64,000 bases of DNA, from UHGV virus genome UHGV-0020835. One strand, written 5' to 3'. This document shows, piece after piece, positions 1 through 64,000 of this stretch; the first letter of the stretch is position 1, and every line of letters begins with the position of its first letter. The translations under genes and the position numbers were made by a program. The DNA comes from a virus. Under the pieces are notes generated by a model. The model was not told where the DNA came from. It worked only from the letters and a program-made list of their open reading frames with translations, and did no database searches.

Positions 1-31
1 AAATTATAATAAAATTATAGAGGTATGAAAA

Positions 32-1093
32 ATGGATATTCTAAACAAGAGTAAGAATTTTTATCGTTGTGTTGGTAGCGTATATGAGCTGGGCCTGAAG
101 CGTGAGGATTGTGAGGTTAAGCTATATGCGGATGGCAAGCCCACAGGTGAGAAGGTCAGTGCTGAGTGCATCAAGGGTAAGTTTAGTGTTCGCACTGATG
201 GCGGTATTGTCACCTTCATGATTTACTTTGCGTCCAAGGGTCTGGATGGTAAGGAATCCCGTCAGTGGAAGATGGCCACTGATATGCTGGAACTGAATCC
301 CGAAGTCGGTGGCGATGGTGGTGCACCCTCTGTTGTTGTGGTCGAAGGCCATCTTGAGAACAATATGTTTATGAGCCGTGACGGTAAGGAAGTCAAGGAG
401 GTCCCTCAGTTCCGTGTGAGCAAGGTATCTACTACTGCTTACAAGGAAGGCATGGAATACGGTATTACCGTCAATATGAGTGGTTGCATGACCAAGAACG
501 TGCCTGAAACCAAGATGATTGATGGTGAGGCCGAGGAAACTGGCCGTGGTGTGATGACCGTGTATATGGCCAATGGTAGGGGCGAGGTGTTCCCCGTCAC
601 CGTTATCGTGCCTGATGACCTTGTGGATGATGTTAATGACGCTGTTGAGGCCGGTTGTACCATTGATGCTACCCTGGACGTGAACACTATTACCTTTGGC
701 GGTGTGGCTAAGAAGCATGGCATTGGCCGTGCCGGTAAGATTGACACCTCTAACGTGTCTACCCGCACTGAGTTTGTACTTGCTGGCATGGACATTGTTG
801 AGGAACCTGACGAACTCTACATTGAGGATGAGGACGGTAAGCAGACTCCTGTTAAGACCCTGTGGATGGATAGCTCTGTGGTCAAGAAGGCCATTAAGAT
901 GTATCAGGTCAAGAAGGATGAGTTCGCTAAGAATGGCGGTAACAAGACCACTAAGAGCAATTCCACCCCTAATCTAAAGGATAAGAAGGCTGAGTATAAG
1001 TCTAAGCGTGTAGGCAAGAAGGCCGTCAATGACTTTGATGATTTTGAAGAAAGCGTGAATGATGATCTCCCCTTTGATGAAGAAGAATTTTGA
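32..1093 (+). CDS. putative ssDNA-binding protein (acidic C-terminal tail)
   Basis: 353-aa ORF whose C-terminus DDFDDFEESVNDDLPFDEEEF resembles the acidic aromatic-terminated tails of SSB, T7 gp2.5 and T4 gp32. It sits beside a recombination-type ATPase and has an AG-rich RBS before the ATG. Confidence 0.4.
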   Translation: MDILNKSKNFYRCVGSVYELGLKREDCEVKLYADGKPTGEKVSAECIKGKFSVRTDGGIVTFMIYFASKGLDGKESRQWKMATDMLELNPEVGGDGGAPSVVVVEGHLENNMFMSRDGKEVKEVPQFRVSKVSTTAYKEGMEYGITVNMSGCMTKNVPETKMIDGEAEETGRGVMTVYMANGRGEVFPVTVIVPDDLVDDVNDAVEAGCTIDATLDVNTITFGGVAKKHGIGRAGKIDTSNVSTRTEFVLAGMDIVEEPDELYIEDEDGKQTPVKTLWMDSSVVKKAIKMYQVKKDEFAKNGGNKTTKSNSTPNLKDKKAEYKSKRVGKKAVNDFDDFEESVNDDLPFDEEEF

Positions 1094-1108
1094 TTGAGGT
1101 GATATGGG

Positions 1109-2200
1109 ATGGCACTTGATATTACAAATCTTGAGGAAACTACAATTACCACTGGACTTGAGGGTAAGATTCTGGCTTGGTACGGTACGAACAATATTGG
1201 AAAGAGCCATGTGGCCTCCAAGCTGTTCCCCGGCAAGACACTATGGCTAGCGACCGAGAAGGGCTATAATGCCATTTCTGGTATGCGTAAAGTGGATGTT
1301 GAGTCTTGGAATGATTTCCGACAGGTTGTGTCTCAGCTTACTGTTAAGAATGAAAAGAAGCGTGAGAAGGTACGGGCTATGTACCAATGCGTTGTAGTGG
1401 ATGTTGCTGACCGCCTACCCAACTTGGCCACTGCTTATATCATCTCCACTTATAACACTCAGAACGCTGAAAAGTCTGATTTTACCCCTATTACCGAGTT
1501 GTCTGGTGTTCCTTATGGTGGTGGCTATGCCATGCTAAACAAGGAGATGGACAGCCAAATCAATAAGCTGGCACTATCTGGTTACTGTGTTGTTCTAATC
1601 TTCCATGATGAAATCCGTAAGGTTAAGGATGGTCGAGAGGAATACGAGTACGTTGTGCCTAAAAACACTTTTAACAAGGCTGGTAACGCTCTAAAGGATA
1701 TTCCTGACTTTATGATTTATCTTGAGTCTCAGGGTGTTGATGAAGATGGAAAGGCATTACTGTCTATTGGTCATTGTGTACAGCATAAGGAGTATTTTGC
1801 TCGGAGCCGGTTTACTGAGTGCCCTGAAACAATCAACCCCTTTACTGCTGACAACCTAAAGGAAACTGTGCGTATTGCGTGTGAGCGTGAGGCCGAAAAG
1901 CAGGGTGTGTCTACTATCACCTATGCAGAGGAAGAAACCCGGCGTGAAAAAGAAAAGGCCGAAAAGAAAAAGTCTGCGTCTGAATTGATTGATGAGGTCA
2001 AACCCATCTATGGTGCTTTGCGTAAGGCCAAGCTAACCGCAGCGGTTAATAAGATTGTGGGTGACTTCCTTGGTTATGATGAGAATGACAAGCCCAATAA
2101 GATTAGTGAGGCTGATGACTCTCAGGTCGAGGCACTACAATATATTTATGACAAGCTGGTAGACTTGGCTGAAGAAAAGGATATTAGCTGGGAAGAATAA
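1109..2200 (+). CDS. P-loop ATPase, Sak4/RecA-like (AAA_24-type) recombination protein
   Basis: Walker A-like YGTNNIGKSHVAS near the N-terminus and hhhhD Walker B-like CVVVDVAD. Length and position match phage Sak4-type ATPases. Confidence 0.4.
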   Translation: MALDITNLEETTITTGLEGKILAWYGTNNIGKSHVASKLFPGKTLWLATEKGYNAISGMRKVDVESWNDFRQVVSQLTVKNEKKREKVRAMYQCVVVDVADRLPNLATAYIISTYNTQNAEKSDFTPITELSGVPYGGGYAMLNKEMDSQINKLALSGYCVVLIFHDEIRKVKDGREEYEYVVPKNTFNKAGNALKDIPDFMIYLESQGVDEDGKALLSIGHCVQHKEYFARSRFTECPETINPFTADNLKETVRIACEREAEKQGVSTITYAEEETRREKEKAEKKKSASELIDEVKPIYGALRKAKLTAAVNKIVGDFLGYDENDKPNKISEADDSQVEALQYIYDKLVDLAEEKDISWEE

Positions 2201-2209
2201 ACCGAACCA

Positions 2210-2241
2210 AAGACGGCTGGCCAATGCTGGCCGTCTTTTTC
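2210..2241 (+). terminator. rho-independent terminator
   Basis: GC-rich inverted repeat agacggc...gccgtct followed by TTTTT, directly after the stop codon of the ATPase gene. Confidence 0.55.
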
Positions 2242-2254
2242 AATAGGAGGGTAT

Positions 2255-2632
2255 ATGGCAACCTCTAAACTAACAGAGCAAGAAAAGAAAGACCGTCGTA
2301 AAGTCACAGACTTGATTCAATCTATGTGGGGCGAAGATGCTAACTGGAAGTCGCTCACCGCCCAACTCAAGAACATTATGAAAGAATATGACCTAACATA
2401 CAAAGATGTGTACTATATTCTTAAATATTGTAAGGAATATGAGCAAGTAGTGATTGATGGCGATTATGGGTTGTATCAGTTGTTCCCAAAATATATTGAT
2501 GCTACGCAGATATTCAGAGATAAATTGGCCGAAGCCAAAGAAAAATCTGAAGAAATAGGTACAGTTCTACCTATTAAGGTTAAGAAATATCGGCCCCAAA
2601 GAAAGATTAAAGATGACTTGACTTTTGATTGA
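2255..2632 (+). CDS. hypothetical protein
   Basis: 125-aa ORF preceded by a GGAGGG RBS. No motif recognised. Confidence 0.45.
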   Translation: MATSKLTEQEKKDRRKVTDLIQSMWGEDANWKSLTAQLKNIMKEYDLTYKDVYYILKYCKEYEQVVIDGDYGLYQLFPKYIDATQIFRDKLAEAKEKSEEIGTVLPIKVKKYRPQRKIKDDLTFD

Positions 2633-2666
2633 GATGGCGGTATGATTAAGATAAAGGAGGGATAGT

Positions 2667-2834
2667 ATGACAGTAGCAGAACTAAAACAAGCCTTGTCTA
2701 AATACCCAGACGGTATGAAGGTCAAAGTTAATATCGACCGAGCGCTTAGAGAACTGGACGATGTATCATGGGGCGTTGATATGAACACTAATATTACCTA
2801 TGTTTGGTTAGTTGGTAAGGAGAAGAAGCGATGA
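2667..2834 (+). CDS. small hypothetical protein (about 55 aa)
   Basis: ORF MTVAELKQALSKYPDGMKVKVNIDRA... preceded by an AAGGAGGG RBS. Its stop overlaps the next start (ATGA). Below the 60-aa cut-off of the ORF track. Confidence 0.35.
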   Translation: MTVAELKQALSKYPDGMKVKVNIDRALRELDDVSWGVDMNTNITYVWLVGKEKKR

Positions 2835-3013
2835 AGATATTATATTATGCTGTATTCATCGAAGGTAGGCCATATTATTTTGGTCTCGAAGAGCTTGCTA
2901 AAGCATTTGAATTCTCTGACGGTTATTGGTTAATACAGATGGCTTACATTGATGCTGACCGACAGTTGAAGTATAGGTATTTTAATCGAGAAAAATGGGA
3001 GTTTGTTGATTAA
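2831..3013 (+). CDS. hypothetical protein
   Basis: 60-aa ORF translationally coupled on both sides. Confidence 0.35.
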   Translation: MKILYYAVFIEGRPYYFGLEELAKAFEFSDGYWLIQMAYIDADRQLKYRYFNREKWEFVD

Positions 3014-5592
3014 TGCTTTATTCTTCTAACTATAGTGCTTTATTGTTGGGTTGCCTAATGAACAACACCCAACTTCTATTCAATCCATCTTACCCCCTAA
3101 CAAAAACCGACTTTGACCCTGAGCCGGTACACCGTATCATTTTTATCGCCACTTGTAAGTTGGCTGAAGCTGGGGCTGGTAGCGTTAGTGAGGTTGAGAT
3201 TGATAATTATGTCAAAGACTATCCGGTTCAATATGAAACGCTAAACGATAGCAATTTTCTTGACTTTGTGCCTACTGTAAAAGAGCTATGCTCACCTGAG
3301 AGTTTTGAGCTATATTATACCACCTTGCGTAAGTTCAGTCTGTTGCGTGAGCTTAAAGAGGATGGGTATAACATTGCTGATTATTATGATGAAATGCTCG
3401 ATGAGACAGAGCAAATGGCCAAGTTAAACAAGTGGACTATTGGCGAGATTCTTACTGACATTGAGTTTAAGTCGGCAAAGCTGAGAACTAAGTACGATGT
3501 TAAGTATGTACGGAACGAAATCAAGGCTGGTGAGAATGTAGCCGAACGGCTTGAGGCGTTTAAGGAACAACCGTCATTTGGTGCTTTGTTCCAGAGCGGG
3601 TATTTGAGTACAATTTGGAATGGATGGTGCAGAGGGCATTTGGGGCTAAGAGGCGGTGGGTCTGGTACAGGAAAGGCCATTCCTAATGACACAATTATTC
3701 CCACTCCTAACGGAAGTAAGCGTGTTGATGAAATTAAGATTGGTGATTATCTTTATAGTCGCGAAGGCAAACCAACTAAAGTTGTTGGTGTATTCCCACA
3801 GGGCAAAAAAGAAGTATGGGAAGTTGAACTAAAAGATGGACGTAAGGCTAAATGTTGTGATGAACACTTGTGGTCAGTATATAGCACTAGTCGAAATAAA
3901 AGAGGACATACACAGCCTTTTGTTTATACTTTGAAAGATTTAATAAAAACAGGTATCATGGATAACAAAGGTTACAGATTTTCTATTCCTATGCACAGTC
4001 CCATCAAGAAAGAAGAGAAAGAATTTTTTATCCCTCCGTATCTAATGGGTTTGTTTTTAGGTGACGCAAGTTTGCGTTCTCAGCCTTCTAATCACGTTTT
4101 TAGTTTTTCTTCGCCCAATGAAGAATTGCCAAACGTTATAGCTAATACAATGGGATGGACTTATAAAAGAAACTCTCTTCACAACTACAATTGGACTTTT
4201 TATAACCATGGTAAACTTGTTCATGTTGAGCATGTTCTGAAAGATTATCCTGAGTTAATCAATACCTATTCTCATACTAAGTTTATTCCTCGTGATTATC
4301 TTGACGGTTCTGTTCAACAGCGTTTTGAATTATTAACCGGTCTGCTTGATACAGATGGCAGCATTAGCCCCAGAAGCGGTTTAATTAGTTATTTTACAAC
4401 ATCAAAGCAACTAAAAACAGATATTGTTGAGCTATGTTATTCTCTTGGAATGACTGTAAACGTTAGGATGGATGTTCGTGAAAATAAAAGAACTTGTTTT
4501 GACCTTAAAATTCATTGTGATAAAAAATTAAAATCAACGGTGTTTAAGTATTCGCCTAAAAAAGCAATCGCTGTGTCTTATACACAAACTATTAAACGAC
4601 AAGAGCATAGAGATAGGATTCAGATTGTTTCGATTAAAGACCTTGGTTATAAAACAGATATGACTTGTTTCTTAGTTGATAACGATGAGCATTTGTTTCT
4701 GATGAATGACTTTATTGTTACTCATAATAGTCGTTTTGCAGTAGCTGATTTGGCCAAAGTTGGAGCAAAAGAGCTATGGTCAAATGAAATTGGTGATTTC
4801 GTTGTCAATGATAATTATCAATCACCTACTCTATTCATCGCTACAGAACAAGACATTGAGACAGAGGTTGAACCGATGTTTTGGTCTGCTGTGAGTGGGG
4901 TTGAGTATAGGTCTATTAAGAATGGCCTATGTACGCCTGACGAAGAAGCCCGTATTGTCAAAGCTGGTGAGATTATCGCCCAATCCAATCTTCATATTAC
5001 GTCTATGCCCAACTTTAACACAAAAGCCCTGAAACGTAAAATCAAAGAGATGGTTGAGTGTGAGGGTATCGGGTATTGTGTATTTGACTATATGGAACAA
5101 CAGGGCGATATTAGCCAAGAGTATCGTGAGGTTGTAGGCAGTGCTGGTAGACAAGACCAAGTGTTGCTGTATCTGGCCACTGAACTCAAGACAATGGCTG
5201 AAGATATGAATGTTGGTATTTTGACAAGCCAACAACTAAATGATACATGGAAAACCCTTAGCTTTGTTGATGAAACGGCTTTGGCTGGTGGAAAATCGAC
5301 TAAGAATAAAATCGACTTTGGCTCCATTATTATTCCAACATCCTACCTGCGCAAAGACATGAAGCAGATTGAGCCTTATTTAAAGCGTAATGGAGTAGGC
5401 AATAATCGTCAACCCATGCCTAACATTTGTGAGTTTATCATCAAGTCACGTTATGGCATTTATGGTGATAAACGCCTAAAGCTATGGTCATACTTTGACC
5501 GTGGTACATTCCAACGCCATGATTATTTTGTAACAGATGATAAAAATAATGTGTTGGATGATATTCAACCCAGTGAATTGGGGGATTTTTGA
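3013..5592 (+). CDS. DnaB/gp4-family replicative DNA helicase, intein-containing precursor
   Basis: Walker A GGGSGTGK is interrupted after Lys221 and resumes with S-RFAVADLAK, which restores GxxGxGKS. The C-terminal extein has DnaB-like features. The insert carries two LAGLIDADG motifs. Confidence 0.65.
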   Translation: MLYSSNYSALLLGCLMNNTQLLFNPSYPLTKTDFDPEPVHRIIFIATCKLAEAGAGSVSEVEIDNYVKDYPVQYETLNDSNFLDFVPTVKELCSPESFELYYTTLRKFSLLRELKEDGYNIADYYDEMLDETEQMAKLNKWTIGEILTDIEFKSAKLRTKYDVKYVRNEIKAGENVAERLEAFKEQPSFGALFQSGYLSTIWNGWCRGHLGLRGGGSGTGKAIPNDTIIPTPNGSKRVDEIKIGDYLYSREGKPTKVVGVFPQGKKEVWEVELKDGRKAKCCDEHLWSVYSTSRNKRGHTQPFVYTLKDLIKTGIMDNKGYRFSIPMHSPIKKEEKEFFIPPYLMGLFLGDASLRSQPSNHVFSFSSPNEELPNVIANTMGWTYKRNSLHNYNWTFYNHGKLVHVEHVLKDYPELINTYSHTKFIPRDYLDGSVQQRFELLTGLLDTDGSISPRSGLISYFTTSKQLKTDIVELCYSLGMTVNVRMDVRENKRTCFDLKIHCDKKLKSTVFKYSPKKAIAVSYTQTIKRQEHRDRIQIVSIKDLGYKTDMTCFLVDNDEHLFLMNDFIVTHNSRFAVADLAKVGAKELWSNEIGDFVVNDNYQSPTLFIATEQDIETEVEPMFWSAVSGVEYRSIKNGLCTPDEEARIVKAGEIIAQSNLHITSMPNFNTKALKRKIKEMVECEGIGYCVFDYMEQQGDISQEYREVVGSAGRQDQVLLYLATELKTMAEDMNVGILTSQQLNDTWKTLSFVDETALAGGKSTKNKIDFGSIIIPTSYLRKDMKQIEPYLKRNGVGNNRQPMPNICEFIIKSRYGIYGDKRLKLWSYFDRGTFQRHDYFVTDDKNNVLDDIQPSELGDF
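3676..4728 (+). mobile_element. intein (about 351 aa) with LAGLIDADG homing-endonuclease domain, in-frame in the helicase P-loop
   Basis: The N-terminal block AIPNDTIIPTPNG...IKIGDYLYS matches intein block A but starts with Ala instead of Cys/Ser. LAGLIDADG motifs are LMGLFLGDAS and LLTGLLDTDGS. It ends with the C-terminal VTHN motif, and the +1 extein residue is Ser. Confidence 0.6.
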
Positions 5593-5837
5593 TGAAAAAA
5601 GATGATAATGGACTAACACACCTATTTGTTGCTCTGGGTGCAGTGGCTTTTTTTGTGGCCGGGGTGCCTATTCTTGATGCTTTTGGCGGCTGGGTAAGTA
5701 ACCTTTTTGGCTTACAATCTATTAAGTTAAGTACAACGGCAAATGATATTGCTAATGCGAACACAGAAGAGGTTGAACAGACACAATGTATTGGGTTTCA
5801 TCTCCCAGATAACGAAGGAGAGATTGAAGATGAGTAA
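5589..5837 (+). CDS. small membrane protein
   Basis: 82-aa ORF with one strongly hydrophobic helix (LFVALGAVAFFVAGVPILDAFGGWV). Confidence 0.4.
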   Translation: MMKKDDNGLTHLFVALGAVAFFVAGVPILDAFGGWVSNLFGLQSIKLSTTANDIANANTEEVEQTQCIGFHLPDNEGEIEDE

Positions 5838-6021
5838 AAGAATTAATTCTTTATCTGAAAGTCCTTGTTACCAATGTGGGAAAATTAACCAGTGTGAAAA
5901 AAAGATTGAAAGGAATCCCATATTAGGAGATATTGTTAATTGCATTATGCCAAGAGCAGATTTTGATTATCATAATTGTTCGATTTGGAAAGCAATTATG
6001 TTGGAGGAACGCAATGGGTAA
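5830..6021 (+). CDS. small Cys-rich (zinc-finger-like) protein
   Basis: 63-aa ORF from an internal ATG with a GAAGGAGAG RBS. It contains CYQCGKINQCEKK...C...C. The start is shortened relative to the 5743 ORF-track call. Confidence 0.35.
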   Translation: MSKRINSLSESPCYQCGKINQCEKKIERNPILGDIVNCIMPRADFDYHNCSIWKAIMLEERNG

Positions 6022-7405
6022 TGGTACTGCGAAGCCCTATGTTAAATTTCCTTCTAATGCTTCTGTCTCTGTAGCTGGTTCGGCACATCTTGTTCGGTTC
6101 CAGCAATATGGGATTTTATTAGATTGTGGTATTGCCCAAGGTGGAACAATCGAAGGGGATTATCAAAGAAACAAAGACTTGTTGAAAAGTTTACGTGTTA
6201 AAGACATTCAGTGGATCATACTGAGTCATTGCCACGGAGATCATGGGTCTTTAATTCCCGCATTATATGCCAAAGGGTGCCAAGCGCACCTTTATGCGCC
6301 AAAAGGGTCTGTTCCTTTCCTTAAACTTCTATGGGAAGATTGCTTAAAAATTCACCAATCTGATTGCCTCAAGCTGACCAATAAGCATGGCAAGGGCTAT
6401 AGCCCATTGTATACAGCAGATGATATTGAGACGGCTTTAAACAGATGTATTGAGGTTGATTATCACCAAAAGACTTATCTAACCAAAAATATTTGGTTTG
6501 AATATTATCCTGCTGGGCATATCATCCATGCGGCTCAAATATATCTATCCATGACACAAGGTTATCAAGAATATCGGATAGGGTATAGCGGTGATGTTGG
6601 CGGCCCCACTGAACGGCCCTATACAGAGCCTTATGAGCCATTGCCTTTTGTAGACACACTTATCCATGAGTGTACCTATTGTCAACCCGGACGGCCCAAT
6701 AGCGTTAAAGATAGGCCCAAAGATATTGAGAAGATTGAGGCTGTGGTTAGAGATAGCCACAGGGTTTTATTTCCCGTATTTTCTCTCGCCCGCGCCCAAG
6801 AGTTGCTTACTGAGTTATTTAGTATGTGGACAATGGATATGTTACCTAATGACATCTCTGTTTATCTTGATAGCCCATTGGCTATTAAAATGTGTAACAT
6901 TTGGCCTGAAACGGGCAACTGGAAAACTATAATGAGTTGGCCTAATCTTAAATTTATCGAGGATACGGTCGAAAGCAAGCGTTTACAAATGAGCAATCAG
7001 CGCTGTATCATCCTTTCGGCCAGTGGTTTTCTTGGGGGCGGACGAGTATTAAGCCACCTTACTACAATCTTACCCAACCCTAACAACACCATTTGTTTTG
7101 TCGGCTTTTCAGGGGAAAACAACCTTGCGGCCAAGATTAAATCTAATGAGCCATTTGTTGAGGTCAATGGGGCGGTAATTGAAAACAAGGCCAAAATCGT
7201 AGACTTGCGTTCTTGGTCAAGTCATGCAAGTTATGAAGAATTGATGCATTATCTTAGCACTCTGCGATATAATAAAATCTGTTTGGTGCATGGTAACATG
7301 GAGGGTAAAGTTGAGTTTGCCAAAGTCCTCAAAGAAAAATTGGTAGAGCAGGGCAACTCTAGCCGTGTTGTTGTAGTTAATCAGGACACAAAAGTTAAAA
7401 TTTAA
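6014..7405 (+). CDS. metallo-beta-lactamase-fold nuclease, beta-CASP-like
   Basis: The HxHxDH motif is present as ILSHCHGDHGS, and downstream His/Asp residues are spaced as in RNase J/CPSF-type beta-CASP enzymes. The start was moved to an ATG preceded by GGAGGAAC. Confidence 0.55.
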   Translation: MGNGTAKPYVKFPSNASVSVAGSAHLVRFQQYGILLDCGIAQGGTIEGDYQRNKDLLKSLRVKDIQWIILSHCHGDHGSLIPALYAKGCQAHLYAPKGSVPFLKLLWEDCLKIHQSDCLKLTNKHGKGYSPLYTADDIETALNRCIEVDYHQKTYLTKNIWFEYYPAGHIIHAAQIYLSMTQGYQEYRIGYSGDVGGPTERPYTEPYEPLPFVDTLIHECTYCQPGRPNSVKDRPKDIEKIEAVVRDSHRVLFPVFSLARAQELLTELFSMWTMDMLPNDISVYLDSPLAIKMCNIWPETGNWKTIMSWPNLKFIEDTVESKRLQMSNQRCIILSASGFLGGGRVLSHLTTILPNPNNTICFVGFSGENNLAAKIKSNEPFVEVNGAVIENKAKIVDLRSWSSHASYEELMHYLSTLRYNKICLVHGNMEGKVEFAKVLKEKLVEQGNSSRVVVVNQDTKVKI

Positions 7406-7407
7406 CC

Positions 7408-7436
7408 TTGACAGGCCATCTTCTTTATGATATAAT
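7408..7436 (+). promoter_or_regulatory. sigma70/sigmaA-type promoter (TTGACA-N17-TGaTATAAT)
   Basis: Perfect -35 TTGACA, a 17-nt spacer, and an extended -10 TGATATAAT. Confidence 0.55.
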
Positions 7437-7466
7437 CAATTTATCTTAAAAGGAGGTGGTTTTGTC

Positions 7467-7640
7467 ATGAGAGCAATATTTAAAATCGGAGATAAAATCC
7501 AAAAAAATAAAAATAGTAATATTTGTACCGTGTTGGAAGTGGACACATATCAGCATCCTATTCCCTATTATTATATTGAAAGCAACGGAATTAAATTTTG
7601 GGATTATTGTCTCTGTTGGGAAAAGGTTGGTGAAGAATAA
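7467..7640 (+). CDS. small hypothetical protein (about 57 aa)
   Basis: ORF MRAIFKIGDKIQKNKNSNICTVLEV... with an AAAGGAGGTGG RBS directly downstream of the promoter. Its stop overlaps the next start (TAATG). Confidence 0.35.
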   Translation: MRAIFKIGDKIQKNKNSNICTVLEVDTYQHPIPYYYIESNGIKFWDYCLCWEKVGEE

Positions 7641-8716
7641 TGGTATATTTGGATTATGCTGCAACTCACCCTTATGTTAAATATTTAAGTTCAGCTTATG
7701 AGCCTTTCTTTAACCCAAACGCCAATTATGCTTACAAGGAAAAGCACCTACTATCTGAAGTAGAGGATAGAGTAAAAAGGGCTATTGGGGCCAAAGGTGG
7801 CAAGGTTATTTTTGGTGGTACGAGTAGCCAGTTGATTGAGAATTTAATGACTGTCGTTTATAATATTTTCAGGCAAAAAAATATTCAATACATGACTCTT
7901 GGCTCTTGTGTAGAGCATGATTCTTTTAATAGATATACTAGTCATAGATGCACAGATGTAGAGAATGTAGACGAATGGTTGTCTTATTATAATGATGTTC
8001 AGACTTTCGTAATATGGCAAGGTGTTAATAATCTAACAGGTGAAATCATGCCAATTACAGAAATTGGTAAACTATGTAACGAACATGACGCTTTCTACAT
8101 CTGCGACATGACGGCTATGATTGGTAAAGTCCCAATTCCAATCAACATCGACCAATGGTGTGATTGTGCTATATGGAGCGGTCATAAGTTAGGCACTGAA
8201 CTTGGTATTGGTTGTTGTTGGATTTCAGACCGCTTAGACAAATGGCTTAATGGTTTTAAGTTGCATGGTACACCCAATCTCACCGGTGCATTGACAATGG
8301 TTCAGGCAACTGAGGATGCTTGCGATAAGTATCTCTTACATGATAAAATGCAGGATTGGTTAGATTTGATGATCAAGCTAAATGATGAGCTAATTCAAAA
8401 CGGTATTAAATTTAACCTTATTCCTGATTCATCAGATTATGATGAAATTCCTTTTACGTATGCAATCAACGCTATTCACCTACCTGGATTTAATGCGGAT
8501 GCGCTACAACAATATCTTGCTTCCAAACAAATCTATGTATCCATTGGCGGCTCTGCTTGTGCTGAAAAGCATGATTATCGAGTGTTAAACACCTATGGAT
8601 TGAGTAACGATGAAGCCAGTGAGGTTATTAGGGTTAGTTTTGGCGAGGATAGCAATGTTGAGGACGTAGAGGCGTTGGTTGAAGGAATCAAGAATTTTAA
8701 GGAGTTATATCTATGA
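7640..8716 (+). CDS. cysteine desulfurase (class V PLP aminotransferase, NifS/IscS-like)
   Basis: N-terminal LDYAATHP matches the IYLDYAATTP signature. The PLP-lysine motif SGHKLG is present, and GGSACAE carries the catalytic Cys. Confidence 0.6.
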   Translation: MVYLDYAATHPYVKYLSSAYEPFFNPNANYAYKEKHLLSEVEDRVKRAIGAKGGKVIFGGTSSQLIENLMTVVYNIFRQKNIQYMTLGSCVEHDSFNRYTSHRCTDVENVDEWLSYYNDVQTFVIWQGVNNLTGEIMPITEIGKLCNEHDAFYICDMTAMIGKVPIPINIDQWCDCAIWSGHKLGTELGIGCCWISDRLDKWLNGFKLHGTPNLTGALTMVQATEDACDKYLLHDKMQDWLDLMIKLNDELIQNGIKFNLIPDSSDYDEIPFTYAINAIHLPGFNADALQQYLASKQIYVSIGGSACAEKHDYRVLNTYGLSNDEASEVIRVSFGEDSNVEDVEALVEGIKNFKELYL

Positions 8717-9156
8717 GATTAATCAAATCTAACAACATCGAACCTGAATACCCCAAACGCCACACTTGCGAAGAATGTGGAGCAGAGCTTGAGTATGATA
8801 AGAAAGATGTTCACATTGGTTGGATGGGTTGTGAATATGTGACTTGTCCAGCTTGCGGTAGTGAGACTGTGGTGGGGGAATGTAGGATACAGCCACCCAC
8901 TTGGAAGGCTACATTTGACCATGTTTGTACCGATACAGGAGCGGTTGATGTTCTTGACCATGAGATACAGGAATATGTGAACAAGGTGGCTAAGGTTTTG
9001 TGTTCAGATGAATATGAGCCTGGTGATTCTGCTATGACCCGTACAGGTAATCTGTTAATTTTTGGTCGCAAATGGGGAGATGGCGTAGAGATTTATGTAA
9101 CTAAAGATTATCGGAAAGATAGTATTGCCCCCGAAGATTATGGAATGGTAAAGTGA
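8713..9156 (+). CDS. zinc-ribbon protein, unknown function
   Basis: CEECGAELEY...CPACGS four-Cys ribbon. Translationally coupled to the desulfurase gene. Confidence 0.4.
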   Translation: MRLIKSNNIEPEYPKRHTCEECGAELEYDKKDVHIGWMGCEYVTCPACGSETVVGECRIQPPTWKATFDHVCTDTGAVDVLDHEIQEYVNKVAKVLCSDEYEPGDSAMTRTGNLLIFGRKWGDGVEIYVTKDYRKDSIAPEDYGMVK

Positions 9157-9220
9157 GGTTAAAGCAATGGGTAAGGTTGATGTTATTTATGAACAAATTG
9201 TAAATAAATAAAAACACACC

Positions 9221-9249
9221 TTGACATTTGTTTAATTTTATGATACAAT
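9221..9249 (+). promoter_or_regulatory. sigmaA-type promoter (TTGACA-N17-TGaTACAAT)
   Basis: Consensus -35, 17-nt spacer, and extended -10. Confidence 0.55.
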
Positions 9250-9353
9250 CTATATAAGAGGTAGGGCAAGATGGCGCAATCTTCCCTTTTGAACCCAAGG
9301 GCCTATCTCCCTTGGGTTACTCTATATAATCATTTTAGATAGGAGAATGAAAT

Positions 9354-10097
9354 ATGAGTAATGTTAGAGTTGATTACACCGGACAAAAATTTAACCACTT
9401 AACGATTCTTGGTGACGCAGAAAGCAGGGTTACTAAATCTGGTCTAAAAATTAGGCGAGTTAATGCAATTTGTGATTGTGGCTCTACGGCAATTTATTCT
9501 TATGATTTAGGAGAAATTATTTACGGGAATACAAAAGGTTGTAAAGAATGCAGAGCGAAAAGGCAAGGTATAGATAAAAAACTTCCATTTAATCAATATA
9601 AGATTGACGGCGATAAAGTTTATATTTATCATGATACTATTCCTGATTTTTATACAATTATTGATTTGAAATGGTTAGCGTATTTTAAGAATTACCATCT
9701 TGGGTGTACGCCAAATGTACCAGAAGATAGTTATTGGTATATTATGCAAAACGGCAAGCGAAAAAAATTGCATCAAATAATTTGCGGCTTTAGGGCTGAC
9801 CATATAGACGGGGATAAAAATAACAATCAAGAAAGTAATTTACGCAAGTGTACCCATCAAGAAAATAATCTTAATCGTAGAGGGAATTATAATAATAAAG
9901 TTGGGTATAAAGGGGTCACAACTTGCAGCTATCTAAAAAAGAAAAAATATCGCGCCAAAATTGAATATTCTGGTAAACAATATAATTTAGGATACTATGA
10001 GAAACCCGAAGATGCGGCGAGAGCTTATGACCGTAAAGCAATAGAACTCTTCGGAGAATTTGCTTGGACAAACTTCCCAAGGAGCGATTATGAATAA
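9354..10097 (+). CDS. free-standing HNH homing endonuclease with AP2 DNA-binding domain
   Basis: HNH motif HIDGDKNNNQESNLRKCTHQENN. The C-terminal AP2-like segment is YKGVT...YRAKIEYSGKQYNLGYYEKPEDAARAYDRKAIELFG. Confidence 0.6.
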   Translation: MSNVRVDYTGQKFNHLTILGDAESRVTKSGLKIRRVNAICDCGSTAIYSYDLGEIIYGNTKGCKECRAKRQGIDKKLPFNQYKIDGDKVYIYHDTIPDFYTIIDLKWLAYFKNYHLGCTPNVPEDSYWYIMQNGKRKKLHQIICGFRADHIDGDKNNNQESNLRKCTHQENNLNRRGNYNNKVGYKGVTTCSYLKKKKYRAKIEYSGKQYNLGYYEKPEDAARAYDRKAIELFGEFAWTNFPRSDYE

Positions 10098-11181
10098 AAT
10101 CAACGTAAAGCTCTTAAAGAAAAATTTAACTATTGCTCATCACAAGCAAATTATGCAAGCCCTTAATATTCCGGCTTTTAGTGAAAACAAAGAGCAAATT
10201 ATTTATTTCACAGGGGACAAAAATAAAGACGCTTTACAAGGGTCGCCCAAACTTTATTTTTATAAAGATACTCAAATATATTTTAGTTACACTTCATCAA
10301 GAGCATACGATATCATTTCCCTTGTCCAAACCCGCCTAAATCTGCTTGGTCAATCTTGCTCATTCATTGACGCTTGTAATTGGATTCTTGAGAAAACTGG
10401 CCTCGACCCAACCAAAATAGCCAAGCCTCTTACAAACACCCATGTTTATGATTGGTCTGAACTTGAGAGGTTTGTTAGAGTTAGAAAGTATGGTAATCAA
10501 CTACCTGAATATAATCGCAATATCATTGACACTCTACCCCCATTATACCCCCAAGCATGGATAGATAAGGGTATAAGTGAAGAAACAATGGCCAAATATC
10601 AGATACGATATTATGAGCGCTGTAACCAGACTGTGATACCATGTTTTGACGATAAAGCGAGGTTGATTGGGGTTAGAGTTAGGAATTGGGATAAGGATAG
10701 AGTTGAACAGGCTAAATATATGCCGTTGATTACATTGGATGGACAATGTTATAAGTTCAATACCAATCAAGTGTTTTATGGGATTAACTATAATAAGCCA
10801 ATGATTGAGCAAACTGGTGAGGTTTGGTTAGGCGAGTCAGAGAAGTTCGTTCTCAAGTTAGATGGATGGTTCGGCCCTAAGTCATGTGCGCTTGCTATGT
10901 ATGGTCATCAACTTGGTATGCAACGTAGAAACCAACTAATCAAGATGGGCGTTAAACGAGTGGTATATGTGCCGGATTGTGACTTCATTGGTCAAGACGA
11001 TGCTTTCTTTGAGGAATGGTGCAAGTCTGTAAGACGGCTATGCGATATGTTTAAGGGGTGTTGTCAGGTAGATATAGTGTGGGATGATAGTGGCGAGCTG
11101 TTGGGGTCGAAAGAAAACGCAACTGATAGAGATAAAGAAACATGGGATAAATTATGGGAGAGTAGAGAAAAATATCTATAA
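10090..11181 (+). CDS. DnaG-like DNA primase (Toprim domain, degenerate zinc finger)
   Basis: Toprim Glu motif VWLGESEKF and DxD motif VPDCDFIGQDD. The N-terminal region resembles a primase zinc-binding region but lacks the Cys ligands. The start is the second ATG, preceded by AAGGAGCG. Confidence 0.45.
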   Translation: MNKINVKLLKKNLTIAHHKQIMQALNIPAFSENKEQIIYFTGDKNKDALQGSPKLYFYKDTQIYFSYTSSRAYDIISLVQTRLNLLGQSCSFIDACNWILEKTGLDPTKIAKPLTNTHVYDWSELERFVRVRKYGNQLPEYNRNIIDTLPPLYPQAWIDKGISEETMAKYQIRYYERCNQTVIPCFDDKARLIGVRVRNWDKDRVEQAKYMPLITLDGQCYKFNTNQVFYGINYNKPMIEQTGEVWLGESEKFVLKLDGWFGPKSCALAMYGHQLGMQRRNQLIKMGVKRVVYVPDCDFIGQDDAFFEEWCKSVRRLCDMFKGCCQVDIVWDDSGELLGSKENATDRDKETWDKLWESREKYL

Positions 11182-11186
11182 AACCC

Positions 11187-11215
11187 TTGACAAAAGCCTT
11201 TTGGTGTGGTATTAT
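11187..11215 (+). promoter_or_regulatory. sigmaA-type promoter (TTGACA-N17-TGgTATTAT) bracketed by an inverted repeat
   Basis: Consensus -35 and extended -10. Inverted-repeat arms caaaagcctttt (about 11190-11201) and caaaaggctttg (about 11223-11234) flank the -10. Confidence 0.5.
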
Positions 11216-11257
11216 CATTACATCAAAAGGCTTTGCCTGTTATGAGGAGGAAATAAT

Positions 11258-11458
11258 ATGAAAAAAGTAACTGGTTGTATTGATGTTCGTGCATTGGGAC
11301 ATTATGATTGGGAGTTTTATGTGGAAGATGATGTTACTGATGAAGAAATTAAAGAAAAAGTAGACGAAATTTGCAATTATTATATTGACTATAATGTAGA
11401 AGAAGGTTACGAAGTTTATACTGAAACTCGTTATCGTAAGAAAGGAAGTCGATTTTAA
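11258..11458 (+). CDS. hypothetical protein
   Basis: 66-aa acidic ORF with a GAGGAGG RBS. Confidence 0.4.
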   Translation: MKKVTGCIDVRALGHYDWEFYVEDDVTDEEIKEKVDEICNYYIDYNVEEGYEVYTETRYRKKGSRF

Positions 11459-11898
11459 TGTACGAACAGTATACTGATAAGCAGATTGTTGAGATGTTGA
11501 AGCCCAAATTAATTAAAATTTTAGGCGATGGTATGTGGGATACCGCACTTGAACATTCAGAGGGAGGCAGAAACTTGATTAAGCTAATTGTCACTATCTA
11601 CCGTTCAGCCTATATTCGTGGCCAGCTTGGCCGGAGTTTTATTATTGATGAGCCTAAGCAGACTGAACATTGGGTTCCTGCAACCAAAGATAACGTTAAG
11701 GCTGGTAGTAAGGTTAGAATGATTAAAGGGGTAGCCCATAAAAATAATCCTCTGTGGTATCCTGATGCTGGAATAGTAGGAACTGTAACAGAGGTTTGGT
11801 TTCCTAACTATCTTATCCAATGGCCAAAAGGAACTACAAGTGAAACAGATAAATGGTGTTGTGACAATACTCGCCTTGAGGTACTACTATGCGAGTAA
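11458..11898 (+). CDS. hypothetical protein
   Basis: 146-aa ORF, translationally coupled to its neighbours. Confidence 0.4.
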   Translation: MYEQYTDKQIVEMLKPKLIKILGDGMWDTALEHSEGGRNLIKLIVTIYRSAYIRGQLGRSFIIDEPKQTEHWVPATKDNVKAGSKVRMIKGVAHKNNPLWYPDAGIVGTVTEVWFPNYLIQWPKGTTSETDKWCCDNTRLEVLLCE

Positions 11899-12099
11899 AA
11901 CCACTACTATCTAAAATCAACCCTTCTACGTTTATTGAGGACTATCTACAAGCCCATGGTATTGAGCAAACCGCCCTACACCTAAACCCAGAAGAAGGAT
12001 GCTTAGACAATTCTCGATTCTATCCTAACATGAGCAAAGGGGCTGAATTACTGAAGCAAGCAGCTGATGATGATTGGAAAATTGGCTTGCTGGTGGATT
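11889..12099 (+). CDS. recJ: RecJ-like DHH phosphoesterase, exon 1
   Basis: The ORF ends ...KIGLLVD-stop. Splicing after the U at about 12099 and before nt 13124 gives LLVDFDCDGMCSA, which matches DHH motif I as in RecJ (GDFDADG). Confidence 0.5.
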
Positions 12100-13123
12100 G
12101 AATAGTCAATAGTCCACCTTAAAAGAGATAAACTGCGGGGAACTCCTTAGAGCCTTAATAACCAAGCATATATAGGGATATATATGTGGCGTTCAGTAAC
12201 GGGAACGGTACGGTAACATCATTAAGGATTGGACAATCAAACGCAACGACACCTCAAGTATCGGAATGAGGGACGCTCAACGACTATAACCTCTGAAAAT
12301 TGTATAGTCTAAACCCAAATTGTTGTTTAATTTCACAAGAAAGGAGGTGTAAATATGCCAAGTTATAAAGCAAATTTTAATTATTTTGACAAAATTGATA
12401 CGCCTGATAAAGCATATTGGTTAGGATTCATTTGGGCTGATGGTTATATTGCCAAAAGAGAACGTAAACAACTTAACGGTTGTGTGCGAATTGAATATAA
12501 TTTGAAACTGGCGTTGCAAGAGAGCGATGCTTCTCATGTACAGAAATTTTTGGATTGTATAGAAAGTAATTACCCAGTTCATTTTTATCAATCAAACGGC
12601 TTTAATAAAAAGTCGAGATTAGAAGCAAGAGCTTTTGTTACTAATCTTCATTTATGTTCTTTATTATATGAAGATTATGGTATTGTGCCAAGACGCTATG
12701 ATATTTCTTTGGTTATTAAGGTAATACCAAAAGAATATGAAAAATATTTTATTCTTGGCATTTTTGACGCTGATGGTAGTTTTGTTGCTTACCAAGGAGC
12801 TTATGGCCAAAAGATGAATATAACATTTGGTGGCAGCGAATCTCTATTGCATTTTATAGAGAGTCATTTAACAACAAATGAAATTATCTTAAAAGCCGAT
12901 ACTGGGTCTGGGCAACGAAAATTGCATCAACGACATGAAGGCAAAGACGGCACTTGGAGGACTTTGAATTTTGCTGGTAAACAGCAATGTATGAAGATTA
13001 TAAATTATCTTTATAAGGATTCTCCAATTTATCTTAACCGCAAATATCAAAAATATTTGGATTTGCCATATCATAATTAAACAACAATTTGTTAAAGTAT
13101 GCCGAAAGGCAGGGTATAATTGG
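12100..13123 (+). mobile_element. group I intron (about 1.0 kb) interrupting the recJ-like gene
   Basis: It contains a complete LAGLIDADG endonuclease ORF. Excising it restores a conserved DHH motif in frame. The 5' exon ends in U and the intron ends in G. The 12102-12354 region is noncoding and structured. Confidence 0.5.
12355..13080 (+). CDS. LAGLIDADG homing endonuclease (intron-encoded)
   Basis: Two LAGLIDADG motifs, YWLGFIWADGYI and ILGIFDADGSF, with its own AAGGAGG RBS. Confidence 0.7.
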   Translation: MPSYKANFNYFDKIDTPDKAYWLGFIWADGYIAKRERKQLNGCVRIEYNLKLALQESDASHVQKFLDCIESNYPVHFYQSNGFNKKSRLEARAFVTNLHLCSLLYEDYGIVPRRYDISLVIKVIPKEYEKYFILGIFDADGSFVAYQGAYGQKMNITFGGSESLLHFIESHLTTNEIILKADTGSGQRKLHQRHEGKDGTWRTLNFAGKQQCMKIINYLYKDSPIYLNRKYQKYLDLPYHN

Positions 13124-14562
13124 TTGACTGTGATGGTATGTGTTCTGCGACCATTGTTCGTCAGTTCCTTAATACACAATACAACATTGACCCTATTATC
13201 TACATCCGCAAGGGCAAGGCTCATGGCCTAAGAAAGTCAGCCTCAGATGATGTCGTACCCAAGATTATTGAGGATGGATGTCAACTACTAATTGTACCAG
13301 ATGCCGGGTCGAATGATGTTAATGAGTGTCAAGACCTACTAATGCACAGATGTCATACCTTGGTTTTAGACCATCATAAGATTGAGGTTGATAACCCTTG
13401 GGCTGTTGTTATCAATCATCACTTAGGCGAAGGGTTGAATATGGCTCTGTCTGGTACAGGTGTAACGGCTAAGTTTATTGAGTATTACTGTCAGAAATAT
13501 GGCTTGTTTATCCCCTATATAGATGACCTTGTGGCCATGTCTATTATCTCTGATAGTTGTGACCTAACATCCTTAGAGAACAGATATTATGTCCATAACG
13601 GCTTACACAACGTCCAGAATCCCCTAATCCAAGCCATGTTGCCCTCAGCAGTTAAGCGTTATGGCCTAACGCCTACTGGTTACAGTTGGGCTATGATTCC
13701 GTTAATCAACGCTATATGTCGCAAAGAAGAGACAGATGAAAAGCATAAATTGTTTGATGCTTTTAGTGGCCATGGCGATATTGAATCTGCTCTAAAGATG
13801 TGCCGTTCAGCTCACCGCCTACAAACAGAAACGGTGAAACAGGCCGTAGAGGATGTTGAGCCTACTCTTGACCTTGACCATAAAGTGATTATTGGATTTT
13901 GCGATAGTGGGCTGGCTAACCAAATTGGCCTGATTGCTAATAAGTTCCAAGGCAAATACAATAAGCCCACTATCCTACTGCGTCAAGCAAGCTCTACAAC
14001 ATGGTCTGGTAGTCTAAGAAGCCCCGTGGATTTAACTGATGTGGTTAATGAGTCTGGTTTAGCTAAGGCTATGGGACATAATCAAGCTGCTGGTGTGTTG
14101 GTTCGCAAGTCTAATCTTAATCGTCTGATTGCTTATCTTGATGAGGCTGATTTCCCGCTTGAGCCTGAGATTGATGTAGCCGGGTATATCGCCCCTCAGC
14201 AAATCAATAATAAGCTTTGCAAGGCTTGCGAGGATAATGCTGAGTTGTGGGGTCAGGGGCTTAGAGAACCCACCTTCTACATCAACGCCGAGATTGACGA
14301 GACCAATGTACAGGTCTTTGAAAAGCGCACTACAACAGTAAAAATTACAGTAAATGGCGTTGATTTTCTGCTATTTATGGCCACACCTGAACAAGTAGAC
14401 AAGTTGACACAAAAGGGCAAAAAAAGCCTATCTTTGATTGTAACTTTGTCTACGAACGAATGGAATGGCGTGGTTAAGCCTCAAGGTAAAATTAAGCAGT
14501 TTGAGGTTGGTGAGGTTGAGGATAAGGGTGAAAGTAAAGAAAGCTGGATGGATGATTTTTGA
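13124..14562 (+). CDS. recJ: RecJ-like DHH phosphoesterase, exon 2
   Basis: Carries the rest of motif I (DCDGMCSA), LIVPDAGSND, and the DHH motif itself (LVLDHHK). The DHHA1-like C-terminal part has GHNQAAG. Confidence 0.6.
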
Positions 14563-15074
14563 TAAAAGAAAATATTTATATTTTTAAAAAAGATTACGGC
14601 GTTTGTTATACCAATAATAATCTTGAATATTTTATATTCGATTTAGAAGACTATGAATTGATTTCTGAAAGAATTTGGACGAGAAACAAACAAGGATATT
14701 TTATTTCAAAATACAGAACACATAAAAATCAAATTTTACTTCATAGACTAATTATGGGAAGCCCAAAAGGAATGGATATTGACCACATAAATGGAGACAA
14801 AAAAGATAATCGAAGGTTAAATTTACGAATTACAACGCGTCAACAAAATTCTTTTAATAAACACCCAATAAATAAAATTATGGGCGTATATTATGAAGCA
14901 GATAGAAATAAATGGTGTGCAATGCTTTATATAAAAGACAAAGGAACTTTTAGAAAAAGATTTGCAACACAAGAAGAGGCAATTAAATATAGATTACAAT
15001 GTGAATTACAATTTTTTGGAGAAGATTTTGCACCGCAAAGGCATTTATTTAAACAATATAATATAGGAGCGTAA
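14559..15074 (+). CDS. free-standing HNH homing endonuclease with AP2-like domain
   Basis: HNH motif DIDHINGDKKDNRRLNLRITTRQQN and an AP2-like segment GVYYEADRNKWCAMLYI...FATQEEAIKYR. Confidence 0.55.
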   Translation: MIKENIYIFKKDYGVCYTNNNLEYFIFDLEDYELISERIWTRNKQGYFISKYRTHKNQILLHRLIMGSPKGMDIDHINGDKKDNRRLNLRITTRQQNSFNKHPINKIMGVYYEADRNKWCAMLYIKDKGTFRKRFATQEEAIKYRLQCELQFFGEDFAPQRHLFKQYNIGA

Positions 15075-15109
15075 GATATGTAGAATTATGATAAGTTATT
15101 TCAAATCAC

Positions 15110-15138
15110 TTGACAACCATAATTAAATATGTTACAAT
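15110..15138 (+). promoter_or_regulatory. sigmaA-type promoter (TTGACA-N17-TGtTACAAT) for dnaE
   Basis: Consensus -35, 17-nt spacer, and extended -10. Confidence 0.55.
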
Positions 15139-15139
15139 T

Positions 15140-15171
15140 AAACCGTGGAGAAATCTACGGTTTAATTTTTA
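15140..15171 (+). promoter_or_regulatory. leader stem-loop with U-run (possible attenuator) between promoter and dnaE
   Basis: aaaccgt-ggagaaatct-acggttt followed by aattttt, located between the predicted TSS and the GGGAGGGG RBS. Confidence 0.3.
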
Positions 15172-15191
15172 GGATTGGGAGGGGATTTTAA

Positions 15192-18100
15192 TTGGTTAAT
15201 ACTTATACATCATTACACGTTCACTCCGAATATTCTTCTGCGTTACTTGGTTTTACTGATTCTATCATTCATATCAAAGACGCTTTGAATTGGTGTTATG
15301 AACACGGATTAAGGGGCATGAGTCTTAGCGACCATGAAGGATGTTCTGGCTTCGTTGAAATGGAACAAGCTGTTGGTAGGATGAATCTTGAACGGCCTTT
15401 TCAACATATCTTTGCCAATGAGATTTATTTGCTATCAGAGCAAGAAAACGAATTAAAAAATGACCCAATCAAGCGTCCATATTATTGGCACTTTTTGCTT
15501 AATTGCCTTGATGAAGAAGGCGTTCATATGTTGTATGAACTTTCTTCAAGAGCGTGGTTAAGGAGCTATGTATATCGAGGTTTAAGGCGTAGACCCACGT
15601 TTTATAGTGACATTAAAGAAATTATCGGGCAAAATCAAGGACACATTGTCGGTTCTACTGCTTGCTTGGGTGGGTACTTACCTCACCTTATTCTTAATAA
15701 TAACGAGGCTAAAGCCAAAGAATTTATTCAATGGGGCGTTAAGACTTTTGGTAAAGACAACTTTTTCCTTGAGTGCCAACCGTGCCTTGAAAACAACGAT
15801 GAACAAATAAAGGTAAATAAAGCATTATGGCAGCTACATGAAAAACTAAATGTGCCGATTATTGTAACTACGGACGCTCATTATCTTGAGGCTAAAGACA
15901 GACTAATTCACAAAGCCTATCTTGCAAGTAAGGATGGTGGTGATACAAGAGAAGCCGATTCTTTCTATATGACAGCCCATTTGTTTTCGCCTTTTGAATT
16001 AAGAGAAGCATTGCACGTTTGTTTTGACAATGAACAGATTGACGTAATGTTCCAGACAACAAACGAAATTGCTGATAGAGTACAACCGTTTAGCCTTAAA
16101 AAGACTACACAAGTCCCTGCGTTGCCTTCTTTACCTGAATTCAAGATTGCTCATAAATACAAGTGTTATTACCCTAAGTATGAATTTATCAATTATTTTG
16201 CCAATTCTAAAGACCCTTATGAACAATACTATTATTATCAGGTTGAAAAAGGGTTAATCAAGCACGAAGCTACGCATAAAATTGACTTAGACAAATATCT
16301 AAACCAAATCAACACCGAAATGGAACAGGTCAAGGGCCTTGGTGACATCTTCGACCATCAACGGATGTGTGATTATTTCACAGTCGTTCAGAAGGTTATT
16401 GATTTGATTTGGTCCGAAGGCGACAGTCTTGTGGGGATTGGGCGTGGTTCAGCTGGATGCTATGTGACTAATTTTTTATTGGGTATTACTGGCATTGACC
16501 CACAAAGAGAAGAATTGATTGAGTTTTATCCTTGGTGGCGTTTTTGTTCTACGGCACGGTCTGATAGTATTTTTGATATTGATATTGATATTGAGAGCTT
16601 TCAGAAAGAGAAGATTATCAAGGCTATTAAAGAATATTTTGGTGAACGTAGGGTATGCCAAGTTGTGACGTGGGGAAAATTATCAGCCAGAACAGCCATT
16701 GAACGTGCTTGCCGTGGTATGGGCATTTCAATGGATGTAGCCGGGTATTTACGCTCTTTAGTTCCTGTCAAGCGTGGCGCTATTTATTCTTTGAATGACT
16801 GTTTGTATGGTAACGAAAAGAAAGGCCGTTTTAAAGTTCCCGGCTTTGCCAATGAGCTAAATAAATATCCAGGCCTGCTTGATACGGCTTTAGCTTTTGA
16901 GGGCCTAATTATTTCGTCTGGTGTCCATGCGGGAGCTTTGGATGTGCTTAAAAGCGATTTTGTTGATACGGGGCCGATGATGATATCAAATAATGGGGCA
17001 GTAATTTGTCAATACGACCTCCATCACGGGGAATATTGCGGCCAACTCAAACTGGATTTATTATCTATTGACGCTTTGTGTTGTATTCGTAGCTGCCTTA
17101 ACCTATTATTGAACAATAAAAAAATTGAATGGCAAGGTTCATTAAGAAAAACTTATAACCATTACTTGCGATATGATGTACTTGAACAAGACGATAAAAA
17201 GATGTGGGATTTATTGCCTACGATGGTTAATGCTTTCCAGTATGATACCAGAGCGGGCAAAGAAGCCTTAAGAAAAATAGGTGCACAAAACCTCACTGAG
17301 CTTACTCTTGCAAACGGGCTTATGCGACTTGCTGTGTCCGAAGGTGAACAGCCTATGGATAAATATGTTCGTTATCGCAAGGATATCAATGAATGGTATA
17401 AGGACATGGCAGATTATGGCATTCCTGAAAATGAGCAGGATATACTAAAAAAATTATTAAAATCTTACAGCGGACTTATGATTGCGCAGGCTACTACAAT
17501 GTCTGTGCTTATGGACAAACGAGTATGTGGGTTTACATTGAAAGAGGCAGACAAAGCAAGAAAAGCAATAAGTAAGAAAAATGCCGAAGCATTAAAAGAA
17601 ACAGAAGAACGCTTATATCGTAAGGGTGCGGAGTGCGGTCGTAGCAAGGCTTTTCTTGATTATTTGTGGAATGTACAAATAGAAATGTCCAAATCTTACG
17701 CCTTCGACTTTAGCCATTCGCATGAATATTCTACCGAGTGTTTACAAGAACTCAACCTATATTATAAGTTCCCAAAAGTCTACTGGAATACCGCTGTAAT
17801 TACAACCCAAGCACAGATTGAAGATGAACGTGAAGGTAGCGCTGTAACCATTAACTATGGAAAGATAGCACAGTCCATTTACAAAGCCAAAAGTAATGGT
17901 ATTATTGTTAAAGCTCCCTCCATCAACAGCTCAGGTCTGGCCTTTACGCCAAGAGAAAAAGATGGGTCTATTCTATTTGGTCTCGGCGCTATCTCAGGTA
18001 TTAACAACGATGCAACAAGTCAAATTCTCTCCAACCGCCCTTATACATCCTTTACTGACTTCTACAATAAAAACGCCTACAAAGGCTCACTTGTCACTAA

Positions 18101-19115
18101 ATCCAAGTTCATCCAACTAATCAAGGCCGGATGTTTTGATGAGTTTGAACCTGACAGACGTATTATAATGAGACAATATTTCACCCTATCCATGCTTAAC
18201 GTCACATCTCTTGCTATGAACAACATAGGCCAAATCAAGGCTGCAAGAGTACCTATTCCTAAGTCTATCATTGGTTCATACAACTTTAGAAAGTATGTAT
18301 GTAATAAGCAATTTAAGTACGGAAACCACCCTAAGTTTAAGTCTAAGACTTTATACTGGTTAGACCAAAAAGCCCTAAAATACTTTGAAAATCATTGTAA
18401 AAGTTCTATGGTTGAGGGCGTAGATTATTGGTTTGAAGATGATAGATGGATTGTTGTGGATAAGAGCCTTGAAAAGTTGCTTGCCCCGTCTATTGAAACA
18501 CTAAAAGATTATATCAACACGCCTGAGTTCTTAGATAAGTTTAACAAGGCCAGAGCCAAACAGGCCATGATTGAGAGTGTAGACGGGTTGGATGTGAATA
18601 AGTGGGCGTTTTCTTCTATTAGTTTTTACCCAGATGAACATGAATTAGCTCATATTGATAGAGAACGCTATAACATTAGTTTGTTCAACGAATTACCAGA
18701 AGAACCTAAGTTTATTACAAAGTCTTATGGTAAACGAGAGTGGAAACAATTCGCTTTGGCTCAAATCGCTTGCACAGTAATCGACAAAAATGATAACCAC
18801 CATATGTTAACCGTACTTGACATAGGTAATAATGTTGTTCAATGTAAATTCAACGCCGAAGTTTATAGTTTTTATAAAGCGCAATTGTCTGAAACTGACA
18901 GTGGTGGTAATAAAATTGTTATGGATAAGCCTTGGTTTAGGCGTGGGCAAACGCTAATTCTAACTGGTGTAAGAATGGGTGCCGATGATTTTAAAGTTAA
19001 GTCTTATAAAAATTCTATTTACAATTATAAAGTCTTGCGTGTGGATTCTATCAACAATGAAACTGGTGAAGTTGAAATTACAAGCTATCGTTATAGACAG
19101 GAGGACGAAACATGA
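15192..19115 (+). CDS. dnaE: DNA polymerase III alpha subunit (DnaE-type, PHP domain)
   Basis: N-terminal PHP motif LHVHSEYS, and the 1307-aa length is typical of a Pol III alpha subunit. TTG start with a strong RBS. Confidence 0.75.
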   Translation: MVNTYTSLHVHSEYSSALLGFTDSIIHIKDALNWCYEHGLRGMSLSDHEGCSGFVEMEQAVGRMNLERPFQHIFANEIYLLSEQENELKNDPIKRPYYWHFLLNCLDEEGVHMLYELSSRAWLRSYVYRGLRRRPTFYSDIKEIIGQNQGHIVGSTACLGGYLPHLILNNNEAKAKEFIQWGVKTFGKDNFFLECQPCLENNDEQIKVNKALWQLHEKLNVPIIVTTDAHYLEAKDRLIHKAYLASKDGGDTREADSFYMTAHLFSPFELREALHVCFDNEQIDVMFQTTNEIADRVQPFSLKKTTQVPALPSLPEFKIAHKYKCYYPKYEFINYFANSKDPYEQYYYYQVEKGLIKHEATHKIDLDKYLNQINTEMEQVKGLGDIFDHQRMCDYFTVVQKVIDLIWSEGDSLVGIGRGSAGCYVTNFLLGITGIDPQREELIEFYPWWRFCSTARSDSIFDIDIDIESFQKEKIIKAIKEYFGERRVCQVVTWGKLSARTAIERACRGMGISMDVAGYLRSLVPVKRGAIYSLNDCLYGNEKKGRFKVPGFANELNKYPGLLDTALAFEGLIISSGVHAGALDVLKSDFVDTGPMMISNNGAVICQYDLHHGEYCGQLKLDLLSIDALCCIRSCLNLLLNNKKIEWQGSLRKTYNHYLRYDVLEQDDKKMWDLLPTMVNAFQYDTRAGKEALRKIGAQNLTELTLANGLMRLAVSEGEQPMDKYVRYRKDINEWYKDMADYGIPENEQDILKKLLKSYSGLMIAQATTMSVLMDKRVCGFTLKEADKARKAISKKNAEALKETEERLYRKGAECGRSKAFLDYLWNVQIEMSKSYAFDFSHSHEYSTECLQELNLYYKFPKVYWNTAVITTQAQIEDEREGSAVTINYGKIAQSIYKAKSNGIIVKAPSINSSGLAFTPREKDGSILFGLGAISGINNDATSQILSNRPYTSFTDFYNKNAYKGSLVTKSKFIQLIKAGCFDEFEPDRRIIMRQYFTLSMLNVTSLAMNNIGQIKAARVPIPKSIIGSYNFRKYVCNKQFKYGNHPKFKSKTLYWLDQKALKYFENHCKSSMVEGVDYWFEDDRWIVVDKSLEKLLAPSIETLKDYINTPEFLDKFNKARAKQAMIESVDGLDVNKWAFSSISFYPDEHELAHIDRERYNISLFNELPEEPKFITKSYGKREWKQFALAQIACTVIDKNDNHHMLTVLDIGNNVVQCKFNAEVYSFYKAQLSETDSGGNKIVMDKPWFRRGQTLILTGVRMGADDFKVKSYKNSIYNYKVLRVDSINNETGEVEITSYRYRQEDET

Positions 19116-19567
19116 CAGATAAAACCACAAAATCAATGTTTTCTTCTGCAACCGAAGAATGGGGAACACCCCCCGATTTGTTTGATAAATTAAATCAAAC
19201 CTATCATTTTACATTGGATGCAGCCGCGTCTCCGGAGAATTTCAAATGTGAAAAATATTATTCCAAAGCGAATAGCGGTCTAACCCATTCTTGGAAAGGT
19301 GAAGTTGTTTTTTGTAACCCGCCATATGGCAGAGAGATTAAAAAGTGGGTGCAAAAATGTTGGGAAGAGTGCTTTTACAATGGTACAAAGATTGTACTGT
19401 TGGTGCCAGCTCGGACAGATACAAACTGGTTCCATGATTTTATTTACACAAGAACCCACAACAACATTCGTTATGAATTTATTAAAGGGCGGCTAAAATT
19501 TATCCAACAAGGGGAAATAAAAAATAGCGCTCCGTTCCCTTCTATGTTGGTTTATTATAATTTATAA
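19112..19567 (+). CDS. DNA N6-adenine methyltransferase (phage Dam-like)
   Basis: FCNPPYG, an NPPY-type catalytic motif. Size and layout match the phage Dam family. Confidence 0.6.
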   Translation: MTDKTTKSMFSSATEEWGTPPDLFDKLNQTYHFTLDAAASPENFKCEKYYSKANSGLTHSWKGEVVFCNPPYGREIKKWVQKCWEECFYNGTKIVLLVPARTDTNWFHDFIYTRTHNNIRYEFIKGRLKFIQQGEIKNSAPFPSMLVYYNL

Positions 19568-19583
19568 AAAAGGAGAAGTTTAT

Positions 19584-21182
19584 ATGGCTGAACAACTTGC
19601 CCTGATTCCTTTAAAGTCTGTTAAAAAAATGCAAATTTATATCACAAATTGTAGAAAAACCCTGTCTCAGGTAAAATTAGAAACTGGCGCTGACTATGTG
19701 CTGAATGGTGGTATGTGGAACCCAAATGGGACACCGTGCCCCATTTTAAAAACTGATGGTATTCTACGTTCCAAAGCGCCGTGGAAAGCATATGGTATTG
19801 GCTGGAGCAAATCAAATGCTGAAGATATTTCTATGATCGTAGATTATTCACAGTATACAAACTTTATTACTTGCACTCCGCTAATTGTAAATGGCAACAA
19901 GGTTAAAAAGCTATCTTATGCTTCTGCGCAAGGTGGGACGAGAGGACGTACAGCATTTGGTTTTACTAAAGATTCTATTGTTTTATACGCATCACAAGAT
20001 GGTTCATCTAACGCCAAATCTCCAGAAAAATTAAGAGATTATTTATTCAATAAAAACATTTCTAATGCAATTATGCTGGACTCTGGTGGCAGTTCAATGT
20101 GTTCTTTCCCATCTGGTAAGATTAAAGGGGACGGGCGCAAAGTACACAACTGGATCTTGGTATATACATCTAAAACAATCAATAAGGAGGGCACTATTCT
20201 GGATACCGGAAACAAAATTATTGAAGCATATATTACTAACAATCCAACTTATCGTTCTAAGGTCATTAGTAATAAAACCAAAATGATGCTACACAGCACT
20301 GGAACGCCGGGCGCTAAGGCACTAGCCTTTAGAAACAACATGAATTCAACTTCTGCCACAACTTCTGTTGAATTTGTTATTGATGATACAGGCATTTATC
20401 AACTTCTTCCTATTGGAATTAAATCTTGGCATTGTGGAGGGACAGCCAATAGCGCTTATATTGCTTGTGAAATTTGCGAACCGATTCAGACAAGAGTACT
20501 TGAAGCCAATTGGCTAGTGCTTAAAAAAGGTGGCAAAAACAATACTGTTTGGGCAGTAACAGCGCTACAAAAAGAACTAAACGCCAGGGGTTTTAATCCA
20601 AATGGTATTGACGGCTCTTTTGGAGCAGGGTGTGAAGCGGCCCTAAAAGCATTCCAAAAAGCCAACAATCTTACTGTTGATGGTATGTGTGGGCCGGGCA
20701 CTCTTAAAGCGCTACAAAATCGCAACGGAAGTTATTTAAATTATTCAACCTACCTATCTGAAACCAATAATTATTTTACAAATGTATATAATAAGGCGGT
20801 ATGGTTGTTTGCTGAAATTTTGAAAAGAGTAGGCGGCAACGCAAATGAAATTCTTTCTCATGCAGAAGGGTATAAAAAAGGAATTGCTTCTAATCATGCC
20901 GATGTAGGACATTGGTTCCCAATGCACGGGAAGTCAATGAATGATTTTAGAAAGGATGTGGCAATTGCTATGGGTGTTTATGTTCCAAATGATTCTAATT
21001 CTGACAAAAACTCTGACAAGAACAACGACAACAAAAACAATGTTTCAAATGTTGCCGATTGGGCGAAAGAAGCGTGGGACAAAGCAACAAATCTTAAAAT
21101 TATAGATGGGACGCGGCCCACTGGTTATATCACTAGGCAAGAAGTTGTGGTGATTTTAAATAATCTTGGTTTAATTAAATAA
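19584..21182 (+). CDS. multidomain cell-wall hydrolase / endolysin
   Basis: Central amidase-like region, PG_binding_1-like repeat (LQKELNARGFNPNGIDGSFGAGCEAALKAFQKANNLTVDGMCGPGT), an N/D/K-rich linker, and a C-terminal domain. The N-terminal about 200 aa may be a phosphodiester glycosidase-like domain. Confidence 0.5.
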   Translation: MAEQLALIPLKSVKKMQIYITNCRKTLSQVKLETGADYVLNGGMWNPNGTPCPILKTDGILRSKAPWKAYGIGWSKSNAEDISMIVDYSQYTNFITCTPLIVNGNKVKKLSYASAQGGTRGRTAFGFTKDSIVLYASQDGSSNAKSPEKLRDYLFNKNISNAIMLDSGGSSMCSFPSGKIKGDGRKVHNWILVYTSKTINKEGTILDTGNKIIEAYITNNPTYRSKVISNKTKMMLHSTGTPGAKALAFRNNMNSTSATTSVEFVIDDTGIYQLLPIGIKSWHCGGTANSAYIACEICEPIQTRVLEANWLVLKKGGKNNTVWAVTALQKELNARGFNPNGIDGSFGAGCEAALKAFQKANNLTVDGMCGPGTLKALQNRNGSYLNYSTYLSETNNYFTNVYNKAVWLFAEILKRVGGNANEILSHAEGYKKGIASNHADVGHWFPMHGKSMNDFRKDVAIAMGVYVPNDSNSDKNSDKNNDNKNNVSNVADWAKEAWDKATNLKIIDGTRPTGYITRQEVVVILNNLGLIK

Positions 21183-21186
21183 CCCC

Positions 21187-21215
21187 TTGACAACCTCCTT
21201 GTAACATGGTATACT
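21187..21215 (+). promoter_or_regulatory. sigmaA-type promoter (TTGACA-N17-TGgTATACT) bracketed by an inverted repeat
   Basis: Consensus -35 and extended -10. Inverted-repeat arms aacctccttgt (about 21191-21202) and acaaggaggttt (about 21226-21238); the downstream arm contains the RBS. Confidence 0.5.
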
Positions 21216-21243
21216 TAAACCATCAAACAAGGAGGTTTGTTTT

Positions 21244-21426
21244 ATGAAAATTGATGATGTCCTTCGCTATGGCACAATTCTTACAGATGATGAACTTTTT
21301 GACCGTTGCGACGACATGGCAGCAGAAGTCCGCATTAGATTGTTTAGTTATGAAAGCATTATCTATTATATCAAAATGATTAACGGTGAAGTTGAAGAAT
21401 TTAAGAAAGTAGGTGCTGTGGGATGA
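21244..21426 (+). CDS. hypothetical protein
   Basis: 60-aa ORF with an AAGGAGG RBS. Confidence 0.35.
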   Translation: MKIDDVLRYGTILTDDELFDRCDDMAAEVRIRLFSYESIIYYIKMINGEVEEFKKVGAVG

Positions 21427-21758
21427 TTGCTTTTGTTTATCTATGTGTTATGATTGTGCTAATCTTTAGTCTAAAATCAATACTTTCGGGCGTTTGTAAT
21501 GTTTCGTGGAGAACTTGTTTTAGTGGTTTAATGTGTTTGATTATTGGGCTAATTGCTTCATTTGTTCCAATCATGGAAACAACCAACGATTACATTCATG
21601 CAGAACCCCTCGCCTACAACCAAACTCAAACAGTATTTACTACTGAAGAAGGTACGTACCTCGTAGACGGCCTTTATCCAGATGGCATATATCTATTAAC
21701 CGTAGACGGTGAAGATGTACTTGTCGTATGGCAAGCAGTTGATGGTAAGGTTGGATAA
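21423..21758 (+). CDS. small membrane protein
   Basis: Two hydrophobic helices near the N-terminus. Confidence 0.4.
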   Translation: MIAFVYLCVMIVLIFSLKSILSGVCNVSWRTCFSGLMCLIIGLIASFVPIMETTNDYIHAEPLAYNQTQTVFTTEEGTYLVDGLYPDGIYLLTVDGEDVLVVWQAVDGKVG

Positions 21759-23971
21759 TGAGCATTAAAATTAAACTAAAACCTACCAAGCGGATTTTCT
21801 TTAATCCGTCTAACGGCTATAAAGTCCTAAGTTGTGAGCCTGTTGGTGATTACCCCAACCTAACGCTCAATCAATACAACAACTTTACTTTAGCTGGAAC
21901 CAACCTTGGTATGGTCGATGTGGGCGATGAATATGAGCTTGAAATCAGAGAGAACCAAAGGGCCAAATACCCAGCAAGCTATGTTCTGGTTGGGTTTGCT
22001 GATATTGATGTTAGTGCTGAGGGCATTAAAATCACACCTGAGCAAGAATTAAAAATCTTACGTCATATCTGTGACGGCAACCAACCTAAGTATGTTCATG
22101 AAGCCTACCCTGATTTTGTTCAGATGGTGCTTGATGGACGCGAAGAAGAAATCGACCACAAGAAAATTTACAATGTTGGCCCTGTTCGGTTTGAGGAATA
22201 TGTGAATAAAATCAAGGGCTATTTCACTACTATTCAATTCTTGCCTATTGCTTCTGATTGGGGTGTTGAGGAAAATAAAGATATTGAGAAGCTAATTAAA
22301 ATCTTTGCTACACCGACAGAGCTAAATCAAGCCCTTGAAAGTAGTCCTTATCACATCTTCTTTGATTTGCTTAATTATTCCTTTGACAAGTCTGATAGAT
22401 ATGTCTTAAACAAACGGCCTGATTTAATTGATTCCAAGGAGCGTTGTGAATTTGCTTGCTTAGCTATTCTGCAAGAGAATGAAGAAGAGGGCGATACAAG
22501 AATCTATACAGATTTGCTTAAAGAATTAGCTGAAGAAAAAGTGCCTGAGTGTGCTAAGTATGTAAAAGACGCTGTACGTAACAGCGAAAGAATCTATTAT
22601 GACGCGGAACAAGAATATTCCGGTAATAAAGCCACTTATGAGGCCGAAGTCAATATTGCCGAGAACATCCTTGACCGCCTCGCTTTAGAGGGAAAACAAG
22701 ACTGTAACTTAGGCATGAACGTTGATGATTTTACAAGCGTTGATGGGTTTGAGTGTACAGATGAGCAAAAGCAAATCCTTACCTTAGCCAATAAACACAT
22801 GGTTGCTATGCTTAGGGGTTATGGCGGCTCTGGTAAGAGTACAGTAATGAAGGCTTTTGTAGTAATGCTTGAAACCAATCACAAAGATTACACTCAACTT
22901 GCTCCGACAGGCAAAGCAGCAAAACGTCTAAGAGAAACAACGGGCCGACCAGCAAGTACCATTCATATGATATTGGCTCAAGACGCTCATATCGACTCTG
23001 ATTTTGTCATCATTGATGAGTGCAGTATGGTTGGCGTTCATTTATTATCTAAGCTATTTGATATATGCGAGTCTAATACACGATTTATCTTTGTATGTGA
23101 TGAAGCTCAGTTAGCCTCTATCTCTTGTGGCAACGTTGTGCAAGACATCATTGACTCAGGCGTTGTGCCTACGGCCACATTAACCAAGATTTTCCGGTAC
23201 GGCTCATCTGGCCTTGCTACTGTAGCTACTGACACCCGTGAAGGTAAGGTTGGCCCAAGACAAAACAGTAATTATCCTGATTACCAGTTTCTCTCTATTG
23301 GTGATAAGCCTATAGCACAAATCCTTGATGCTTATGAATCTCTACTTGACAAATACACTAAAGATGATATAATGATACTGTCCCCATTCAATAAAGGCCC
23401 AGTTGGTACGGTAGCAATCAATAAGACCATTCAGTCCAGATACAATCCAAACCCTGATACTAATGCTATTCGTAAGATAAGTGGCGGTGAGGAAATTATG
23501 TTTAAGGTGGGTGATAAGGTAATCAACACTCACAACGAATACCATTGCCCTTGTTTTAGGGTTGATGAAGATGGGTCTTTGGTTGAGAGTATGAACGACA
23601 TTATGGTTATGAATGGTGATATGGGCTATATTCGGTATATCAAAGAGACCGACACTGGCATTGTTATGGCTGTTGAGTTTGATACTGGTATGGCAAGAAT
23701 TTATGGGCCTTATATGAACAATCTACTGCTTGGGTATGCTATTAGTATTCACAAGAGTCAGGGTAGTGAAGCTAAAGCCGTAATCGTGATTACCAGCCCT
23801 ATGCACAAACGTATGCTAAGCAGCAATCTGTTGTATGTTGCTGATAGCCGTGCAAAAGAGCAGTTGATTGAGATTGGTGATGTTGAGACAATTAAAGAGG
23901 GCCTTAAACGGCATGAACAGAAAGAGCGAGATACTTGGCTCTGTGAGCTATTAAAGGGGGATAATAAATGA
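21758..23971 (+). CDS. RecD/TraA-family ATP-dependent DNA helicase
   Basis: Walker A GYGGSGKST, Walker B IIDECSMV, and a helicase C-terminal motif SIHKSQGSE. An N-terminal accessory domain of about 330 aa precedes them. Confidence 0.65.
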   Translation: MSIKIKLKPTKRIFFNPSNGYKVLSCEPVGDYPNLTLNQYNNFTLAGTNLGMVDVGDEYELEIRENQRAKYPASYVLVGFADIDVSAEGIKITPEQELKILRHICDGNQPKYVHEAYPDFVQMVLDGREEEIDHKKIYNVGPVRFEEYVNKIKGYFTTIQFLPIASDWGVEENKDIEKLIKIFATPTELNQALESSPYHIFFDLLNYSFDKSDRYVLNKRPDLIDSKERCEFACLAILQENEEEGDTRIYTDLLKELAEEKVPECAKYVKDAVRNSERIYYDAEQEYSGNKATYEAEVNIAENILDRLALEGKQDCNLGMNVDDFTSVDGFECTDEQKQILTLANKHMVAMLRGYGGSGKSTVMKAFVVMLETNHKDYTQLAPTGKAAKRLRETTGRPASTIHMILAQDAHIDSDFVIIDECSMVGVHLLSKLFDICESNTRFIFVCDEAQLASISCGNVVQDIIDSGVVPTATLTKIFRYGSSGLATVATDTREGKVGPRQNSNYPDYQFLSIGDKPIAQILDAYESLLDKYTKDDIMILSPFNKGPVGTVAINKTIQSRYNPNPDTNAIRKISGGEEIMFKVGDKVINTHNEYHCPCFRVDEDGSLVESMNDIMVMNGDMGYIRYIKETDTGIVMAVEFDTGMARIYGPYMNNLLLGYAISIHKSQGSEAKAVIVITSPMHKRMLSSNLLYVADSRAKEQLIEIGDVETIKEGLKRHEQKERDTWLCELLKGDNK

Positions 23972-24228
23972 AAAAGTATGAGATTGCTGAAACCGTGACG
24001 CACTATCACTCTATCGAGGTCGATGATGAAGTAGACATTTGTAATGTCATCAAAGAGGCTAAAGCCCTACTACATCAAGCCACTGGATTTGAGGCTATTG
24101 AAGAAGTGCTTAACAACTACCAGAACAAATATGGGTTTGATTATACAGTCAAGCCCAATTATTGTGGTACTTGCTCAGAGGGGCTTGAGATTGTTGGTTG
24201 TGAGGACGATAGCCCCGACCTTGATTAA
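23968..24228 (+). CDS. hypothetical protein
   Basis: 86-aa acidic ORF, translationally coupled. Confidence 0.4.
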   Translation: MKKYEIAETVTHYHSIEVDDEVDICNVIKEAKALLHQATGFEAIEEVLNNYQNKYGFDYTVKPNYCGTCSEGLEIVGCEDDSPDLD

Positions 24229-24331
24229 AGTTCATAAAATGTTTACATTTATTTAATATTGATGTAACATTTTTATGATATAATACACGTCCTACCTTAA
24301 CCGGTAGAATAAATATGAAAGGTCTGGTGCT

Positions 24332-25561
24332 ATGGTTATCCTAAAAAGAGACGGCAGACAGGTAGAATTTGATAGAAGCAAGATTTTCAATGCGGTTTAT
24401 AAGGCTTTTGAACAATTAAACAAGCCAAGTGACGAAGCCACACAAATTGCTGGCAAAATTGCGAATGAGATTGAGTCTGGATGTAAAGAAGGTAGTAGTG
24501 TAGAGGATATTCAAGACATCGTTGAAAAAAAGCTAATGGCAAGTAGTTATAAGGATGTGGCTAAGGCTTATATTAACTATCGTCAGCTACACAAGATGGC
24601 TCGTAATCAATATAAAGAACTCATGGATGCTGTTGGTGAAAAACTATCAGGGTCTAATATTGAGAATCAAAACGCCAATGTAGATGAGCATAGTTTTGGT
24701 GGACGTATGGGCGAGGCCACAAGAATCGTGACTAAGAAATTCGCCCTTGAGAACCTTGTGTCTCCTGTGGCCAAAGCTAATCATGAAAACAATGAAATCT
24801 ATATCCATGATCTTGACAGCTATGCCGTAGGCAACCATAACTGTCTATCTATTCCTTTTGATGATTTGCTTGCTAAGGGATTTAATACTAGACAGACAGA
24901 TGTAAGACCGGCTCAAAGCATCAATACAGCCTTTCAGTTGGTTGCAGTTATTTTTCAGTTACAGAGCCTACAAGAATTTGGCGGTGTAAGCGCAACCCAT
25001 CTTGACTGGACAATGGTTCCTTATGTGAGAAAGTCGTTCTGGAAACATTTCAAAGACGGCCTTGTTTACATTCAGAAGGAACCACGTCCCACCGATGACC
25101 ACTTCGACCCTAATTGCCCTATTAACGCAGAAATTTATAAACTGGCTGATGAAGCATATGACTATGCTATGGATATGACCACTAAAGAGTGCTATCAGGC
25201 CGTTGAGGGTATGTATCATAATCTGAACACACTACAATCTCGTTCCGGGAACCAGTTGCCTTTCACTTCAATCAACTACGGTACTTGCACATTGCCTGAA
25301 GGCCGTATGGTCACTAAAGCCCTGCTTGATACCTCTATCAAGGGTATCGGCAAGCTTCATCGTACAAGCATTTTCCCTTGCGGTATCTTCCAGTGTATGA
25401 AAGGTGTTAATCGTGAACAGGGCGACCCCAACTATGACCTATTTAAGTTAGCCCTTAAGTCCACTGCACAGCGCTTATACCCCAACTATGCCAATGTTGA
25501 TTGGTCTGGTAATGCTGGATATAATGTTAATGACCCCAAGACGTATTTTTCTACGATGGGT
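24332..25561 (+). CDS. nrdD: anaerobic ribonucleoside-triphosphate reductase NrdD, exon 1 (ATP-cone plus N-terminal catalytic part)
   Basis: N-terminal ATP cone ILKRDGRQVEFDRSKIFNAVYKAF. The exon ends ...YFSTMG before a U at 25561. Joining to exon 2 gives STMG-CRTANGWD, matching the SPMGCRS region of NrdD. Confidence 0.7.
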
Positions 25562-26377
25562 AAGCGGAAACTTAGCTCATCTAAAATCCTTATGAACCTT
25601 GCTAAAGGGTGTGTGGCTTAAAAAGCCATGCTAACGGATAGGACTCTATAGGAGTTGAGTCCGTGCTAAAATTCATCATAATACAAATATAAAAGAAAGG
25701 AGGATAATAATGACCTTAGAAGAATTTGATAAAATCACTAATGATTTTGTCCCCTTAAAAAGTACAGATGGACGGTTTGGTATTAACAAGTATGCTCAAA
25801 TCATAAACCTCAAAACAGGCCGACTTATTCATACTTATATCGGTGTAGATATGTATGAACACGTTGTTTTGTGTTACAAGGGTAAAAGATATAGGCAACG
25901 AGTTCATCGTCTTATGGCAGAAGCCTTTCTTAATAATTGTAAGGTTGTTGACCATAACGACACCATAAAAAACCATAATATTCTTTGGAATCTTAATCCA
26001 TCTACACGTTCTGAAAATATTGCCAAAGCCTATAAAGAAAATACTTATGTAAATCCACATAAAGGCCGTGGTATTTGGATTGTTGCGGAAAATAAAGAAA
26101 CTAAAGAAAAACACTTTTTTAAGAGTATGCGAGAATGTGAAAGATTTACTGGTGTAGACCGTCACAGAATCAAACATTTTCTCTTAAAGGAAAGAACTAA
26201 TCTTACCAACTTTAATTTTTATTATGATGAATGAAGTGTATCGACTATTTTCGGGGGAGTAACCCGGCAGCGGTAGTTTGTATCGCTGGTACGGCAAGAG
26301 ATTAGCACTTGCTGGAAGAGTAAGGACACCGAAAGGTGAAGATATAGTCAGTGCCGATGGTGACATCGGATAAAACG
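25562..26377 (+). mobile_element. group I intron (816 nt) in nrdD carrying an HNH endonuclease
   Basis: nrdD is split in two, with both exons in frame only after excision. The 5' exon ends in U and the intron ends in G. The arrangement parallels the T4 nrdD (sunY) intron. Confidence 0.6.
25710..26234 (+). CDS. HNH homing endonuclease (intron-encoded)
   Basis: HNH-type motif VVDHNDTIKNHNILWNLNPSTRSEN with its own AAGGAGG RBS. Located between the nrdD exons. Confidence 0.6.
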   Translation: MTLEEFDKITNDFVPLKSTDGRFGINKYAQIINLKTGRLIHTYIGVDMYEHVVLCYKGKRYRQRVHRLMAEAFLNNCKVVDHNDTIKNHNILWNLNPSTRSENIAKAYKENTYVNPHKGRGIWIVAENKETKEKHFFKSMRECERFTGVDRHRIKHFLLKERTNLTNFNFYYDE

Positions 26378-27358
26378 TGTAGAACCGCTAATGGCTGGGA
26401 CATCAACGGTCTTGGCCAACAGAAAGATGGCAGAGGTAATATTTGTCCCGTAACTATTATTATGCCCACTTTGGCTATGGAGACCAAGGAGCGAACAGAA
26501 CTCGCTAAAAATCCAAAGGAAGCTATTATTGATAGTTTTATAGATATTCTCGACCAAAAAATCCACGAAGCCAAAGATATGCTTATTGAACGTTTTAACT
26601 GGATTTGTAGCCAATCTCCTGAAGCAGCCAAGTTCATGTATGAAAACAATGTAATGGCTGGATATGTGCCAAAAGAAGGCATCCGCTCTGCCCTAAAGCA
26701 TGGCACTCTTGCTATTGGCCAGATTGGTCTTGCCGAGACTCTACAAATCTTGATTGGTCAAGACCACACCACCTCAGAAGGCATGGAAATCGCCAGGCGA
26801 ATTGAGCAACTGTTTAAGGATAGATGTGCCGAGTTTAAAGAAAACTATCATCTAAACTTTGGTGTTTACTATACCCCAGCAGAAAATTTGTGCTATACCT
26901 CAATGCAGAAGTTTAAGATTAAGTATGGTATTATCCCTAATGTTTCAGATAAAGACTTCTTTACCAACTCTATCCATGTTCCTGTGTGGAAACACATGAC
27001 TCCATTTGAGAAGATTGATATTGAGTCTCAGCTAACAGGCTATTCCAGTGCGGGCTGTATCACATATACAGAATTGGACAGCGGTGCCAAGAACAATCTT
27101 AAAGCCCTTGAAGCAATCGTCAACTATGCTATGGATAAGGATGTTCCTTACTTTGCTATTAACGTCCCCAATGACCAATGCATGAACTGTGGGTATTGCG
27201 ATGAAATGGATGATGATTGCCCTGAGTGCGGAAGTGAGGATATTAAGCGTCTACGGCGTGTGACAGGCTATCTAACCAATGATTATAAAACAGCATTTAA
27301 TGCCGGTAAACAACAAGAAGTTGAAATGAGAGTTAAACATCAGGAGTTCAATCAATGA
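26378..27358 (+). CDS. nrdD: anaerobic ribonucleoside-triphosphate reductase NrdD, exon 2 (glycyl-radical C-terminus)
   Basis: Four-Cys zinc site CMNCGYC...CPECG and the glycyl radical motif RRVTGYL. Confidence 0.7.
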   Translation, partial: CRTANGWDINGLGQQKDGRGNICPVTIIMPTLAMETKERTELAKNPKEAIIDSFIDILDQKIHEAKDMLIERFNWICSQSPEAAKFMYENNVMAGYVPKEGIRSALKHGTLAIGQIGLAETLQILIGQDHTTSEGMEIARRIEQLFKDRCAEFKENYHLNFGVYYTPAENLCYTSMQKFKIKYGIIPNVSDKDFFTNSIHVPVWKHMTPFEKIDIESQLTGYSSAGCITYTELDSGAKNNLKALEAIVNYAMDKDVPYFAINVPNDQCMNCGYCDEMDDDCPECGSEDIKRLRRVTGYLTNDYKTAFNAGKQQEVEMRVKHQEFNQ

Positions 27359-27870
27359 ATTATGCTAATATAATTTCTTGTGACATTGCCAACGGAGAGG
27401 GAATCCGCACTTCCCTCTTCGTGTCTGGCTGTACTAATCACTGTCAAGGGTGTTTTAACGAAGAGTCCCAAGATTTCAACTATGGCCAACTCTACACCCC
27501 CGAGACAGAACAAACTATCCTTGAACAAATCTCTAAACCTTATGTTGCTGGTCTAAGTATCCTTGGAGGAGACCCCCTATGTCAAGACTCCGAGGGGAAG
27601 CTTCAATTACTACATCTAATTCAAAAAGTAACCAAACTACACAAAACAATTTGGCTATGGACAGGATTTATTTGGGAAGAAGCTATTAAAGAGCCTCTAA
27701 ATCGCAGTTTATTTGGTTGGTGCGACGTGGTAGTAGACGGGCCATTTATTGAAGCCCAAAAAGACCTAACTTTAGCTTTTAGAGGCTCGTCTAACCAACG
27801 TATAATTGATACACAAGAGACCTTAAACCAAAATAAAATTATAATTTATAAAGGAGAGTTTCATGATTAG
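27355..27870 (+). CDS. nrdG: anaerobic RNR activating enzyme NrdG (radical SAM)
   Basis: Cys cluster GCTNHCQGC plus N-terminal SCDIANGEGIRTSLFVSGC, typical of NrdG. Confidence 0.75.
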   Translation: MNYANIISCDIANGEGIRTSLFVSGCTNHCQGCFNEESQDFNYGQLYTPETEQTILEQISKPYVAGLSILGGDPLCQDSEGKLQLLHLIQKVTKLHKTIWLWTGFIWEEAIKEPLNRSLFGWCDVVVDGPFIEAQKDLTLAFRGSSNQRIIDTQETLNQNKIIIYKGEFHD

Positions 27871-28078
27871 CGAAATTACAGATATTAATGTGTATCTAGG
27901 CCAATTTTGTTTTGAACGACTACTATGCAACCTATCTATTGAGGCAGATATTATCCCACACAAGGGCGACTTTATCTTTTATAACGATGAAACCTATAAG
28001 GTCATGTATTGTATGTTAGACGTAGACCATGGTGAATATTCTGTCTTTGTGCGTGTAGCAATCGAGGAGGACTTTTGA
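27863..28078 (+). CDS. hypothetical protein
   Basis: 71-aa ORF, translationally coupled. Confidence 0.35.
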   Translation: MISEITDINVYLGQFCFERLLCNLSIEADIIPHKGDFIFYNDETYKVMYCMLDVDHGEYSVFVRVAIEEDF

Positions 28079-28614
28079 TGGTTGAGCTTAAAAAGTGGCC
28101 AACGGACGTAGATTGGGCTTGGTGCAAAGAATGTTGTCTTAATACAGTAGGCAAGACCTCTACCACACTTCCTACGGAAGAATGGAAGCGTAAGCTAATT
28201 GCGGCAGAACATAGCCCCCTAAGAGAACTATGGTTCGGCATTAAGATGACCATCCCTTATTATATTAGTGTCCATTTTGTTCGTCATCACATTGGATGTA
28301 ACCACTATGTTCAGTCCCAACGCAATGACCGACAAAACAAGTATGACCGTAATAAGGCCCCACAAGACGAACCGGTAAACCATGTTATGTCTATTAACGC
28401 TCAAGAGCTTGTGTTTATGGCTCATAAGCGTCTATGTAATCAAGCCTCTCCTGAGACTCGTGCTGTGATGCGAGAAATCGTAGATAAAGTTACTGAAAAA
28501 TGCCCTGAATTTAAGGACTTTCTTGTCCCGCTATGCGAGTATAGGGGCGGGGTCTGCACAGAATTTTACCCCTGTGGATATAATAAAACAATTAAGGAGA
28601 AAAGCAATGGTTGA
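28075..28614 (+). CDS. thyX: flavin-dependent thymidylate synthase ThyX-like protein (RHH variant)
   Basis: HFVRHHIGCNHYVQSQRN aligns with the ThyX signature RHRxxxxxxxSxRY. The upstream SPLRELWFGIKMT matches the ThyX SPFEHxxFTFH block. Located beside dut. Confidence 0.5.
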   Translation: MMVELKKWPTDVDWAWCKECCLNTVGKTSTTLPTEEWKRKLIAAEHSPLRELWFGIKMTIPYYISVHFVRHHIGCNHYVQSQRNDRQNKYDRNKAPQDEPVNHVMSINAQELVFMAHKRLCNQASPETRAVMREIVDKVTEKCPEFKDFLVPLCEYRGGVCTEFYPCGYNKTIKEKSNG

Positions 28615-29056
28615 GGTCAAAGTAAAACGCCTATCAGAAACAGCAACATTGCCCACATATGGCTCTACTAAAGCCGCTTGCATGGACTTATATGCCGATG
28701 TAAAATCCCTTGGTGTGGATAAGATTTATCTCGGTTCCGGCGATTGCTACAAAATTCCTACTGGTCTTGCCTTTCAGCCCCCTGTTGGTTTCTGTGGTTT
28801 AATCTTTGCTCGGTCTGGCCTATCTGTTAAAAAAGGGCTTAGACCTAGTAATGCAGTGGGCGTTGCAGATGAAGACTACACAGGCAATTACATTGTCGCC
28901 TTATATAATGATTCAAACGAAACCCAAGTCATTGAGCATGGTGACAGAATCGCACAGTTAATGTTTGTGCCATACTATCAAGCCAACCTGATTGAAGTAG
29001 ATGCACTTGACTCTACTGAACGTGGTGATGGAGGTTTTGGGCATACGGGCAAGTAA
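28607..29056 (+). CDS. dut: dUTP pyrophosphatase
   Basis: dUTPase motifs GLIFARSGLS, GVADEDYTGN and the C-terminal RGDGGFGHTG. The start was moved to the ATG after AAGGAGAAAAG. Confidence 0.8.
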   Translation: MVEVKVKRLSETATLPTYGSTKAACMDLYADVKSLGVDKIYLGSGDCYKIPTGLAFQPPVGFCGLIFARSGLSVKKGLRPSNAVGVADEDYTGNYIVALYNDSNETQVIEHGDRIAQLMFVPYYQANLIEVDALDSTERGDGGFGHTGK

Positions 29057-29083
29057 ATGATTGTCAAGGCTAACTAAACATCG

Positions 29084-29130
29084 AAAAAAATAGGGAACTT
29101 AGACAGAGTAAAATCCATCTAAGTTCCCTA
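29084..29130. terminator. bidirectional rho-independent terminator between convergent modules
   Basis: A7 run, then a 13-bp inverted repeat tagggaacttaga...tctaagttcccta, then T-rich sequence. Lies between the dut stop and the last minus-strand gene. Confidence 0.6.
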
Positions 29131-29148
29131 TAATTATATAATTATATG

Positions 29149-29667
29149 TTAGCCACCTTCAGCAACAAGCTCGACTTCAACAGTTTGGTCTCCGTTGTTC
29201 ACAACAGCCTGAGTCTTGGTAGTAAAACCAGTCTTACTCACAGTCAGAGTATAACTATCGCCAAGCCCAGAAAGTAGGAAGGTATTGGTTGTACCAGTAA
29301 TAGGAGCAACCTCAGCACTGTCAACATCAGTCACCTTAATAGTAGCATCAGAAGGGGTCGCATTAACAGTCAGTACAAAACCGTCCTGTAAGCTCACAAC
29401 ACCCTTAGATAGCTTAAAGAAACGGCCATCAAGACCAACACCGCAATTGCCCCTAATGGGAACAGGAATGCCAACTTCTTCCCCTTCGCTGTTATGTAGA
29501 GTAATTACTTTATTACTTGTAGTGAACAGAGCACCATCCCAACGCTGACCACAAGTAGACACAGCCTTAGTTGCATCAACAGTTGTTGCATTAACATCAC
29601 AAATAATACCATTGATAGTTTTTAATGTTTTTGAATCCAGTCGGATTCCTCCGCAAAATTTAGCCAT
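29149..29667 (-). CDS. structural-module hypothetical protein
   Basis: 172-aa Thr/Val-rich beta-type ORF at the distal end of the tail gene block. Confidence 0.4.
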   Translation of the reverse strand: MAKFCGGIRLDSKTLKTINGIICDVNATTVDATKAVSTCGQRWDGALFTTSNKVITLHNSEGEEVGIPVPIRGNCGVGLDGRFFKLSKGVVSLQDGFVLTVNATPSDATIKVTDVDSAEVAPITGTTNTFLLSGLGDSYTLTVSKTGFTTKTQAVVNNGDQTVEVELVAEGG

Positions 29668-29690
29668 ATATCATCATCCTTTCTTAGTTA

Positions 29691-31595
29691 TTATCTATAA
29701 GTTCCTTCGCCAATAGAAGTAATATAAATATCCATATTAGATGAGGCCGTATTGTTTAATGTAACACTATTCTCGCCCGTTGTCCTCGTGCAAGTCCAAC
29801 CATTTAAGTTGGCAAGGACAGAAATCGTGACCCCATCAGGATAAACAGACACACATATTAACCCACCATGGCCATTGTCAGCCACAGTCAACAAATAAAC
29901 ACCATTAGACAGAGGCACATTCACAGAGCTATTGCCAGACACAACAACCTTAGCCTTTCTCACCACATCGCTCAGAGAAGCATCAACATAACCCTTATTG
30001 GGAATGTCTACAGCTTGAGTGGGTGGCTTTAGGACAGAGGCCGTGCCGTTAATAGTTAAATCGCCACCAACCTGTACATTACCTGAGAAATTACCAGCCT
30101 TAGCCACATTATCAACATACTGCTTATTGGCCAGATGGTTGTTCTCGGTGGGTGTACCTTGGTCAATCAAATGGCCTTTAGCCGTATATCTGGCAATGCT
30201 ACTACTAAGTCCAGCATCAGACACAACACACACATCTTGCTTTGAACCATTTTGTAGATAAGCCTTTATTACGCCGTTAGGAGAGTCTACAGCCTGTACG
30301 CACTTACCAGTACAACTATCAACATACTCTTTATTGGCGATTTGGTGAGGTTGGGTGGGTTGATCTGCAAGGGCTTCGCCAGCTAAAAAGCCCATATTAA
30401 CAGCATGACTATTTTGAGTAGGATTGCCTACTGATACAGGAACATATTCGCTATGGGACGATGCTTTAACAAAAGCCGCTTCCCCACTAGTAGAGCCAAC
30501 GAGCCGGGGCGCATTAACGCCTTGTTCAATCGTTGGCCCAATATAAATAGGTGCAATTCCATCCACATGAATCTTCTGTACATTGGTAATAGCGTTTGCA
30601 CCCATGTTGATATCGCCTGACATTGTGCCGCCAGACGTAGGCAGATAGTTATTGGTTTGCTTATTCCATGTCCCATCTACTGAATTATAAGAAATGGTAG
30701 ATACCTGTTTGCTTTCAGCATCAACATGACTAAAAGACACATCAGCAGCAGAGGACGCAGACACATTATAAGTATCACCATTGAGAGTGGCATATACCAG
30801 ACGCTTGTCTAAGATAGCTTGAGTAATCTCTTGGATAGTGGTGTTTGTAAGCAAACCAGCATTCTGGTCATGTCTAAATGTAACTACAAACGTTCTATCA
30901 TCTACATATTGCTTGGTAACAGCATGAGCGCCTTCTTGTGGATCGCCCGCTAAGGTTAAAGGCCCATTCATTATACCGCCATCTAAAGGTAGATACTCAG
31001 ACAAGTCAGCAGTGTAGTCAGCATCACTCCAAGTATCTCCGCTTTCATCATGACTATACTGAATCGCCCTCGTAACCACTCTTTGGCCACCAGTTTGTAC
31101 TTGTGTATACCCGAACGTAAAACCAGCTTTATTACCATTATCGGCAAACTGAGCGTTAATTAAAGGCAATCTAGAAGAATCATACTGTACAGCAATATTT
31201 TCTTTGCTGTCAAATGCGGCCTTAATCTGTACATAAGTCTTATCAGCCGTATAATGGCCTTGATTCTCCTCTGTCAACCCAATGATAAAATCAGCAGACG
31301 CAAACTCTTGCCAATGCGTAACATTACCATCATTACTCAGGAAATGGCCCGTTGTCTCAGAGGTGATAGGCGGAATGCCTGTGTCAACAGCCGTAGTAGT
31401 GTCAGGTTGTTCAATCCATTCATTACTAGCCTCATTATACCGATATGTTTTGCTTGTATCAATTTCATAAAAACTATCGCCATTATGAGCAACAAGTATA
31501 GTCTTATCATCAGCACTTAATCCGCAATATTCAGCATACCGCATAGCGTCATAAAATGCAGGGCGTTCAAGAGTAATCATTCTTGTGCCTCCCAT
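29691..31595 (-). CDS. putative tail fibre / receptor-binding protein
   Basis: 634-aa Gly/Thr/Asn-rich ORF with repetitive beta-rich segments, in the distal tail region. Confidence 0.4.
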   Translation of the reverse strand: MGGTRMITLERPAFYDAMRYAEYCGLSADDKTILVAHNGDSFYEIDTSKTYRYNEASNEWIEQPDTTTAVDTGIPPITSETTGHFLSNDGNVTHWQEFASADFIIGLTEENQGHYTADKTYVQIKAAFDSKENIAVQYDSSRLPLINAQFADNGNKAGFTFGYTQVQTGGQRVVTRAIQYSHDESGDTWSDADYTADLSEYLPLDGGIMNGPLTLAGDPQEGAHAVTKQYVDDRTFVVTFRHDQNAGLLTNTTIQEITQAILDKRLVYATLNGDTYNVSASSAADVSFSHVDAESKQVSTISYNSVDGTWNKQTNNYLPTSGGTMSGDINMGANAITNVQKIHVDGIAPIYIGPTIEQGVNAPRLVGSTSGEAAFVKASSHSEYVPVSVGNPTQNSHAVNMGFLAGEALADQPTQPHQIANKEYVDSCTGKCVQAVDSPNGVIKAYLQNGSKQDVCVVSDAGLSSSIARYTAKGHLIDQGTPTENNHLANKQYVDNVAKAGNFSGNVQVGGDLTINGTASVLKPPTQAVDIPNKGYVDASLSDVVRKAKVVVSGNSSVNVPLSNGVYLLTVADNGHGGLICVSVYPDGVTISVLANLNGWTCTRTTGENSVTLNNTASSNMDIYITSIGEGTYR

Positions 31596-31707
31596 CTTAT
31601 TATATTAGGAACATATCTAATGCTATCATATTTTTTTAGTTTCACTAGAGATACTGTTACAGCGCCATCATCATTAATAGTTCTGTATAAAATAACAGTC
31701 TGCATCA

Positions 31708-32580
31708 TTAACCCCCTGTATAGTCATAGTGGATTGTGGCGTTGGTGGCTCCCCAAGGAGCATCTGGGATTAAATTTTCAGACCAAGACACATAAATATC
31801 AGTTAAATTAGTACACCCCTCAAAAGCATTTGCGGCTATGGAAAGATATATCGCATCAGTAAGACTTAAATAAACCGTCTTTAAAGCCGTGCAAGATTTA
31901 AAACATTCTGATTCTATGTACAACATGTCTGATAAAGCTACTAAAGAAAACGTTTGTAAACTTGTACAGTATTCAAAAGCATTTGACTTAATTCTACCCA
32001 ATTTATTTGGTTTAAAAGTTATTTCTTTTAATCCTTTGCATTTTGAAAAAGCGTACTCGCCAATAGTCTTTACATTATCTTGTGAAAAATCTAAAGGAGG
32101 AAGAACCGTGCATCCTTCAAAAGCCCGCGACCCAATCTTTGTAATTGGTTCTGTCCAAGAAACAGAGGCTAATGCTGAACAATTCAAAAATAAGCCAGGT
32201 CTAATTTGTTTACCCACTGAACCGACTATTTCAGCAGAAATCAATTGATTGTTCTTGTACGTTTCTTTAATATAGGGCTCCGGAACAGAAGGAACAGAAG
32301 GGACATTAACAGTAATAGGACTATACGCCGTTCCCTCTGGAGCCGTTGTAACACCATTTTCAACAATTGTAATAGGTTCTATATTAACGCTACTTCCACC
32401 GGTTCCGGCTTTTTTAATCCAAGTTTTATTAGTTTTGTCAAATACATAAACTCTGCCAGTATCAATTTCTGTGAATTTTGAGCCGTTTTCTACGTTAATA
32501 GGTTTAGTGTCAATAGAGCGGCCAGCAAATGTTGAAATCTTGGGGTTGTTATATCCAGAAGGTCGAACTTGTGTTATCAT
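31708..32580 (-). CDS. leucine-rich-repeat (BspA-type) surface protein
   Basis: Repeated xAFxxCxxLxxIxLPxxxxxIGxxAF units typical of BspA-like LRRs. Confidence 0.5.
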   Translation of the reverse strand: MITQVRPSGYNNPKISTFAGRSIDTKPINVENGSKFTEIDTGRVYVFDKTNKTWIKKAGTGGSSVNIEPITIVENGVTTAPEGTAYSPITVNVPSVPSVPEPYIKETYKNNQLISAEIVGSVGKQIRPGLFLNCSALASVSWTEPITKIGSRAFEGCTVLPPLDFSQDNVKTIGEYAFSKCKGLKEITFKPNKLGRIKSNAFEYCTSLQTFSLVALSDMLYIESECFKSCTALKTVYLSLTDAIYLSIAANAFEGCTNLTDIYVSWSENLIPDAPWGATNATIHYDYTGG

Positions 32581-32626
32581 ATAAACACCTCACCTAATAA
32601 AATATTGTAATCTAATCACAATAAAA

Positions 32627-32662
32627 AAGATATGGGCCACTTTAACAAGTAACCCATATCTT
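32627..32662 (-). terminator. rho-independent terminator (minus strand) after the holin gene
   Basis: 10-bp stem aagatatggg/cccatatctt preceded on the plus strand by an A6 run, which is a U-run in the minus-strand RNA. Confidence 0.45.
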
Positions 32663-32675
32663 ACCTATTCTTTAT

Positions 32676-33041
32676 TTACTGTAAAATTTCCTTTAGTTTG
32701 GTATAAGCATCCTTCACATACTTACAACTAGCGCCTACAAACGCCGCGATAATAACTAAACTATCTAGCACATCCATTGTTTCTTCGCCAATATCAATGC
32801 CCACATAAGTCATATACTCAGGTAATAGACTAATAACAATAGATAGAAGAGCAATGCCGATACCAAGAACAACAAACTTTAAAAGGCTTTGCCCAATCAA
32901 CCGCCAATCAAAATCATAGCCCTCAATCTTAACATTGCGCCAAGCCCCTAGACAAATATTGCTGACATAAGCGCCTAGAAAAAGAACAACGCCGAAACCA
33001 ACTTTTTCAAGGTTGTCTAATACACAATAAACAATATTCAT
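32676..33041 (-). CDS. putative holin
   Basis: 121 aa with three predicted TM helices and a charged C-terminus, downstream of the XkdW/XkdX-like genes. Confidence 0.4.
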   Translation of the reverse strand: MNIVYCVLDNLEKVGFGVVLFLGAYVSNICLGAWRNVKIEGYDFDWRLIGQSLLKFVVLGIGIALLSIVISLLPEYMTYVGIDIGEETMDVLDSLVIIAAFVGASCKYVKDAYTKLKEILQ

Positions 33042-33043
33042 GT

Positions 33044-33292
33044 TTACTCCTTTGCCTGAAAAGCCCGATCAAACTCACGGCACATATCAGAATATTCCTG
33101 AGTGCCTTGAGCAGGAATTTTATTTTGCAGAGAAATATAAGACACCTCATCTGCACCAGAATAATGGGGTAGATCGGGATGGCCAGCATTACGAATATTG
33201 GCAAGGAACATACGTGCTGCAACATCCCAAGATACATTCTGCTTGTTAGCAATGGCAATAATTTCCTTCTTGTACTCAATAAGTTTAAACAT
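33044..33292 (-). CDS. hypothetical protein
   Basis: 82-aa ORF between the XkdX-like gene and the holin. Confidence 0.35.
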   Translation of the reverse strand: MFKLIEYKKEIIAIANKQNVSWDVAARMFLANIRNAGHPDLPHYSGADEVSYISLQNKIPAQGTQEYSDMCREFDRAFQAKE

Positions 33293-33405
33293 TATTTTTC
33301 CTCCTTTAGGATATTATCATATTCTTCTTTTGTTAGCTTCTTTGCTTTGTACAAAGCATCAATCCTTTCTTTGCTCCAAAGATAAGGATAATATTTTTTG
33401 GCCAT
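33292..33405 (-). CDS. XkdX-like small protein (about 37 aa)
   Basis: MAKKYYPYLWSKERIDALYKAKKLTKEEYDNILKEEK shows the XkdX-type KxxLTxEEYxxI pattern. Its TAATG overlaps the next gene. Below the ORF-track cut-off. Confidence 0.35.
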   Translation of the reverse strand: MAKKYYPYLWSKERIDALYKAKKLTKEEYDNILKEEK

Positions 33406-33416
33406 TTCATAAACCG

Positions 33417-33701
33417 TCAAGATAACTCAACCCCAGTCATTACAGATAAATAATCAACATCTGCGCGTAATTTTTCTTCTTCTGTAGGCACGGGAATGTA
33501 GGTGGATTCAGGGACTTCTTTGGCGGTTAATTCAATAACTTTTCCTTGCTTATTTAATACAATATCAACAAAAGGATAAGATTCAGGAATAACCACCCCA
33601 GAAGGGATTTCTACCCAACCTTCAGGAATATCCATATGGTCATCAAAAGACAAATTGTTGTGAGCGCCGTTTTCTAGCGCTTTTAGTTCAATAATTCTCA
33701 T
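33417..33701 (-). CDS. XkdW-like protein, homolog of the 40456..40764 ORF
   Basis: MRIIELKALENGAHNN...EGWVEIP...TEEEKLRADVDYL aligns with MTIIEKTARPDGGHG...EEWAEVP...TEEEDTNALLVDHEY. Confidence 0.4.
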   Translation of the reverse strand: MRIIELKALENGAHNNLSFDDHMDIPEGWVEIPSGVVIPESYPFVDIVLNKQGKVIELTAKEVPESTYIPVPTEEEKLRADVDYLSVMTGVELS

Positions 33702-34714
33702 TTTATAGCGCTCCTATCCGTACCTATTCCCCAATAATAGTAAGTTGTGTTGACCAAATTATATTTTGAACCATGGACAGGGTCTAAAGTTAATGTCACA
33801 TAATTTTGCGTTCCATTATAATAGGCTGACCATATAGTTTTAAGTGTTGTAGAACCCGAAGTATAAACCACTGGAGTAGTGCCCCACGGGATAAAAAATA
33901 CAACAGAACGGTTAGAATTAGTTTCACCACCATAAATAATTCCATAAATAATGGGCTTAAAAGGGAAATACAAATTTTTAATTACCGAGCCCGTGCCTTC
34001 GTACTTTCCAATAAAAATCTTTTTGCTCTCTAATGCGTTATCATTGGGCACCCCAAGATATACATATTCTATATCATTGACAATTTGATTTTTAGGATAG
34101 GCATTAAAATTGGACGAATAAACATATTCCCATTCACCAAGCGCTCTTTTCGCCGACACTCGATCACCAGAAAAAGTAATAAAATAATTACTTCCGGGTG
34201 AAGCATCAGAAGTATCAGACCCAGTTGCGGTGGTTACTTTGGCCACAAAGGGGTTTTCAGTAGCTGTATGAACACTTGTATCAACTTTTACAGCATTGCA
34301 CTTTACATAATAGTCAGCCGCAGCGTTTAAAGAAGTATAATTTGAAGCAGAAACATTAATCGTACCAACCACATCTTTAAGTGCCCAAGTATTTGTCGGT
34401 TCGTCATAAGTATAGCCCGATGCGTATTGGATGGTACTCACCGATCCAGACGAACTCCCCGTATACAGATAAAGTTTTGGATATGAATTTTCTGTTATTT
34501 CTAAAACATTGCTTCTTTTTTTCCAACAATATAAATAATTCTTACTCAATACTTCCAACGCATCGCCGACACTTGTCTTACTCGTCCCCGCGCCAAAGAA
34601 ATTTTCTGCGGTAGTTTGATTCATTTTAACCTGAGCATCGTTGGTAATGGGATATAAAATATCATAATCTGTACCATTAAACTGTTTCATCAAAATATTT
34701 TTATCAATTGCCAT
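33698..34714 (-). CDS. putative tail fibre / distal tail protein
   Basis: 338-aa Thr/Ser/Tyr-rich beta protein upstream of the chaperone-like pair. Confidence 0.35.
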   Translation of the reverse strand: MAIDKNILMKQFNGTDYDILYPITNDAQVKMNQTTAENFFGAGTSKTSVGDALEVLSKNYLYCWKKRSNVLEITENSYPKLYLYTGSSSGSVSTIQYASGYTYDEPTNTWALKDVVGTINVSASNYTSLNAAADYYVKCNAVKVDTSVHTATENPFVAKVTTATGSDTSDASPGSNYFITFSGDRVSAKRALGEWEYVYSSNFNAYPKNQIVNDIEYVYLGVPNDNALESKKIFIGKYEGTGSVIKNLYFPFKPIIYGIIYGGETNSNRSVVFFIPWGTTPVVYTSGSTTLKTIWSAYYNGTQNYVTLTLDPVHGSKYNLVNTTYYYWGIGTDRSAIK

Positions 34715-34732
34715 TATCTCACCCCTTTATTT

Positions 34733-35323
34733 TTAAACAATTCTCATAATATAGCACAGCGCATAGTAAGGGGGCATGTTTTCATGTGGTTGTCCTCCGC
34801 CTGTGGCTTCGGCTGTTGCAGTAATAGTGTGCGTGTGTTCTCCAGCTGTCGAAGTACCATAGCTCCCCGAATAGCTACCTAGGCCATAAGAAGTACCCGT
34901 ATTGCCGTGGCCAAAAGAATCATAGTTTATGTCATGGCTATGTGAGCCATCGGAACTCGTGCTTCCGGTAACCATGTGTGTGTGAGAAGGCATGTTTTCA
35001 ACGCTTAAACTGGCCGTGCTAGAGCCCCCGGTTTGGCCAACACTATAATTATTCCCCGCGCCCAAAACAAATTTGTCTCTTAAATCTGGTGTTCCATTCG
35101 TGCCATCACACAGATGCCAATTTGCTGGAATGTTGTTTTCTGTCCCACTCCATGCAACGATTGTTCCCTTTGGAACAGAAATCGAACCAGCTATAGCATT
35201 ATTGAGCTCTTGTTCAAAACTGGTGTAATTTGTATTGATTTGCTGAATCATCTCATTAAATCGTTCCATTGTGAACAAATCGCTACTTTGAAAATATCTT
35301 ATCTCGCTAATGATTACCACCAT
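34733..35323 (-). CDS. tail fibre protein with phage tail-collar domain
   Basis: The collar-domain signature appears as VPKGTIVAWSG...IPANWHLCDGTNGTPDLRDKFVLGAG. A Gly/Ser/His-rich repeat lies in the C-terminal half. Confidence 0.5.
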   Translation of the reverse strand: MVVIISEIRYFQSSDLFTMERFNEMIQQINTNYTSFEQELNNAIAGSISVPKGTIVAWSGTENNIPANWHLCDGTNGTPDLRDKFVLGAGNNYSVGQTGGSSTASLSVENMPSHTHMVTGSTSSDGSHSHDINYDSFGHGNTGTSYGLGSYSGSYGTSTAGEHTHTITATAEATGGGQPHENMPPYYALCYIMRIV

Positions 35324-35404
35324 CCTCTATCTATATAATACCATGTTAATCCTAATCTATTAACCTCTCCAAACGTATAATTTAGTTTATCAATATCACC
35401 AAAA

Positions 35405-35695
35405 CTATAGGGGGGGGGAGTTTGTCCAATCAAAATACACCTGTCCTTCGTCTAAATCTGTGGGAACTTGTGGCGTGACTTCAATCTTATCCCTCAAAAA
35501 CAAAGGATCATTTAATTCCTCAACCTCTACGATTTTAGATGTTAAAGCATTAAGTGTTTGTGCTGTTAGACCCTTATATACTAATTGTTCGTTTTCGGCA
35601 ATGCTTACCGCAGTACCATAATCGCCATTTTTCCATGCTTGCTGGATTTGCGTCCATAATGATTTATCAGCTAATTGAATGTCAGAAAATTTCAT
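35405..35695 (-). CDS. hypothetical tail protein ending in a poly-C(9) tract
   Basis: 96-aa ORF ending ...SPPL. Its last codons lie in a G9/C9 homopolymer at 35410..35418. Confidence 0.4.
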   Translation of the reverse strand: MKFSDIQLADKSLWTQIQQAWKNGDYGTAVSIAENEQLVYKGLTAQTLNALTSKIVEVEELNDPLFLRDKIEVTPQVPTDLDEGQVYFDWTNSPPL

Positions 35696-35704
35696 TCAAT
35701 CACC

Positions 35705-36022
35705 TCAATTTGTTACTTCAAACCAAAAATCAGTAGCGTTTTGAAGAACAGGCTGTGTTTTAGATACCACATAAGCTGGGCTATATCGGCGTTCAAAGTA
35801 TTCTTCTACAGCAACTACCGTATCATTGATTGTATTAAGATAATCAGCGGTAATTATTTTGTTTTGGTTGTTTGGGATTTGAACAAGAATTTGTTGGGCA
35901 AGAGCGAGATCGCCAGCTTGAATTGCCGCTTGATATTGTGCTACAAGTGCGCCATCAGAGGCAGAGATATTTTGCATTTGTGGAAAAACTTGAGTTTGTC
36001 CCGGAAATGAAGTAGCCACCAA
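35705..36022 (-). CDS. hypothetical tail protein
   Basis: 105-aa ORF, translationally coupled. Confidence 0.4.
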   Translation of the reverse strand: MVATSFPGQTQVFPQMQNISASDGALVAQYQAAIQAGDLALAQQILVQIPNNQNKIITADYLNTINDTVVAVEEYFERRYSPAYVVSKTQPVLQNATDFWFEVTN

Positions 36023-36034
36023 TTATCGCCTCCT

Positions 36035-37459
36035 TTAATAAAGTGGATAGTATGGATAAAAACTAATCATTGACACTGACATGGTTGATGTAACACTACT
36101 ATAATCAACAGAATAAGATTTAACAATATATCTATTTTGCGTTTTGCTGTCTTTAGAGGCATGAGATACAACAATATTTACATCCATCCAAGGTATAGGC
36201 ACAATCTCTAATGAAATGCTATCATTAAGCCGACATTTCCAATAAATCTCTATTTTAGCCCTCTCTAAAGCCAGTTCATCAGACATAATGTTGTCATAAT
36301 CGCCCCCATATAAAACTTCCCTAATTCTTCCAACGGGGCCGTTTACGTAAAAAGGGCTATCTGGATTATCATCTTGCCATATAGCCTTAGCTTGCTGTCC
36401 TCCTAAAAACAACCAAGTCCCATTGGTTTGATACTGTGCGACATAATACACATTATTTTTAAGAGAAGTAATGTGTGCGTTGGTAGAGCTTACAAGATCT
36501 TTACTGCCGAAAGAATTGACGGCTAATTTAATATCGCCACTCACATCTTTGTCCGGTGTAAAGCCAATAATATTATAAGCATTAAGCGTAGTTAAATCAG
36601 CAATTGTCATTGAAATAACTGGGCCCGATACGCTAATTTCAGAAGGGTAATAATTAGATTCATGTGTACGGCCATATACCTCAATATAATTCTTAACAGT
36701 GGTAAAGTCTGTATTGATATTTTCGCCAACAATCACGTTTTCCCAAACATCATCATCAATTAGTACAGAATCATCTTCTCCGGTTGGAATAGGCTCATAA
36801 TGAAATACGCCGTCTACATCGAAATAAATTTGATATTGCGGTAAAATATCCCTTAGCTTTGACAAAATATCAAACACATAGCCGCCTTGGTCAATCTCTA
36901 TATCATAGGGCACGGCTTGCACAGTACCATCCCGATTAGTGCATTCGCTAACAATATATTTGGTAAATCCACCTAGTTTAAGCGACGCTATTATGGCTTC
37001 GCGCACAGATTCACCTTGCTTAATAACTGTGGGAACGCCCTCAAGTTGGCCGTTTCTCGCGCCAGTCAGCTTAGACATCAAATCAAGGCCAGAAAAAGAC
37101 AAAACATTATTAGTGGCATCATATTGCCAAGAAGGCGCATCAATTAAATAAATTCCTTGATTATACCATTGAATTTCATCCGTATAAATGTTTTTAAGGC
37201 CAATGTATACTTGAATATATTTGTCTAGCCAAATGCGTCCTCCTGGCTGAATGTCAAATGTTTTATTAACAACCACAAGACTGACATCACAACTTCGCCT
37301 TAAATCACTATCAGCATCACACCGAACGGAACAAGACACCATGTTGCCACTAATTTCGTCTACGATATTATAATTAAAATCAAGCAGATTAATTTTAATA
37401 TATCTTTCTGTAGTCCGTTGCTTGATGATATTATAATCATTTTGTGTGATATTTAGCAT
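36035..37459 (-). CDS. putative baseplate (J-like) protein
   Basis: 474 aa. Size and position between baseplate and fibre genes. Confidence 0.35.
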   Translation of the reverse strand: MLNITQNDYNIIKQRTTERYIKINLLDFNYNIVDEISGNMVSCSVRCDADSDLRRSCDVSLVVVNKTFDIQPGGRIWLDKYIQVYIGLKNIYTDEIQWYNQGIYLIDAPSWQYDATNNVLSFSGLDLMSKLTGARNGQLEGVPTVIKQGESVREAIIASLKLGGFTKYIVSECTNRDGTVQAVPYDIEIDQGGYVFDILSKLRDILPQYQIYFDVDGVFHYEPIPTGEDDSVLIDDDVWENVIVGENINTDFTTVKNYIEVYGRTHESNYYPSEISVSGPVISMTIADLTTLNAYNIIGFTPDKDVSGDIKLAVNSFGSKDLVSSTNAHITSLKNNVYYVAQYQTNGTWLFLGGQQAKAIWQDDNPDSPFYVNGPVGRIREVLYGGDYDNIMSDELALERAKIEIYWKCRLNDSISLEIVPIPWMDVNIVVSHASKDSKTQNRYIVKSYSVDYSSVTSTMSVSMISFYPYYPLY

Positions 37460-37463
37460 ATCA

Positions 37464-38372
37464 TCACCTCTTCGTAGGGATTAGGCCATTTTCATATAGG
37501 TCGTTTTTATCATTGGGATCGCCAATTTCTGTCCATTCGGCACTAACCTTAACCATGCCTTGACCATAGTTATTAGCATAACTCAGACTAGGATTGCCAG
37601 TAAAATAGACCAGCCAATTATTACCATTCATATCTTTAATAATTTTTGGCTTTTTATTTGTTAAGAAATTAAGCAAAGATTCTTTTTCTTTCGTAATAGC
37701 ATATCTATCAACCAATCTGTCTTTTTCAAAGTTCTTAGGTAGCACCCATCCCCCAATAGAGCCAGATTTATATTGCATGACGCTATTGCTTACTACAACA
37801 GGATATTTCCTGTTATAAGGCTGAAATACGCCAATCTGTTGATTAACAGTGTTGTTATTATATTCTACGTCAGCCATAAACTTAAACACCGTGTTTATAT
37901 CACAAATAAACACGCCTTCAAATTTGGACAAAATAGATTCAATAATATAACTGCCTTCAACATCCCCCAGCATAGGCACAAAAGCATACTCGTATTCAAC
38001 GCCATATGCGTTTAAATTATCGGTGATTACAAAAGATAAATCTTCTGTGGTATTGACAGGGACTTCTTTAATTGTTATCCAATCAAAGGTTCCTTTTATA
38101 CGCCGTTTTACACGAATACTGGTAATATCTTTCCACATTTGCTCAACGTTACCAGCTAACACATTGCCATTGAAATTGGCACCCATAATAGTGTCTAAAT
38201 CCCATTCAGTAGGCTGAATAGAGTTATAATCAAATATTACATTTTTTGTTACATTAAAATGGTCAAAAATGCCATTTTGTAATTTAGTGTTTACAATCTT
38301 ATTGATACCTGTTGGCGTTGGGTCAGCCGAGTTGCCATCACCACAAAGGTTATATCCAATAAACCCAATCAA
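37464..38372 (-). CDS. putative baseplate protein
   Basis: 302 aa, translationally coupled. Confidence 0.35.
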   Translation of the reverse strand: MIGFIGYNLCGDGNSADPTPTGINKIVNTKLQNGIFDHFNVTKNVIFDYNSIQPTEWDLDTIMGANFNGNVLAGNVEQMWKDITSIRVKRRIKGTFDWITIKEVPVNTTEDLSFVITDNLNAYGVEYEYAFVPMLGDVEGSYIIESILSKFEGVFICDINTVFKFMADVEYNNNTVNQQIGVFQPYNRKYPVVVSNSVMQYKSGSIGGWVLPKNFEKDRLVDRYAITKEKESLLNFLTNKKPKIIKDMNGNNWLVYFTGNPSLSYANNYGQGMVKVSAEWTEIGDPNDKNDLYENGLIPTKR

Positions 38373-39448
38373 ACCTCAACACCTCGATTCTCAATCTTTA
38401 ATTCATACACATTATTTATTCGTCTTAACCAGCAAAACAATTGTTCTGTACTATCAGGCAGAGCAATGTGTTGAGACTCTATTACATACCCCCAAAGATT
38501 CCTTTCATGAACAGCCCTCATTTCAAACCAACAACTTTCATCTTTAGCGCAATATGTAATAATAATAGTATCACCATTGACATTGCTAAACCTAAAAATT
38601 TCTTTGTTAGGCGTGTAATCTCGCCCCCAAATACGTGTAGTAAAGTCGCCATCTATTTCATACCCTTGTGTCCATTGAACATATTGTCCTTCTCCTCTTA
38701 TATCAATTTCTTTATTATCAATATAGGTGGGCGAAGGAGGATTTGTTTCGCCATCAATAGCGATAACGTTTGAAACAATAGTAATATATCCGCCTTGGCA
38801 ATTGTTGGACAAAAACAAAGAGCTAAAAGCATCAGGGGCAATGTAGTTCGTGGTAAAGCCAATTCGCCCCGTAGTAATTTGTGTGCCGTTTGTAGTAACA
38901 CCAGTTACTTCAACACTGTAACTAGCCTTATCCTCAAATCCGCTAAATAAATAACTAATATTCAATGGTAAGGTAGTATCAGTATTATACATTGTGCCAG
39001 ACGTGCTAATTAAAGTGCCTGAAATACTATAAAGATTAAATACATAAGCATTAAGTGTTTCGCCTTGAATCTGATTATATTGCACATTAAAAGCAAAGCT
39101 ACTATTGGTCACCACATTGCCAGTCGGCATATTACTAATAACAAACGTAGGCTGACTATAACAATAGAACTGAATGGGGTTGGACGGGCTGGATTCATTG
39201 CCCTGTGCATCTTTAGTGGTCAAAGTGGCCTGATAATATGTGCCGTTGGTTAACGTATTGGCAGGTAGCGTATGCTCAAACCGATAGGTTGTCTGAGTCT
39301 GAGAGTACACAGTGGTCAAAGTTACGTTGTCTTTAATTGTTAGGGTATTTGCTACAACTTGCGGGCCACTAATTGACGCAAATGTAAACACCATAGAGTT
39401 TTGCGCATCAAAAGCTGGAATGGAATATAAAATAGGAGTTGTCAACAT
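38369..39448 (-). CDS. putative distal tail / baseplate protein
   Basis: 359-aa Thr/Asn-rich ORF. Confidence 0.35.
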   Translation of the reverse strand: MLTTPILYSIPAFDAQNSMVFTFASISGPQVVANTLTIKDNVTLTTVYSQTQTTYRFEHTLPANTLTNGTYYQATLTTKDAQGNESSPSNPIQFYCYSQPTFVISNMPTGNVVTNSSFAFNVQYNQIQGETLNAYVFNLYSISGTLISTSGTMYNTDTTLPLNISYLFSGFEDKASYSVEVTGVTTNGTQITTGRIGFTTNYIAPDAFSSLFLSNNCQGGYITIVSNVIAIDGETNPPSPTYIDNKEIDIRGEGQYVQWTQGYEIDGDFTTRIWGRDYTPNKEIFRFSNVNGDTIIITYCAKDESCWFEMRAVHERNLWGYVIESQHIALPDSTEQLFCWLRRINNVYELKIENRGVEV

Positions 39449-40215
39449 AAACGCAAAGCCTCCTCTATGATTTTTTCTATATGTTGTTTTTCATAATACC
39501 AAATTTCTAAGAGATCTATGTTATGATTTTTAGCCCATTCTTTTTTTATCTCATCTCGTATTTTTTGGCTTTCCCATTGCTCTTTAGTTTGCACACCATT
39601 TGGGTTCTTTTTATAAGGAATACCATCGTGGAATTCCCCCTGATATTCTATTAAAAGATTATGTTTTAATAAATAAAAATCAAAAAACATAAAATTATCT
39701 TTATCACTTTTCAAATCTTCAAATGTTTTTTGACGAATAAAAGGAATGTTATGTTTACTTAAAATTTCAGCTATTTTTTGTTCCCCAAGTGAATTATTAA
39801 CGCAATTGCATTTGGGTAAATTAGGATTATGAATTGACCGATGAGTAAAATTACTCCAATCACTAACAATAGTCTTGCCATCAATGAACTTAACTGTTAT
39901 ACCGTGAGAATGAGCGTTACGATATTCGATAATTTCACATTCCATGCCACAATTCATAACTGCTTTTAAACCTTCTCGTCTGGTTTTACAGTTTAAACTA
40001 CGTGCTTTACTACAATTGTTTAACTTAGGCACAGTTGGACACTGTATTTCCCCATGGAGAAACTCATAATAACTCTTATGGCAATTAACACTACCGTCTG
40101 GAAATTGTACAGTAATATCATGTGTATTGAAATACTCAATTATAGTGCCCTCTACGCCACAATTCATACGTTTAACAGCACCTAAACGTTCATTACGTTT
40201 AGATTGTTTAGCCAT
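39442..40215 (-). CDS. putative PD-(D/E)xK-type homing endonuclease with tandem N-terminal DNA-binding repeats
   Basis: Two copies of NCGxEGxIIEYxNxHxITVxFxDG. The C-terminal FDFYLLKHNLLIEYQGEFHDG resembles the DUF559/Vsr-like D...E-x-K(Q) nuclease core. Free-standing, at the border of the GC-rich island. Confidence 0.4.
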   Translation of the reverse strand: MAKQSKRNERLGAVKRMNCGVEGTIIEYFNTHDITVQFPDGSVNCHKSYYEFLHGEIQCPTVPKLNNCSKARSLNCKTRREGLKAVMNCGMECEIIEYRNAHSHGITVKFIDGKTIVSDWSNFTHRSIHNPNLPKCNCVNNSLGEQKIAEILSKHNIPFIRQKTFEDLKSDKDNFMFFDFYLLKHNLLIEYQGEFHDGIPYKKNPNGVQTKEQWESQKIRDEIKKEWAKNHNIDLLEIWYYEKQHIEKIIEEALRLC

Positions 40216-40313
40216 TTATTCACTCCTTTCTACCAACACCGTCGCGATAACGATGATTTCCTTCCTTTCTTTTGTGTGGGTGGTTTATTCTATGCGGCTT
40301 GTCCGCTGTGGGG

Positions 40314-40454
40314 TTACTGAGCGTCCAGCAGGGCGGTCAGCTCTGTGTACTGGGCCTCGGTGAGCTTACCGGCGGCGTAGAACACGTCCAGTTTCTCAGC
40401 AAGGCCCTCTGTCTGGCCCCGCTCGATCATGCGCTTGAGTACCCGATAGAGCAT
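40314..40454 (-). CDS. XkdX-like small protein (46 aa), GC-rich copy
   Basis: MLYRVLKRMIERGQTEGLAEKLDVFYAAGKLTEAQYTELTALLDAQ with a strong GGGGAGGTG RBS. Not in the ORF track. Confidence 0.4.
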   Translation of the reverse strand: MLYRVLKRMIERGQTEGLAEKLDVFYAAGKLTEAQYTELTALLDAQ

Positions 40455-40455
40455 T

Positions 40456-40764
40456 TCAGTTCACCTCCCCGTTCACACCCAGCTCCAGGAGCGTCAGGCG
40501 GTATTCGTGGTCTACCAGCAGGGCATTGGTGTCTTCCTCTTCTGTGGGGACAGCGGGAGAGACGGGCCGCTCAATGGGGGCAACGCCCGTCAGCCTGTCC
40601 CCCTCAAAGGCGAGGTCACAGTACCCGCAGCACGCCCACACGGCGGATTCAAGATGTGCGGGAACCTCTGCCCATTCCTCGCCCATCCAGTTCTCTGTGC
40701 GATGGCTCTGGCTTTGCAGCCCGTGCCCTCCGTCAGGCCGTGCCGTTTTTTCGATGATGGTCAA
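40456..40764 (-). CDS. XkdW-like protein, GC-rich copy
   Basis: 102-aa ORF with an AGGAGGGA RBS. Homologous to the 33417..33701 ORF. Confidence 0.4.
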   Translation of the reverse strand: MTIIEKTARPDGGHGLQSQSHRTENWMGEEWAEVPAHLESAVWACCGYCDLAFEGDRLTGVAPIERPVSPAVPTEEEDTNALLVDHEYRLTLLELGVNGEVN

Positions 40765-40776
40765 TTTCTGTCCCTC

Positions 40777-43700
40777 CTATCTGAATGCGATGTAGAATCG
40801 GACAAGGCCTCTGTCGTTGATGCGGTTATAGCCGTTTCCACTGATTTTGTGGACAGCGAAGCCGGTTTCCGTCAGCTCCAGCACCGGCGCGCCGCCGCTG
40901 GTGACCGGCTTGCCGGGCAGGGCAAGACCGCCGTGGATGACGGGCCACGAGCCGGTCTGATAGCCCGTCATGGCGTCGGAGCTCACCACCAGCACCGCCC
41001 TTGGCTGGAACCCCAGGTCGATGTTCTGGGTCTCCGCGTCGTCGCCGGTGTAGCTGCCGGTCACCGTAGCTACCCGCTGATAATCCCACCACGGGAATGC
41101 AGACAATACACCGTCCTGCGGAACGTATCCCTGTACTCCGTCGCTTGTGATGTTCGTGCCAACGGCCAGCCCAGAAGTCTCAGCCACTCCCGCAAAGAGA
41201 ACATCGCAGTTTTGCCCAGCGGAAGCGGAAGTAAGAGCGATTGCGTCTTTGGATGAGATTACCCATCTTCCCGCAATCTGCCCGTTGTTGAATTCAAGCG
41301 TTGTAGCATAATAATTATTTGAATAGTTCCCGAAAAGAAACACACGTTTATTATCCAGCTGAGTACCAAATACAGGGTATCCACTGCTGAACACCGCAAC
41401 ATCCATTTGTGTGCCTAGCGAAGCTGCTAGATTATCAATCTGAATTGGAAACACACTTGAAGAGAAGGCGATCAGCATCTCCCCGTTAAATGTAAATACT
41501 GCTGTGGAATGACTAGGCACAGATGCAAGCAACTGTGTTTTTGTCCCGGCTGAAATCGCGTTACCAGAGATAGTACAAGCATACCCATAGAAGATATCGC
41601 TGTTGATATACCCAACAAAGACATCCGTGCCGTTCACGCAGCAAAACGGCGTACAGCTGACCGATTCCAGCAACTGAGTTGCACCGAAAGATGCAGTTCC
41701 TGCCTCATCCACATTTACGATAGCGCAAAATAGTTTGCCCGCCGAATTTGTAGCGGCAACAAAAACTTTTTTGCCGGAGATAAGTTGTGCATCTAAAGTA
41801 CTGATATTGTAACTGCCAATATTCGAATCTGGTATGAGATTCTGAATTGTTCCCGGCGTAATTGTCGTTCCGGAAATGGAAAGATGTTGTACAGGAAGAC
41901 CACCCACGTTGTATAGGCCAAACACGACAAGAACACTTGTATTAGAAAAACGGATCAGCTTTACCTTGTCGTACTTACTTGAGCTTCCCCCAACGTTAAG
42001 TTGAACCTTTGCCCCCGGAGTAATTGTTGTTCCAGATATAGTACAGACCCAAGCAAAGTCTCCTTGATTAGAACGGGCTACAACAACAAACCTTAAGCTG
42101 TCCAATGCCACGATCCCGAAGGGTTGTGTGGCGTAGGAGGTGTCGCTGAATTCCTGGGTTGCAATAATAGACACTGGCTTTATGCTGTCGGTTACACGGA
42201 ACAGGGTAATTGTATAGTAGCCTGTAGACCTGTCTATCGACATAGTTACGCCTGTTTCTGCGCTCAACATACACGAAAGCATTGTATAACCATTAAGCAA
42301 CGTCGGTTCCACATTTTCCGCTCTAACTTTCTTCACAAGCTCCCCGTCCACCACATCCACCACGTCACCCACGGCGATGCTCTGGCCCGCTGCTGCGGGG
42401 TAGGTGCCACGGACGGCCTTACTGCGGTCTTTGAGGCCGTTGTCCACGTAGCTTTTCGGTGCCGCGTCGGTGTCAGCCTCCGGCGTGGGGAGATTCTGGA
42501 GCTTCTGGCCGCCCATGTCGAGATTTCCGGTCATCGTCCCGCCGGATTTGGGGAGCTTCGTGTCGGCATACGCCTTGATGCCGCCAGCCGTTGCCACGTC
42601 ACCGTTTGGATCGTATACAGATTTAAGCATATCACCAGACCCAGCCGCACTCAATGCGTCACTAACGGCTTTTTCACTCGGCACCTTGGTTGCACTTGTT
42701 CCAAGAGTTGTAGTGATATCGGATGTGGATACAGCGCCTACATCGCTTGCCCCTAATGTGACCACCCCTGTTTTGTTATTGATAGAAGTAACAGGTGCGA
42801 TCTGTAAGGCGGTATCTGCTTTGTCAAGTGATGCTTGCACATCGCCCGATAAATCGCTTTTAGCCACGCTTGACTTAAATGCCAAACTGCCAAGGTCACT
42901 AAACCACTTGGCGATTTTGCCGAATATAGTAGATAATTTTTCGCCACTTGAGATATTGGTTCGGCCTGATGCTTGGGAGAAAGTTGAAGCTGTATTGTCT
43001 ACATTGCCATATATGTGCTGCGCTCGGACTTCCTTCCACTGAGCGAGATACGTCCCCAATGACACCGCGCCGGTTTTGTATGGTGACAAGTCACCGTACA
43101 TTGTACTGCCGCCACGGTTAACTAATGTTCCTTCAATACCACCAGAAATACCCGTGAACGCAATTTGCGTTGCCGCGAGCCAACCATATTCTTGAGTAGG
43201 TTGAGCACGAAATGTTATTCGAAAACGTTTCCCAGTCCCGTTAACCTGTACCCCCATATACTGTGTGTTTACAACTTCATCGAAGGGGATATTATCCCGC
43301 TCAGCTACAAAAACGTATTGGTCAGCAACAGAATCATAAATTTCAATCTTATAATAACTACAATTTTGCTTGGCCGCGCGCCAATAAAATGACACGCCGT
43401 TTTCCCACTTTAACACCAAATTCGAATCAATCACAATAGAAACTTTAAGGTTTTTGACATCCATCAAAAGCGTATCATGGGCAGTTGATACATCTTTCCA
43501 CGCCCCGGTAGAATCACCTTCCGGTATTACACCTTGGGATCCTTTCAGTGCCTTATACCATCTAAAAACGCCGGATGCGGTTTGGTACATAACACGGGCA
43601 TTTTGCGGATAATTACTTGTTTCACTCCACAAACAAACAGTTTGTGCATGGCTTGGGCCAGCACCAAAGTTAATATATGTGCTGGATTTTCCATCAAATA

Positions 43701-44787
43701 AAGTATCAATTTCCTTGTCTGTAAAAGGCATAAGATACCCATCATAAAAAATCTGTGCGTTGCCGCCATTGTACCGGAGAAAACCCAGCGCATTTACTGC
43801 TGGGTTGATGGATACGGCATCTACATTATTGATAATACTATTAATGCCACCCCGTAAACGGACCGCTTGAATTTCATCATTAACACCCTGTTTACCATCT
43901 AATTGTGTCTGTACCTTACTTGTTACGCCACCAAGATAACCCAACTCAGCAGATGTAACCGTACTCGCCTCGACCTTGCCACTACCATTAGACACCAAAG
44001 CATGATTGGCAGTAAGATTATTGTCTGTAATGGTGCTTGCGCCACCCGTAATCGTATCTTGTTTGCCTCCGAGCGCATTAGTTAATGTAGTAACGTCACC
44101 CTTAAGTGTCGTAATATCAGACTGAGCCGTTTCCATATCAGAATCAAGCATAACAATATTATCTTTATTAGTATCAATTTGTTTCTTGGCCGAATCTGTA
44201 AAATCATTATGAGTACGCACATAAGTTTGCCCATCACTAACATCATCTTGAGTTAAAACAACTGCGCCAGTCTTGCCGTTAACTGACTTAACGGGAATAT
44301 CATTAGTAGTAATATAACCGCTGTCGTTTATAATTTCAGAGGTCTTGGTAGGAATATCTATGGTTTTTGCATAACCGCCCAAAGCATCGCTATTGACAAA
44401 ACCAGAATCGTTTTCAAGTTCACTGGTCTTTGTGGGGATTACAGTTGTGCTAGGTAAAGCGCCTACGTCATTAGCATTAAGAATAACACTACCGGTTTTG
44501 CCATTAACACTTGAAACGCCCGTTTCTGGTGTTTCTCCCCCACCCCCAGGAACAATAATAAAAGCCGCAGACATATTACCAAATGGCACAAACACTTGGT
44601 AAATAGAACCAGTAAGAGGTGTGCCGCCATAATATTTTACAGTATTATCTTTTCCGTTGATTGTCAAAACGCACGTTGAAGTAGCCACAGTTTTACACAC
44701 ACCAGAATAAATTTTGGTTGTATTATCTTCTACTACATGATTAACTATAATTTCAATGGCATCTAAAATCTCGTTAGTAATATTCAA
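40777..44787 (-). CDS. large tail fibre / host-specificity protein with GC-rich C-terminal domain
   Basis: 1336 aa with repeated TKTSE(L/I)(E/I)NDSG(F/Y) units and long beta-rich regions. TTG start with an AAAGGAGGTG RBS. The last about 170 codons (40777..41300) are markedly GC-rich. Confidence 0.5.
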   Translation of the reverse strand: MNITNEILDAIEIIVNHVVEDNTTKIYSGVCKTVATSTCVLTINGKDNTVKYYGGTPLTGSIYQVFVPFGNMSAAFIIVPGGGGETPETGVSSVNGKTGSVILNANDVGALPSTTVIPTKTSELENDSGFVNSDALGGYAKTIDIPTKTSEIINDSGYITTNDIPVKSVNGKTGAVVLTQDDVSDGQTYVRTHNDFTDSAKKQIDTNKDNIVMLDSDMETAQSDITTLKGDVTTLTNALGGKQDTITGGASTITDNNLTANHALVSNGSGKVEASTVTSAELGYLGGVTSKVQTQLDGKQGVNDEIQAVRLRGGINSIINNVDAVSINPAVNALGFLRYNGGNAQIFYDGYLMPFTDKEIDTLFDGKSSTYINFGAGPSHAQTVCLWSETSNYPQNARVMYQTASGVFRWYKALKGSQGVIPEGDSTGAWKDVSTAHDTLLMDVKNLKVSIVIDSNLVLKWENGVSFYWRAAKQNCSYYKIEIYDSVADQYVFVAERDNIPFDEVVNTQYMGVQVNGTGKRFRITFRAQPTQEYGWLAATQIAFTGISGGIEGTLVNRGGSTMYGDLSPYKTGAVSLGTYLAQWKEVRAQHIYGNVDNTASTFSQASGRTNISSGEKLSTIFGKIAKWFSDLGSLAFKSSVAKSDLSGDVQASLDKADTALQIAPVTSINNKTGVVTLGASDVGAVSTSDITTTLGTSATKVPSEKAVSDALSAAGSGDMLKSVYDPNGDVATAGGIKAYADTKLPKSGGTMTGNLDMGGQKLQNLPTPEADTDAAPKSYVDNGLKDRSKAVRGTYPAAAGQSIAVGDVVDVVDGELVKKVRAENVEPTLLNGYTMLSCMLSAETGVTMSIDRSTGYYTITLFRVTDSIKPVSIIATQEFSDTSYATQPFGIVALDSLRFVVVARSNQGDFAWVCTISGTTITPGAKVQLNVGGSSSKYDKVKLIRFSNTSVLVVFGLYNVGGLPVQHLSISGTTITPGTIQNLIPDSNIGSYNISTLDAQLISGKKVFVAATNSAGKLFCAIVNVDEAGTASFGATQLLESVSCTPFCCVNGTDVFVGYINSDIFYGYACTISGNAISAGTKTQLLASVPSHSTAVFTFNGEMLIAFSSSVFPIQIDNLAASLGTQMDVAVFSSGYPVFGTQLDNKRVFLFGNYSNNYYATTLEFNNGQIAGRWVISSKDAIALTSASAGQNCDVLFAGVAETSGLAVGTNITSDGVQGYVPQDGVLSAFPWWDYQRVATVTGSYTGDDAETQNIDLGFQPRAVLVVSSDAMTGYQTGSWPVIHGGLALPGKPVTSGGAPVLELTETGFAVHKISGNGYNRINDRGLVRFYIAFR

Positions 44788-44827
44788 TAATCAACACCTC
44801 CTTTTATTTATATAAGAGGGCGCATGA

Positions 44828-47800
44828 TTACGCCCTCTTATATGCACGTTGATAAGCAAGATTCTTTAACCCGGCCACTAAAGATTCAGCATCTCGCGCA
44901 TTAGGCAAAGACAAATTATCAATATTAAAGATTTGAGTATTACTCTTATTGCTTAACACTGTAGGATCAATCTTGCCCCAATTCCACAAGTTTCTTGTAA
45001 CATCGGCGGGAATAATACTGTCTCCATTACCAAGAACTCTTAACTCAGGCCCCTGCTCACCAACAAGACTCAATCCACCAGTTGCGCCTAATGTACCATC
45101 CGCATGCCCTGTTAATTTCTTAATAACAGAAGTAATACCAGAAATAACGGCGCTGACAGCAGATTTGGAGCCGGAGTCAGAGGACGAACCGCCCTTAGAT
45201 GCGCTAACTGTTGGTGTCTTTGGGATGTATTGACTACCATCGGCACCGCCACTATAACCGTACTTATTTCTAATGGCTTCTGCCCTTTGGTGAGCCTCTA
45301 TTCGCTCTTCATCAGTTTTAGCGTTAGCAAAATCTTGCTTGGCCCGTTGAATTTCAGCTAAATCATATCCGCTAATACCACTACTAGCGCCCTTATATCC
45401 ACCACCGGCTTCGCCAGCCGTAGGCACCATATTCCCGACAGCAGTAATTTCAGACATAATACCGGTATACTCATTAGCAAATTTTTTGGCTTGGCCTAAC
45501 CGAATGGCCCAATTATCGCCTTCCAGCTTAATGCCGAGCGCCTGTTCAGCAAGCAATCTATTCTGCTCTCTAGTGTATTGCTGAGTTACATCGGCCCATT
45601 CCTCTCTATATTTCTGCCACCAATCAATTTGCGTCTGAATGTTTTCAACTGCCTCGTCTTTTAAAGCCTCAAGACGCTTAGTTTCTTCTTCAAGCGCCTT
45701 TTCGCGGTTATAAGAATCAAGTTCGCTTTGCGCCTCAGCAATAGCCTCTACATCCTGTACATACTGGAATTGACCATCTTTAAACACATAGAGCTTTTTA
45801 CTCTTGGCCTTGGCTAAATTGTCTAATAATTGCTGATACTTAATCTGGTCTTCAAGTAGGCCGTTTTCTTCGTTTAGTTTATCAATTTCATCTTGCCATT
45901 TTTGTTCTTCTTCGGTTTTTTGCTTTTCAAGAGCCTCAAGCCGTTCATCGATACGGTCAACCATATAACTAGATGCGGCTTCATAAGCGTCTTTGCGCTC
46001 ATTAAGAGCTTTTTCCCAAGCCTCTTTCGCCTCTTCTGCGGCTTTCTTTTCTTCTTCGGCTTGCTTTTCGGCGGCTTCTTTCGCCCTTTTCTCTATCTCA
46101 TCATAGATTTTATCTATGTCATTTTGATAATCCCACCAAAGAATCTTTAGTTGGCGCACTTGCTCAGAATCTTCAGAAAGCCCCAGCGCACGATATTTAT
46201 TGGCTGTGGCATGAATGGCCTCTTGAATCTTTTTCATTTGGGATACTTGCTCTTCTTCAGTCGCACCAGACTTTTCTAGCAATTCAAGACGGTCTTTGAG
46301 GAGACTAAGTTGCTCTTTCCATGCTTCAGTTAGTTTCTCTACAGCGGTTTTTTCTTTCGTGGTGGAAGAACGAGAACCCGAAGAACCACCGCCACCCCCT
46401 GTTACAACATCGTTGTCTGTTGTAACAATGTCAGCTTCCGCTAACTTTTTTCTATAAGGTGCAAGCCAAGTATTCCACTTTATTTGCAAATACGCTTGTT
46501 CAGCTTCAGCCTGAGACATACCACTATTCATCAATTGACGATAAGTGGGATCATTCACCAAGCCACCATTTGAAATTCCGGCGAGGGCACCTTGAACACC
46601 AAAAGCCATTTCAGCCACTTGCGCCAATGCCGCCACTTTTTGAGAAACATCAAAATCAGTATTATTAAAAACAATAGATTGATATATAAGATCTATCATT
46701 TTCTCTTTAGTAATACCTAATTGGCCTGCCTCATTAATCAACTGATTCGCTAAAACAGCTGCAGCAGGTGCCGTTTGTGCTTGAGCAATTCTTAAATCAA
46801 CCGTCTTTTGAGCCACTTCTTCGGTTGTGCCGACAATATCAATAAGCTGATACCAAAGATCTCTTTGAGTATCATCCATCTCAGCGCCATCAGCAACCGC
46901 TTGTTGCCCTACTGCGTGATATTCTTCAAAAGTACCGACTAGTTCATTTAATTGCTCTTTAAGTTTCTCAAACTCTTCTACACTGGTGGCCTTTTGCATC
47001 GCTTCTTTTAATTCATAGAACTTATCTATCTGTCCTTGAATAATTAAAGATTGCGTTGCCCACTCTTTACCGCCATAGCTAACAGTCGGTTGTGTCGTTG
47101 CGTTGCCAAAAGTTAAGTCGAATCTCTGTTGGTTAAATTCTGCTAGTTGCTTCTGCAAACCCTCTAATTTGTCACTGTACATATCAATGACATTTTGATT
47201 TGCGCCCTGTTCTTTGAGTTCTTGAATCTTTTGTTTGGTGCTCTCTATCTCAGCGTTAACTTCGCTAATTTTATTCTTAACATATTCTGCACCATTAAAT
47301 GTTTTTTGGAACCAGTCGGTTTTAGAAAAAGCATATAGACCAACGATAGCCGCAGAAATTGCTAAGAGAATAGGCAACACTGCCCCAGACGCTCCTTGTA
47401 AAAGTATAAACGCGTCGCTTAAAGAGTGAATACTCGTAATCAGCTTTCCCGCCGCAAACACATCTTTAAGATTTTTAAATTGCTGAACAATTGTTGAGAT
47501 AATACCAGTTGCGTGTGCCAAAGAAGTTGCTCCCCAGCCCAAGCTTGTCAACAACACAATTTGAGATACAATCGTCCCAAGAGGAGTACTAGCAATTTGC
47601 AACAACGATTTCGCAATGCTAAGTAAGCCATTAACCAAGCCACTATCAAGAACATTGTTAGCAAATTGTTGAAATTGGGAACCCAATTGAGATAAGTGCG
47701 CTTGAACGGACTCCATATAAGAAGCATTCTCGTTTAACGCAGAACCTTGTGAATTAAGCGCTGTATTGGTTGCTTCTGTTGCGTGATCAAAATTGTTCAT

Positions 47801-48418
47801 TAGCGCCAGGAAATTATTAAGCTGAGTTGTACCCGCTAGAGTAGTGGCAATATATTTTTGAGTGTTGCCGTCTAATCCATCCCATTTTTCCGCCAATTCA
47901 CCGAGCAATTCATAACTACTTCTTAACTGTTCCTCGTTATCGTACATTGAAACATTGAGGTCATCAAAAATCCGAATAATTTTTTCGCCGTTTGACGAGG
48001 CAGGATCCAAAACCTGACTAAGGTTTGCAAAAATAGCGTTAAGCCCCCGAGAGGCCTTGCTAGCATTTTTTGTTTGTTCGGTAATTGCGGTAAGCATACC
48101 AATTGTAGATTCCAGAGAATTGCCCATTGAAGACGATGTAGAAGCCACAATCTTTAAACCAGTCGCTAAATCACCTGTACCAACAGCAAAATTGTTTGCC
48201 ACAGAGTTGACCGCATCTATAATATGAGTTGCATTTGCTTCAACATCACCCGTGGTTTGATTAAATGCAATTAACTGAGAAATTAAAAATTCAGCAGAAT
48301 CGCCAGCGGAAATAGTTTCATCTGCCACATTCTGGAACATTGAGCTAACACGAGCTAGCGATGCAGCATCTTCATCGTTGAAGCCATTTTTACGGAAGTT
48401 GGTTGCCGCGTCAACCAT
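44828..48418 (-). CDS. tail tape measure protein
   Basis: 1196 aa, highly alpha-helical and coiled-coil, with a hydrophobic central segment and a Gly-rich C-terminal region. Confidence 0.7.
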   Translation of the reverse strand: MVDAATNFRKNGFNDEDAASLARVSSMFQNVADETISAGDSAEFLISQLIAFNQTTGDVEANATHIIDAVNSVANNFAVGTGDLATGLKIVASTSSSMGNSLESTIGMLTAITEQTKNASKASRGLNAIFANLSQVLDPASSNGEKIIRIFDDLNVSMYDNEEQLRSSYELLGELAEKWDGLDGNTQKYIATTLAGTTQLNNFLALMNNFDHATEATNTALNSQGSALNENASYMESVQAHLSQLGSQFQQFANNVLDSGLVNGLLSIAKSLLQIASTPLGTIVSQIVLLTSLGWGATSLAHATGIISTIVQQFKNLKDVFAAGKLITSIHSLSDAFILLQGASGAVLPILLAISAAIVGLYAFSKTDWFQKTFNGAEYVKNKISEVNAEIESTKQKIQELKEQGANQNVIDMYSDKLEGLQKQLAEFNQQRFDLTFGNATTQPTVSYGGKEWATQSLIIQGQIDKFYELKEAMQKATSVEEFEKLKEQLNELVGTFEEYHAVGQQAVADGAEMDDTQRDLWYQLIDIVGTTEEVAQKTVDLRIAQAQTAPAAAVLANQLINEAGQLGITKEKMIDLIYQSIVFNNTDFDVSQKVAALAQVAEMAFGVQGALAGISNGGLVNDPTYRQLMNSGMSQAEAEQAYLQIKWNTWLAPYRKKLAEADIVTTDNDVVTGGGGGSSGSRSSTTKEKTAVEKLTEAWKEQLSLLKDRLELLEKSGATEEEQVSQMKKIQEAIHATANKYRALGLSEDSEQVRQLKILWWDYQNDIDKIYDEIEKRAKEAAEKQAEEEKKAAEEAKEAWEKALNERKDAYEAASSYMVDRIDERLEALEKQKTEEEQKWQDEIDKLNEENGLLEDQIKYQQLLDNLAKAKSKKLYVFKDGQFQYVQDVEAIAEAQSELDSYNREKALEEETKRLEALKDEAVENIQTQIDWWQKYREEWADVTQQYTREQNRLLAEQALGIKLEGDNWAIRLGQAKKFANEYTGIMSEITAVGNMVPTAGEAGGGYKGASSGISGYDLAEIQRAKQDFANAKTDEERIEAHQRAEAIRNKYGYSGGADGSQYIPKTPTVSASKGGSSSDSGSKSAVSAVISGITSVIKKLTGHADGTLGATGGLSLVGEQGPELRVLGNGDSIIPADVTRNLWNWGKIDPTVLSNKSNTQIFNIDNLSLPNARDAESLVAGLKNLAYQRAYKRA

Positions 48419-48433
48419 TTCTGACGTTTCATA

Positions 48434-48787
48434 TTAACGCTTCTTTTCTGTAAATTCAATCGTGCCTTTTTTATTCTTTTCTTTCCGCCCTCTAACAAAA
48501 TTACGATAGTGTTTGGTATATTCGTTTTCAGACTCAATCCTCTTCTGAACATCGGCAGCGTTTGCTTTTTCTCCATCAATAAACAGCAAATTCATAATAA
48601 TAGCGATAAAAACCCACGCGCAAAATGCAAGAACGAACTCATCACACTGTGCGCCACATACCATAAACAGAATAAAGATAGCAATATTCAAAATCACCTT
48701 ACCGAATTTACCATTACTAGTAAAAAGCAAACCAATTAAATAAAACATACCATACACAATACCAACACACGCGGCGATAAAAATCAT
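48434..48787 (-). CDS. small membrane protein (ORF-track call shortened)
   Basis: An internal ATG is preceded by AAAGGAGTG and a promoter. The first ATG of the 153-aa track ORF has no SD. Three TM helices. Confidence 0.4.
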   Translation of the reverse strand: MIFIAACVGIVYGMFYLIGLLFTSNGKFGKVILNIAIFILFMVCGAQCDEFVLAFCAWVFIAIIMNLLFIDGEKANAADVQKRIESENEYTKHYRNFVRGRKEKNKKGTIEFTEKKR

Positions 48788-48817
48788 ATTTAACACTCCT
48801 TTTTGCTTTGTGAGTGT

Positions 48818-48846
48818 ATAATAACATAACAGAAAAGATTTGTCAA
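48818..48846 (-). promoter_or_regulatory. sigmaA-type promoter on minus strand (TTGACA-N17-TGtTATTAT)
   Basis: Reverse complement of 48841-48846 is TTGACA. A 17-nt spacer leads to TATTAT (rc of 48818-48823) with an upstream TG. Confidence 0.45.
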
Positions 48847-49100
48847 TACCTAAACCAAAGTTTTTTAGACTTTGCCTGAGTAATTCTTCACCCATTTATT
48901 GGAGGGCCGCTCTGTATACTCGATTGACACACCGCTCATCACGGCTTCGCGCCCAATCTGCCCTTTTTAACAATACTTAGGTCTTTCGACCATATATCAT
49001 CCTTACAGTTGTAATAGTTTCCCACATTCATATAAGCATATCTCATCTCATATTGTAGTTGTAAGGCTCTTGAGGCTTTCAAGGGTTTAGGAGCTGTTCT

Positions 49101-49484
49101 CTATGCACATTTACCATCTGTACATACGGGCTCAGACCGATTTGGTTTACCCGTGCGCCCTACTGTCAAGCCTATTTCAGATAATTTATCTACATAATCA
49201 TCTAAAGCAGCGCCTGACAAAGACGATACCTTCTTGTATTCAGTTAAAGCAGTATCAAGCTCTAATACCTGCTCCGCAAGACTACCAATCACCTCTGTTG
49301 CCTTAGAAAAGACTTCATTCGCGGTATTAAAATCGAGAGCTAAATCATTGATATCCTGACGCGCCTGTCTTACACTACTGCTATCAATATTAATTTTTGC
49401 TTTTTTGCTAACCTTATTTAATTGTTTTTCAATTTCTTTTGTTTGGAGTTCGACCCCCACAAGTATACTATAATTTGTAGCCAT
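49101..49484 (-). CDS. hypothetical protein
   Basis: 127-aa helical ORF. Confidence 0.4.
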   Translation of the reverse strand: MATNYSILVGVELQTKEIEKQLNKVSKKAKINIDSSSVRQARQDINDLALDFNTANEVFSKATEVIGSLAEQVLELDTALTEYKKVSSLSGAALDDYVDKLSEIGLTVGRTGKPNRSEPVCTDGKCA

Positions 49485-49499
49485 TACCTCACTCCTTTA

Positions 49500-50021
49500 T
49501 TACGAATTTGGTCGGCCTACATGTTTAATTTTAATTTGGCTATAAGCAATCAAAACAGCATCCGCAATATCATCTTCGTTTTTCGTTGAATAAGCTGACT
49601 TCCATGCTAGATTCATTCCAAACATTTTATTAACTTTTTCAACAGACTTGCGTTTCATTTCAGCCCGTTTTGTGCCTTCTCTTGTTCCATCAAACAATCC
49701 CAGCGGGCTACGCCATTCACTTGGAATTAAAAACATAATAGGCGTATTAAACGAGGCCGCAAGCCCGTAAAAAAATCCTTGCACAGCGCCCAACTGTACA
49801 AGGATTTTAGAATTCTGTGCTTTTAATGGTACGTCTTCCATATATATTTTATCAGGCCGATATTTAGTTAATATTTCTATCAATTTCGGTGCTTGATTCA
49901 CAATGCGCTCACGCCAATCTCGGCCATCGGGCTTAATTACCCCATAATCTATAAGGTCTTTATCTTTAAAAACACTAAATCCAGTGCTACAAGTGCTAGC
50001 GTCTATACCCATAACTACCAT
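49500..50021 (-). CDS. RuvC-like Holliday junction resolvase
   Basis: N-terminal MGIDASTCSTGFSVF carries the GID catalytic-Asp motif. Acidic residues in YMEDVP and DIADAVLIAY are consistent with the RuvC fold. Confidence 0.6.
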   Translation of the reverse strand: MVVMGIDASTCSTGFSVFKDKDLIDYGVIKPDGRDWRERIVNQAPKLIEILTKYRPDKIYMEDVPLKAQNSKILVQLGAVQGFFYGLAASFNTPIMFLIPSEWRSPLGLFDGTREGTKRAEMKRKSVEKVNKMFGMNLAWKSAYSTKNEDDIADAVLIAYSQIKIKHVGRPNS

Positions 50022-50023
50022 AT

Positions 50024-50569
50024 CTATTTATCCTCAAAAGTCACAACTTTCAACGCAACGTGATTGCGTTTATAATTAACACCCTGTTGCCGCAAGCCTT
50101 CTTCAAATATTCTTTTAAAATTCTCTTTTTGCAAACGTTTAAGTAAGGCTTTCCATACATTGCGCTTTTTTGTCCACGCTTGGTCTTTAAACCTAGCAGA
50201 ATTTCTTGCATGCCCAGATTGATAAATCGCACCAGACAGGCCTTCATATATTACTTCGGCTAAATATGTTGTCATAGGTTGTCCATCAATTATAGAACCA
50301 TGGTGTTCCCCATCAACAGTCAACAATCTAGGATCATATTCAAATTTGCCTTCAACATAATTGCCAGTAGATTTAACTTGGGTGTCCCATGCCTCTTTAA
50401 ACTCCCCTGTACGCTCATATTGTTCAGGATAATAGGCCTCATATACAATCGTTCTTACAAGTTCTCTGTTTTCATTCCATATTTTCTGAACAACATAATC
50501 TACAACATTTTTCAGAACGGGCATCAAAATAGCATTAAGTTCAGCATTATTTTTTATTTGATTTGACAT
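50024..50569 (-). CDS. hypothetical protein
   Basis: 181-aa ORF. Confidence 0.4.
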   Translation of the reverse strand: MSNQIKNNAELNAILMPVLKNVVDYVVQKIWNENRELVRTIVYEAYYPEQYERTGEFKEAWDTQVKSTGNYVEGKFEYDPRLLTVDGEHHGSIIDGQPMTTYLAEVIYEGLSGAIYQSGHARNSARFKDQAWTKKRNVWKALLKRLQKENFKRIFEEGLRQQGVNYKRNHVALKVVTFEDK

Positions 50570-50978
50570 TTTTATTCATTACGGCCTTAACCGCCTCACT
50601 ATTCATAACTTGAGGTAACTGGGCAAGAAACTTAATTCCTACTCTAGAAAAAGATTCAGTAAAACCAATGGCCTCATAAACCTGATTTAAATTTACAATT
50701 GTGCTATTAACTTCATCAATGAGGCCACTGGTTAATAGTACGTCATGCCCAATTTGTTCTAACATCTCTTTATTGATATTTGTAGCATGAAACAAAACCA
50801 GCATATCAATATTGGTTTGTCGTTCAGCCCAATTATCATTTTCTTTGCTAATTTTAGTTATAGCATTGACAATCTGCTGAATCTGAGCATAAGTTAGATA
50901 TTGCCGAATATCAATACCATAAGTATTGCTATGAACTACCTTTTCCTTTAACTCTACCATTCCATTCATTCCTTTCAT
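50547..50978 (-). CDS. hypothetical protein (possible tail assembly chaperone)
   Basis: 143 aa. Position between the major tail and tape measure genes. Confidence 0.35.
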   Translation of the reverse strand: MKGMNGMVELKEKVVHSNTYGIDIRQYLTYAQIQQIVNAITKISKENDNWAERQTNIDMLVLFHATNINKEMLEQIGHDVLLTSGLIDEVNSTIVNLNQVYEAIGFTESFSRVGIKFLAQLPQVMNSEAVKAVMNKNVKSNKK

Positions 50979-50982
50979 TCAA

Positions 50983-51384
50983 TCAAAATTTAACATATCG
51001 CGAAGCATATAAGATACCCATTCCCAAAACAACTACAATCCAAGGGAAATTATGCTTTAAATAAGCCCAAATATCAAACTTACCAACCTCTTCCAGAGTT
51101 GTCACCTTAGACTCAACAGTGCTTAACTTATCAGCCGTAGCCTTATTGGCTTTTTCAAAGTCTGCTTTCATTTCTTTCATTTCTCTTGCTTGTTCGTCCA
51201 TTTTATCATTCAACTTAACCATGGACATCTGTACATCTTGCATAGTCTGGGTCAAAATTTCATTGCTTTTGACACTACGCTGAATTAAATCTTGAAGAAA
51301 TGGCCGTGTACTTTCAAGCCGAATGATTCTGTGGTCATGGTCATCTAATTTTGCGTAAATTTTACTGGTCTCGCCCTCTGCCAT
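50983..51384 (-). CDS. hypothetical protein
   Basis: 133-aa coiled-coil protein with a C-terminal TM segment. Confidence 0.35.
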   Translation of the reverse strand: MAEGETSKIYAKLDDHDHRIIRLESTRPFLQDLIQRSVKSNEILTQTMQDVQMSMVKLNDKMDEQAREMKEMKADFEKANKATADKLSTVESKVTTLEEVGKFDIWAYLKHNFPWIVVVLGMGILYASRYVKF

Positions 51385-51394
51385 TATCGCTCCC

Positions 51395-51691
51395 TCACTC
51401 TCTTAATTTATATTCGCCGGATTTCATTTTCCTAACACGGACATAAAGAGGTGTGTGGTCAAATGGATTTTTTACCTTAATGGTTATGTCATTATAATCA
51501 ATATATAGCCAACCCTTGCGCTCATCTCTCACTCTGCAATACCCTATTGGGGTATTTGCTTGTTGCTTGACCTTACAATCGTTAGGCATATTGGGTGAGG
51601 ACTTAAAACCCTTAATCTTGTCACAGTAATACATATAAGGGCATACAGATTGGGTCACTCTACATTGATTCCCACTTACATATTCACACAT
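51395..51691 (-). CDS. hypothetical Cys-rich protein
   Basis: 98 aa. Confidence 0.35.
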   Translation of the reverse strand: MCEYVSGNQCRVTQSVCPYMYYCDKIKGFKSSPNMPNDCKVKQQANTPIGYCRVRDERKGWLYIDYNDITIKVKNPFDHTPLYVRVRKMKSGEYKLRE

Positions 51692-51702
51692 TTCTTACTC
51701 CT

Positions 51703-51742
51703 TAAAAAATTGGGAGGGAAGGTTATTCACCAACCCTCCCAA
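51703..51742 (-). terminator. rho-independent terminator (minus strand) after putative major tail gene
   Basis: Stem ttgggaggg/ccctcccaa flanked on the plus strand by an A6 run, which is a U-run in the minus-strand RNA. Confidence 0.55.
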
Positions 51743-51755
51743 AAGAAAGATTAAA

Positions 51756-52820
51756 TTAAGCAGTAACAGTTACAGTAGCATAGGCGGGGGGCACGTTAGA
51801 AGCGTTCTTCAGAGTAACTTCAATAACAGCCGCACCATCAACAGTGCCAGCAGATACAACACCTTCGGCGCTTACAGAAACACCAGTAGCAGTGGCCGTG
51901 GGGTCGTTCACCTTGGTAAAGTTAAAGTTGCTGTTGCCCTTGCGCTGAGAAGCCATACCTTTACCAAATACGGCACGAACGATTAGAGCCTCAGTGTTAT
52001 TCTGATTCATATCAAGGTCAGCATTTTCAATGGCCAAAGCGATAACGTCATCCTGCCACTTAGCGCCAAAAATCTCTTCGGTCATAGTGCCATAATAGGG
52101 ATCTTCTTCACAAGTATTGCCATCAAGCACGGCAAGAGCCATACCAGTCAAGTTAATAGTTGCGGCAGAAGTAGCAGTTAGAGCAAGATTCTGTTTACCC
52201 TCAAGCTGAAACTGAGGGATATCAACAATCAGACGGCCATAACGAGTAGCATCAGTCTGAGAGCCAACTTTGCCGCTATACAAGTCGGTCATAACAACCA
52301 CGTGCAGAGTAGAGGGCACATACTGAGACTTAATGGTAATGCTTTTAGCGTTCTCGTTTTGATAGAAATACTTAACACAATAAACCTGACCATCAATAGC
52401 ACCAGCGACGGCCATGGTCTTACCAGTGATGGTGCCAACCTGCCAATCATCATCAGTGGGCTTCTTATACCAACCAATCATAGTGCCGTCAAAAGCAACG
52501 GGAGTCTCGGTGACAGTAACAGCACCAGTAGCAGCAGTTAGTTCCTCTTCCTTGACAGAAAGGCCCCCAGACTCAATATTTACGCCCAAAGATAGTGCCA
52601 TGTAATTTAGGTCAAACATTGCATCTGTGAGAGTCGCGGTTAGAGTAGAGTCGTGGAAATAACGACCAAGTAAACCATTACCCCGTCCACCACGAATATC
52701 CTCCGCAATAATAGCAAAGTCGAAGGTACTCTCCGTCAGAGTTTTGGCATAACCAATTAGGTCATCACCCTTAAACAGTAGAGCGGTGCCCACACCAGCC
52801 AGAAAATGATTCTGTGCCAT
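51756..52820 (-). CDS. putative major tail protein
   Basis: 354-aa beta-rich protein followed by a strong terminator, upstream of the chaperone/tape measure region. Confidence 0.4.
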   Translation of the reverse strand: MAQNHFLAGVGTALLFKGDDLIGYAKTLTESTFDFAIIAEDIRGGRGNGLLGRYFHDSTLTATLTDAMFDLNYMALSLGVNIESGGLSVKEEELTAATGAVTVTETPVAFDGTMIGWYKKPTDDDWQVGTITGKTMAVAGAIDGQVYCVKYFYQNENAKSITIKSQYVPSTLHVVVMTDLYSGKVGSQTDATRYGRLIVDIPQFQLEGKQNLALTATSAATINLTGMALAVLDGNTCEEDPYYGTMTEEIFGAKWQDDVIALAIENADLDMNQNNTEALIVRAVFGKGMASQRKGNSNFNFTKVNDPTATATGVSVSAEGVVSAGTVDGAAVIEVTLKNASNVPPAYATVTVTA

Positions 52821-52833
52821 ATAGTTTTCCTCC

Positions 52834-53700
52834 TTATTTATTTACAAAGTTATTGTATTGTTGAGACAAAGCGTCTCCTTGTTCAGTATTTGAAGTAACC
52901 TTTATAGCGTTTACATCGCCGCCCATAGATTGAGCATAGCTGTCGGCATCCGTCATATAACCATCATATTTATCTTTCTTCTTCTTATAAATCCAATGGT
53001 CAATTTCATTGCCCTTACCAGCATACAACAAAATAGGCCGAGTTGTTTCAAACTCAACCTCGCCATAGACTTCTTCAAATAACAGACTGTGACTTCTATA
53101 AGTCATATTCATTTGTTCTTGCTTACTTATCCCACAATGAGCCGTAATAATAGCCATACGCCTCTCAATACTTGGGAGTTCAATACCAGCATTCTTTACA
53201 GCATCCACTTCATTCATCATCTGTTTTATCTCAGGATTGATATATTCATCATCATAATGAATTAAATTCTGATACATGATGATCCTACGAATATTTTCAA
53301 AATCCTTAGACTTAATCTCAATATCACTGTCTTTATCTCTTAAAAAAGGCTTGTTGTTAACATCATAGCCAATTTCAATAGCTTCATTTTCTATGTGCAA
53401 ACAATATTTAAGAATATTCAAAAATTTGCTAATATTCATTTGCTCTTGAAACAGCACCTTATAAATAAAATCAAGATAAGACATCTGGATAATCTCAACT
53501 GAATCGGTGGAATTTTTATCAATGCTAATTACCGACAAACTTGATAAAAAAATTTCACTATTTTTTACAATAATAGGATAAATAAGTAATATTTTATCTT
53601 TTATTTTATATTCAACAGGCAAGTCAAAGTAAAAATATGCTTTGCGATATAGGTCTAAATTAAGATTCGCACCCATACTCCTCACCCGTATCTCCAACAT
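52834..53700 (-). CDS. hypothetical head-tail protein
   Basis: 288 aa. Confidence 0.35.
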   Translation of the reverse strand: MLEIRVRSMGANLNLDLYRKAYFYFDLPVEYKIKDKILLIYPIIVKNSEIFLSSLSVISIDKNSTDSVEIIQMSYLDFIYKVLFQEQMNISKFLNILKYCLHIENEAIEIGYDVNNKPFLRDKDSDIEIKSKDFENIRRIIMYQNLIHYDDEYINPEIKQMMNEVDAVKNAGIELPSIERRMAIITAHCGISKQEQMNMTYRSHSLLFEEVYGEVEFETTRPILLYAGKGNEIDHWIYKKKKDKYDGYMTDADSYAQSMGGDVNAIKVTSNTEQGDALSQQYNNFVNK

Positions 53701-54232
53701 TAACAGCTAAGAAAAGCTGAACGCCAGTAAATGTTTTAGAATTGCCAATAGTGGCACGGCCTAACGCATATCTTGACATATCATCAAGAAACGTTAATTT
53801 ACCAACGCCACCAACCTCAGCGCCATTCAACACAGTCATTACCTTGTTAATAAACAAATCACCCCTGCTAACAGGAATTCCATTATATTCTACAAGGCTC
53901 ATTTGGCCTCCATACAAAAAGTCAAACGCATATACTACTGTGCTACTATATAGCTCTTTGGCATGAATATAATAATCATAGATTTTCAGCACACACTTGC
54001 TTTCACAAATAGCGTCCTCTACAAGTGGCGTAAAGAATACACCAAATTTCTCTTGAGGCCCATTTCGCCAAATCAACTCTAATTTTTGATCAAAAGTCAA
54101 ATTGGGCTTGGATAGGGCATCATAACTATTATATTCCAACAATTTCCACAAATCTTCAGCCGCATCTTGACGGGCAAGATAAACAAGTATATCATAGGGA
54201 ATATAAGGCAAAGCCGATAATGAGTTATACAT
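53660..54232 (-). CDS. hypothetical head-tail protein
   Basis: 190 aa. Confidence 0.35.
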   Translation of the reverse strand: MYNSLSALPYIPYDILVYLARQDAAEDLWKLLEYNSYDALSKPNLTFDQKLELIWRNGPQEKFGVFFTPLVEDAICESKCVLKIYDYYIHAKELYSSTVVYAFDFLYGGQMSLVEYNGIPVSRGDLFINKVMTVLNGAEVGGVGKLTFLDDMSRYALGRATIGNSKTFTGVQLFLAVNVGDTGEEYGCES

Positions 54233-54243
54233 AACTTACCTCC

Positions 54244-55545
54244 TTATCCCATCATGCTTACAGCTTGAATATCAAACTTGGCCGTTTTGCTGATATTATA
54301 TGTTTTATCAACAATAGTGACATTCATTGTTAAGGGCACGGTGCTCCGCTTATTACAAGTCAACTGCCAGCCAGACGTTATTTTCTCGACAGTTAAATAT
54401 TCACTATCTACATTTATTCTAACTGTATCGGGCTTAATTTCTACGCCACCAATGGACACCTTAACATCAAATTCAATAGTTTGATATTCTCTAATCTTAT
54501 TAAAAGCCGGATCAAGATAAATTTCAGGCTCAACAACTAGTTCACCAACAGTAATCTTAATGCTGTCTGTAACGGCCTCGTTACCAGTCAACACAACGGC
54601 AATATCCGCACTCTGACCAACTTCGCCAACCACAGTATAATTACCGTTCTGGTCAATCATAACAATTTCAGGATTACTAGTTTGCCAAATAACAGGCCTA
54701 TTAACCTCTTTGCCATTTAACACAACATCAACAGTCAGAGCGCCAGTAGAGCCAGCACTTAATGTCATGTCAGCGGAATTAATTTTGACCTTATAGTTAT
54801 AGTCCCCGTTATAAGCCACGCCATTAACCAAATCATCGCCATCATGAATCTCGTCCAAATACAAATCAAGATACAGCAAAGTATCATAATCTATAGTTAA
54901 GTTAAGATTCAGGGCATTTTGATAGCCATATAGCTTAAAAGGTCGGCCTCCAAGAACATATCTTGTGTTGGTCTTGAATAACCGCAATGTATTAGCATTA
55001 CCTTGTACCATAACAGTAGCATGGTTATTTGGTGTTAAGACATATCTGGACACCTGTACAGAAGGGCTTGACATATCATAATCTACCACGCAAGGAGCAC
55101 TAAATACAGAGCCATTCTCAGGGTCAACGATTTTTAGAACGTTGTTACATCTTCTTAACCCAGCATCTTGAGCAATGCCACTAAAATGGCCAAATTCATT
55201 GCAAATCCACCAAGAATTGTAAAACTGGTAATACAAGCCACGAGGAACCACATGGTCAATATCACGAAAATAAATCTTGAGAAAATCGCCCGAATCTCTC
55301 ATACCAGTGGTCACATCACCAACAGTTGTCTTAACCCATGCGTCAATAATTTTGTATTCATCAGACCCGATTTCGGCCTGTTCTTTGATTTCTCCACCAT
55401 TCTCAGGCGTTTTTGCGGCATTATTAATCCAAGACTGGTTAATAAAAGATTGAGCCAAATCCCGGTAATAATCGTTTGGAGTGGCCCCGCCAATAGTACT
55501 ATACTCGATAGGCATGACGATAGCCCTCCTTTTCTTTCTCAACAA
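54244..55545 (-). CDS. structural protein with Ig-like (Big_2-type) domain
   Basis: C-terminal Big_2-like segment LTVDVVLNGKEV...WQTSNPEIVMIDQNGNYTVVGEVGQSADIAVVL. Confidence 0.4.
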   Translation of the reverse strand: MLRKKRRAIVMPIEYSTIGGATPNDYYRDLAQSFINQSWINNAAKTPENGGEIKEQAEIGSDEYKIIDAWVKTTVGDVTTGMRDSGDFLKIYFRDIDHVVPRGLYYQFYNSWWICNEFGHFSGIAQDAGLRRCNNVLKIVDPENGSVFSAPCVVDYDMSSPSVQVSRYVLTPNNHATVMVQGNANTLRLFKTNTRYVLGGRPFKLYGYQNALNLNLTIDYDTLLYLDLYLDEIHDGDDLVNGVAYNGDYNYKVKINSADMTLSAGSTGALTVDVVLNGKEVNRPVIWQTSNPEIVMIDQNGNYTVVGEVGQSADIAVVLTGNEAVTDSIKITVGELVVEPEIYLDPAFNKIREYQTIEFDVKVSIGGVEIKPDTVRINVDSEYLTVEKITSGWQLTCNKRSTVPLTMNVTIVDKTYNISKTAKFDIQAVSMMG

Positions 55546-55783
55546 GCTTAATCATGTGCAAGACCACACGCCGAACATCCTCTTGTTTGGCCTCATCGCC
55601 TAAATGAATAAGCCCTTTGATTAAATCACAGATTTCTTCATTGCCCCGCCCAATATACTGAATATATACTCGGCTCAAATAAGACCGATAACACTGCAAA
55701 GCAAAATCATCTTTTTCACGAATAGTCGCTTCAAAAAGGGGCAAAATTTTATAAATTCCATCTACCCGTTTATTCTGACTCAT
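55499..55783 (-). CDS. hypothetical protein
   Basis: 94 aa. Confidence 0.3.
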   Translation of the reverse strand: MSQNKRVDGIYKILPLFEATIREKDDFALQCYRSYLSRVYIQYIGRGNEEICDLIKGLIHLGDEAKQEDVRRVVLHMIKLVEKEKEGYRHAYRV

Positions 55784-55795
55784 ACCCCCACCGCC

Positions 55796-56227
55796 TTAAA
55801 AGCCGTAAGAATCAAGGTCAAGTAGTAGGTACTCTTGTGTTGCCCTATCGACTTCTTCTCTTAGCTTATCAATGACATTTTGCTTTTCCTTAAAATTCTG
55901 AGATTCACTATTATAAGAATACTGATTCTTAATACCCAGCTTTAGCGCAATCTGCGCCGCATTATTGTTTTCTCTTTCCCACCAAGCAATCACCCAATAA
56001 CGAGAAAGAATATAAATCTCAAGATTAGTTAAATCAACACCGAACTCACGAGTTTCAACGTTATAGGTTAGATCTTGCCGACATTCAGTAAATTGAGGAA
56101 GGGCGTTAAAAAGTAGGCCGTCACAGAATTTTTGAAAATTATCATAACTGTTCTCAAACAATTTAGAAATCTTATAATCTTCAACAATACTGAGGGCCAA
56201 TGTTTCAATCTGATCGAAACTTGTCAA
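55796..56227 (-). CDS. hypothetical head-tail connector-region protein
   Basis: 143 aa. Confidence 0.3.
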   Translation of the reverse strand: MTSFDQIETLALSIVEDYKISKLFENSYDNFQKFCDGLLFNALPQFTECRQDLTYNVETREFGVDLTNLEIYILSRYWVIAWWERENNNAAQIALKLGIKNQYSYNSESQNFKEKQNVIDKLREEVDRATQEYLLLDLDSYGF

Positions 56228-56240
56228 CTAACATCACCCC

Positions 56241-56882
56241 TTATTCCTCTTCTTCAGGTGTAATGCTCATTAAATCCTTTCCACAGAGCTTACCAATCTC
56301 AACAACGATATTGGCATCAATAGGTAGGCCATTTAGCTTACGGTTAACAACCATATCCACGATAATCTCTCTCTGTGCCATAGAAGCCTGTTTATAAATC
56401 TCACAAACATCATTGGCGTTCTGCTGAAGCAATTCCTTAAGTTGCTTATCGCTTAGAATTTCCTCATAAACGCCGCTCAGGTCATTCTTATTCACAAACT
56501 CCTTGTCTGCAATATACACCATACCACTTGCAATAGTGTTGGGCATATTAGACAGGATAGCTCTAGCCTCAGACTCAGGAATCATCTTATAGCCAAACTG
56601 CTTATCAATGTGATACATTCTGTTGCCCTTGAGGGTCAGACCACCCGGCACAAGGCTAATAAACTTAATACCACGAGCCGCCTTTTCTTCAATATTTACA
56701 GGATTGGTAGCGGCCTGAGCTTGCATCATGACCTTGATTTGGGCCATCAGATCGGACATCTGTTGTTCCTGTTCAGCAATCTTGGCCTTTAGAGCCTCAT
56801 TTTCTTCAATAGCGGGATTGGTAACTTCAACAGTATCAACAACCTCTGCCTCTGCGGACTTGACTTTCTTAGTGTTAGCCAT
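56241..56882 (-). CDS. hypothetical protein
   Basis: 213 aa with a helical N-terminus, downstream of the capsid terminator. Confidence 0.35.
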   Translation of the reverse strand: MANTKKVKSAEAEVVDTVEVTNPAIEENEALKAKIAEQEQQMSDLMAQIKVMMQAQAATNPVNIEEKAARGIKFISLVPGGLTLKGNRMYHIDKQFGYKMIPESEARAILSNMPNTIASGMVYIADKEFVNKNDLSGVYEEILSDKQLKELLQQNANDVCEIYKQASMAQREIIVDMVVNRKLNGLPIDANIVVEIGKLCGKDLMSITPEEEE

Positions 56883-56913
56883 TTTATTTAATCTCCATTC
56901 TTTCCATTTAATT

Positions 56914-56942
56914 CAAAAAAGGGGCCATATTTCAGGCCCCTT
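56914..56942 (-). terminator. rho-independent terminator (minus strand) after putative major capsid gene
   Basis: Stem aggggcc/ggcccct with an 8-nt loop. The plus-strand A6 run gives a U-run in the minus-strand RNA. Confidence 0.55.
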
Positions 56943-56957
56943 AATAAAAGTTAAAGA

Positions 56958-58055
56958 TTACTCAGTAATCTCATAGCGCCCAACATATGCGGCCCCCACG
57001 AACTCGGCGGAGTAAGACTTACGAAGGGTGAAATTAGTGCTAATATCAGCGTTATCATAGAACTGATTGCTATTGGTTAGAGTGGTGCTCATAGCCATAA
57101 CAACAGGCTTAGCAACAGCGGCAGAAACAACATACAGGGTGTTGTCATTCAGAGCCATACCAAAGTCGGCAGAGCCAGTAGGAGCCTGAGGTAGCTCATA
57201 GATGCCGAAACCATAGAAGTCCTTCACATAAGACACAACGGGGTCGCGGCCATCAATGACCAGACGACCACCTAGAGTGCTGTCGGGCAGAACATTCATT
57301 AGAGCGGCGGCAGTGCCCATAATAACAGGCTTAGCCATCATGTTATAAGCCTGAACACGCTGAGCAAGCTGAACCAGCTTCTTGCCATCAAATGCGCCAG
57401 TCTCCTTGAACTGAGTGGGATAAGTACCAGCGGCCAGGCCAGCGTTCAGAGAAGCGATAATCTCAGCGTTCATATCAAGCTCAATAGAGATGATGATAGC
57501 ACGAACAGCCTCAGCAAGGTCGTCCTTACCAGCCAGAACACGGGCCATATCAACATAAGTAGTGATGATATGCTCAACAGGGCTGATTTCAACGTTGCCA
57601 GCATACTTCTTCTGACGGAAGGAGGTACGCTCACCACGAGCGCCACGAGACACAGTATACAGAGTCTTGGGAGGAATCTTCAGGTTCACAACGTCGGCAT
57701 AACCAACAGTGCGGAAATCCACGAAGGGAGCAAAGGTGGCTTGAACATAAGCGGGCAGAACCACGTTGATAGTGGCATTAATCAGAGCAAAGTTGGCATA
57801 GCGCAGCATGGGATTGGCCAGAGCTACGTCCATGTTGTTCTTATCAATCTTCTGGCCAGAAATACGCTCAAGCTCAGTAAAATAAGCCTCACGAATCAGA
57901 GGGGCCTTCTCAGCAATAGTACGAGACTTATCATAAGAACCCATGTTCTGACCCCACTCTTCAGCGGCCTTATGATTATGATAGTCAGCGAAAGCAGTAT
58001 AGAAAGTGGTATCGCCCTTGGCGAAAGCCACAACTTCATTAGGCATAACAGACAT
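56958..58055 (-). CDS. putative major capsid protein
   Basis: 365 aa, followed by a strong terminator. Position between the scaffold/protease and head-tail genes. Confidence 0.45.
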   Translation of the reverse strand: MSVMPNEVVAFAKGDTTFYTAFADYHNHKAAEEWGQNMGSYDKSRTIAEKAPLIREAYFTELERISGQKIDKNNMDVALANPMLRYANFALINATINVVLPAYVQATFAPFVDFRTVGYADVVNLKIPPKTLYTVSRGARGERTSFRQKKYAGNVEISPVEHIITTYVDMARVLAGKDDLAEAVRAIIISIELDMNAEIIASLNAGLAAGTYPTQFKETGAFDGKKLVQLAQRVQAYNMMAKPVIMGTAAALMNVLPDSTLGGRLVIDGRDPVVSYVKDFYGFGIYELPQAPTGSADFGMALNDNTLYVVSAAVAKPVVMAMSTTLTNSNQFYDNADISTNFTLRKSYSAEFVGAAYVGRYEITE

Positions 58056-58111
58056 ATTTATAATCTCCTTTATTATTTTATTTTAATCAGTTTGTTAGTT
58101 TACTATTAAGA

Positions 58112-58603
58112 TTAGACTAGCTTCATTAGAACCCAAGTCTTGACAAACTCGCCGCCAATGTCCATGGTACGAGCGCCAAGAATCTGGAAATGAGCATTAG
58201 CCGCAGTAGAAGCAGCAGTTAGCTTACCAGTGGTCTGAACGTTTGCGTAGGTCTCGGTGGTAGGTTCAGCAGTGAAAGCACCAGCAGAAACCTCAATGCA
58301 ATCACCCTTGATTAAACGCTTAACAGAGATGGGCTTACCAGCCTCGTTGGTGAAATAACGGGGATCATCATAGACCTGAGCATCCACGTTGTAGCCCTGA
58401 GGAGGAGTGCCAGCAACGAGGTCGGGGTTAGCACCAGCAGTAACAGTAAACTCATAAGCGCCATCACCAGCGGGAGACATAGCACCCAGATTCAGGAAAG
58501 TGCCGTTATCAATATCGGTGGTGGCAATGCCGCACAGATTCAGAGAATCTACGTCCCAGTACGCACAATGAGTGCCATTTAGAATAATGTGGTTCTTAGC
58601 CAT
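58112..58603 (-). CDS. putative head decoration / capsid accessory protein
   Basis: 163-aa Gly/Ala/Thr-rich ORF immediately upstream of the capsid gene. Confidence 0.35.
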   Translation of the reverse strand: MAKNHIILNGTHCAYWDVDSLNLCGIATTDIDNGTFLNLGAMSPAGDGAYEFTVTAGANPDLVAGTPPQGYNVDAQVYDDPRYFTNEAGKPISVKRLIKGDCIEVSAGAFTAEPTTETYANVQTTGKLTAASTAANAHFQILGARTMDIGGEFVKTWVLMKLV

Positions 58604-58629
58604 AATTAAATTTCTCCTTTATTATTTTA

Positions 58630-60198
58630 TTACTTGTTTTCAAGTTTTTCCCAAATACTATTGGGGTCAGAATGTTTGATGACCTTGGGCATAGCAAAAC
58701 TAAATACACCCTTATCATCTTTCTTAATGTTTTTCTTTACTTCGCTAAAGCAAGTGGCCTTGACCTTGTTGCTCCAAGCATCAATATCATTTTCGCCACA
58801 AGATAGACCCTCGGCCTTAAAGTCTGCAAATTGCTCATCATTGATATAAGTACGAACTTCCTCCATAACGCTATCCACACGGCAAGCCATTTCCTTGGCA
58901 ACAACAGCAGCTTTATAAGCCCGTAGTTCTTCAAGCTCAGCGTCTTTGTCCATGATGATGTGGTCACGTTCCTCAACGCTCTTTTCAAGCTCGGCAATCT
59001 TGGCTATCATCTCGTCCTCAGACATTTTGGTGGGTTCCTCTTCAGGCTCGTCCTCGTCCTCATCGTCCTTGTCATCAGATTCATCATCCTCGACCTTTTC
59101 AGACTCAGCACACTCAACCTTTTCGCCCTCTACTATCTCAGCAGAAGTTTCGCCCATCTCAGCAGTTTCCTCTTTGGCTTCTTCAGGTTCAGAGGCCATA
59201 GTCTGTTCGGTCTCATTAAATTCAACCTTTTCGCTCATCTTTTCCTCCTTCCCCTCAGTATCGTCCAAGTTCAGTTTCTTATAAATCTTTTCAATTTTAT
59301 TTACAACGGTAGTCTCGTTCTCTTTCTTAGCATAACCAAGAGCAGAGGCAAGGCCGTCCCGGTTGTATACAAAAGTGTCACCTTTAAGTTCCATAACTGG
59401 ATACTTTAGATGTTCAGAGGGAGCTTCTTCCCAACCATCTTCGACAAGCATATAGACAGCCTTAACAAGGGTAGCCTTGTTGCTGGCCTCCATAATCTTA
59501 TCTCTCATGGCCGTTTTATCCACTTCGCCCCATGCCTTTTCAGACATAGCCTCTTTGGATTTATCAATCTTATAAGTCTTAGCCATACTTTCAATACGCT
59601 CCTTGGCAAACTTTTTCAAGGGGGTGAGATTATGTTTAGTCATTTTGTTAAAATAAGCGTCTGCATCTTCTTGAGAAAATCGAACCATAGTCATCATTGC
59701 ATCTGGGCAACTGCCTTTTACACTTAACCCTAAACAAGTCAAACCATAAATATCAAAAGATTCAACCTCTCCTTCATCCGCATCGTCAACAACCTTGACC
59801 TTCATCTCAACTGAAGTATTCCGCAAATTCTGTAAATCGAAAATTTCATTAAATTCTTGGCCATATTGTTTACTAATTACACAATACGCCCAAGCTTTTA
59901 CAATCCCATCATCAGTATCTTCAAACTCAACATCTTGTTCTTTTGGGAAATAGCCATATACCACCTCTGAAGGCAAATGCGTACTGGCATCTCCATATTG
60001 CAGCTTTGCGACAAGAAAACTACCTAAAATTGTTTGTGCGTCTCGTTTGAGCACAGCAGGAGAAATGTCAAGATTGTGAGAATTTTTCGCGGAAGATAAG
60101 AAACACGCTTTAAAAACAGTAAACTTATCCTCATCGTAACCCTCAAGCCACTCAGGCAAAACTTCATCCATTTGAAAATTTACTTTCTTTTCCAACAT
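58630..60198 (-). CDS. putative prohead protease / scaffolding protein
   Basis: 522 aa with an extremely acidic EEE/DDD-rich central region and a coiled-coil C-terminal half. Lies between the portal and capsid genes. Confidence 0.4.
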   Translation of the reverse strand: MLEKKVNFQMDEVLPEWLEGYDEDKFTVFKACFLSSAKNSHNLDISPAVLKRDAQTILGSFLVAKLQYGDASTHLPSEVVYGYFPKEQDVEFEDTDDGIVKAWAYCVISKQYGQEFNEIFDLQNLRNTSVEMKVKVVDDADEGEVESFDIYGLTCLGLSVKGSCPDAMMTMVRFSQEDADAYFNKMTKHNLTPLKKFAKERIESMAKTYKIDKSKEAMSEKAWGEVDKTAMRDKIMEASNKATLVKAVYMLVEDGWEEAPSEHLKYPVMELKGDTFVYNRDGLASALGYAKKENETTVVNKIEKIYKKLNLDDTEGKEEKMSEKVEFNETEQTMASEPEEAKEETAEMGETSAEIVEGEKVECAESEKVEDDESDDKDDEDEDEPEEEPTKMSEDEMIAKIAELEKSVEERDHIIMDKDAELEELRAYKAAVVAKEMACRVDSVMEEVRTYINDEQFADFKAEGLSCGENDIDAWSNKVKATCFSEVKKNIKKDDKGVFSFAMPKVIKHSDPNSIWEKLENK

Positions 60199-60226
60199 CT
60201 CACCTCACTTCTTTATTAAGATTATA

Positions 60227-60406
60227 TCAAGACTCAGCAATGCCGAGTCTTTTTAACACCTTTTCAAGTCTGTTAGACTTCTTAAAATAAACGGCCCCAT
60301 TATCTATATAAGAGGGAGCAACACCGGCTTGATGAATAGCGAACGCCAAATCTTCATCAGCCATAAAATATTTACTCAGGTCGGATGGTGTATCTCTAAT
60401 AACCAT
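60227..60406 (-). CDS. small hypothetical protein (59 aa)
   Basis: ORF MVIRDTPSDLSKYFMADEDLAFAIHQAG... with a GGAGAA RBS. Its start overlaps the upstream stop (TAATG). Not in the ORF track. Confidence 0.3.
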   Translation of the reverse strand: MVIRDTPSDLSKYFMADEDLAFAIHQAGVAPSYIDNGAVYFKKSNRLEKVLKRLGIAES

Positions 60407-60939
60407 TACTTATTCTCCCCAAGAATCCAAAAATCAGGAATATCATGGTCATAGGCAGGGCTATCACCATAAATATCAATCTTATCACTAAGCAATATCA
60501 CTTGCTCTACAATTTTATTCACATCTTCTAACAAATCAAGCAAATCTGCGTAAACATGAATATCATTATTATCAACGGCGATTTTGGCACAACCCATCAT
60601 CATAGACTGGAACTCAATATTAACTTTTTCAAGGTCTTTAATAATCTCGATTACAGAACTATAATCTTGGCCACCTTCAGGTGTTGCCGCATAGTAAACA
60701 GGGATATTGTAACGCTCTAAACATTTCTCGCCAATCAAATCAGACAAAGCAGGATAATAATGAGCAATACCATGATGTACCAAATCAGCAGTTTGATTAT
60801 ATGCAAACTTAACGCCAAGAACACTAACCAATCTATCTAAGTGACGGTTCATCTTGAAGCACTCGCCAATAAGTTCTGTAACAGCGTTAATTGTATTTTG
60901 TGTCACTAACATATCTTTCACCTTCTTACTGGTCATCAT
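60406..60939 (-). CDS. hypothetical protein
   Basis: 177 aa. Confidence 0.35.
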   Translation of the reverse strand: MMTSKKVKDMLVTQNTINAVTELIGECFKMNRHLDRLVSVLGVKFAYNQTADLVHHGIAHYYPALSDLIGEKCLERYNIPVYYAATPEGGQDYSSVIEIIKDLEKVNIEFQSMMMGCAKIAVDNNDIHVYADLLDLLEDVNKIVEQVILLSDKIDIYGDSPAYDHDIPDFWILGENK

Positions 60940-62485
60940 TAAGTTCTGCCGAGTCAGATTTGTCTAATCTGTCTTTTTTGGGACGGCCACCTGTATCTCC
61001 ACCAGCCGTTGTGTTTGTGTTCAACATAAGCTGGCTATACTTATCAAGCCATCCACTATTCTTGCTGGCCATTAAGCTCTTCTCAAATACAACAGGATTC
61101 ATGCCAATCAAAGACGCATAAACAGAACTATCAAACACAAGTCCCTTATCGGCCAGTTTCATCACATCGTCAAATCTCTGTTGACGTTCACTGCGATAAG
61201 TAGAACCATTAAACACAAACTGCCACTTAAACTTCTTAGTAAGCTGATTGCCAAAGAAATTCATAAACTTACTAAACTGGTCATATAGAGGGCGCATAGT
61301 TTGATAAGTTTCGTTCTGTCCTGCCTCAATCTCGGCATTAGACATTCTATCAGAACTATAAATAACCCGACTTACATTACTACCAACACCAGCAGTAGAA
61401 CTTACCTGAGTGGTATACATTGAAGGGTTGCTATCGTTGTACTGGAAAAATTTATTGTCACTAGTAGGCATTGCCGCAACCTTAATTGTGTTGCCAAGAC
61501 CTTGTTTTACTTTAGACATAAAAGCACCCAATGTCTTGGGATCGATTGCAAACTGATTTTTCTGTGTACCAGACTTAGCATTATCGAACAGCTGAATGGC
61601 ACCAGCCAAAATACCATAAGCGGCATTTATGTCCTTATCCAACTGCAACTGCTGAACCTCATCATCAGTAATAGCGTTCTTTAGTAGAGGGGCAAGATAA
61701 GGTGTGGTATTAAAGTTGCTTAGGTTCAACTTAAATGCGAAGGCACCATCTGTAGGCGATGTCTGTGTCCACATAGCGTAAGTACCAACACGATCTGCAA
61801 ATGGGTTAGTAGGACGATAATCTTTGAAAGACTCATTTTCACTAAACACACGTTTATAATATCTCTTAAAAGCGGGGTCAAAACTGTCAATATCTACGCC
61901 CGGGTTCAAAAAATATTGCATATTAAAATCAAATAACGGCCCAACATCACTCATTGCGGTCATCATACAATAATCTTGAGGCAACATCTGTAACGCATAC
62001 CGCATCTGTCCCTTATTGCCCCACTTGGTTTTGCGCCACCAGCAATAATATACTTCATGCAACAAAACCTGTTCAACTACTTTTCTAAACTCGCCCTTAT
62101 AATCAAACTTTAGCAGAAAATCATCAATTCGCCGTTTATCGTCCTTATATGCCTTTGTATCGTAATCAGATTCATCGGCATTGATACAGACACATTGTAA
62201 GTCAAAAGCTAAAGCATTGGCATAATTCTTGACGGTTTTGGCAAAGACCATGTCAAAAACTGACATATATTCCATATAACTCTGAATGTTTTCTGCGTTA
62301 TTGCGATAATCAGACAACGCTTGCCTAACAGCCTTAGATGTAGCCTCTCTTGCATCATTATTAAGGTCTTGCAAAATAGCGTTGCTCAACCAAGGCGACC
62401 ATACATTATACATTTCACCATAAGCCAGCCCAGCCGCAAAATCAATAACATCTTGAACTTGGGGTTTGGTTAATTCTTCAGGCAT
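60926..62485 (-). CDS. putative portal protein
   Basis: 519 aa, directly downstream of the terminase gene. Confidence 0.45.
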   Translation of the reverse strand: MPEELTKPQVQDVIDFAAGLAYGEMYNVWSPWLSNAILQDLNNDAREATSKAVRQALSDYRNNAENIQSYMEYMSVFDMVFAKTVKNYANALAFDLQCVCINADESDYDTKAYKDDKRRIDDFLLKFDYKGEFRKVVEQVLLHEVYYCWWRKTKWGNKGQMRYALQMLPQDYCMMTAMSDVGPLFDFNMQYFLNPGVDIDSFDPAFKRYYKRVFSENESFKDYRPTNPFADRVGTYAMWTQTSPTDGAFAFKLNLSNFNTTPYLAPLLKNAITDDEVQQLQLDKDINAAYGILAGAIQLFDNAKSGTQKNQFAIDPKTLGAFMSKVKQGLGNTIKVAAMPTSDNKFFQYNDSNPSMYTTQVSSTAGVGSNVSRVIYSSDRMSNAEIEAGQNETYQTMRPLYDQFSKFMNFFGNQLTKKFKWQFVFNGSTYRSERQQRFDDVMKLADKGLVFDSSVYASLIGMNPVVFEKSLMASKNSGWLDKYSQLMLNTNTTAGGDTGGRPKKDRLDKSDSAELNDDQ

Positions 62486-62508
62486 TTGTCACACTCCTTT
62501 CTTTTAGA

Positions 62509-64000
62509 TTAAAAGACAAGTTGAATATTATCTATATCCAAGTCATCTTCTTGCATAGATTGGTTATATTTATTTTCAAGCTTACTGGCAATATAATTAC
62601 CGTAAGACAAACAAACAACACGGTCTTTTGTGCCACTACGAGGCTCTTTAAGGCGCACTCTGCCTTCCTTAAATTCAGCACTAAGATTGACCGCTTCAGT
62701 AATTAGCATATCAATCTGAGCATGAGGAGCCATAGCTTCGCCAAATTCTTCGCTGGTCATATCAAAATAAGAACCATTTTCTTCCAATTGCGTTTGTTTA
62801 TCTTGACTATTGATTAAAAACTTGATATTATTGCTGTCCAGTTGACGCCTTAATTCCATCCACATACTCGCATTGAGGTCGATTGTACCCACCATCGGAA
62901 TCATACAAGCTATTGCATTTTTATCAACAGTACGTTCTACAAGGTCTTGCAATTTATTGTCAGGCAATACTTGCAAATCTTTTTCGGTACTAATAGTTAA
63001 ACCATTAGTACGTCTATTACCAAAAGCCTTATCTGAATCCCACACCATAGTTGTTTTATTGTACAACGTCTCTCCACCTGAACGGAGATCTGGTATAAAA
63101 TAATCTGCTTGATAATCCCAGAACAATTCTCTGGCGCGGTCAGCAGACCCTAAACTATCGCTAGCTTCGTGACCTTCAATGTAATCTACATGACGTTCAA
63201 ACCGATTACCTTTCCAATGCAACGACATTAACAAAATAATTGTGTTGTCGTTCTTTTCTTTTGAAGTAGTATTGGCAAAAGCGTAGTCTGTCACAACCAG
63301 CCGTATTTCATTATTCTCTTTGGGCGAATTGTGCATATCTTTGTCAACATATAAATCAATTTCTGAAGGCGGATTAAAAGCGTTTTCAATTATTTGGTTA
63401 TTCTTAAAAGATTTATAAGCAAAAAAAGCATCTTCTGCCTCGCCGATAGCCTCGTTATATAATTCTTGACGAATAATCAGCTCAGAATCGTTCTTTAATG
63501 CTTCTAATAAATATTCTTCTGTCTTTAAGCCTTCTTCAATAACATTAAAGATATCAAAAGCAAAAACCTTATACGATACCCTGTGACTCATATAATACCC
63601 TGTTACACAGTTGGTAAAATCCCTATAGGCCCAGTCCGACTTAAATCGATTAGATGTAATGTATGTGGTCTTAGCCTGTTCAACCCATCGTTTCTGTTTC
63701 TTAAACTCATCGTTGGTTCGCATAAAATCAATTTGTCTGGGACGGCGCATAGGGTTAAAGACAGCAGAAATAATGTGTTTCTTTAACTGCATAGCCTCTT
63801 CAAGAATTAGCCAAGTGCATCTTTCGCCTCTCGCTGAATCTACCATCGGCAACACGCGAATACTTGACCCATTAAAAGGAAATAGCACAACAGCAACATC
63901 ATTATCTCTCTTAACCTGAATCATACCAAGTTCTAAGAAACGGCGCAAAACTTCTGAGTGTTTCATAATAATCTCATCACGAATCTTACGCTCAATCATC
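62509..64000 (-). CDS. putative terminase large subunit (N-terminus outside window)
   Basis: ORF open to the window edge. The C-terminal part contains an acidic-residue cluster VVTDYAFANT...MIPMVGTIDLN, consistent with a terminase nuclease domain. First gene of the head module. Confidence 0.45.
   Translation of the reverse strand, partial: MIERKIRDEIIMKHSEVLRRFLELGMIQVKRDNDVAVVLFPFNGSSIRVLPMVDSARGERCTWLILEEAMQLKKHIISAVFNPMRRPRQIDFMRTNDEFKKQKRWVEQAKTTYITSNRFKSDWAYRDFTNCVTGYYMSHRVSYKVFAFDIFNVIEEGLKTEEYLLEALKNDSELIIRQELYNEAIGEAEDAFFAYKSFKNNQIIENAFNPPSEIDLYVDKDMHNSPKENNEIRLVVTDYAFANTTSKEKNDNTIILLMSLHWKGNRFERHVDYIEGHEASDSLGSADRARELFWDYQADYFIPDLRSGGETLYNKTTMVWDSDKAFGNRRTNGLTISTEKDLQVLPDNKLQDLVERTVDKNAIACMIPMVGTIDLNASMWMELRRQLDSNNIKFLINSQDKQTQLEENGSYFDMTSEEFGEAMAPHAQIDMLITEAVNLSAEFKEGRVRLKEPRSGTKDRVVCLSYGNYIASKLENKYNQSMQEDDLDIDNIQLVF

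Follow-up and report, generated by a model that had tools for sequence, protein, structure and literature searches.

A probable class 3 intein with a LAGLIDADG homing endonuclease in the Walker A motif of a DnaB-like helicase from an uncultured tailed phage

An open reading frame in the 64,000-nucleotide stretch of phage DNA analyzed here (the window) encodes a helicase-like protein that carries 351 additional residues between the Lys and the Ser of its Walker A motif (GGGSGTGK|S). This raises two questions: what the insert is, and how an element that begins with Ala could leave the protein. The phage is uncultured, tailed, and about 95 to 100 kb in size. The precursor gene (positions 3013 to 5592, plus strand), which was assigned from the list of open reading frames, the Pfam domain DnaB_C, and synteny with helicase genes of related phage contigs, encodes 859 amino acids (aa; predicted mass, 98.4 kDa). 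Its N-extein (3013 to 3675, plus strand; 221 aa) ends with the opening residues of Walker A, GGGSGTGK (3652 to 3675), with Lys221 as the −1 residue. Its C-extein (4729 to 5592, plus strand; 287 aa plus stop), delimited by the contiguity of DnaB_C and by the junctions of empty alleles, opens with Ser+1 (AGT, 4729 to 4731), which is the Walker A Ser and also the predicted +1 splicing nucleophile. The insert lies in frame between the two (3676 to 4728, plus strand; 351 aa, 40.7 kDa), starting AIPNDTIIPTPNG at codon 222 (GCC, Ala) and ending FIVTHN at codon 572 (AAT, Asn). Deleting it leaves a 508-aa protein (predicted mass, 57.8 kDa) that reads ...GGGSGTGK-SRFAVADL.... The earlier note had proposed an intein at this place in Walker A, with Ala as its first residue (codon GCC, 3676 to 3678), and both statements proved accurate. 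From the clean 1,053-nt indel, the matches to known inteins, the structural model, and the class 3 signature residues, we conclude that the insert is very probably a class 3 intein with an embedded LAGLIDADG homing endonuclease.

The host protein is best read as a divergent phage DnaB-like helicase and not a DnaB equivalog, because the full-length bacterial DnaB model TIGR00665 scored 41 bits against a cutoff of 385 and the N-terminal domain PF00772 reached only E = 0.14 on the insert-free protein. On the 859-aa precursor, DnaB_C passed its gathering score over residues 603 to 744 only, all of them after the insert. Once the insert was removed, PF03796 (DnaB_C) aligned contiguously across the junction, over extein residues 198 to 393 (E = 1.8 × 10−12; 47.7 bits, cutoff 27); exteins that failed to align in this way had been named in advance as evidence against an intein. 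The Geobacillus and Bacillus DnaB structures gave weak phmmer matches to the helicase. The phage is without a close cultured relative: megablast of the precursor gene against deposited phage genomes returned no match, and tblastn of the C-extein found only ∼34% identity, to phages of Enterocloster and other Firmicutes.

Splicing blocks A, B, F, and G were all located in the insert on the plus strand, and we compared them with 44 aligned relatives drawn from about ten P-loop host families. Block A (AIPNDTIIPTPNG; 3676 to 3714) opens with the nonnucleophilic Ala1 (3676 to 3678), and the same position is Ala in 41 of the 44 relatives and Ser in the other 3. Block B (GRKAKCCDEHLWSV; 3838 to 3879), placed by alignment to the gp41-1 and M. 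smegmatis (Msm) DnaB1 inteins, contains Cys60 and Cys61 at B:6 and B:7, His64 at B:10 (3865 to 3867), and, two residues past this His, Trp66 at B:12 (3871 to 3873), the "W" of the Trp-Cys-Thr (WCT) triplet. The His is present in every relative, the Trp in 43, and Cys60 in 39. Block F (DMTCFLVDNDEHLFLM; 4657 to 4704) supplies Cys331 at F:4 (4666 to 4668), the "C" of the triplet and the predicted initiating nucleophile. In the alignments, this residue corresponds to the block F Cys (VRCVEV) of Msm DnaB1, a class 3 intein, and to the Cys engineered into gp41-1_WCT; it is conserved in 44/44 relatives and in every relative whose alignment extends that far. Block G (NDFIVTHN; 4705 to 4728) holds Thr349 at G:5, the "T" of the triplet, followed by His350 and the terminal Asn351, and T-H-N is likewise conserved in 44/44. 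On the flanks, the −1 Lys is invariant (44/44), and the +1 residue is Thr in 40 relatives and Ser in 4. The signature residues showed the same pattern over 120 matches as in the 44 aligned relatives. Within the 64-kb window, tblastn and a THN[ST] motif scan found no further intein copies.

Nonnucleophilic Ala1, Trp-Cys-Thr at B:12, F:4, and G:5, and Ser+1 agree with the published sequence definition of class 3 inteins (Tori et al. 2010; PMC2807308). A canonical class 1 intein was rejected, as it needs Cys, Ser, or Thr at position 1 for the N-S/O acyl shift and position 1 is Ala. The WCT triplet alone is no guarantee of class 3 chemistry, since its graft onto the related class 1 intein gp41-1 spliced inefficiently (PMC7664689). 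In the window intein the triplet is complete, and it is invariant or nearly so in the relatives, which supports a class 3 mechanism in which the block F Cys would make the first attack.

The earlier note had instead suggested direct attack at the downstream junction. This is the route of class 2 (KlbA-like) inteins, in which Ser+1 would attack the N-terminal splice junction directly and Cys331 would merely assist. Ala1 is common to classes 2 and 3, and the F:4 position has an assisting role in class 1 and class 2 catalysis as well; class 2, however, is defined by the absence of the WCT triplet (PMC2807308). Here, Trp66, Cys331, and Thr349 are each kept in 43 or 44 of 44 relatives, and every family member has Ser or Thr at +1, as in class 3 inteins. 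KlbA inteins have Cys+1. In addition, the solved relatives that the insert matches, the Msm and M. chimaera (Mch) DnaB1 inteins, are experimentally class 3 (PMC6195587, PMC7664689). The complete triplet thus does not support direct attack by Ser+1, which we consider improbable. Nor is an intein with Ala1 exceptional in a helicase P-loop, since this arrangement is typical for class 3 (PMC2807308, PMC5050341, PMC6195587).

A route for class 3 splicing can be proposed from the signature residues together with published class 3 biochemistry. The 98-kDa precursor, its P-loop split, would not bind ATP properly. Cys331 (F:4), helped by the block B residues His64 and Trp66, would attack the Lys221-Ala1 peptide bond, producing a thioester-branched intermediate on the intein. 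The N-extein would next be handed to the Ser+1 side chain, and cyclization of Asn351 would free the 40.7-kDa intein. An O-to-N shift would then leave the helicase intact (508 aa, 57.8 kDa), its P-loop the normal GGGSGTGKS. The endonuclease of the free intein may in turn cut intein-less helicase alleles at the GK|S codons in coinfecting related phages, and repair of the cut allele would copy in the 1,053-nt element (homing).

Searches against solved structures and a predicted fold identified the splicing domain, for which the Pfam and NCBIfam models alone were insufficient: all intein/Hint models in these two collections remained below their gathering thresholds on the insert. Among solved structures, the best sequence match was the gp41-1 intein (phmmer E = 8.6 × 10−12 for the engineered WCT variant and 6.9 × 10−10 for the wild type). 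A family profile matched gp41-1 (1 × 10−22 and 7 × 10−19), PI-SceI (3 × 10−15), and the class 3 Msm DnaB1 intein (3 × 10−14); over sequence and profile matches, the DnaB1 inteins of Msm and Mch, both class 3, gave E values of 2.6 × 10−6 and 3 × 10−14. The AlphaFold model of the intein was confident (pLDDT 89.7; pTM 0.89). Its top 15 fold matches in the PDB were all bifunctional LAGLIDADG inteins (PI-SceI, 1.7 × 10−16; TM about 0.67), followed by mini-inteins, the class 3 DnaB1 structures among them, and then by I-DmoI. Together with the four blocks, the terminal His-Asn, and Ser+1, these matches, which go well beyond chance, place the insert in the Hint fold.

The endonuclease region occupies approximately intein residues 101 to 313 (3976 to 4614, plus strand). 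Its boundaries are approximate and were set by the parts absent from a 143-aa mini-intein allele and by the secondary structure of the model; Pfam LAGLIDADG_3/Hom_end and fold matches identify the region. PF14528 (LAGLIDADG_3) exceeded its gathering score (E = 4.6 × 10−9), and the fold resembles the PI-SceI endonuclease domain, PI-PfuI, and I-DmoI. Motif 1 (YLMGLFLGDAS; residues 122 to 132; 4039 to 4071, plus strand) contains the putative catalytic Asp130 (4063 to 4065), and motif 2 (LLTGLLDTDGS; residues 219 to 229; 4330 to 4362, plus strand) contains the putative catalytic Asp227 (4354 to 4356). Two motifs, each with an acidic residue at its end, and matches to the alpha-beta-beta-alpha-beta-beta-alpha fold are what a two-motif, intein-embedded LAGLIDADG homing endonuclease presents. 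Asp227 is conserved in 43/44 relatives and the Gly after it in 44/44. The Asp130 position is Asp in 33 relatives and Asn in 9, so endonuclease activity is probably not universal in the family.

Inteins cycle through invasion, endonuclease decay, and loss, and the insert could accordingly be a decayed or domesticated intein in which splicing or endonuclease activity is gone and which persists as a dead-end allele or as a domain that the helicase has kept. The subthreshold Pfam Hint models, the mini-intein without endonuclease that occupies this site in a related helicase, and a class 3-like "DnaB" intein of Arthrobacter that is a documented pseudogene (PMC3196547) are all in keeping with such a fate. 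Against it, the intein reading frame is free of stops and frameshifts in five divergent alleles, in which all catalytic residues are identical (motif 1 is identical in 5/5). Both the splicing and the endonuclease parts are under strong purifying selection: over the 10 pairwise comparisons of these alleles, dN/dS was 0.05 to 0.15 for the whole intein and 0.05 to 0.16 for the endonuclease domain, and it was about 0.02 to 0.16 for the splicing parts in 9 of the 10 pairs. A nonsplicing allele would be expected to be lethal, the Walker A motif of an apparent replicative helicase being split, and the intein-bearing helicase is present in near-complete phage contigs of 94 to 97 kb. Decay or domestication is therefore unlikely in our view. 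The preserved motif Asp residues and the low dN/dS agree with the initial impression that the endonuclease is functional or was until recently, which for the window intein we regard as a prediction.

Evidence for insertion came from orthologous helicases (n = 121), of which 112 have no insert, 8 have a 351-aa insert, and 1 has the 143-aa mini-intein, all at the same site. The predicted spliced size, exactly 508 aa, is that of 40 of the 112 insert-free orthologues, and in the empty alleles the junction reads uninterrupted through GK|S or GK|T. The 143-aa version (P0234) aligns only to intein residues 1 to 67 and 315 to 351. A close empty allele (L001) differs from the window by a clean 1,053-nt indel, and its uninterrupted site, ...GGTACAGGTAAA|AGTCGCCTT..., lies within about 6,560 to 6,760 of L001; the search for an intein-less allele in related phages, advised from the outset, thus succeeded, and the 112 of 121 orthologues lacking the insert speak against a fixed structural domain of the helicase family. 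That the insert is something other than an intein (a lineage-specific domain, a chimeric assembly, or the fusion of the gene to a free-standing LAGLIDADG gene) is a general possibility to which only the absence of the exact 859-aa protein from the public gene index, by exact look-up, lends anything, and it is ruled out, as far as sequence analysis reaches, by the empty orthologues with their perfect junction, the indel, boundaries that coincide precisely with blocks A and G, the confident prediction of both Hint and LAGLIDADG folds, and independent assembly of the 859-aa architecture in JGI, ENA, and Logan samples.

Evidence for recent homing of the class 3 intein is modest. Occupied alleles are interleaved with empty ones; for example, one occupied allele (P0143) is 97.8% identical to an empty allele (P0125) and only 95.7% identical to its nearest occupied counterpart. 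The intein also differs in composition from its host gene, with a GC content of 34.4% versus 41.4% for the exteins in the window and of 34 to 37% versus 39 to 42% over the five alleles. Between the window and one other allele (L004), dS was 0.25 for the intein and 0.50 to 0.54 for the extein, but this was the only pair with a clearly lower intein dS, and intein and extein values were comparable in the remaining pairs. We therefore did not rely on low intein dS as a sign of recent horizontal transfer.

Among described systems, the closest are the mycobacterial DnaB-b (DnaBi1) class 3 inteins of M. smegmatis, M. leprae, and M. chimaera (PDB 6BS8, 6RIX, 6RIY). These share with the window intein a DnaB-type replicative helicase as host, the P-loop site with the Walker A Ser as +1 nucleophile (PMC6195587), the WCT signature with a nonnucleophilic first residue, and significant sequence and fold matches. 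They differ in being ∼140-aa mini-inteins without endonuclease that are chromosomal in Actinobacteria rather than phage borne, and identity over the splicing core is only about 26 to 30%. The class 3 prototype, the DnaB intein of mycobacteriophage Bethlehem (MP-Be DnaB), is alike in its phage helicase-type host, its full size (341 aa) with an endonuclease domain, the WCT triplet, an obligate block F Cys, and Thr/Ser+1 (PMC2807308). It differs in having Pro1 and flanks of VSQDQ|...|TKNTF instead of GK|S, and tblastn of the window intein found no match in a 10-kb Bethlehem stretch (35 to 45 kb), a stretch not confirmed to contain the intein. We dropped it as the closest relative in favor of the DnaB-b inteins on these three grounds.

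The insertion site itself is the described DnaB-b or "classic P-loop" site (PMC6195587, PMC5050341), with GGGSGTGK|intein|S in the window and GxGK|...|T/S in all relatives. Classic P-loop inteins of phage and bacterial ATPases, such as mycobacteriophage TerL1-a (invariant Lys|Thr), occupy the same Walker A Lys|Ser/Thr position, and many are class 3 with LAGLIDADG endonucleases (PMC5050341, PMC2807308). Their host proteins are different, and no relative in deposited phage genomes exceeds about 35% identity. The window's own intein family occupies GxGK|S/T in DnaB, PhoH, UvrD, AAA_24, and AAA_33 proteins and also in dNK, SecA-like, RecA, and terminase proteins. Over the whole molecule, the structures that match best (TM about 0.6 to 0.7) are PI-SceI (yeast VMA1), PI-PfuI, and the Tli/Pho VMA inteins, in which a two-motif LAGLIDADG endonuclease is likewise inserted into a Hint splicing domain, but they are class 1 (Cys1, no WCT), reside in V-ATPase or ribonucleotide reductase, share 12 to 17% identity, and are larger, with an extra DNA-recognition region.

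The gp41-1 intein of a cyanophage-like gp41 helicase (PDB 6QAZ; engineered WCT variant, 6RIZ) presents a different relation. Its host is also a phage DnaB-family helicase, and it shares the block B pattern ...EHL(F/W)... and the C-terminal THN|S, whereas it belongs to class 1, with Cys1, Phe at B:12, and Asp at F:4, is split in nature, and lacks an endonuclease. By sequence, the window clade is at least as similar to gp41-1 as to the mycobacterial class 3 inteins, and the two share a conserved extra Cys at B:6, beside the catalytic His/Trp. When A1 and WCT were grafted onto gp41-1, the product underwent mostly cleavage and little splicing (PMC7664689). Two further readings, which are not mutually exclusive, may be put forward speculatively. 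The clade might be the natural, splicing-competent counterpart of that failed graft. If so, class 3 would here have arisen from class 1 by divergence, contrary to the convergence that has been proposed, and the clade would show exactly which changes were compensatory. Cys60/Cys61 might also pair with Cys331 through a disulfide or a metal, in which case helicase maturation, and hence phage replication, would be redox dependent. Redox dependence has been shown for the M. smegmatis DnaBi1 intein; its redox partner, Cys48, has no Cys equivalent in the window intein, and the window clade conserves the B:6 Cys instead.

The insert is a textbook case of the described class 3 inteins and no new kind of element, and it leaves the current understanding of inteins unchanged. 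A correct annotation of the gene would distinguish a 508-aa replicative helicase and a 351-aa class 3 intein/homing endonuclease, whereas some public records label relatives of the 859-aa protein "hypothetical" or "DNA packaging." As a gp41-1-like natural class 3 intein, it may be of use to protein engineers. The coexistence of empty, full-length, and mini-intein alleles at one site shows the intein life cycle cleanly in a natural population of uncultured gut-type phages, and occupation of the same site in about ten P-loop ATPase families strengthens the case, already published, for a spread of class 3 inteins through phage P-loop proteins.

We mapped the helicase precursor to a single long open reading frame (ORF) of 859 aa on the plus strand (3013 to 5592). 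The insert begins at codon 222 (GCC, Ala; first base 3676) and ends at codon 572 (AAT, Asn; last base 4728), which is followed by AGT (Ser). The 351-aa length and the position proposed in the earlier note are therefore exact to the base. The insert has the N terminus AIPNDTIIPTPNG and the C terminus FIVTHN; without it the protein is 508 aa long and its Walker A loop reads GGGSGTGK-S, as anticipated. In the precursor, the Pfam DnaB_C match was confined to residues 603 to 744, past the insert; once the insert was removed, the match covered residues 198 to 393 and ran continuously over the junction at 221/222 (E = 1.8e-12; 47.7 bits; cutoff, 27 bits), indicating that the extein aligns contiguously with DnaB_C. 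The two LAGLIDADG motifs noticed earlier lie at intein residues 122 to 132 and 219 to 229, and PF14528 scored above its gathering threshold (4.6e-9).

Because every score of the Pfam Hint and intein models against the insert was below threshold, we used other tests of intein identity. A phmmer search of all PDB chains matched the insert to the gp41-1 intein (8.6e-12 and 6.9e-10) and to the class 3 DnaB1 intein of Mycobacterium smegmatis (6BS8; 2.6e-6); M. chimaera DnaB1 inteins and PI-SceI were matched as well. The matches became stronger with a profile of the insert plus 43 relatives (gp41-1, 1e-22 and 7e-19; PI-SceI, 3e-15; 6BS8, 3e-14). The insert, extended by 10 native residues on either side, gave a confident AlphaFold2 model (pLDDT 89.7; pTM 0.89), whose top 15 Foldseek matches in the PDB were, without exception, bifunctional LAGLIDADG inteins, comprising PI-SceI (1.7e-16; TM ~0.67), the VMA inteins of Tli and Pho, and PI-PfuI. 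Next came the mini-inteins gp41-1, MchDnaB1, and MsmDnaB1, then the free-standing LAGLIDADG enzyme I-DmoI. These data confirm that 3676 to 4728 is an intein, as the earlier note had called it.

Class 3 inteins are defined by a nonnucleophilic residue 1, a co-varying triplet of Trp (B:12), Cys (F:4), and Thr (G:5), and Ser or Thr at +1; they usually reside in the P-loop of helicase-type proteins, and class 2 inteins are without the triplet (PMC2807308, PMC7664689). Residue 1 here is indeed Ala (GCC, 3676), block B carries His64 and Trp66 within CCDEHLW, block F carries Cys331 within DMTCFLV, and the intein ends in Thr349-His350-Asn351 followed by Ser+1, completing the class 3 feature set. In alignments, Cys331 occupies the position of the block F Cys in Msm DnaB1 and of the Cys engineered into gp41-1_WCT. 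Across the 44-sequence alignment (the insert and 43 relatives), Lys−1, the block B His, the block F Cys, Thr-His-Asn, and Thr/Ser at +1 were each found in 44/44 sequences, Trp in 43/44, and Ala1 in 41/44. Because this signature is complete and conserved among relatives, we assign the intein to putative class 3. Direct attack at the downstream junction (the class 2, KlbA route), as first suggested from the Ala1 N terminus, does not fit the presence of Trp66, Cys331, and Thr349, and we replaced it with the class 3 route. By homology and by analogy to what has been published for the DnaB inteins of Bethlehem and of mycobacteria, Cys331 would first attack the Lys221-Ala1 bond, the acyl group would then pass from Cys331 to Ser+1, and cyclization of Asn351 would be followed by an O-N shift.

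The insert could instead be a fixed structural domain of this helicase family; this reading is ruled out, since among 120 orthologues from a spliced-extein search aligned with the window protein (n = 121), GK|S or GK|T was uninterrupted in 112. Eight of the 121, the window included, carried a 351-aa insert at exactly the same position. The remaining protein (P0234; 645 aa) held a 143-aa mini version aligning to intein residues 1 to 67 and 315 to 351, that is, the splicing core without the endonuclease. Among the empty alleles listed, 40 had precisely the 508-aa length predicted for the spliced protein (68 to 94% identity to the spliced extein). The intein-less allele sought in related phages was found in contig L001, where a close empty helicase allele cleanly lacks the 1,053 nt (351 codons) that separate the Lys codon from the Ser codon in the window. 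By extein identity, occupied and empty alleles were intermixed: P0143, P0151, and P0153 each had an empty allele as a closer neighbor (97.8, 95.7, and 97.0%, respectively) relative to the closest other occupied allele (95.7, 93.1, and 95.7%). In addition, GC content was 34 to 37% in the intein versus 39 to 42% in the flanking exteins in all five alleles with DNA compared. This sporadic, site-specific distribution is the pattern expected from a homing element.

All five divergent occupied alleles (window, L004, L006, L007, and L008) retained an intact 859-codon ORF, with identical catalytic residues in blocks A, B, F, and G and identical LAGLIDADG motifs. Over the 10 pairs of these alleles, dN/dS (Nei-Gojobori) was 0.05 to 0.15 for the whole intein and 0.05 to 0.16 for the endonuclease region (dS, 0.2 to 1.7), comparable to the exteins (0.03 to 0.09), indicating that both parts are under purifying selection. 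The acidic residues closing the two motifs, Asp130 and Asp227, were also retained (Asp227 in 43/44 relatives; at position 130, Asp in 33/44 and Asn in 9). Together, these features support the earlier proposal of an active or recently active endonuclease. Intein dS fell below extein dS in one pair only (window versus L004, 0.25 versus 0.50 to 0.54), a possible sign of recent transfer to which we give no weight.

The window belongs to a tailed-phage genome, and its genes include those for a DNA polymerase, a Dda-like helicase or exonuclease V, a Sak4-like ATPase, a tape measure protein, and a portal protein. Related contigs (89 to 100 kb; JGI, ENA, and Logan assemblies) share the gene order YorF-like, AAA_24, helicase, and beta-CASP nuclease. 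A DNA-level search of deposited phages returned no match to the helicase gene; the best cultured relatives of the C-extein were from phages of Enterocloster and other Firmicutes (~34%). The segment 5′ of the helicase gene differs among related phages (window 2633 to 3012; L001 4071 to 5764; L004 5173 to 5823), holding no more than a 60-aa ORF in the window, 440- and 99-aa ORFs in L001 and L002, and, in L004 and L005, a 216-aa ORF that faintly matches D12-class methyltransferases. It looks like a cargo hot spot adjoining the intein-bearing gene.

Other homing-type elements were observed in the window. The anaerobic ribonucleotide reductase gene nrdD (24332 to 27358, plus strand) is split into a 5′ ORF (24332 to 25621, plus strand; ATP-cone and NRDD profile positions 2 to 266) and a 3′ ORF (26351 to 27358, plus strand; NRDD 263 to 562 and the glycyl-radical domain). 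The 729-nt gap contains a 174-aa ORF (25710 to 26234) that matches NUMOD1 weakly and in which an HNH-like HRL...DHND...NHN pattern can be seen by eye. The gap also contains a full-length, subthreshold Rfam group I intron match (26063 to 26370; 24.6 bits, with gathering at 50 bits; E = 6.6e-4 from a 1-kb search). The interruption is probably a group I intron with a homing endonuclease; T4-type phages have an nrdD with such an intron. A free-standing 241-aa ORF (12355 to 13080, plus strand; LAGLIDADG_3, 3e-5; LAGLIDADG_1, 4.5e-4) lies among replication genes just 5′ of a RecJ-like DHH gene (13120 to 14562). It had no tblastn match to the intein within the window and is a predicted second, sequence-unrelated LAGLIDADG-type element. 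A 247-aa ORF (9354 to 10097, plus strand; HNH_3, 9.8e-6; weak AP2 domain) has a predicted domain makeup typical of free-standing phage homing endonucleases. With the intein, the replication module would hold at least four homing-type elements.

Searching with the intein returned 201 relatives. Among the 120 listed, identity was 30 to 68%, mostly over the full length, and the shared layout was GxGK|A...HxW...C...THN|T/S. Their hosts were DnaB, PhoH, UvrD, AAA_24 (Sak4-like), AAA_33, deoxynucleoside kinase, SecA-like, RecA, and terminase proteins. Related inteins occurred in 804 deposited phage genomes (255 mycobacteriophages) at no more than ~35% identity. Several deposited phages have intein-bearing P-loop genes named "terminase large subunit" or "RNA ligase" where the intein matches, and the intein-bearing helicase orthologue P0151 (859 aa; contig ERZ1034905 NODE_69, 96.9 kb) is publicly labeled "DNA packaging protein [Herelleviridae sp.]"; in these cases the intein seems to have misled the annotation. 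The Sak4-like AAA_24 ATPase of the window (1109 to 2200, plus strand; 363 aa) has no intein. Some thirty proteins of 588 to 603 aa from other phages (P0057 to P0091), most with a precomputed AAA_24 match, have their own P-loop interrupted by a class 3 intein of this family (~40% identity), so one intein family occupies two replication-module genes in different phages. Several relatives outside the window depart from the signature (P0040, P0041, P0056, P0044, and P0116). Three, whose hosts are a SecA-like protein and two further ATPases, combine Ser1 with the block B Trp; two of these have the block F Cys and THN, and the third record stops before block F. Two others have Phe at B:12, with the motif confirmed in P0116 only. 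Such sequences could be natural class 1/class 3 intermediates.

Among known cases, the mycobacterial DnaB-b inteins (Msm DnaBi1, Mle, and Mch) come closest by host, site, and class: they are class 3, lie in the P-loop of DnaB, and use the Walker A Ser as +1 (PMC6195587). Those are mini-inteins of bacterial chromosomes, whereas the window intein is full-length and phage borne. MP-Be DnaB, the prototype of class 3, starts with Pro1 and has flanks unlike those of the window intein. "Classic" P-loop insertion falls between the invariant Lys and Thr/Ser (PMC5050341). For the window intein, both the kind of element and the insertion site are already well described. Cys60 and Cys61 (3853 to 3858) occupy B:6 and B:7; the former is kept in 39/44 relatives and in class 1 gp41-1 (IICSEEHLF), the latter in 19/44. 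In Msm DnaBi1, splicing is regulated by a disulfide from the nucleophile to Cys48, a position that is not Cys here; the block B cysteines might have a structural or catalytic role or, by analogy, confer redox- or metal-dependent splicing. The nearest solved structure by sequence is gp41-1, a class 1 split intein of a phage gp41 helicase, which has in common with the window intein an EHL(F/W) block B, Cys at B:6, and a THN|S terminus. This gp41-1-like class 3 clade may be relevant to the debate over whether class 3 inteins arose from class 1 by divergence or convergence (PMC7664689).

Follow-up and report, generated by a model that had tools for sequence, protein, structure and literature searches.

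Positions 11889-14562 of the window (the 64,000-nucleotide stretch of the virus genome UHGV-0020835 analyzed here) very probably constitute a single gene of an uncultivated phage. Judged from sequence comparison, this gene would encode a RecJ-like single-stranded DNA exonuclease with DHH, DHHA1 and OB domains, interrupted by a mobile group I intron at 12099-13122, which separates the D70 codon from that for V71 in the catalytic, metal-binding motif I (DVDCDG). The element is of an ordinary type apart from its RNA core, which lacks P8 and is missed by the standard Rfam model. An earlier note had proposed that a group I intron of about 1 kb, with a double-motif LAGLIDADG endonuclease, splits a RecJ-like gene, and that proposal is supported by uninterrupted homologues, intronless alleles and covarying helices (Table 1). 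An intein and a group II intron were both rejected: stop codons precede the internal ORF, which is not in frame, and the element lacks a reverse transcriptase and the necessary length. A megablast search with the locus as query gave no match among deposited phages, and neither nhmmer with the family profile nor an R...S pattern search detected a second copy of the intron in the window. Where relatives carry source labels, these name human faecal or gut samples.

Table 1. Parts of the interrupted recJ gene and of its intron, in window coordinates.
Feature	Position	Strand	Details
Exon 1 of RecJ-like gene	11889-12098	+	70 codons, the last being GTG GAT (V D); homology to the N-terminus of uninterrupted RecJ-like proteins
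P1 hairpin	12092-12118	+	exon 12092-12098 with internal guide 12112-12118; wobble U12098·G12112; 7/7 pairs paired in 7/7 copies
Group I intron	12099-13122	+	1,024 nt; opens with in-frame TGA (12099-12101), closes with omega-G13122; bounds from intronless alleles and protein homologues
P10 guide (5' part of internal guide)	12105-12110	+	with exon 2 bases 13123-13128
P3, 5' strand	12124-12127	+	AGAG, paired with 12291-12294 (CUCU)
P4-P6 domain	12134-12275	+	phage group I introns share about 75-79% identity here; same helices in RF00028 alignments of relatives
P4	12134-12139 with 12237-12238 and 12242-12245	+	drawn; invariant in recJ set
P5	12144-12146 with 12231-12233	+	drawn; invariant in recJ set
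P5 extension	P5a 12153-12159/12221-12227; hairpins 12166-12187 and 12190-12207	+	compensatory changes in P5a and both hairpins
P6	12247-12256/12267-12275	+	compensatory changes; entire helix replaced in L011
Core pseudoknot region	12282-12309	+	pattern occurs once in window, 0 times in shuffles
P7, 5' strand	12282-12288	+	GACUAUA, inside R = UCAACGACUAUA
P3'	12291-12294	+	CUCU
Joiner in place of P8	12295-12302	+	8 nt, GAAAAUUG
P7, 3' strand	12303-12309	+	UAUAGUC, S element
P9	12313-12315 with 13113-13115	+	invariant in recJ set
P9a stem	12316-12327 with 13080-13091	+	12 bp; closes the loop holding the ORF
Shine-Dalgarno GGAGG	12343-12347	+	7 nt 5' of endonuclease ATG; read from sequence
LAGLIDADG homing endonuclease gene, double-motif	12355-13080	+	241 aa; own Shine-Dalgarno; in P9 side loop
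Intron 3' end	13080-13122	+	P9a 3' strand, P9b, P9 3' strand, tail AUAAUUG ending in omega-G13122
P9b hairpin	13100-13111	+	UGCC-GAAA-GGCA
Exon 2 of RecJ-like gene	13123-14562	+	479 codons, the first being GTT GAC TGT GAT GGT (V D C D G of DHH motif I); DHH motif at 13369

The group I core that the earlier note had predicted could be drawn for P1, P10, P3, P4-P6, P7 and P9, but not for P8 or P2. We scored the structure on 7 distinct copies, across which 98.3% of cells were paired. Compensatory (two-sided) changes were found at 17 pairs, compared with 1 in every slid control, and 0 of 500 shuffles reached the observed value; because the 7 sequences are related, the significance from shuffling is overstated and the slid controls are the safer comparison. 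Both P1 and P10 vary in step with the exon sequence. The distal pair of P1 is G-C, A-U, U·G or G·U depending on the copy, while P10 is GUCAA/UUGAC in the window and GUCGG/CCGAC or AUCGG/CCGAU in other alleles, with two-sided change at three pairs. P3, only 4 bp long in the window, becomes AGGU/ACCU, AGGG/CCCU or AGGC/GCCU in other recJ copies and AAGG/CCUU, CGGU/ACCG, UGGG/CCCA, UUGG/CCAA or UCGAU/AUCGA in other P8-less lineages. It thus covaries, the recJ set showing 4 pair combinations and the other lineages a further 5. At four loci, where the automatic helix finder tied, P3 was assigned by eye.

For P4, P5, P7 and P9, which show no variation within the recJ set, support comes from homology only, the exception being P7, which covaries (GAACAUA/UAUGUUC) in one P8-less relative, L053. 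The R and S core elements are both present (R = UCAACGACUAUA, S = UAUAGUCUAA), and the 3' end of the intron is conserved in all copies and relatives, each ending in ...GGGUA(N3-7)G. Copies without the ORF have a 5-bp hairpin in place of the 12-bp P9a. The minimum-free-energy fold of the ORF-less intron was not better than those of shuffled sequences (z = -1.24) and recovered local hairpins only; such a fold is uninformative here because the ribozyme is pseudoknotted.

P8 belongs to the textbook catalytic domain, P3-P7-P8-P9 (PMC3984707). We searched for a P8 hairpin between P3' and P7' and found none, as the 8 nt there (GAAAAUUG) could form a stem of at most 2 bp. From GACUAUAA to UAUAGUC there are 13 nt, of which four make up the covarying P3' and the remaining 8 have no possible hairpin, whereas relatives have P8 stems of 13, 9, 8, 7, 6 or 3 bp. 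P2 is absent from the core as well. The earlier note had proposed a search with the Rfam model RF00028 as a check and the lack of a group I core as a refutation, and this check was negative: neither the gathering threshold nor E<=1 gave a match in the window, and at E<=10 the model matched neither the 5' half nor the 259-nt ORF-less copy in L011. The sole weak Rfam match to the window and the P8-less copies was a chance one, to a snoRNA model. We attribute this negative result to a core without P8 and P2 and not to the absence of a ribozyme. P8-bearing relatives that are about 80% identical in the core do match RF00028; those sharing an exact 20-mer score 33-44 bits (E 1e-4 to 6e-8), and the intron of Bacillus phage SIOphi scores 73 bits. 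Over its 5' half the intron is 75-79% identical to known phage introns. The group I identity rests on the drawable covarying helices, the RF00028-matching relatives, the R and S elements and the purifying selection on exon 2, and the ribozyme appears to have descended from typical phage group I introns and to have been reduced by the loss of P2 and P8.

We also considered whether nature has a class of group I ribozymes, the recJ intron among them, that can splice with neither P8 nor P2; such a class would be spread over several lineages and genes of uncultivated phages and systematically missed by current covariance models. We give this broader proposal an even chance of being right. Among deposited phages, a short-query blastn search with the R-S region turned up no P8-less core in any cultured phage, and its sole P8-less match was an unverified human faecal phage scaffold. 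Two contig-scan matches to the P8-less R-S pattern, L045 and L046, were rejected because their flanks do not contain the conserved elements of the intron. A literature search on P8-less group I introns found nothing relevant.

Because the textbook catalytic domain includes P8, a core without it might splice poorly or need a cofactor. The ribozyme could accordingly have decayed through the loss of P8 and ceased to self-splice, in which case splicing in vivo would depend on a protein, for example the intron's own LAGLIDADG product acting as a maturase or an RNA chaperone of the host or phage. The missing P8 and the short P3 speak for such decay, as does the maturase role of organellar LAGLIDADG proteins: those encoded by organellar group I introns are known maturases. 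The bI3 maturase, for instance, is mentioned in the abstract of PMC2813881. Purifying selection on the exons also fits this reading, since it requires that the RNA be spliced in one way or another. We nevertheless find decay unlikely. In L011 and L032, which do not have the ORF, the recJ exons are intact and the core is likewise P8-less, which means that the encoded protein is not required in cis, and the recurrence of P8-less cores in several intron lineages and genes suggests a workable design and not decay. We favor a reduced ribozyme that may well be self-sufficient.

The protein predicted from the joined exons supports a single split gene. As the earlier note had reported, a 70-aa ORF ending in LLVD-stop (11889-12101) precedes a 480-aa ORF (13120-14562) that contains DCDG...DHH. 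Pfam recognized DHH (35.8 bits) and RecJ_OB (37.3 bits) in the latter, both above cut-off, and DHHA1 at 23.8 bits, slightly below its cut-off of 25.9. The predicted spliced product is 549 aa long, and its residues 1-549 align in one piece with intact phage RecJ-like genes. Full-length identity to P0001, which is uninterrupted, reaches 95%, and motif I is restored as DVDCDG. Residues 49-400 align with RecJ structures (E 7e-13), and the alignment with Thermus thermophilus RecJ (2zxo) continues through the junction. These unbroken alignments show that the split-gene reading does not arise by chance. Between pairs of intron-bearing alleles the dN/dS of exon 2 is 0.04-0.13, the mark of purifying selection, and the RecJ-like gene in these alleles thus appears to be functional.

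An endonuclease cassette might instead have split recJ, with no splicing, so that a 70-aa and a roughly 480-aa polypeptide are translated separately and together form the active enzyme. Both ORFs are open, and a related lineage comprising L008-L011 truly encodes recJ as two ORFs, with a methylase gene between them in L008 and L010. The break in that lineage falls between DHH and DHHA1, however, whereas the one in the window lies inside catalytic motif I. There is no Shine-Dalgarno sequence before 13120 or 13137, and the 298 non-coding nt with their conserved covarying helices, including the exon-pairing P1 and P10, would be purposeless without splicing. The same break also occurs with the 259-nt insert that has no ORF. 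We regard two polypeptides as very improbable and retain the single gene with a spliced intron.

The exact insertion point follows from three sources. Among the best homologues, 118/120 are uninterrupted (up to 95% identity, 100% coverage), and at the junction residue the full-length uninterrupted homologues, up to 95% identical, have V in 113/118 cases and F in 0/118. The DNA of six intronless alleles is contiguous at 12098|13123 (...GAT|GTT...) without ambiguity; in L006, for example, the site reads TTGGTTGAT|GTTGATTGTGATGG. Finally, the P1 wobble U12098·G12112 marks the 5' splice site. Exon 1 thus ends in U12098, the intron in G13122, and exon 2 opens with G13123, giving LLVD|VDCDG. The predicted ligated RNA reads ...GGUGGAU|GUUGACUG and the junction-spanning peptide of the 549-aa product LLVDVDCDGMCSATIVR. 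Joining after the U at about 12099 and before 13124, as the earlier note had it, is in frame and yields LLVDFDCDG, but the junction lies one base upstream (12098|12099, 13122|13123) and the restored motif is DVDCDG in place of DFDCDG. What the note had said of an exon ending in U, an intron ending in G and an insert of 1,024 nt encoding both LAGLIDADG motifs also holds at the corrected junction. Splicing after U12099 and before U13124 would likewise satisfy the terminal U and G, and F is the residue found at this position in E. coli RecJ, yet we consider this junction almost certainly wrong, as F occurs in none of the 118 homologues, the match to intronless DNA stops at 12098 and resumes at 13123, and U12099 pairs with A12111 and so is not the wobble base.

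The ORF in the intron contains two LAGLIDADG motifs with their acidic residues, LGFIWADGYI (12421-12450) and LGIFDADGSF (12754-12783). It matched LAGLIDADG_3 in Pfam (24.6 bits against a cut-off of 22.5), fell below the cut-off for LAGLIDADG_1 (21.5 against 23.1), and matched phrog_4645, annotated 'endonuclease', at E 3.5e-42. Matches in tblastn came from Staphylococcus phages and crAss-like phages and are annotated as intron-encoded and DOD endonucleases, and a sequence search against the PDB found no match. The G+C content of the gene is 32%, compared with 42-43% in the exons. At the opposite end of recJ, an independent HNH endonuclease is mobile.

The same intron occupies the same site in L004 and L009, and the 259-nt ORF-less form is found there in L011 and L032, which indicates that the intron is independent of its ORF. 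Across lineages, conservation is far stronger in the intron and its ORF than in the host gene. Hosts that share only 43-45% identity in the RecJ exon-2 protein, with saturated synonymous sites, have ribozymes that are 82-95% identical, and the LAGLIDADG proteins of L009 and the window share 83% identity, compared with about 50% for RecJ. Synonymous positions adjoining the insertion site distinguish intron-bearing alleles from intronless ones: exon 1 ends in GTGGAT in all of the former and in GTTGAT, GTTGAC or GTCGAT in the latter. We infer homing-type mobility into a codon of the catalytic motif, among recJ alleles whose proteins are 43-57% identical.

We propose that the pre-mRNA folds so that the end of exon 1 (GGUGGAU) pairs with the internal guide to form P1, with its U12098·G12112 wobble. 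A free guanosine bound in P7 would attack after U12098, and omega-G13122 would next take the G site while P10 holds exon 2 (GUUGAC), so that ligation of the exons would yield the mRNA for the 549-aa protein. The in-frame UGA, the first codon of the intron, would halt ribosomes arriving from exon 1. The LAGLIDADG product presumably cuts the intronless recJ of co-infecting phages at the sequence coding for motif I, and repair of that cut would copy the intron in.

A full-text literature search on recJ and group I introns in phages returned two papers naming both, neither of them with a description of a recJ intron, which is absence of evidence only. In protein databases, intron-bearing recJ alleles appear as N-terminally truncated proteins starting MVDCDG... 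(P0017, P0023); as RF00028 does not flag the intron, such genes are mis-called. If the P8-less class is real, P8 would be dispensable in nature, and both the intron content of phages and the number of 'truncated' gene calls in metagenomes would be mis-estimated. A natural P8-less core would also complete a graded P8 series of 13, 9, 8, 7, 6, 3 and 0 bp, a ready test of what P8 contributes, and at 259 nt without the ORF it could offer a compact scaffold for ribozyme engineering.

Both proteins of the locus have well-known counterparts. The predicted window protein shares its domain order with the bacterial and phage RecJ proteins, DHH-DHHA1-OB 5'-3' single-stranded DNA exonucleases (T. thermophilus 2zxo, D. 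radiodurans 5f54), and likewise contains motif I (DxDxDG), the DHH motif and GHxxAAG; its nearest homologues in cultured phages are about 29% identical. Other intron-encoded double-motif LAGLIDADG endonucleases (phrog_4645; the 'DOD homing endonuclease' of Staphylococcus Twort-like phages; the 'mobile intron protein' of crAss-like phage cr116_1) have, as in the window, two motifs in about 240 aa, a location in a peripheral intron loop and their own ribosome-binding site. Deposited phage LAGLIDADG proteins are at most about 30-33% identical to that of the window.

The phage group I introns matched by RF00028, for example those in Bacillus phage SIOphi, in phiCD211 (an element annotated Intron_gpI) and in nrdD of Enterocloster phage CB457P1, are 75-79% identical to the recJ intron in P4-P6. 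They have in common with it R (UCAACGACUA), S (UAUAGUCUAA) and the P9 tail (GGGUA...G), as well as the U·G wobble in P1, P10 and omega-G, and like it they reside in conserved codons of phage genes for DNA metabolism or structure. Unlike the recJ intron, which scores below any reportable RF00028 threshold, they possess a P8 hairpin of 6-13 bp, some with P2 or P7.1/P7.2 in addition, none of which the recJ intron has. The closest metagenomic relatives with a minimal P8 are L014, L016, L018 and L021, whose P8 is a 3-bp CUC-GAAA-GAG; in the DNA polymerase intron of Vibrio phage Va1 it is also 3 bp. These four relatives match RF00028 at E 1e-4 to 6e-8 and share with the recJ intron a 20-mer in the P5 extension, R, S, P9b and the lack of P2. 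At the P8 position the recJ intron resembles their sequence minus both strands of the stem, reading ...P3'-GAAA-AUUG-P7'.

All three open reading frames described in the earlier note are present: one of 70 aa ending in LLVD-stop, one of 241 aa and one of 480 aa. The 480-aa frame matches Pfam DHH (35.8 bits) and RecJ_OB (37.3 bits), with a sub-threshold match to DHHA1 (23.8 bits). Conceptual splicing of the outer frames yields a 549-aa protein. Aligned with RecJ proteins, as had been proposed, it gives a single continuous alignment (residues 1-549), about 29% identical, to uninterrupted cultured-phage RecJ-like genes, with Enterocloster phage CB457P1 as the best match, and its alignment to Thermus RecJ (2zxo) spans the junction. 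Of the 120 best homologues in a large protein collection, 118 are uninterrupted and about 545-575 aa long, with identities of up to 95% over 100% coverage. The two exceptions, database homologues P0017 (501 aa) and P0023 (471 aa), begin at MVDCDG or shortly after it and seem to be gene calls of exon 2 alone in intron-bearing alleles, annotation artefacts of an undetected intron.

At the junction, 113 of the 118 uninterrupted homologues read D-V-D-x-D-G and the remainder have I, P or N; F occurs in none. The restored motif is DVDCDG and not DFDCDG, as first suggested, and the homologues exclude the corresponding junction after U12099. Exons 1 and 2 are contiguous in six related viral contigs (L001-L003 and L005-L007), whose DNA matches the window unambiguously as far as T12098 and then from G13123 onwards. 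Because of these homologue residues and the contiguous intronless DNA, we place the intron at 12099-13122; the length originally proposed, 1,024 nt, is correct, but the true boundaries lie one base upstream.

The intron contains a 726-nt ORF whose 241-aa product matches LAGLIDADG_3 at 24.6 bits (cut-off 22.5) and carries two motifs, LGFIWADGYI and LGIFDADGSF, bearing out the double-motif endonuclease read from the sequence. The ATG of this ORF has a GGAGG Shine-Dalgarno sequence 7 nt to its 5' side, and the G+C content of the ORF is 32%, compared with 42-43% in the flanking recJ parts.

The search with the Rfam group I model, RF00028, that the earlier note had suggested was negative: neither RF00028 nor any other Rfam family matched the window, the 5' half alone or related loci. 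At the same codon, related locus L011 has a 259-nt, ORF-less version of the intron, which also lacks a match at E<=10; the ORF is therefore not the cause of the miss. Instead, Rfam misses the recJ intron because its core has no P8 and no P2. Many phages have sequences 75-79% identical to positions 31-140 of the ORF-less intron; among these are a Clostridium phage phiCD211 element annotated Intron_gpI and Bacillus phage SIOphi introns, of which one reaches 73 bits against RF00028. Relatives were also pulled from viral contigs by an exact 20-mer of the P5 extension. Those that keep P8 match RF00028 at 33-44 bits (E 1e-4 to 6e-8), and the model's alignment of one relative assigns P3, P4, P5, P6, R, P3', a tiny P8, S and P9. 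Elsewhere, the 161-kb contig IMGVR_UViG_3300045988_131511 has at least six RF00028-like matches within about 15 kb at locus L016 and more at L014, making this region unusually intron-dense.

In the window, P1, P3-P7, P9 and P10 of the expected P1-P10 pairing can be drawn by homology and by eye, while P2 and P8 are missing (Table).

Table. Reading frames and intron helices in the window.
Feature	5' strand or extent	3' strand	Remark
70-aa ORF	11889-12101		
241-aa ORF	12355-13080		
480-aa ORF	13120-14562		
P1	12092-12098	12112-12118	includes U12098·G12112
P10	12105-12110	13123-13128	
P2			none
P3	12124-12127	12291-12294	
P4	12134-12139	12237-8 and 12242-5	
P5	12144-6	12231-3	
P5 extension			three-way
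P6	12247-56	12267-75	
P7	12282-8	12303-9	
P9	12313-5	13113-5	
P9a	12316-27	13080-91	encloses ORF
P9b	13100-11		
omega-G	13122		

We scored this structure on seven distinct ORF-trimmed copies: the window, L009, L011 and four loci obtained by pattern scans (L017, L029, L032 and L037). Across these copies 98.3% of cells are paired, and 17 pairs (32 cells) are altered on both sides. Sliding the 3' partners by 1-3 columns left 30-40% of cells paired and one pair altered on both sides, and none of 500 shuffles reached the observed percentage of paired cells, number of both-side changes or covariation score. P10 reads GUCAA/UUGAC in the window, GUCGG/CCGAC in L009 and L011, and AUCGG/CCGAU in the four scanned loci. 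Exon 1 ends in GTGGAT, complementary to the guide, in all intron-bearing alleles, and in GTTGAT, GTTGAC or GTCGAT in intronless ones. P1 and P10 track the exon sequence, a match that would be purposeless unless the RNA were spliced. When window 12090-12098 is compared with L001-L007 (4202-4210), the Val codon of every intronless allele is a synonymous GTT or GTC, and L001 also has GAC for Asp. Co-conversion could account for this codon difference, as could selection for P1 pairing and against cleavage.

Compared pairwise, intron-bearing alleles show an exon 2 dN/dS of 0.04-0.13 at a dS of 0.46-0.89, so purifying selection has acted on the RecJ protein with the intron in place, which implies that the intron would be removed at the RNA level. 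It is unlikely that RecJ is instead made as two polypeptides with no splicing, since the break falls within motif I, no ribosome-binding site precedes exon 2 and the non-coding flanks form a covarying RNA; two RecJ ORFs do exist in a related lineage, though split between domains. In that divergent lineage (L008 4001-6369; L010 4001-6384; exon 2 of L009 and L011), one ORF holds the DHH domain and the other the DHHA1/OB part. An N6/N4 DNA methylase gene (PF01555, E 7e-32) occupies the gap in L008 and L010; the ORF ends overlap there, so that a ribozyme would not fit. About 70 nt lie between the two ORFs in L009 and L011. Homology, covarying helices and an intact spliced frame together uphold the original reading of a recJ-like gene split by a group I intron of about 1 kb. 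We conclude that the phage recJ-like gene carries a genuine group I intron, mobile and equipped with a LAGLIDADG homing endonuclease.

Between hosts that share 43-45% identity in the RecJ exon-2 protein and have saturated synonymous sites, identity in the ribozyme part is 82-95%, and the L009 endonuclease is 83% identical to the window's. One recJ lineage holds both the ORF-containing (L009) and the ORF-less (L011) form. The exons remain intact in the ORF-less copies L011 and L032, so the encoded protein is not required in cis. The insertion lies within the codons of the catalytic DxD motif, and highly conserved sequence is a typical homing target. These data fit the usual cycle, in which invasion would be driven by the predicted homing endonuclease and followed by ORF loss.

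A free-standing HNH endonuclease ORF (14559-15074; 171 aa; HNH_3, phrog_99) overlaps the recJ stop codon. L008 and L010, with a recJ identity of only about 57%, have copies 95% identical to it 3' of recJ; seven other loci lack it at this position. DNA identity to the divergent lineage rises from about 55% to 90-98% across 14230-15070, including the recJ 3' end (14230-14562); the pattern suggests a co-conversion or mosaic tract left by a second homing element that is independent of the intron. The 146-aa ORF 5' of recJ (11458-11898) has no Pfam or PHROG match; its counterparts in L005 (3333-4007) and L008 (3327-4010) reach 227 aa because the C-terminal ~80 residues are doubled in tandem.

Only 15 nt separate the two strands of P7 (GACUAUA and UAUAGUC), comprising AC, the 4-nt P3' and GAAAAUUG. 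P3' is set by covariation with the strand just 5' of J3/4 (AGAG/CUCU, AGGU/ACCU, AGGG/CCCU, AGGC/GCCU), and the remaining 8 nt before P7' can form no hairpin. P8 stems in relatives are graded (13, 9, 8, 7, 6 and 3 bp), and the recJ intron reads as the 3-bp form (ACUGA-CUC-GAAA-GAG-AUUG) minus both stem strands. P8-less cores also turned up at further loci in pattern scans; these introns differ in their P5 extensions, have 8-10 nt between a covarying P3' and P7', and come from uncultivated phage contigs of 35-195 kb and one human faecal phage scaffold from GenBank (L053). Their P3 is AAGG/CCUU in L027, L028 (around 4155), L031 and L036; CGGU/ACCG in L039 and L041; UGGG/CCCA in L040, L042 and L044; UUGG/CCAA in L043; and UCGAU/AUCGA in L053, where P7 also covaries (GAACAUA/UAUGUUC). 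To judge from their differing flanking exons, these introns probably sit in other genes. We infer that the P8-less recJ core would be competent to splice, and consider it improbable that it depends on a protein helper to make up for the missing P8.

As a kind of element, the recJ intron is ordinary. No earlier report of an intron with recJ as its host gene was found in the literature. According to a review (PMC3984707), the catalytic domain of group I introns comprises P3, P7, P8 and P9, and P2 is the sole helix named as optional. A limited literature search found no published description of a natural group I intron without P8, and P8 is present in every deposited cultured-phage intron examined. 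The noteworthy feature of the recJ intron is its reduced core, without P8 and P2, which recurs in other introns of uncultivated phages.

Follow-up and report, generated by a model that had tools for sequence, protein, structure and literature searches.

How can a small tail gene that is a single uninterrupted ORF in most related phages come to break its reading frame inside a run of nine cytosines, and is such a break a sequencing artefact, a site of recoding, the start of decay or a genuine, possibly switchable allele? The gene lies on the minus strand of virus genome UHGV-0020835, of which we analysed a stretch of 64,000 nucleotides, hereafter called the window. The source is an uncultured gut phage of ~87 kb, a distant relative of the Enterocloster bolteae phages, and related contigs are 84-101 kb long and come from gut metagenomes. 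Matches to Pfam and PHROG identify the minus-strand block as the phage structural module, ordered as portal, virion protein, tape measure, a 1336-aa protein, an HNH endonuclease and baseplate proteins that include a 474-aa DUF5048 protein, followed by a 105-aa gene, the 96-aa gene in question, a collar-type gene and a 338-aa fibre-like gene. Since the DUF5048 baseplate protein is encoded directly upstream, the locus can be placed in the tail-tip module. The features discussed below are as follows.

60926-62485, minus strand: portal gene of the structural module
44828-48418, minus strand: tape measure gene of the structural module
36035..37459, minus strand: baseplate or tail protein of 474 aa with a C-terminal DUF5048 domain (DUF5048 1e-27; PHROG tail protein)
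35705..36022, minus strand: paralogue of 105 aa, consisting of the N-terminal module only and ending ...FWFEVTN* (hhalign 96% probability, E 1.7e-9)
35405..35695, minus strand: 0-frame ORF of 96 aa, comprising N-terminal module residues 1-92 (ending FDWTN), SPPL and TAG
35410..35418, minus strand: poly-C9 tract, TCC CCC CCC C, at the boundary between N-terminal module and C-terminal tail (G9 on the plus strand)
35314..35409, minus strand: +1-frame continuation of 31 codons, YSFGDIDKLNYTFGEVNRLGLTWYYIDRGWW, plus TAA; encodes, out of frame here, the C-terminal tail of the 126-aa protein family
34733..35323, minus strand: fibre gene of the collar or Gp10_C type, 196 aa (Pfam Gp10_C; PHROG tail collar fibre protein)
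33698..34714, minus strand: fibre-like gene, 338 aa, with the N-terminus MAIDKNILMKQFNGTDYDILYP, homologous to the N-terminus MSVEKHITMKQYNGTDYDILYP of a 606-aa protein in contigs L009-14

The frame break and the protein family it interrupts

Read on the minus strand, the coding sequence runs ...TTT GAT TGG ACA AAC TCC CCC CCC CTA TAG, with the C9 tract falling within codons 93-96 of the 96-aa ORF, and the product ends in ...VYFDWTNSPPL immediately before the TAG; an identical protein is present in the database (P0002). Removal of one C yields ...SPP-YSFGDIDKLNYTFGEVNRLGLTWYYIDRGWW*, in which 31 residues replace the final L and the total rises to 126 aa, and the junction peptide expected from this longer form is TNSPPYSFGDIDK, written also as ...VYFDWTNSPPYSFGDIDK. 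The stop codon of the extension, TAA at 35314-35316, is located inside ATGGTGGTAA, which also contains the ATG of the fibre gene at 35321-35323. The earlier note on this DNA had described a C9 run in the last codons of 35405..35695, an ending of SPPL-stop, about 30 further codons upon loss of one C, and an extension reaching the start of the collar-fibre gene; the minus-strand sequence agrees on each point, with 31 codons found and the TAA overlapping the ATG of the fibre gene. Fusion to the collar gene was considered and rejected: the 96-aa ORF is in the same frame as the collar gene, but many stops lie between them, and the extension is in frame -1 relative to the collar gene, with a TAG two codons before its ATG.

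No other homopolymer in the window, whatever the base, is as long as the C9 tract, the next G/C run being 6 and the next A/T run 7 nucleotides long. Under a first-order Markov model ~0.12 G/C runs of at least 9 are expected in the window, and at least two G8 matches were present in 17 of 100 shuffles of the sequence; as a bare run, C9 is only mildly unusual. It is the single long G/C tract in the 64 kb, with no enrichment of such tracts. Its position, exactly breaking the frame of an ORF that is continuous in ~85 homologues, is not explained by chance.

A search with the repaired 126-aa query returned 93 homologues, ~85 of which are single ORFs of 126 aa (a few of 125) that align with the query over its whole length (100%) at 54-94% identity. 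Their alignment shows a conserved pattern in the last 31 residues, Y-[TK]-F..[VI]D.LG[LI].W...[DN][RK]GGW, and Y106, F108 and L114 are nearly invariant. Because the homologues are single 126-aa ORFs with conserved extension columns, the extension is genuine coding sequence, and the family protein is therefore 126 aa long, with the window carrying a frame-broken allele. The impression recorded in the earlier note that the extension reads as real protein is thus borne out, as is its idea that homologues might contain a longer single ORF. The same note had regarded homologues ending at the same position without an extension as evidence against its reading; these do exist, but as a minority (L009-14 and L020) that also lacks the collar fibre. 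Nucleotide conservation is seemingly higher within the extension; other islands, for example in the paralogue gene, equal it, so this region is not special in that respect.

The 126-aa family consists of the N-terminal module, S/P-P-P and a 30-residue aromatic tail. The module, residues 1-92 ending (F/Y)(D/E)WTN, recurs in three settings, namely the 105-aa paralogue, a 248-aa protein of Enterocloster phage PMBT24 and the 126-aa family. The paralogue is found upstream of the gene in every related locus, aligns to positions 4-92 of the 126-aa family and ends at the very boundary where the C9 allele truncates its neighbour. The 126-aa protein itself matches no family in Pfam or PHROGs, gave nothing significant in a PDB profile search and produced a poor AlphaFold2 model (mean pLDDT 46); it probably forms a trimer.

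The downstream gene product just exceeds the threshold for Pfam Gp10_C (PF21939; E 6e-6, 27.7 bits, cutoff 27), stays under that for Pfam Collar (PF07484; E 0.065, 13.6 bits, cutoff 24) and matches the PHROG tail collar fibre protein at 3e-29, aligning with the C-terminal part of longer fibres. Its N-terminus reads MVVIISEIRYFQSSDLF in the window and MAVTPF(I/Q/K)SSD.F in relatives, and conservation of the F(Q/K/I)SSD.F segment among these identifies the upstream ATG as the true start.

Among cultured phages, the Enterocloster bolteae phages PMBT24 and CB457P2 come closest, at 47% aa identity in the 474-aa protein, whose counterpart in PMBT24 is a 'baseplate hub protein'. In GenBank phages, Enterocloster matches among the locus proteins were obtained for this neighbouring baseplate protein only, and neither nucleotide nor protein searches matched the locus or the 126-aa protein. 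No relatives were found in IMG/VR by protein-pattern scan, alignment-based scan or DNA pattern, and none of the locus in GTDB genomes; one related locus, carrying C8, was found in JGI metagenomes.

Reproducibility and distribution of the C-tract alleles

Contigs carrying the locus differ at the tract, and the alleles are distributed as follows.

TCC CCA CCC (interrupted allele, TCCCCACCC), in frame: L002
AAT TCC TCT CCC (TCCTCTCCC allele), in frame: L039-45, the commonest close relatives
C8, TCC CCC CCC, in frame, 126 aa: L015 and L022 (one clone), and L016
C9, out of frame, 96 aa: the window, L001 and L003-L008
CCG CCT CCT or AGC CCA CCC, in frame: more distant relatives

C9 is the in-frame C8 of sister clones plus one C, and close relatives therefore display a length polymorphism that switches the frame between 126 aa (C8) and 96 aa (C9). 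C9 contigs comprise the window, L001, six of P0095 and one of P0101, and C8 contigs are fewer, with four of P0099 and one of P0103.

One option raised by the earlier note was an assembly error, in which a homopolymer had been misread during sequencing or assembly and the real genome carried C8 and an ordinary 126-aa gene. The break does fall exactly in the window's longest homopolymer, removal of a single base restores a conserved ORF, and the window's clone has a sole replicate, L001, which matches the window at 100% identity over 3445 nt and may represent the same data; since it possibly comes from the same sample, the window's own clone is without an independent replicate. Against such an error, C9 recurs in six of six further contigs (L003-L008) from five samples and at least three projects, assembled with MEGAHIT and SPAdes (ERZ27287024/28, ERZ28614152, ERZ28615127, ERZ28615764 and the Hadza gut sample ERZ4562321). 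These six represent one clone, as no difference separates them over up to 1776 nt upstream; their divergence from the window is 4.8%. ERR7738550 is a further C9 sample. C8 is likewise reproduced in three contigs of sister clones (L015, L016 and L022, the last called at 65x coverage), C8 samples being ERZ1034928 (65x), ERZ28623800 and SRR27430268. The C8 flanks are near-identical to those of C9, with a single G/A difference, at -19, among the 50 nt closest to the tract. As C9 is found in one clone and C8 in a sister with near-identical flanks, a context-dependent artefact cannot explain the two lengths. In addition, the window contains no further broken large ORFs, and those of 1196-1336 aa are intact. 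An assembly error is thus not supported and we consider it very unlikely, whereas we hold with high confidence that C9 is the true majority sequence.

The earlier note had also offered slipped-strand mispairing, which gains support here as a polymorphism between clones, close relatives having either C8 in frame or C9 out of frame. Within clones the tract is constant at the consensus level, as C9 in all six contigs of the L003-L008 clone and C8 in both L015 and L022, which argues against very fast switching, at least at that level. The homopolymer is not conserved, most relatives encoding the same residues with interrupted tracts, and there is therefore no sign of selection keeping a mutable tract; the allele series marks the homopolymer as a recent, lineage-specific product of codon drift.

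The surrounding haplotypes bear on how often the change has happened. The C9 allele of the window shares its downstream haplotype with the C8 clone L015 (1 difference in ~190 nt), the C9 allele of L003 shares its upstream haplotype with the C8 clone L016, and between the two C9 alleles there are differences at -55 and +47. The locus is strongly mosaic: from +280 to +1350 the sequences of the window and L003 almost coincide, and upstream they are 5% apart. The two haplotypes would imply either that C8 and C9 have interchanged at least twice, in either direction, or that recombination breakpoints fell within ~100 nt on both sides of the tract. That C9 sits on two local haplotypes, each shared with a C8 allele, suggests recurrent C8/C9 slippage, while the rampant mosaic recombination makes a single origin of both C9 haplotypes possible. 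From these haplotypes, recurrent change appears likely, but is not proven.

The C-terminal tail, the downstream fibre and the consequences of C9

Behind every intact tail, the next gene begins at the stop codon of the tail or 1 nt after it and has a conserved N-terminus, and the C-terminal parts of these genes are very different, belonging to collar-type proteins of 196-198 aa or to proteins of 152 aa and 294 aa. Three lineages are without a functional tail, and each is also without the downstream fibre gene. In L009-14 the gene ends TNPTSL*, naturally giving the 96-aa version, the extension and the collar gene are missing together, and a 606-aa homologue of the window's 338-aa gene comes next. 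In L020 the gene ends TNSLS* and the fibre block is deleted, and in L017-19 a TGG to TGA change at the third extension codon (W98) is accompanied by a next gene that is down to 13 codons. All truncated products, of 95-97 aa, end within 5 residues of the module boundary. Recoding of TGA to Trp was considered for the 97-aa homologues and rejected, as TGG is used for the other Trp codons seen in the 3' part, the genes nearby have their full length, and the downstream fibre has been lost by deletion.

Given that tail and fibre were lost together in three lineages, the tail looks like an accessory, fibre-linked module. The pattern suggests that the N-terminal module is essential, that the tail works for the downstream fibre, as a docking peptide for instance, and that the pair would be dispensable.

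On this background C9 might be nothing but a one-way loss of function, by which a dispensable tail and fibre are inactivated in an early stage of decay that involves neither switching nor regulation. The loss of the tail together with the fibre by nonsense mutation or deletion in three other lineages fits this reading, as do the constancy of tract length within clones, a homopolymer that is neither conserved nor enriched, and a nonsynonymous R to S change in the extension inside a C9 clone (L004). However, neither C9 clone has a stop or an indel in the extension or in the 196-codon collar ORF, both of which remain intact. Moreover, two C9 haplotypes that are each shared with C8 would need repeated mutation, and hence hypermutability, or very tight recombination. 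A one-way loss is, in our estimate, unlikely. Relaxed-looking divergence of the collar gene between the C9 clones (7 synonymous and 9 nonsynonymous differences) was set aside, since the same is seen in comparison with the in-frame L002 and is not attributable to C9.

The explanation towards which we lean, if without great assurance, is that C9 is a real, heritable +1C slippage allele of a tail-tip protein, and that the locus acts as a contingency-like switch that turns one side fibre on and off. In the family, N-S-P-P-Y is normally specified by mixed codons; a synonymous change in one sub-lineage would have created an uninterrupted C8 (TCC CCC CCC), on which slippage of DNA polymerase would generate C9, with a return to C8 presumed. 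In C9 the stop two codons past the run would give a product of 96 aa that keeps the N-terminal module and loses the 31-residue aromatic tail, which could be a docking peptide, for example, for the fibre encoded next. Ribosomes on C9 would stop 82 nt before the TAA that overlaps the fibre gene, and the fibre would probably be under-translated as well as undocked. We infer reversibility, translational uncoupling and the docking role; the two C-terminal variants and the phase-variable host range suggested by the earlier note may follow. As the tail-fibre pair is accessory and has been lost outright elsewhere, the wide circulation of C9 phages would be explained.

The proposed uncoupling depends on how the fibre gene is initiated. 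In the window's lineage, GAGG abuts the ATG of the fibre gene, leaving no usable spacing, and the ATG overlaps the TAA of the extension; for these reasons translation of the fibre is probably coupled to that of the upstream ORF. In relatives, the fibre gene has a Shine-Dalgarno sequence, GGGAGGA, 8 nt upstream of the ATG and within the end of the 126-aa gene. Separately, the TTG of a 39-aa ORF at 35314..35433, with an SD-like GAAGGA 10 nt upstream, is a candidate start in C9 genomes, and initiation there could yield the tail as a separate peptide.

An effect of the tract on transcription of the collar fibre, rather than on the frame, was also weighed. A consensus scan of the coding strand finds a promoter-like site whose spacer includes the tract; the site precedes the fibre ATG by ~80 nt.

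35404..35433, minus strand: sigma-70-like match, TTGATT-18 nt-TATAGT, with the C tract in the spacer (9/12 consensus matches)

The spacer would measure 17 nt with C8 and 18 nt with C9, and poly-C/G spacers tune promoters in Bordetella fim and Neisseria opc. However, the match of 9/12 is weak, 4.1 kb of this AT-rich DNA contain 29 such sites where chance predicts 16, and the conserved codons for F-D-W and P-Y-S dictate both hexamers. Furthermore, the genes are tightly packed in one late operon, and a usable SD that would let the fibre ATG be initiated independently is lacking. The match is most likely a by-product of coding, and we regard tuning of an internal promoter as extremely improbable.

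The earlier note's remaining reading of the tract, ribosomal frameshifting, deserves fuller consideration. Programmed recoding on C9 would produce a fixed fraction of 126-aa protein, either by a +1 ribosomal slip at CCC_C, in which the peptidyl-tRNA-Pro re-pairs one base downstream and the next codon is read as UAU, or by RNA polymerase slippage that gives C8 transcripts. It would set the ratio of tailed to untailed subunits and, through coupling, gate translation of the fibre, in the manner of gp17.1/gp17.1* of phage SPP1, for which a programmed +1 frameshift at CCC UAA at the 3' end of the tail gene provides the precedent (PMC6316719). The slippery CCC_C is indeed present: the tract contains three overlapping (U/C)CC_C sites, at any of which a +1 slip gives the family sequence S-P-P-Y-S-F, and the 0-frame stop follows two codons after the run. 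CCC codons before C number just 8 of 116 in the long ORFs of the phage. The extension is intact in every C9 contig, and the two C9 clones differ within it by two synonymous changes only; this and the intact collar ORF of both clones also fit recoding, and the excess of C9 over C8 contigs would be odd for a plainly deleterious allele.

Several observations weigh against recoding. The configuration is not conserved, ~85 homologues being plain single ORFs, so it is not a trait of the family, and two synonymous changes are too few to demonstrate selection. The A-site codon CUA is not rare in the phage (11.5 per 1000), and the stop lies one codon further on. Listeria phage PSA is said, in work by Zimmer and colleagues from 2003, to use a programmed +1 translational frameshift at the 3' end of its tail and capsid genes, and in SPP1 and PSA the stop directly follows the slippery CCC. 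No SD-like stimulator is present within ~10 nt upstream, no downstream structure is predicted (the 131-nt region is less stable than shuffles, z = +1.65) and the window contains no Rfam element. A frameshift-suppressor tRNA encoded by the phage was rejected, as there is no tRNA gene in the 64-kb window. A run of nine identical nucleotides is in the length class for transcriptional slippage, but efficient transcriptional slippage is documented mainly for A/T runs. Of the frameshift proposal, then, the slippery sequence stands, and a conserved configuration, a stimulatory structure and a rare A-site codon do not. Programmed recoding on C9 is rather improbable in our view; its specific form, in which C9 would be a newly evolved recoding site that makes a fixed mix of 96-aa and 126-aa adaptors and lets only frame-shifted ribosomes go on to translate the collar fibre, appears more doubtful still.

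Taken together, the slippage allele remains the reading we prefer. If the C8/C9 difference is a working switch, homopolymer contingency loci in the adsorption machinery would extend to uncultured phages of gut Clostridia, and one base would toggle a docking peptide and, via coupling, the fibre that uses it. If C9 is a recoding site, it would set the stoichiometry of the fibre on the baseplate, and a programmed frameshift would have been caught arising from an in-frame gene within a few percent divergence. For annotation, the gene should not be silently repaired, as the frameshift is a real allele in several human populations. In addition, the allele series, from interrupted tracts to C8 and C9 together with nonsense and deletion alleles, forms a natural experiment on which parts of the adaptor are essential: the N-terminal module is always retained, and the 31-residue tail and the fibre are repeatedly lost.

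Comparison with known systems

In Campylobacter Fletchervirus phages, receptor-binding genes and others contain hypermutable polyG tracts, according to work that we draw on as cited in a later article (Sorensen et al. 2021, Cell Rep 35:109214; cited in PMC10877375), and T2/T4 are among the phages for which contingency loci have been reported (Gomez, Barrick & Waters 2025, PMC12633550). As in the Campylobacter and T-even loci, a G/C homopolymer here lies inside a phage structural or tail gene, one base toggles between a truncated and a full-length product, and both lengths occur among near-identical phages. Unlike the Campylobacter phages, which have several tracts, this phage has a single tract per 64 kb, and unlike the Campylobacter and T-even loci its tract is lineage-specific and constant within a clone at the consensus level. 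The protein affected is small and adaptor-like and is not itself the receptor-binding domain, and the host is a gut Firmicute, in contrast to Campylobacter or E. coli. The locus thus acts like a contingency locus and is a candidate member of that class.

The likeness to SPP1 and PSA lies in a tail gene whose 3' end has a CCC able to re-pair in +1 close to the 0-frame stop, with a C-terminal extension and a low-GC Gram-positive host. In contrast to both, a further codon separates the slippery codon from the stop (CCC CUA UAG), most homologues lack the arrangement, and the extension comprises 31 residues rather than a folded domain.

Finally, the locus resembles the modular tail-fibre loci of phages of Gram-positive bacteria, in which a conserved N-terminal anchor is combined with exchangeable distal parts, and the boundary after ...TN is a point of recombination and truncation. 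As in PMBT24, the same N-terminal helical module follows the DUF5048 baseplate protein, where in that phage it heads a 248-aa 'chitin-binding' protein. Unlike in PMBT24, the module here forms a small gene of its own, with a short tail, and the next, translationally overlapped gene supplies the distal fibre.

Truncated and variant alleles in the tail-tip block

In a further lineage of related metagenome loci, the same tail protein that is broken by the C9 tract in the window is cut at 97 aa, here by a TGG to TGA change at codon 3 (W98) of the extension, the 31-residue C-terminal tail of the 126-aa family protein.

about 1790-1800 and downstream, L017-L019 (SRR14369301 and related runs): nonsense-allele lineage (proteins P0091-93, P0106, P0113-114)

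Beyond the TGA, the extension remains readable in frame in these loci, and the fibre gene that follows the truncated gene has shrunk to 13 codons (MAVTPFKSSDNFN, then stop). Since six distinct 97-aa sequences exist, the TGA allele is widespread. The tail-tip block shows further variants in frame or length: in one related locus (L005 1-1161, ERZ28615127), two ORFs of 288 and 191 aa are called in place of the single 474-aa DUF5048 baseplate gene, and in another (L042 45-1791) this gene encodes 498 aa and is followed by a 90-aa paralogue. In the window, a promoter-like match overlies the C tract itself.

35404-35433, minus strand: promoter-like TTGATT-18-TATAGT, with the C tract as spacer (17 nt in C8 alleles)

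This match is probably a by-product of conserved codons.

Neighbouring genes and genome layout

Two other genes of the window are of note.

39442-40215, minus strand: HNH/homing-endonuclease ORF, 257 aa (PHROG 559, 5e-30)
31708-32580, minus strand: 290-aa protein gene downstream of the fibre genes

The HNH ORF lies within the tail module, flanked by the gene for a 1336-aa protein and by baseplate genes, and is possibly a mobile insertion. Counterparts of the 290-aa protein are present in related loci, and those of 287-290 aa in L001 and L002 have LRR_5 (BspA-like leucine-rich repeat) Pfam matches; the window protein may be an additional adhesin. Inside the 1336-aa structural ORF (40777-44787, minus strand), GC content reaches 0.49 at 40001-44000, compared to 0.36-0.41 in the flanks, and several long antisense ORFs are present; this segment could be repeat-rich or horizontally acquired. 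On a larger scale, the coding strand changes at about 28000-29700 and the GC skew reverses its sign there, marking the boundary of two divergent or convergent gene blocks, with plus-strand genes up to ~29 kb and minus-strand structural genes beyond.

Exchange of the fibre module

Naturally short versions of the tail-protein gene, of 96 aa (TNPTSL-stop) and 95 aa (TNSLS-stop), were found in L009-L014 and L020, where the extension and the collar fibre gene that follows it are both missing. The ...DWTN boundary is a recombination or deletion junction for fibre-module exchange. Compared to the second C9 clone, represented by L003, window positions 33000-38000 are mosaic, with ~5% divergence upstream of the C tract but near-identity from +280 to +1350 downstream of it, across the collar C-terminus and the fibre-like 338-aa gene. 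This contrast implies that the distal fibre module has recombined recently.

Follow-up and report, generated by a model that had tools for sequence, protein, structure and literature searches.

The exchange of fibre and receptor-binding modules between unrelated phages is known from the mosaic fibres of P2, Mu, P1, lambda and the T-even phages, and from module swaps in Streptococcus thermophilus and lactococcal phages. Tip adhesins and fibre chaperones may also be encoded separately, as with T2-type gp38 and with Mu Tfa and P2 G. Free-standing homing endonucleases of phages include T4 Seg and Mob, those of the SPO1 group, and enzymes of the Vsr-like or PD-(D/E)xK types, and homing endonucleases are known to co-convert flanking DNA. 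Bacillus subtilis carries the tail cassettes XkdV-XkdW-XkdX of PBSX and YomR-YomQ-YomP of SPbeta (PMC6834076, Figure 1 legend). XkdW and XkdX themselves are of unknown function, and the XkdW-like protein of phage Sam46 is made of beta strands followed by a C-terminal helix (PMC8190038).

The window analysed in this study is the whole 64,000-nt stretch of virus genome UHGV-0020835, and every gene discussed lies on its minus strand. In 200-nt steps the GC content rises from 0.28-0.38 at 39400-40299 to 0.52-0.67 at 40200-41199 and is back at 0.40-0.44 by 41300. The maximum-scoring GC-rich segment was 40294..41228 (log-likelihood score 98 vs a best of 15.2 in 50 shuffles), which moves the start of the island from the 40216 first proposed to about 40294. 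Its GC of 0.61, against a window mean of 0.40, gives z = 6.3 relative to all other 950-nt windows. The segment holds the final ~155 codons of a 1336-aa fibre (pre-tip and tip), a 102-aa ORF and a 46-aa ORF, and its GC shift sits in synonymous positions: GC3 is 0.72-0.92 across the island (0.82-0.92 in fibre codons 1226-1325, 0.72 in the 102-aa ORF and 0.79 in the 46-aa ORF) compared to 0.22-0.34 in neighbouring genes. The original prediction of a sharp GC-rich island beside an AT-rich background was thus borne out by GC profile, segment score and GC3, and the fibre, 102-aa, 46-aa and 257-aa ORFs that it named are all present. However, it described a single island and overlooked a second, smaller GC3-rich patch inside the fibre gene at 42339..42604 (segment score 37.6). 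The data make it likely that the distal part of the tail fibre belongs to a modular cassette exchanged horizontally, of which the island forms the GC-rich portion, and that the nearby endonuclease gene is an independent element.

The phage contig L016 (GC 0.595) aligns to window positions 42486..40257 with 83.8% nucleotide identity over 2236 nt, climbing to 93-98% over the two small ORFs (40611..40262), whose proteins are 91-98% identical to the L016 copies. The GC profile along this shared segment is nearly alike in the two genomes. The gene order in L016 is fibre, ~100-aa gene, ~45-aa gene, 82-aa ORF, M15 peptidase and r1t-type holin, and two contigs from other runs (L017 and L018) have the same downstream order. 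The transferred unit had been taken to be 40216..41300, but the L016 homology from 42486 to 40257 includes an AT-richer middle module, and what is exchanged spans a longer stretch than the GC-rich island and has a more modular make-up.

The 102-aa gene (40456..40764), at the XkdW position, begins with TTG with an AGGAGG 7 nt upstream and belongs to phrog_22773 (E 2e-24). Its protein has a GGHGLQSQS-type head and a C-terminal helix of the DHEYRLTLLELG type, and its AlphaFold model (pLDDT 90.5) consists of a beta core and a long C-terminal helix, with no significant structural match, including to any PDB entry. No match was found in Pfam (XkdW at E<=0.1 included) or NCBIfam, and none of 137 homologues carries a Pfam domain, which leaves gene order as the sole basis for the earlier description as XkdW-like. 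The 46-aa gene (40314..40454) occupies the XkdX position, belongs to phrog_2310 'type A' (E 4.9e-16) and has about 75% nucleotide identity to Faecalibacterium phages. It has no Pfam XkdX match, and the proposed XkdX-likeness held, weakly, for the C-terminal half, where 24 residues match an XkdX-like 'type B' profile (86% probability, E 4.7e-6). Because gene order is conserved, beside fibre genes and before lysis genes, the two small proteins may assist in fibre assembly or serve as accessory factors, moving together with the tip. The helix type of the accessory protein co-varies with the peptide type without exception, which suggests an accessory role, although tight physical linkage alone could explain it. 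The accessory gene of Oscillospiraceae prophages is immediately preceded by a gene for a sigma70_r4-like protein rather than a fibre, and this weakens the reading as a fibre chaperone.

The genome has a native, AT-rich second fibre locus (33292..34714, GC3 0.27-0.33), in which a 338-aa fibre-like gene (33698..34714, with a tail collar fibre protein upstream) is followed by a 94-aa gene (33417..33701) and a 42-aa XkdX-like peptide gene (33292..33420; Pfam XkdX E 0.0064, below threshold). The predicted homology of the 102-aa and 94-aa ORFs was confirmed by BLASTP (E 3e-4, 28% amino acid identity) and hhalign profile comparison (99.2% probability, E 8.6e-20), and with it the picture of two fibre loci with paired small genes behind them, a ~100-aa gene that is homologous between the loci and then a ~45-aa gene. 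This homology would allow the accessory pair of the island to be a within-lineage duplication of the native pair rather than an import, as would the relative L019, which shows exchange between loci: it carries a GC-type tip and the accessory-gene head at the second locus and retains only the accessory-gene tail and peptide at the first, a split that indicates crossover within the linker of the accessory gene. However, the paralogues share 28% of their residues compared to the 91-98% shared with L016, and the two ~100-aa genes have opposite GC3, so that duplication is very unlikely.

The 257-aa gene at 39442..40215 (GC3 0.22) was predicted to be a mobile homing endonuclease, and the evidence supports a free-standing homing-type enzyme. 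It matches PHROG endonuclease families (E 5e-30 and 7e-22), its Staphylococcus phage homologues are annotated 'VSR homing endonuclease' (as in phage phiIPLA-RODI) or 'HNH endonuclease', and distant homologues have CapR/DUF4379 zinc-ribbon repeats. It is 94% identical to P0140 and is missing one of that protein's three N-terminal repeats; across homologues the DNA-binding part has 2-3 copies of a ~70-aa repeat. Neither this repeat nor the nuclease domain has a Pfam model, and the PD-(D/E)xK class originally assigned is plausible but weakly supported. Compared to endonuclease-less relatives, the inserted DNA is 764 nt (39446..40209), placed precisely after the ATGGCT of a 359-aa tail gene (38369..39448), and it provides a new RBS and an ATG overlapping the endonuclease's own stop codon. 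The endonuclease gene does not abut the island as had been thought, because a 98-nt spacer of ordinary GC (40216..40313) separates it from the 46-aa ORF; L016 homology stops within this spacer at 40257, and the remainder holds the RBS that originally served the ~360-aa gene.

It had been proposed that this endonuclease might have mobilised the cassette; cleavage nearby and repair from a donor would then have brought in the GC-rich segment. The short distance between the two and the presence of a divergent flank beside the insertion fit such an event. However, the divergent flank is on the other side, in the first ~115 codons of the tail gene (39445..~39100), where nucleotide identity to L001 is 65-73% before it returns to 94-100%; amino acid identity of the tail gene is 71.9% to every endonuclease-less relative. 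The island side, from 40750 to 40210, is 100% identical to those relatives. The island also occurs without the endonuclease in at least seven contigs (L001-L005 and L022/L023, and also L006-L008), and L076/L077 carry the endonuclease at the identical site without the long fibre or the island. Mobilisation is thus largely refuted and retains little probability: the endonuclease did not mobilise the island and is a separate, later insertion.

The fibre gene (40777..44787) lies directly downstream of the tape-measure gene, matches PHROG tail-fibre and virion-protein families, and is a mosaic in which stretches 100% identical to L001 alternate with others at 64-83%. Residues 1-80 are an anchor domain, which L076/L077, distant relatives, encode as a protein of 79-81 aa. 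The second GC3-rich patch is a junction box (...AAPKSYVDNGLKDRSKAVRGTYPAAAGQSIAVGDVVDVV; 42339..42604, GC3 0.78) that bounds the exchangeable distal module on its left: L001 homology ends at 42328, L016 homology begins at ~42486 with 94-97% nucleotide identity within the box, and the second locus of L019 has the box in the same place, on the left of its distal module. Between breakpoints at 42328 and 41244 relative to L001, a close relative, lies a middle distal module (41245..42327, fibre aa ~821-1181, GC 0.39-0.52). This module does not align to L001-L005, an unrelated module taking its place in close relatives, and is 79% (amino acid) and about 84% (nucleotide) identical to L016; in that genome of GC3 0.8-0.9 the module stands out as an AT-rich trough (GC3 0.30-0.52). 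The conserved pre-tip (41002..41175, aa 1205-1262) is 91-95% identical at the amino acid level in L001, L016 and the second locus of L019.

A ~95-residue all-beta domain ends in the variable tip (40780..41001, aa 1263-1336). Some genomes carry the tip domain as part of the fibre, and other relatives encode it as a separate ORF of 110-112 aa. The tip is a candidate receptor-binding domain because it is hypervariable between genomes otherwise 95-100% identical. The window genome, and with it the near-identical contig L020, is set apart from the close relatives only by its endonuclease insertion and by its alleles of the tip and the middle module. Tip alleles are 92% identical at the nucleotide level between L001 and L016, 74% between the window and L021 and 67% between the window and L001, and therefore pair across the GC divide. 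Variation focused on the last ~75 fibre codons of near-identical genomes could also reflect diversification in situ by a diversity-generating retroelement. However, no template repeat of the tip was found within 38000-46000, the substitution spectrum has every class and no adenine bias, and tip alleles match those of other phages at 74-92%, which makes a retroelement even less probable than the preceding alternatives.

An origin of the island in a higher-GC gene pool, as first predicted, is strongly supported by GC3, the L016 alignment and the bacterial-genome homologues of the 102-aa gene, all 52 of which are in Oscillospiraceae or unclassified clostridial MAGs (named genera being Flavonifractor, Pseudoflavonifractor, Lawsonibacter, Intestinimonas and Evtepia). 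Measured loci of this family have a GC of 0.52-0.72. The best of these homologues is only 66% identical, and the 84-98% matches to the cassette are uncultured metagenomic contigs. Because neither phage group has a known host, the attribution to an Oscillospiraceae phage gene pool is limited to prophage distribution and GC. The predicted recent acquisition holds in a relative sense only, as the island is common to all close relatives. An assembly chimera of a low-GC and a high-GC phage deserves next to no credence: the window is probably metagenome-derived and at least one related record, L006, is a gapped scaffold, but the same junctions occur in L001-L008, L020, L022 and L023, which stem from numerous independent samples and assemblers (ENA Hadza, MERR22, k141 assemblies and Logan), and reading frames run uninterrupted across both junctions. 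A native island, its GC raised by a Gly-, Ala- and Pro-rich fibre or by local selection, is refuted, since the Gly/Ala-rich tip and raised GC1 are outweighed by the GC3 contrast with neighbouring genes, the same bias in two unrelated small ORFs, and 84-98% nucleotide identity to a 60%-GC phage.

The horizontally exchanged cassette would comprise, in order, the junction box, middle module, conserved pre-tip, hypervariable tip, ~100-aa accessory gene and ~45-aa peptide gene. Phages or prophages of high-GC Oscillospiraceae (about 57-62% GC) are the probable source of the pre-tip, the tip and both accessory genes, which would have entered a siphovirus-like lineage of ~40% GC through recombination at short stretches of conserved sequence: on the left the junction box, on the right either the accessory gene's internal linker or the spacer past the peptide gene. 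Of the 82-aa gene found after the peptide gene in L016-type phages, L019 and L022 keep a remnant. Exchange appears to have been bidirectional and repeated, with an AT-richer middle module within a 60%-GC phage and tip alleles paired across the GC divide. The endonuclease, presumably targeting the 5' end of the next tail gene, would have inserted later and independently, carrying about 350 nt of foreign flank on the tail-gene side only.

Compared to known systems, the endonuclease resembles free-standing homing endonucleases: it is an intergenic ORF whose presence at one fixed site is polymorphic, its GC is below that of its genome, it is translationally coupled to its neighbours and a divergent flank adjoins the insertion. 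It differs in its two to three ~70-aa repeats without a Pfam model, of which the window copy is one short. Like gp38/Tfa systems, the tip is fused or separate with small accessory genes next to it, though no sequence or fold similarity to T2-type gp38, Mu Tfa or P2 G was detected. The 102-aa protein, without a Pfam XkdW or PDB match, and the 46-aa ORF, without Pfam XkdX, depart from the PBSX cassette. [quoted passage not shown] Unlike described fibre mosaics, the partners here are ~20 GC points apart, so that islands reveal exchange in both directions; the conserved linkers are different from collagen-like repeats or His-box motifs, and one crossover site is inside the accessory gene itself. 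As in those mosaics, short conserved sequences are where a distal fibre segment and its downstream accessory genes are swapped, near-identical genomes have hypervariable tips and the N-terminal anchor is lineage-specific. The borrowed fibre tip of this ~40%-GC gut phage is phage mosaicism of an ordinary, if clear-cut, kind.

All genes between 29 and 64 kb of the window lie on the minus strand. There the tape measure gene (44828..48418) is followed in order by the gene of the 1336-aa fibre (40777..44787), a 102-aa ORF that starts with TTG and has an AGGAGG 7 nt upstream (40456..40764), a 46-aa ORF (40314..40454), a 98-nt spacer, the 257-aa ORF of a putative endonuclease (39442..40215) and further tail genes. 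At ~29 kb both gene orientation and GC skew switch, with plus-strand genes before and minus-strand structural genes after, and no tRNA genes were found in window positions 1-64000. The original prediction placed a single GC-rich island over the distal fibre and the two small ORFs. Recomputation in 200-nt windows upheld this island, with GC rising from 0.28-0.38 to 0.52-0.67 between ~40200 and ~41200, and a maximum-scoring-segment test placed it at 40294..41228 with a score of 98, when 50 shuffles reached at most 15.2. The GC shift is synonymous: GC3 is 0.22-0.34 in neighbouring genes compared with 0.82-0.92 over fibre codons 1226-1325, and the 102-aa and 46-aa ORFs have values of 0.72 and 0.79, respectively. 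The island is real and foreign, though it is not single, as the same test gave a second GC-rich patch at 42339..42604 (score 37.6) that the prediction had missed. A promoter and terminator scan found nothing specific at the island borders.

The exact 102-aa protein was found on at least 8 further metagenomic contigs from independent human-gut samples. Five related contigs (L001-L005) match the window at ~94% identity on either side and all of them keep the island, with window 40750..40210 being 100% identical to L001. In the comparison of the window with these five contigs, the last ~75 codons of the fibre showed only 64-78% nucleotide and 59% amino acid identity, and window 42327..41245 (fibre aa ~821-1181) did not align at all; the latter stretch is a swapped module. 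Patches at 73-83% identity to L001 were also seen at 43090-43800 inside a fibre shaft that is otherwise ~100% identical, which indicates additional small mosaic segments in the shaft. An apparent three-ORF fibre in another relative (L006 748-996) turned out to be a scaffold gap with Ns and no insertion element. Megablast of 39000-45000 against GenBank phages and tblastn of the fibre end against phages gave no match, the distal fibre found a single weak match in IMG/VR and none in the JGI metagenome set, and PDB sequence searches with the fibre returned nothing useful.

Window 42486..40257 has a counterpart in a phage contig with a GC of 0.595 (L016), the alignment showing 83.8% nucleotide identity over 2236 nt. 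This contig carries a 954-aa fibre followed by a 102-aa ORF, a 46-aa ORF, an 82-aa ORF, an M15 peptidase and an r1t-type holin, and two contigs from other runs (L017 and L018) have the same downstream gene order. On its left, the exchangeable part is bounded by a GC-rich junction box (...AAPKSYVDNGLKDRSKAVRGTYPAAAGQSIAVGDVVDVV), which the window, L001 and L016 have in common and which a relative of the window phage at 88% identity (L019) shares more distantly. Between the window and L016, the junction box has 94-97% identity, the middle module that follows about 80-90% and the tip 69-74%; for the final part of the 102-aa ORF, the 46-aa ORF and the initial 50 nt of the spacer it is 93-98%. A pre-tip segment (aa 1205-1262) between the middle module and the tip is 91-95% identical everywhere. 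Because GC follows nearly equal profiles in both phages over the common stretch, the middle module is a low-GC trough in L016 (GC3 0.30-0.52 in a backbone of 0.8-0.9); the tip and small ORFs are a GC peak in the window.

In bacterial genomes, all 52 of 52 matches to the 102-aa family were in Oscillospiraceae or unclassified clostridial MAGs, with Flavonifractor, Pseudoflavonifractor, Lawsonibacter, Intestinimonas, Evtepia and Vermiculatibacterium among the genera named, a best identity of 66% and a GC of 0.52-0.72 at the matching loci. The 46-aa ORF has about 75% nucleotide identity to Faecalibacterium phages, and the 102-aa ORF has 59% amino acid identity to Flavonifractor phage Cormatin. Prophage homologues and GC are the only ties that would link the ~60%-GC phages to Oscillospiraceae. 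The tips of L001 and L016 are 92% identical in nucleotides, and the window tip is only 67% identical to that of L001. Among the loci compared at the nucleotide level, the closest to the window tip is the stand-alone tip ORF of a 61%-GC phage (L021, 74%), and the closest tip protein overall, a stand-alone 110-aa ORF on a short contig (P0121), is 84% identical. This pairing of tip alleles across the GC divide shows that exchange was repeated and went both ways. Most probably, the distal-fibre cassette was exchanged modularly with high-GC Oscillospiraceae-type phages through recombination at conserved linkers, on more than one occasion and in either direction.

The original prediction suggested that a putative homing endonuclease abutting the island had possibly mobilised the cassette. 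The endonuclease gene and the island are not in contact, being separated by the spacer, and mobilisation of the cassette was not borne out by the distribution of the two elements. L001-L005 carry the island with contiguous sequence where the window has the endonuclease (40209..39446), and two more distant relatives (L076 and L077) have the endonuclease at the same position as the window (74% and 53% amino acid identity, respectively) and no island, the gene upstream being only a 79-81-aa fibre anchor domain. This means that the endonuclease and the island are independent. The endonuclease is absent in L001-L008, L019 and L022 and is found at the same position in L020, a contig near-identical to the window, a presence/absence polymorphism at one conserved site as for a free-standing homing endonuclease. 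The 764-nt insertion lies directly after the ATGGCT of a 360-aa gene, outside any intron or intein; it borrows the ribosome-binding site and start codon of that gene and, through its terminal sequence GAGGAGGCTTTGCGTTTATGTTGA, equips the displaced gene with new ones (start ATG). Compared with endonuclease-less relatives, the upstream side of the insertion is 100% identical, and the 360-aa gene is 65-73% identical over its first ~350 nt and 94-100% identical thereafter. The endonuclease represents a separate and later event at the neighbouring gene, probably by homing.

The window endonuclease has 257 aa and a 94%-identical relative has 326 aa with three N-terminal repeats, so an in-frame deletion between MNCG motifs has removed one repeat from the window copy. 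It is uncertain whether the window copy, with one of three repeats gone, has the putative endonuclease activity. These ~70-aa repeats (MNCG..TIIEY.N...ITV.F.DG), of which the window copy has two and close relatives three, have no Pfam model and stand where distant homologues have CapR/DUF4379 zinc-ribbon repeats. Residues D179, E190 and Q192 (FDFYL...IEYQG) of the C-terminal domain vary little or not at all across 50 homologues, Q standing at the K position. Relatives are annotated as 'VSR homing endonuclease' or 'HNH endonuclease'. The window protein had no Pfam match, and 4 of 20 family members matched PvuRts1I-like_N (best E 4.2e-5), presumably an atypical PD-(D/E)xK domain. A nuclease-domain profile found no PDB relative, a PDB sequence search with the endonuclease gave nothing useful and an IMG/VR scan gave no match; the full-length profile against PDB found only the zinc-ribbon repeats, which were contributed by the distant homologues. 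A PD-(D/E)xK assignment is plausible, not established.

Between otherwise identical genomes, the tip is where variation concentrates. In the window, L001, L016 and L019 it forms one protein with the fibre. Three other phages (L021, L022 and L023) encode it as a separate 110-112-aa ORF, and it is also the C-terminus of short 125-182-aa fibre-like proteins. A diversity-generating retroelement target was rejected, since no template repeat of the tip was found within 38000-46000 and the tip substitutions are spread over all classes with no adenine bias. Together with the concentrated variation, this suggests allele exchange of a receptor-binding domain. We infer the tip to be this domain, a candidate without a solved relative. 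A possible remote resemblance of the C-terminus of the native 338-aa protein to the tip (GKYEGTG...FPFKP) did not reach significance (hhalign E 0.04, probability 1.3%). At the other end of the fibre, the first ~80 residues (44548-44787) make up an entire protein of 79-81 aa by themselves in more distant relatives (L076 532-777, L077 5728-5967), so the long fibre appears to be an extension fused to a small tail-tip protein.

In L019 both fibre loci are rearranged. At the second fibre locus (locus 2, the native AT-rich one of the window) a GC-rich tip and accessory-gene head are joined to the native tail of the locus-2 accessory gene, and at locus 1 only the GC-type accessory tail and the 46-aa ORF are left, which would be the expected product of a crossover in the 'PTEEE' linker of two paralogous accessory genes. 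The long fibre of locus 1 is cut to a 184-aa protein ahead of this remnant (L019 1-1450 and 6191-8420) and locus 2 has gained a 598-aa fibre along with the chimeric accessory gene; this looks like an exchange between the two loci. About 22 codons of an 82-aa gene are left after the 46-aa ORF in L019 and L022, which points to import from a fibre-102-46-82-lysis context, and this type of order is found in L016; locus 2 of the window phage itself has it too, as 338-94-42-82. The 82-aa ORF of the window (33044-33292) had no match in Pfam or PHROG and is 83-84% identical in amino acids to ORFs of 60%-GC phages that follow the 46-aa ORF (L016) or the stand-alone tip ORF (L021), which makes it another gene common to both sides of the GC divide. 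Just downstream of locus 2, a 290-aa protein (31708-32580) has BspA-type leucine-rich repeats (LRR_5, E 1.4e-26).

The two accessory genes are homologous, as had been predicted: the 102-aa ORF (E 2e-24 over 1-98) and the native 94-aa ORF (E 0.004) both match phrog_22773, a family of unknown function, and the 94-aa ORF matches a 64-sequence profile of the 102-aa family with 99.2% probability (hhalign E 8.6e-20). The label 'XkdW-like' held for gene order and not for Pfam membership. A tail fibre before and an XkdX-type peptide and lysis genes after were found at both window loci and in L016. In PBSX-like Oscillospiraceae prophages the gene follows those for Baseplate_J and Gp48, and in PBSX-like prophages it occupies the slot of xkdW (PMC6834076). 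Neither ORF matched Pfam XkdW (PF09636) at E<=0.1, no Pfam domain was present among the 120 homologues listed of 137 found, and a PDB sequence search with the 102-aa family gave nothing useful. The accessory protein showed no fold similarity to a solved XkdW structure, and a confident model of the 102-aa protein (pLDDT 90.5) had no structural match. The accessory gene resembles XkdW by position. In Oscillospiraceae prophages (L013-L015 6926-8017, L009 6940-8007) a 355-364-aa protein with sigma-70 region-4-like helix-turn-helix matches lies directly upstream of the accessory gene, inside the tail module, and the same loci have a collagen-like 659-aa fibre downstream of the small peptide.

The XkdX-like label predicted for the two small peptides is tentative for the 46-aa ORF. 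Against Pfam Phage_XkdX (PF09693, gathering score 23.5 bits), the native 42-aa ORF reached a sub-threshold 17 bits (E 0.0064), a peptide in the same slot of locus L032 reached 32.4 bits, and the 46-aa ORF had no match even at E<=10. Direct BLASTP found no match between the two window peptides, and profiles of their groups (type A for the 46-aa peptide, type B for XkdX-like peptides) aligned with 86% probability (E 4.7e-6) over only 24 C-terminal residues.

Proteins of the 102-aa family are built from modules: a head of one of two types (GGHGLQSQS or NGAH) and a C-terminal helix, also of two types. Each head type occurs freely with each type of helix. The helix type co-varies with the type of the downstream ~45-aa peptide, with 0 exceptions in 39 non-redundant genes in which both types were readable (the window pair and loci L009-L075). 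The uncharacterised accessory pair of phrog_22773 and phrog_2310 (the 46-aa ORF) thus has a testable pairing rule. A tentative idea, which we consider rather doubtful, is that ~40% and ~60% GC phages share Oscillospiraceae hosts and trade receptor-binding parts via a dedicated cassette. In it the accessory gene would act as a recombination joint, its head travelling with the fibre tip and its C-terminal helix with the ~45-aa peptide. If this is true, tip, accessory protein and peptide would form a three-part assembly complex, and the limits on tolerated crossover sites would keep its interfaces matched.

Phages change host range mainly by exchanging receptor-binding modules, and the GC difference is large enough here for each exchanged piece to be seen. 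The data show that modules pass in both directions between a ~40%-GC lineage and ~60%-GC phages of the human gut; they give the exchanged modules concrete breakpoints and correct an attractive but wrong link between the endonuclease and cassette mobility. The cassette illustrates known phenomena at good resolution, in protein families that are uncharacterised. Least expected were a GC gap of 20 points between the partners of the exchange and the strictness of the pairing rule in the accessory-gene pair.
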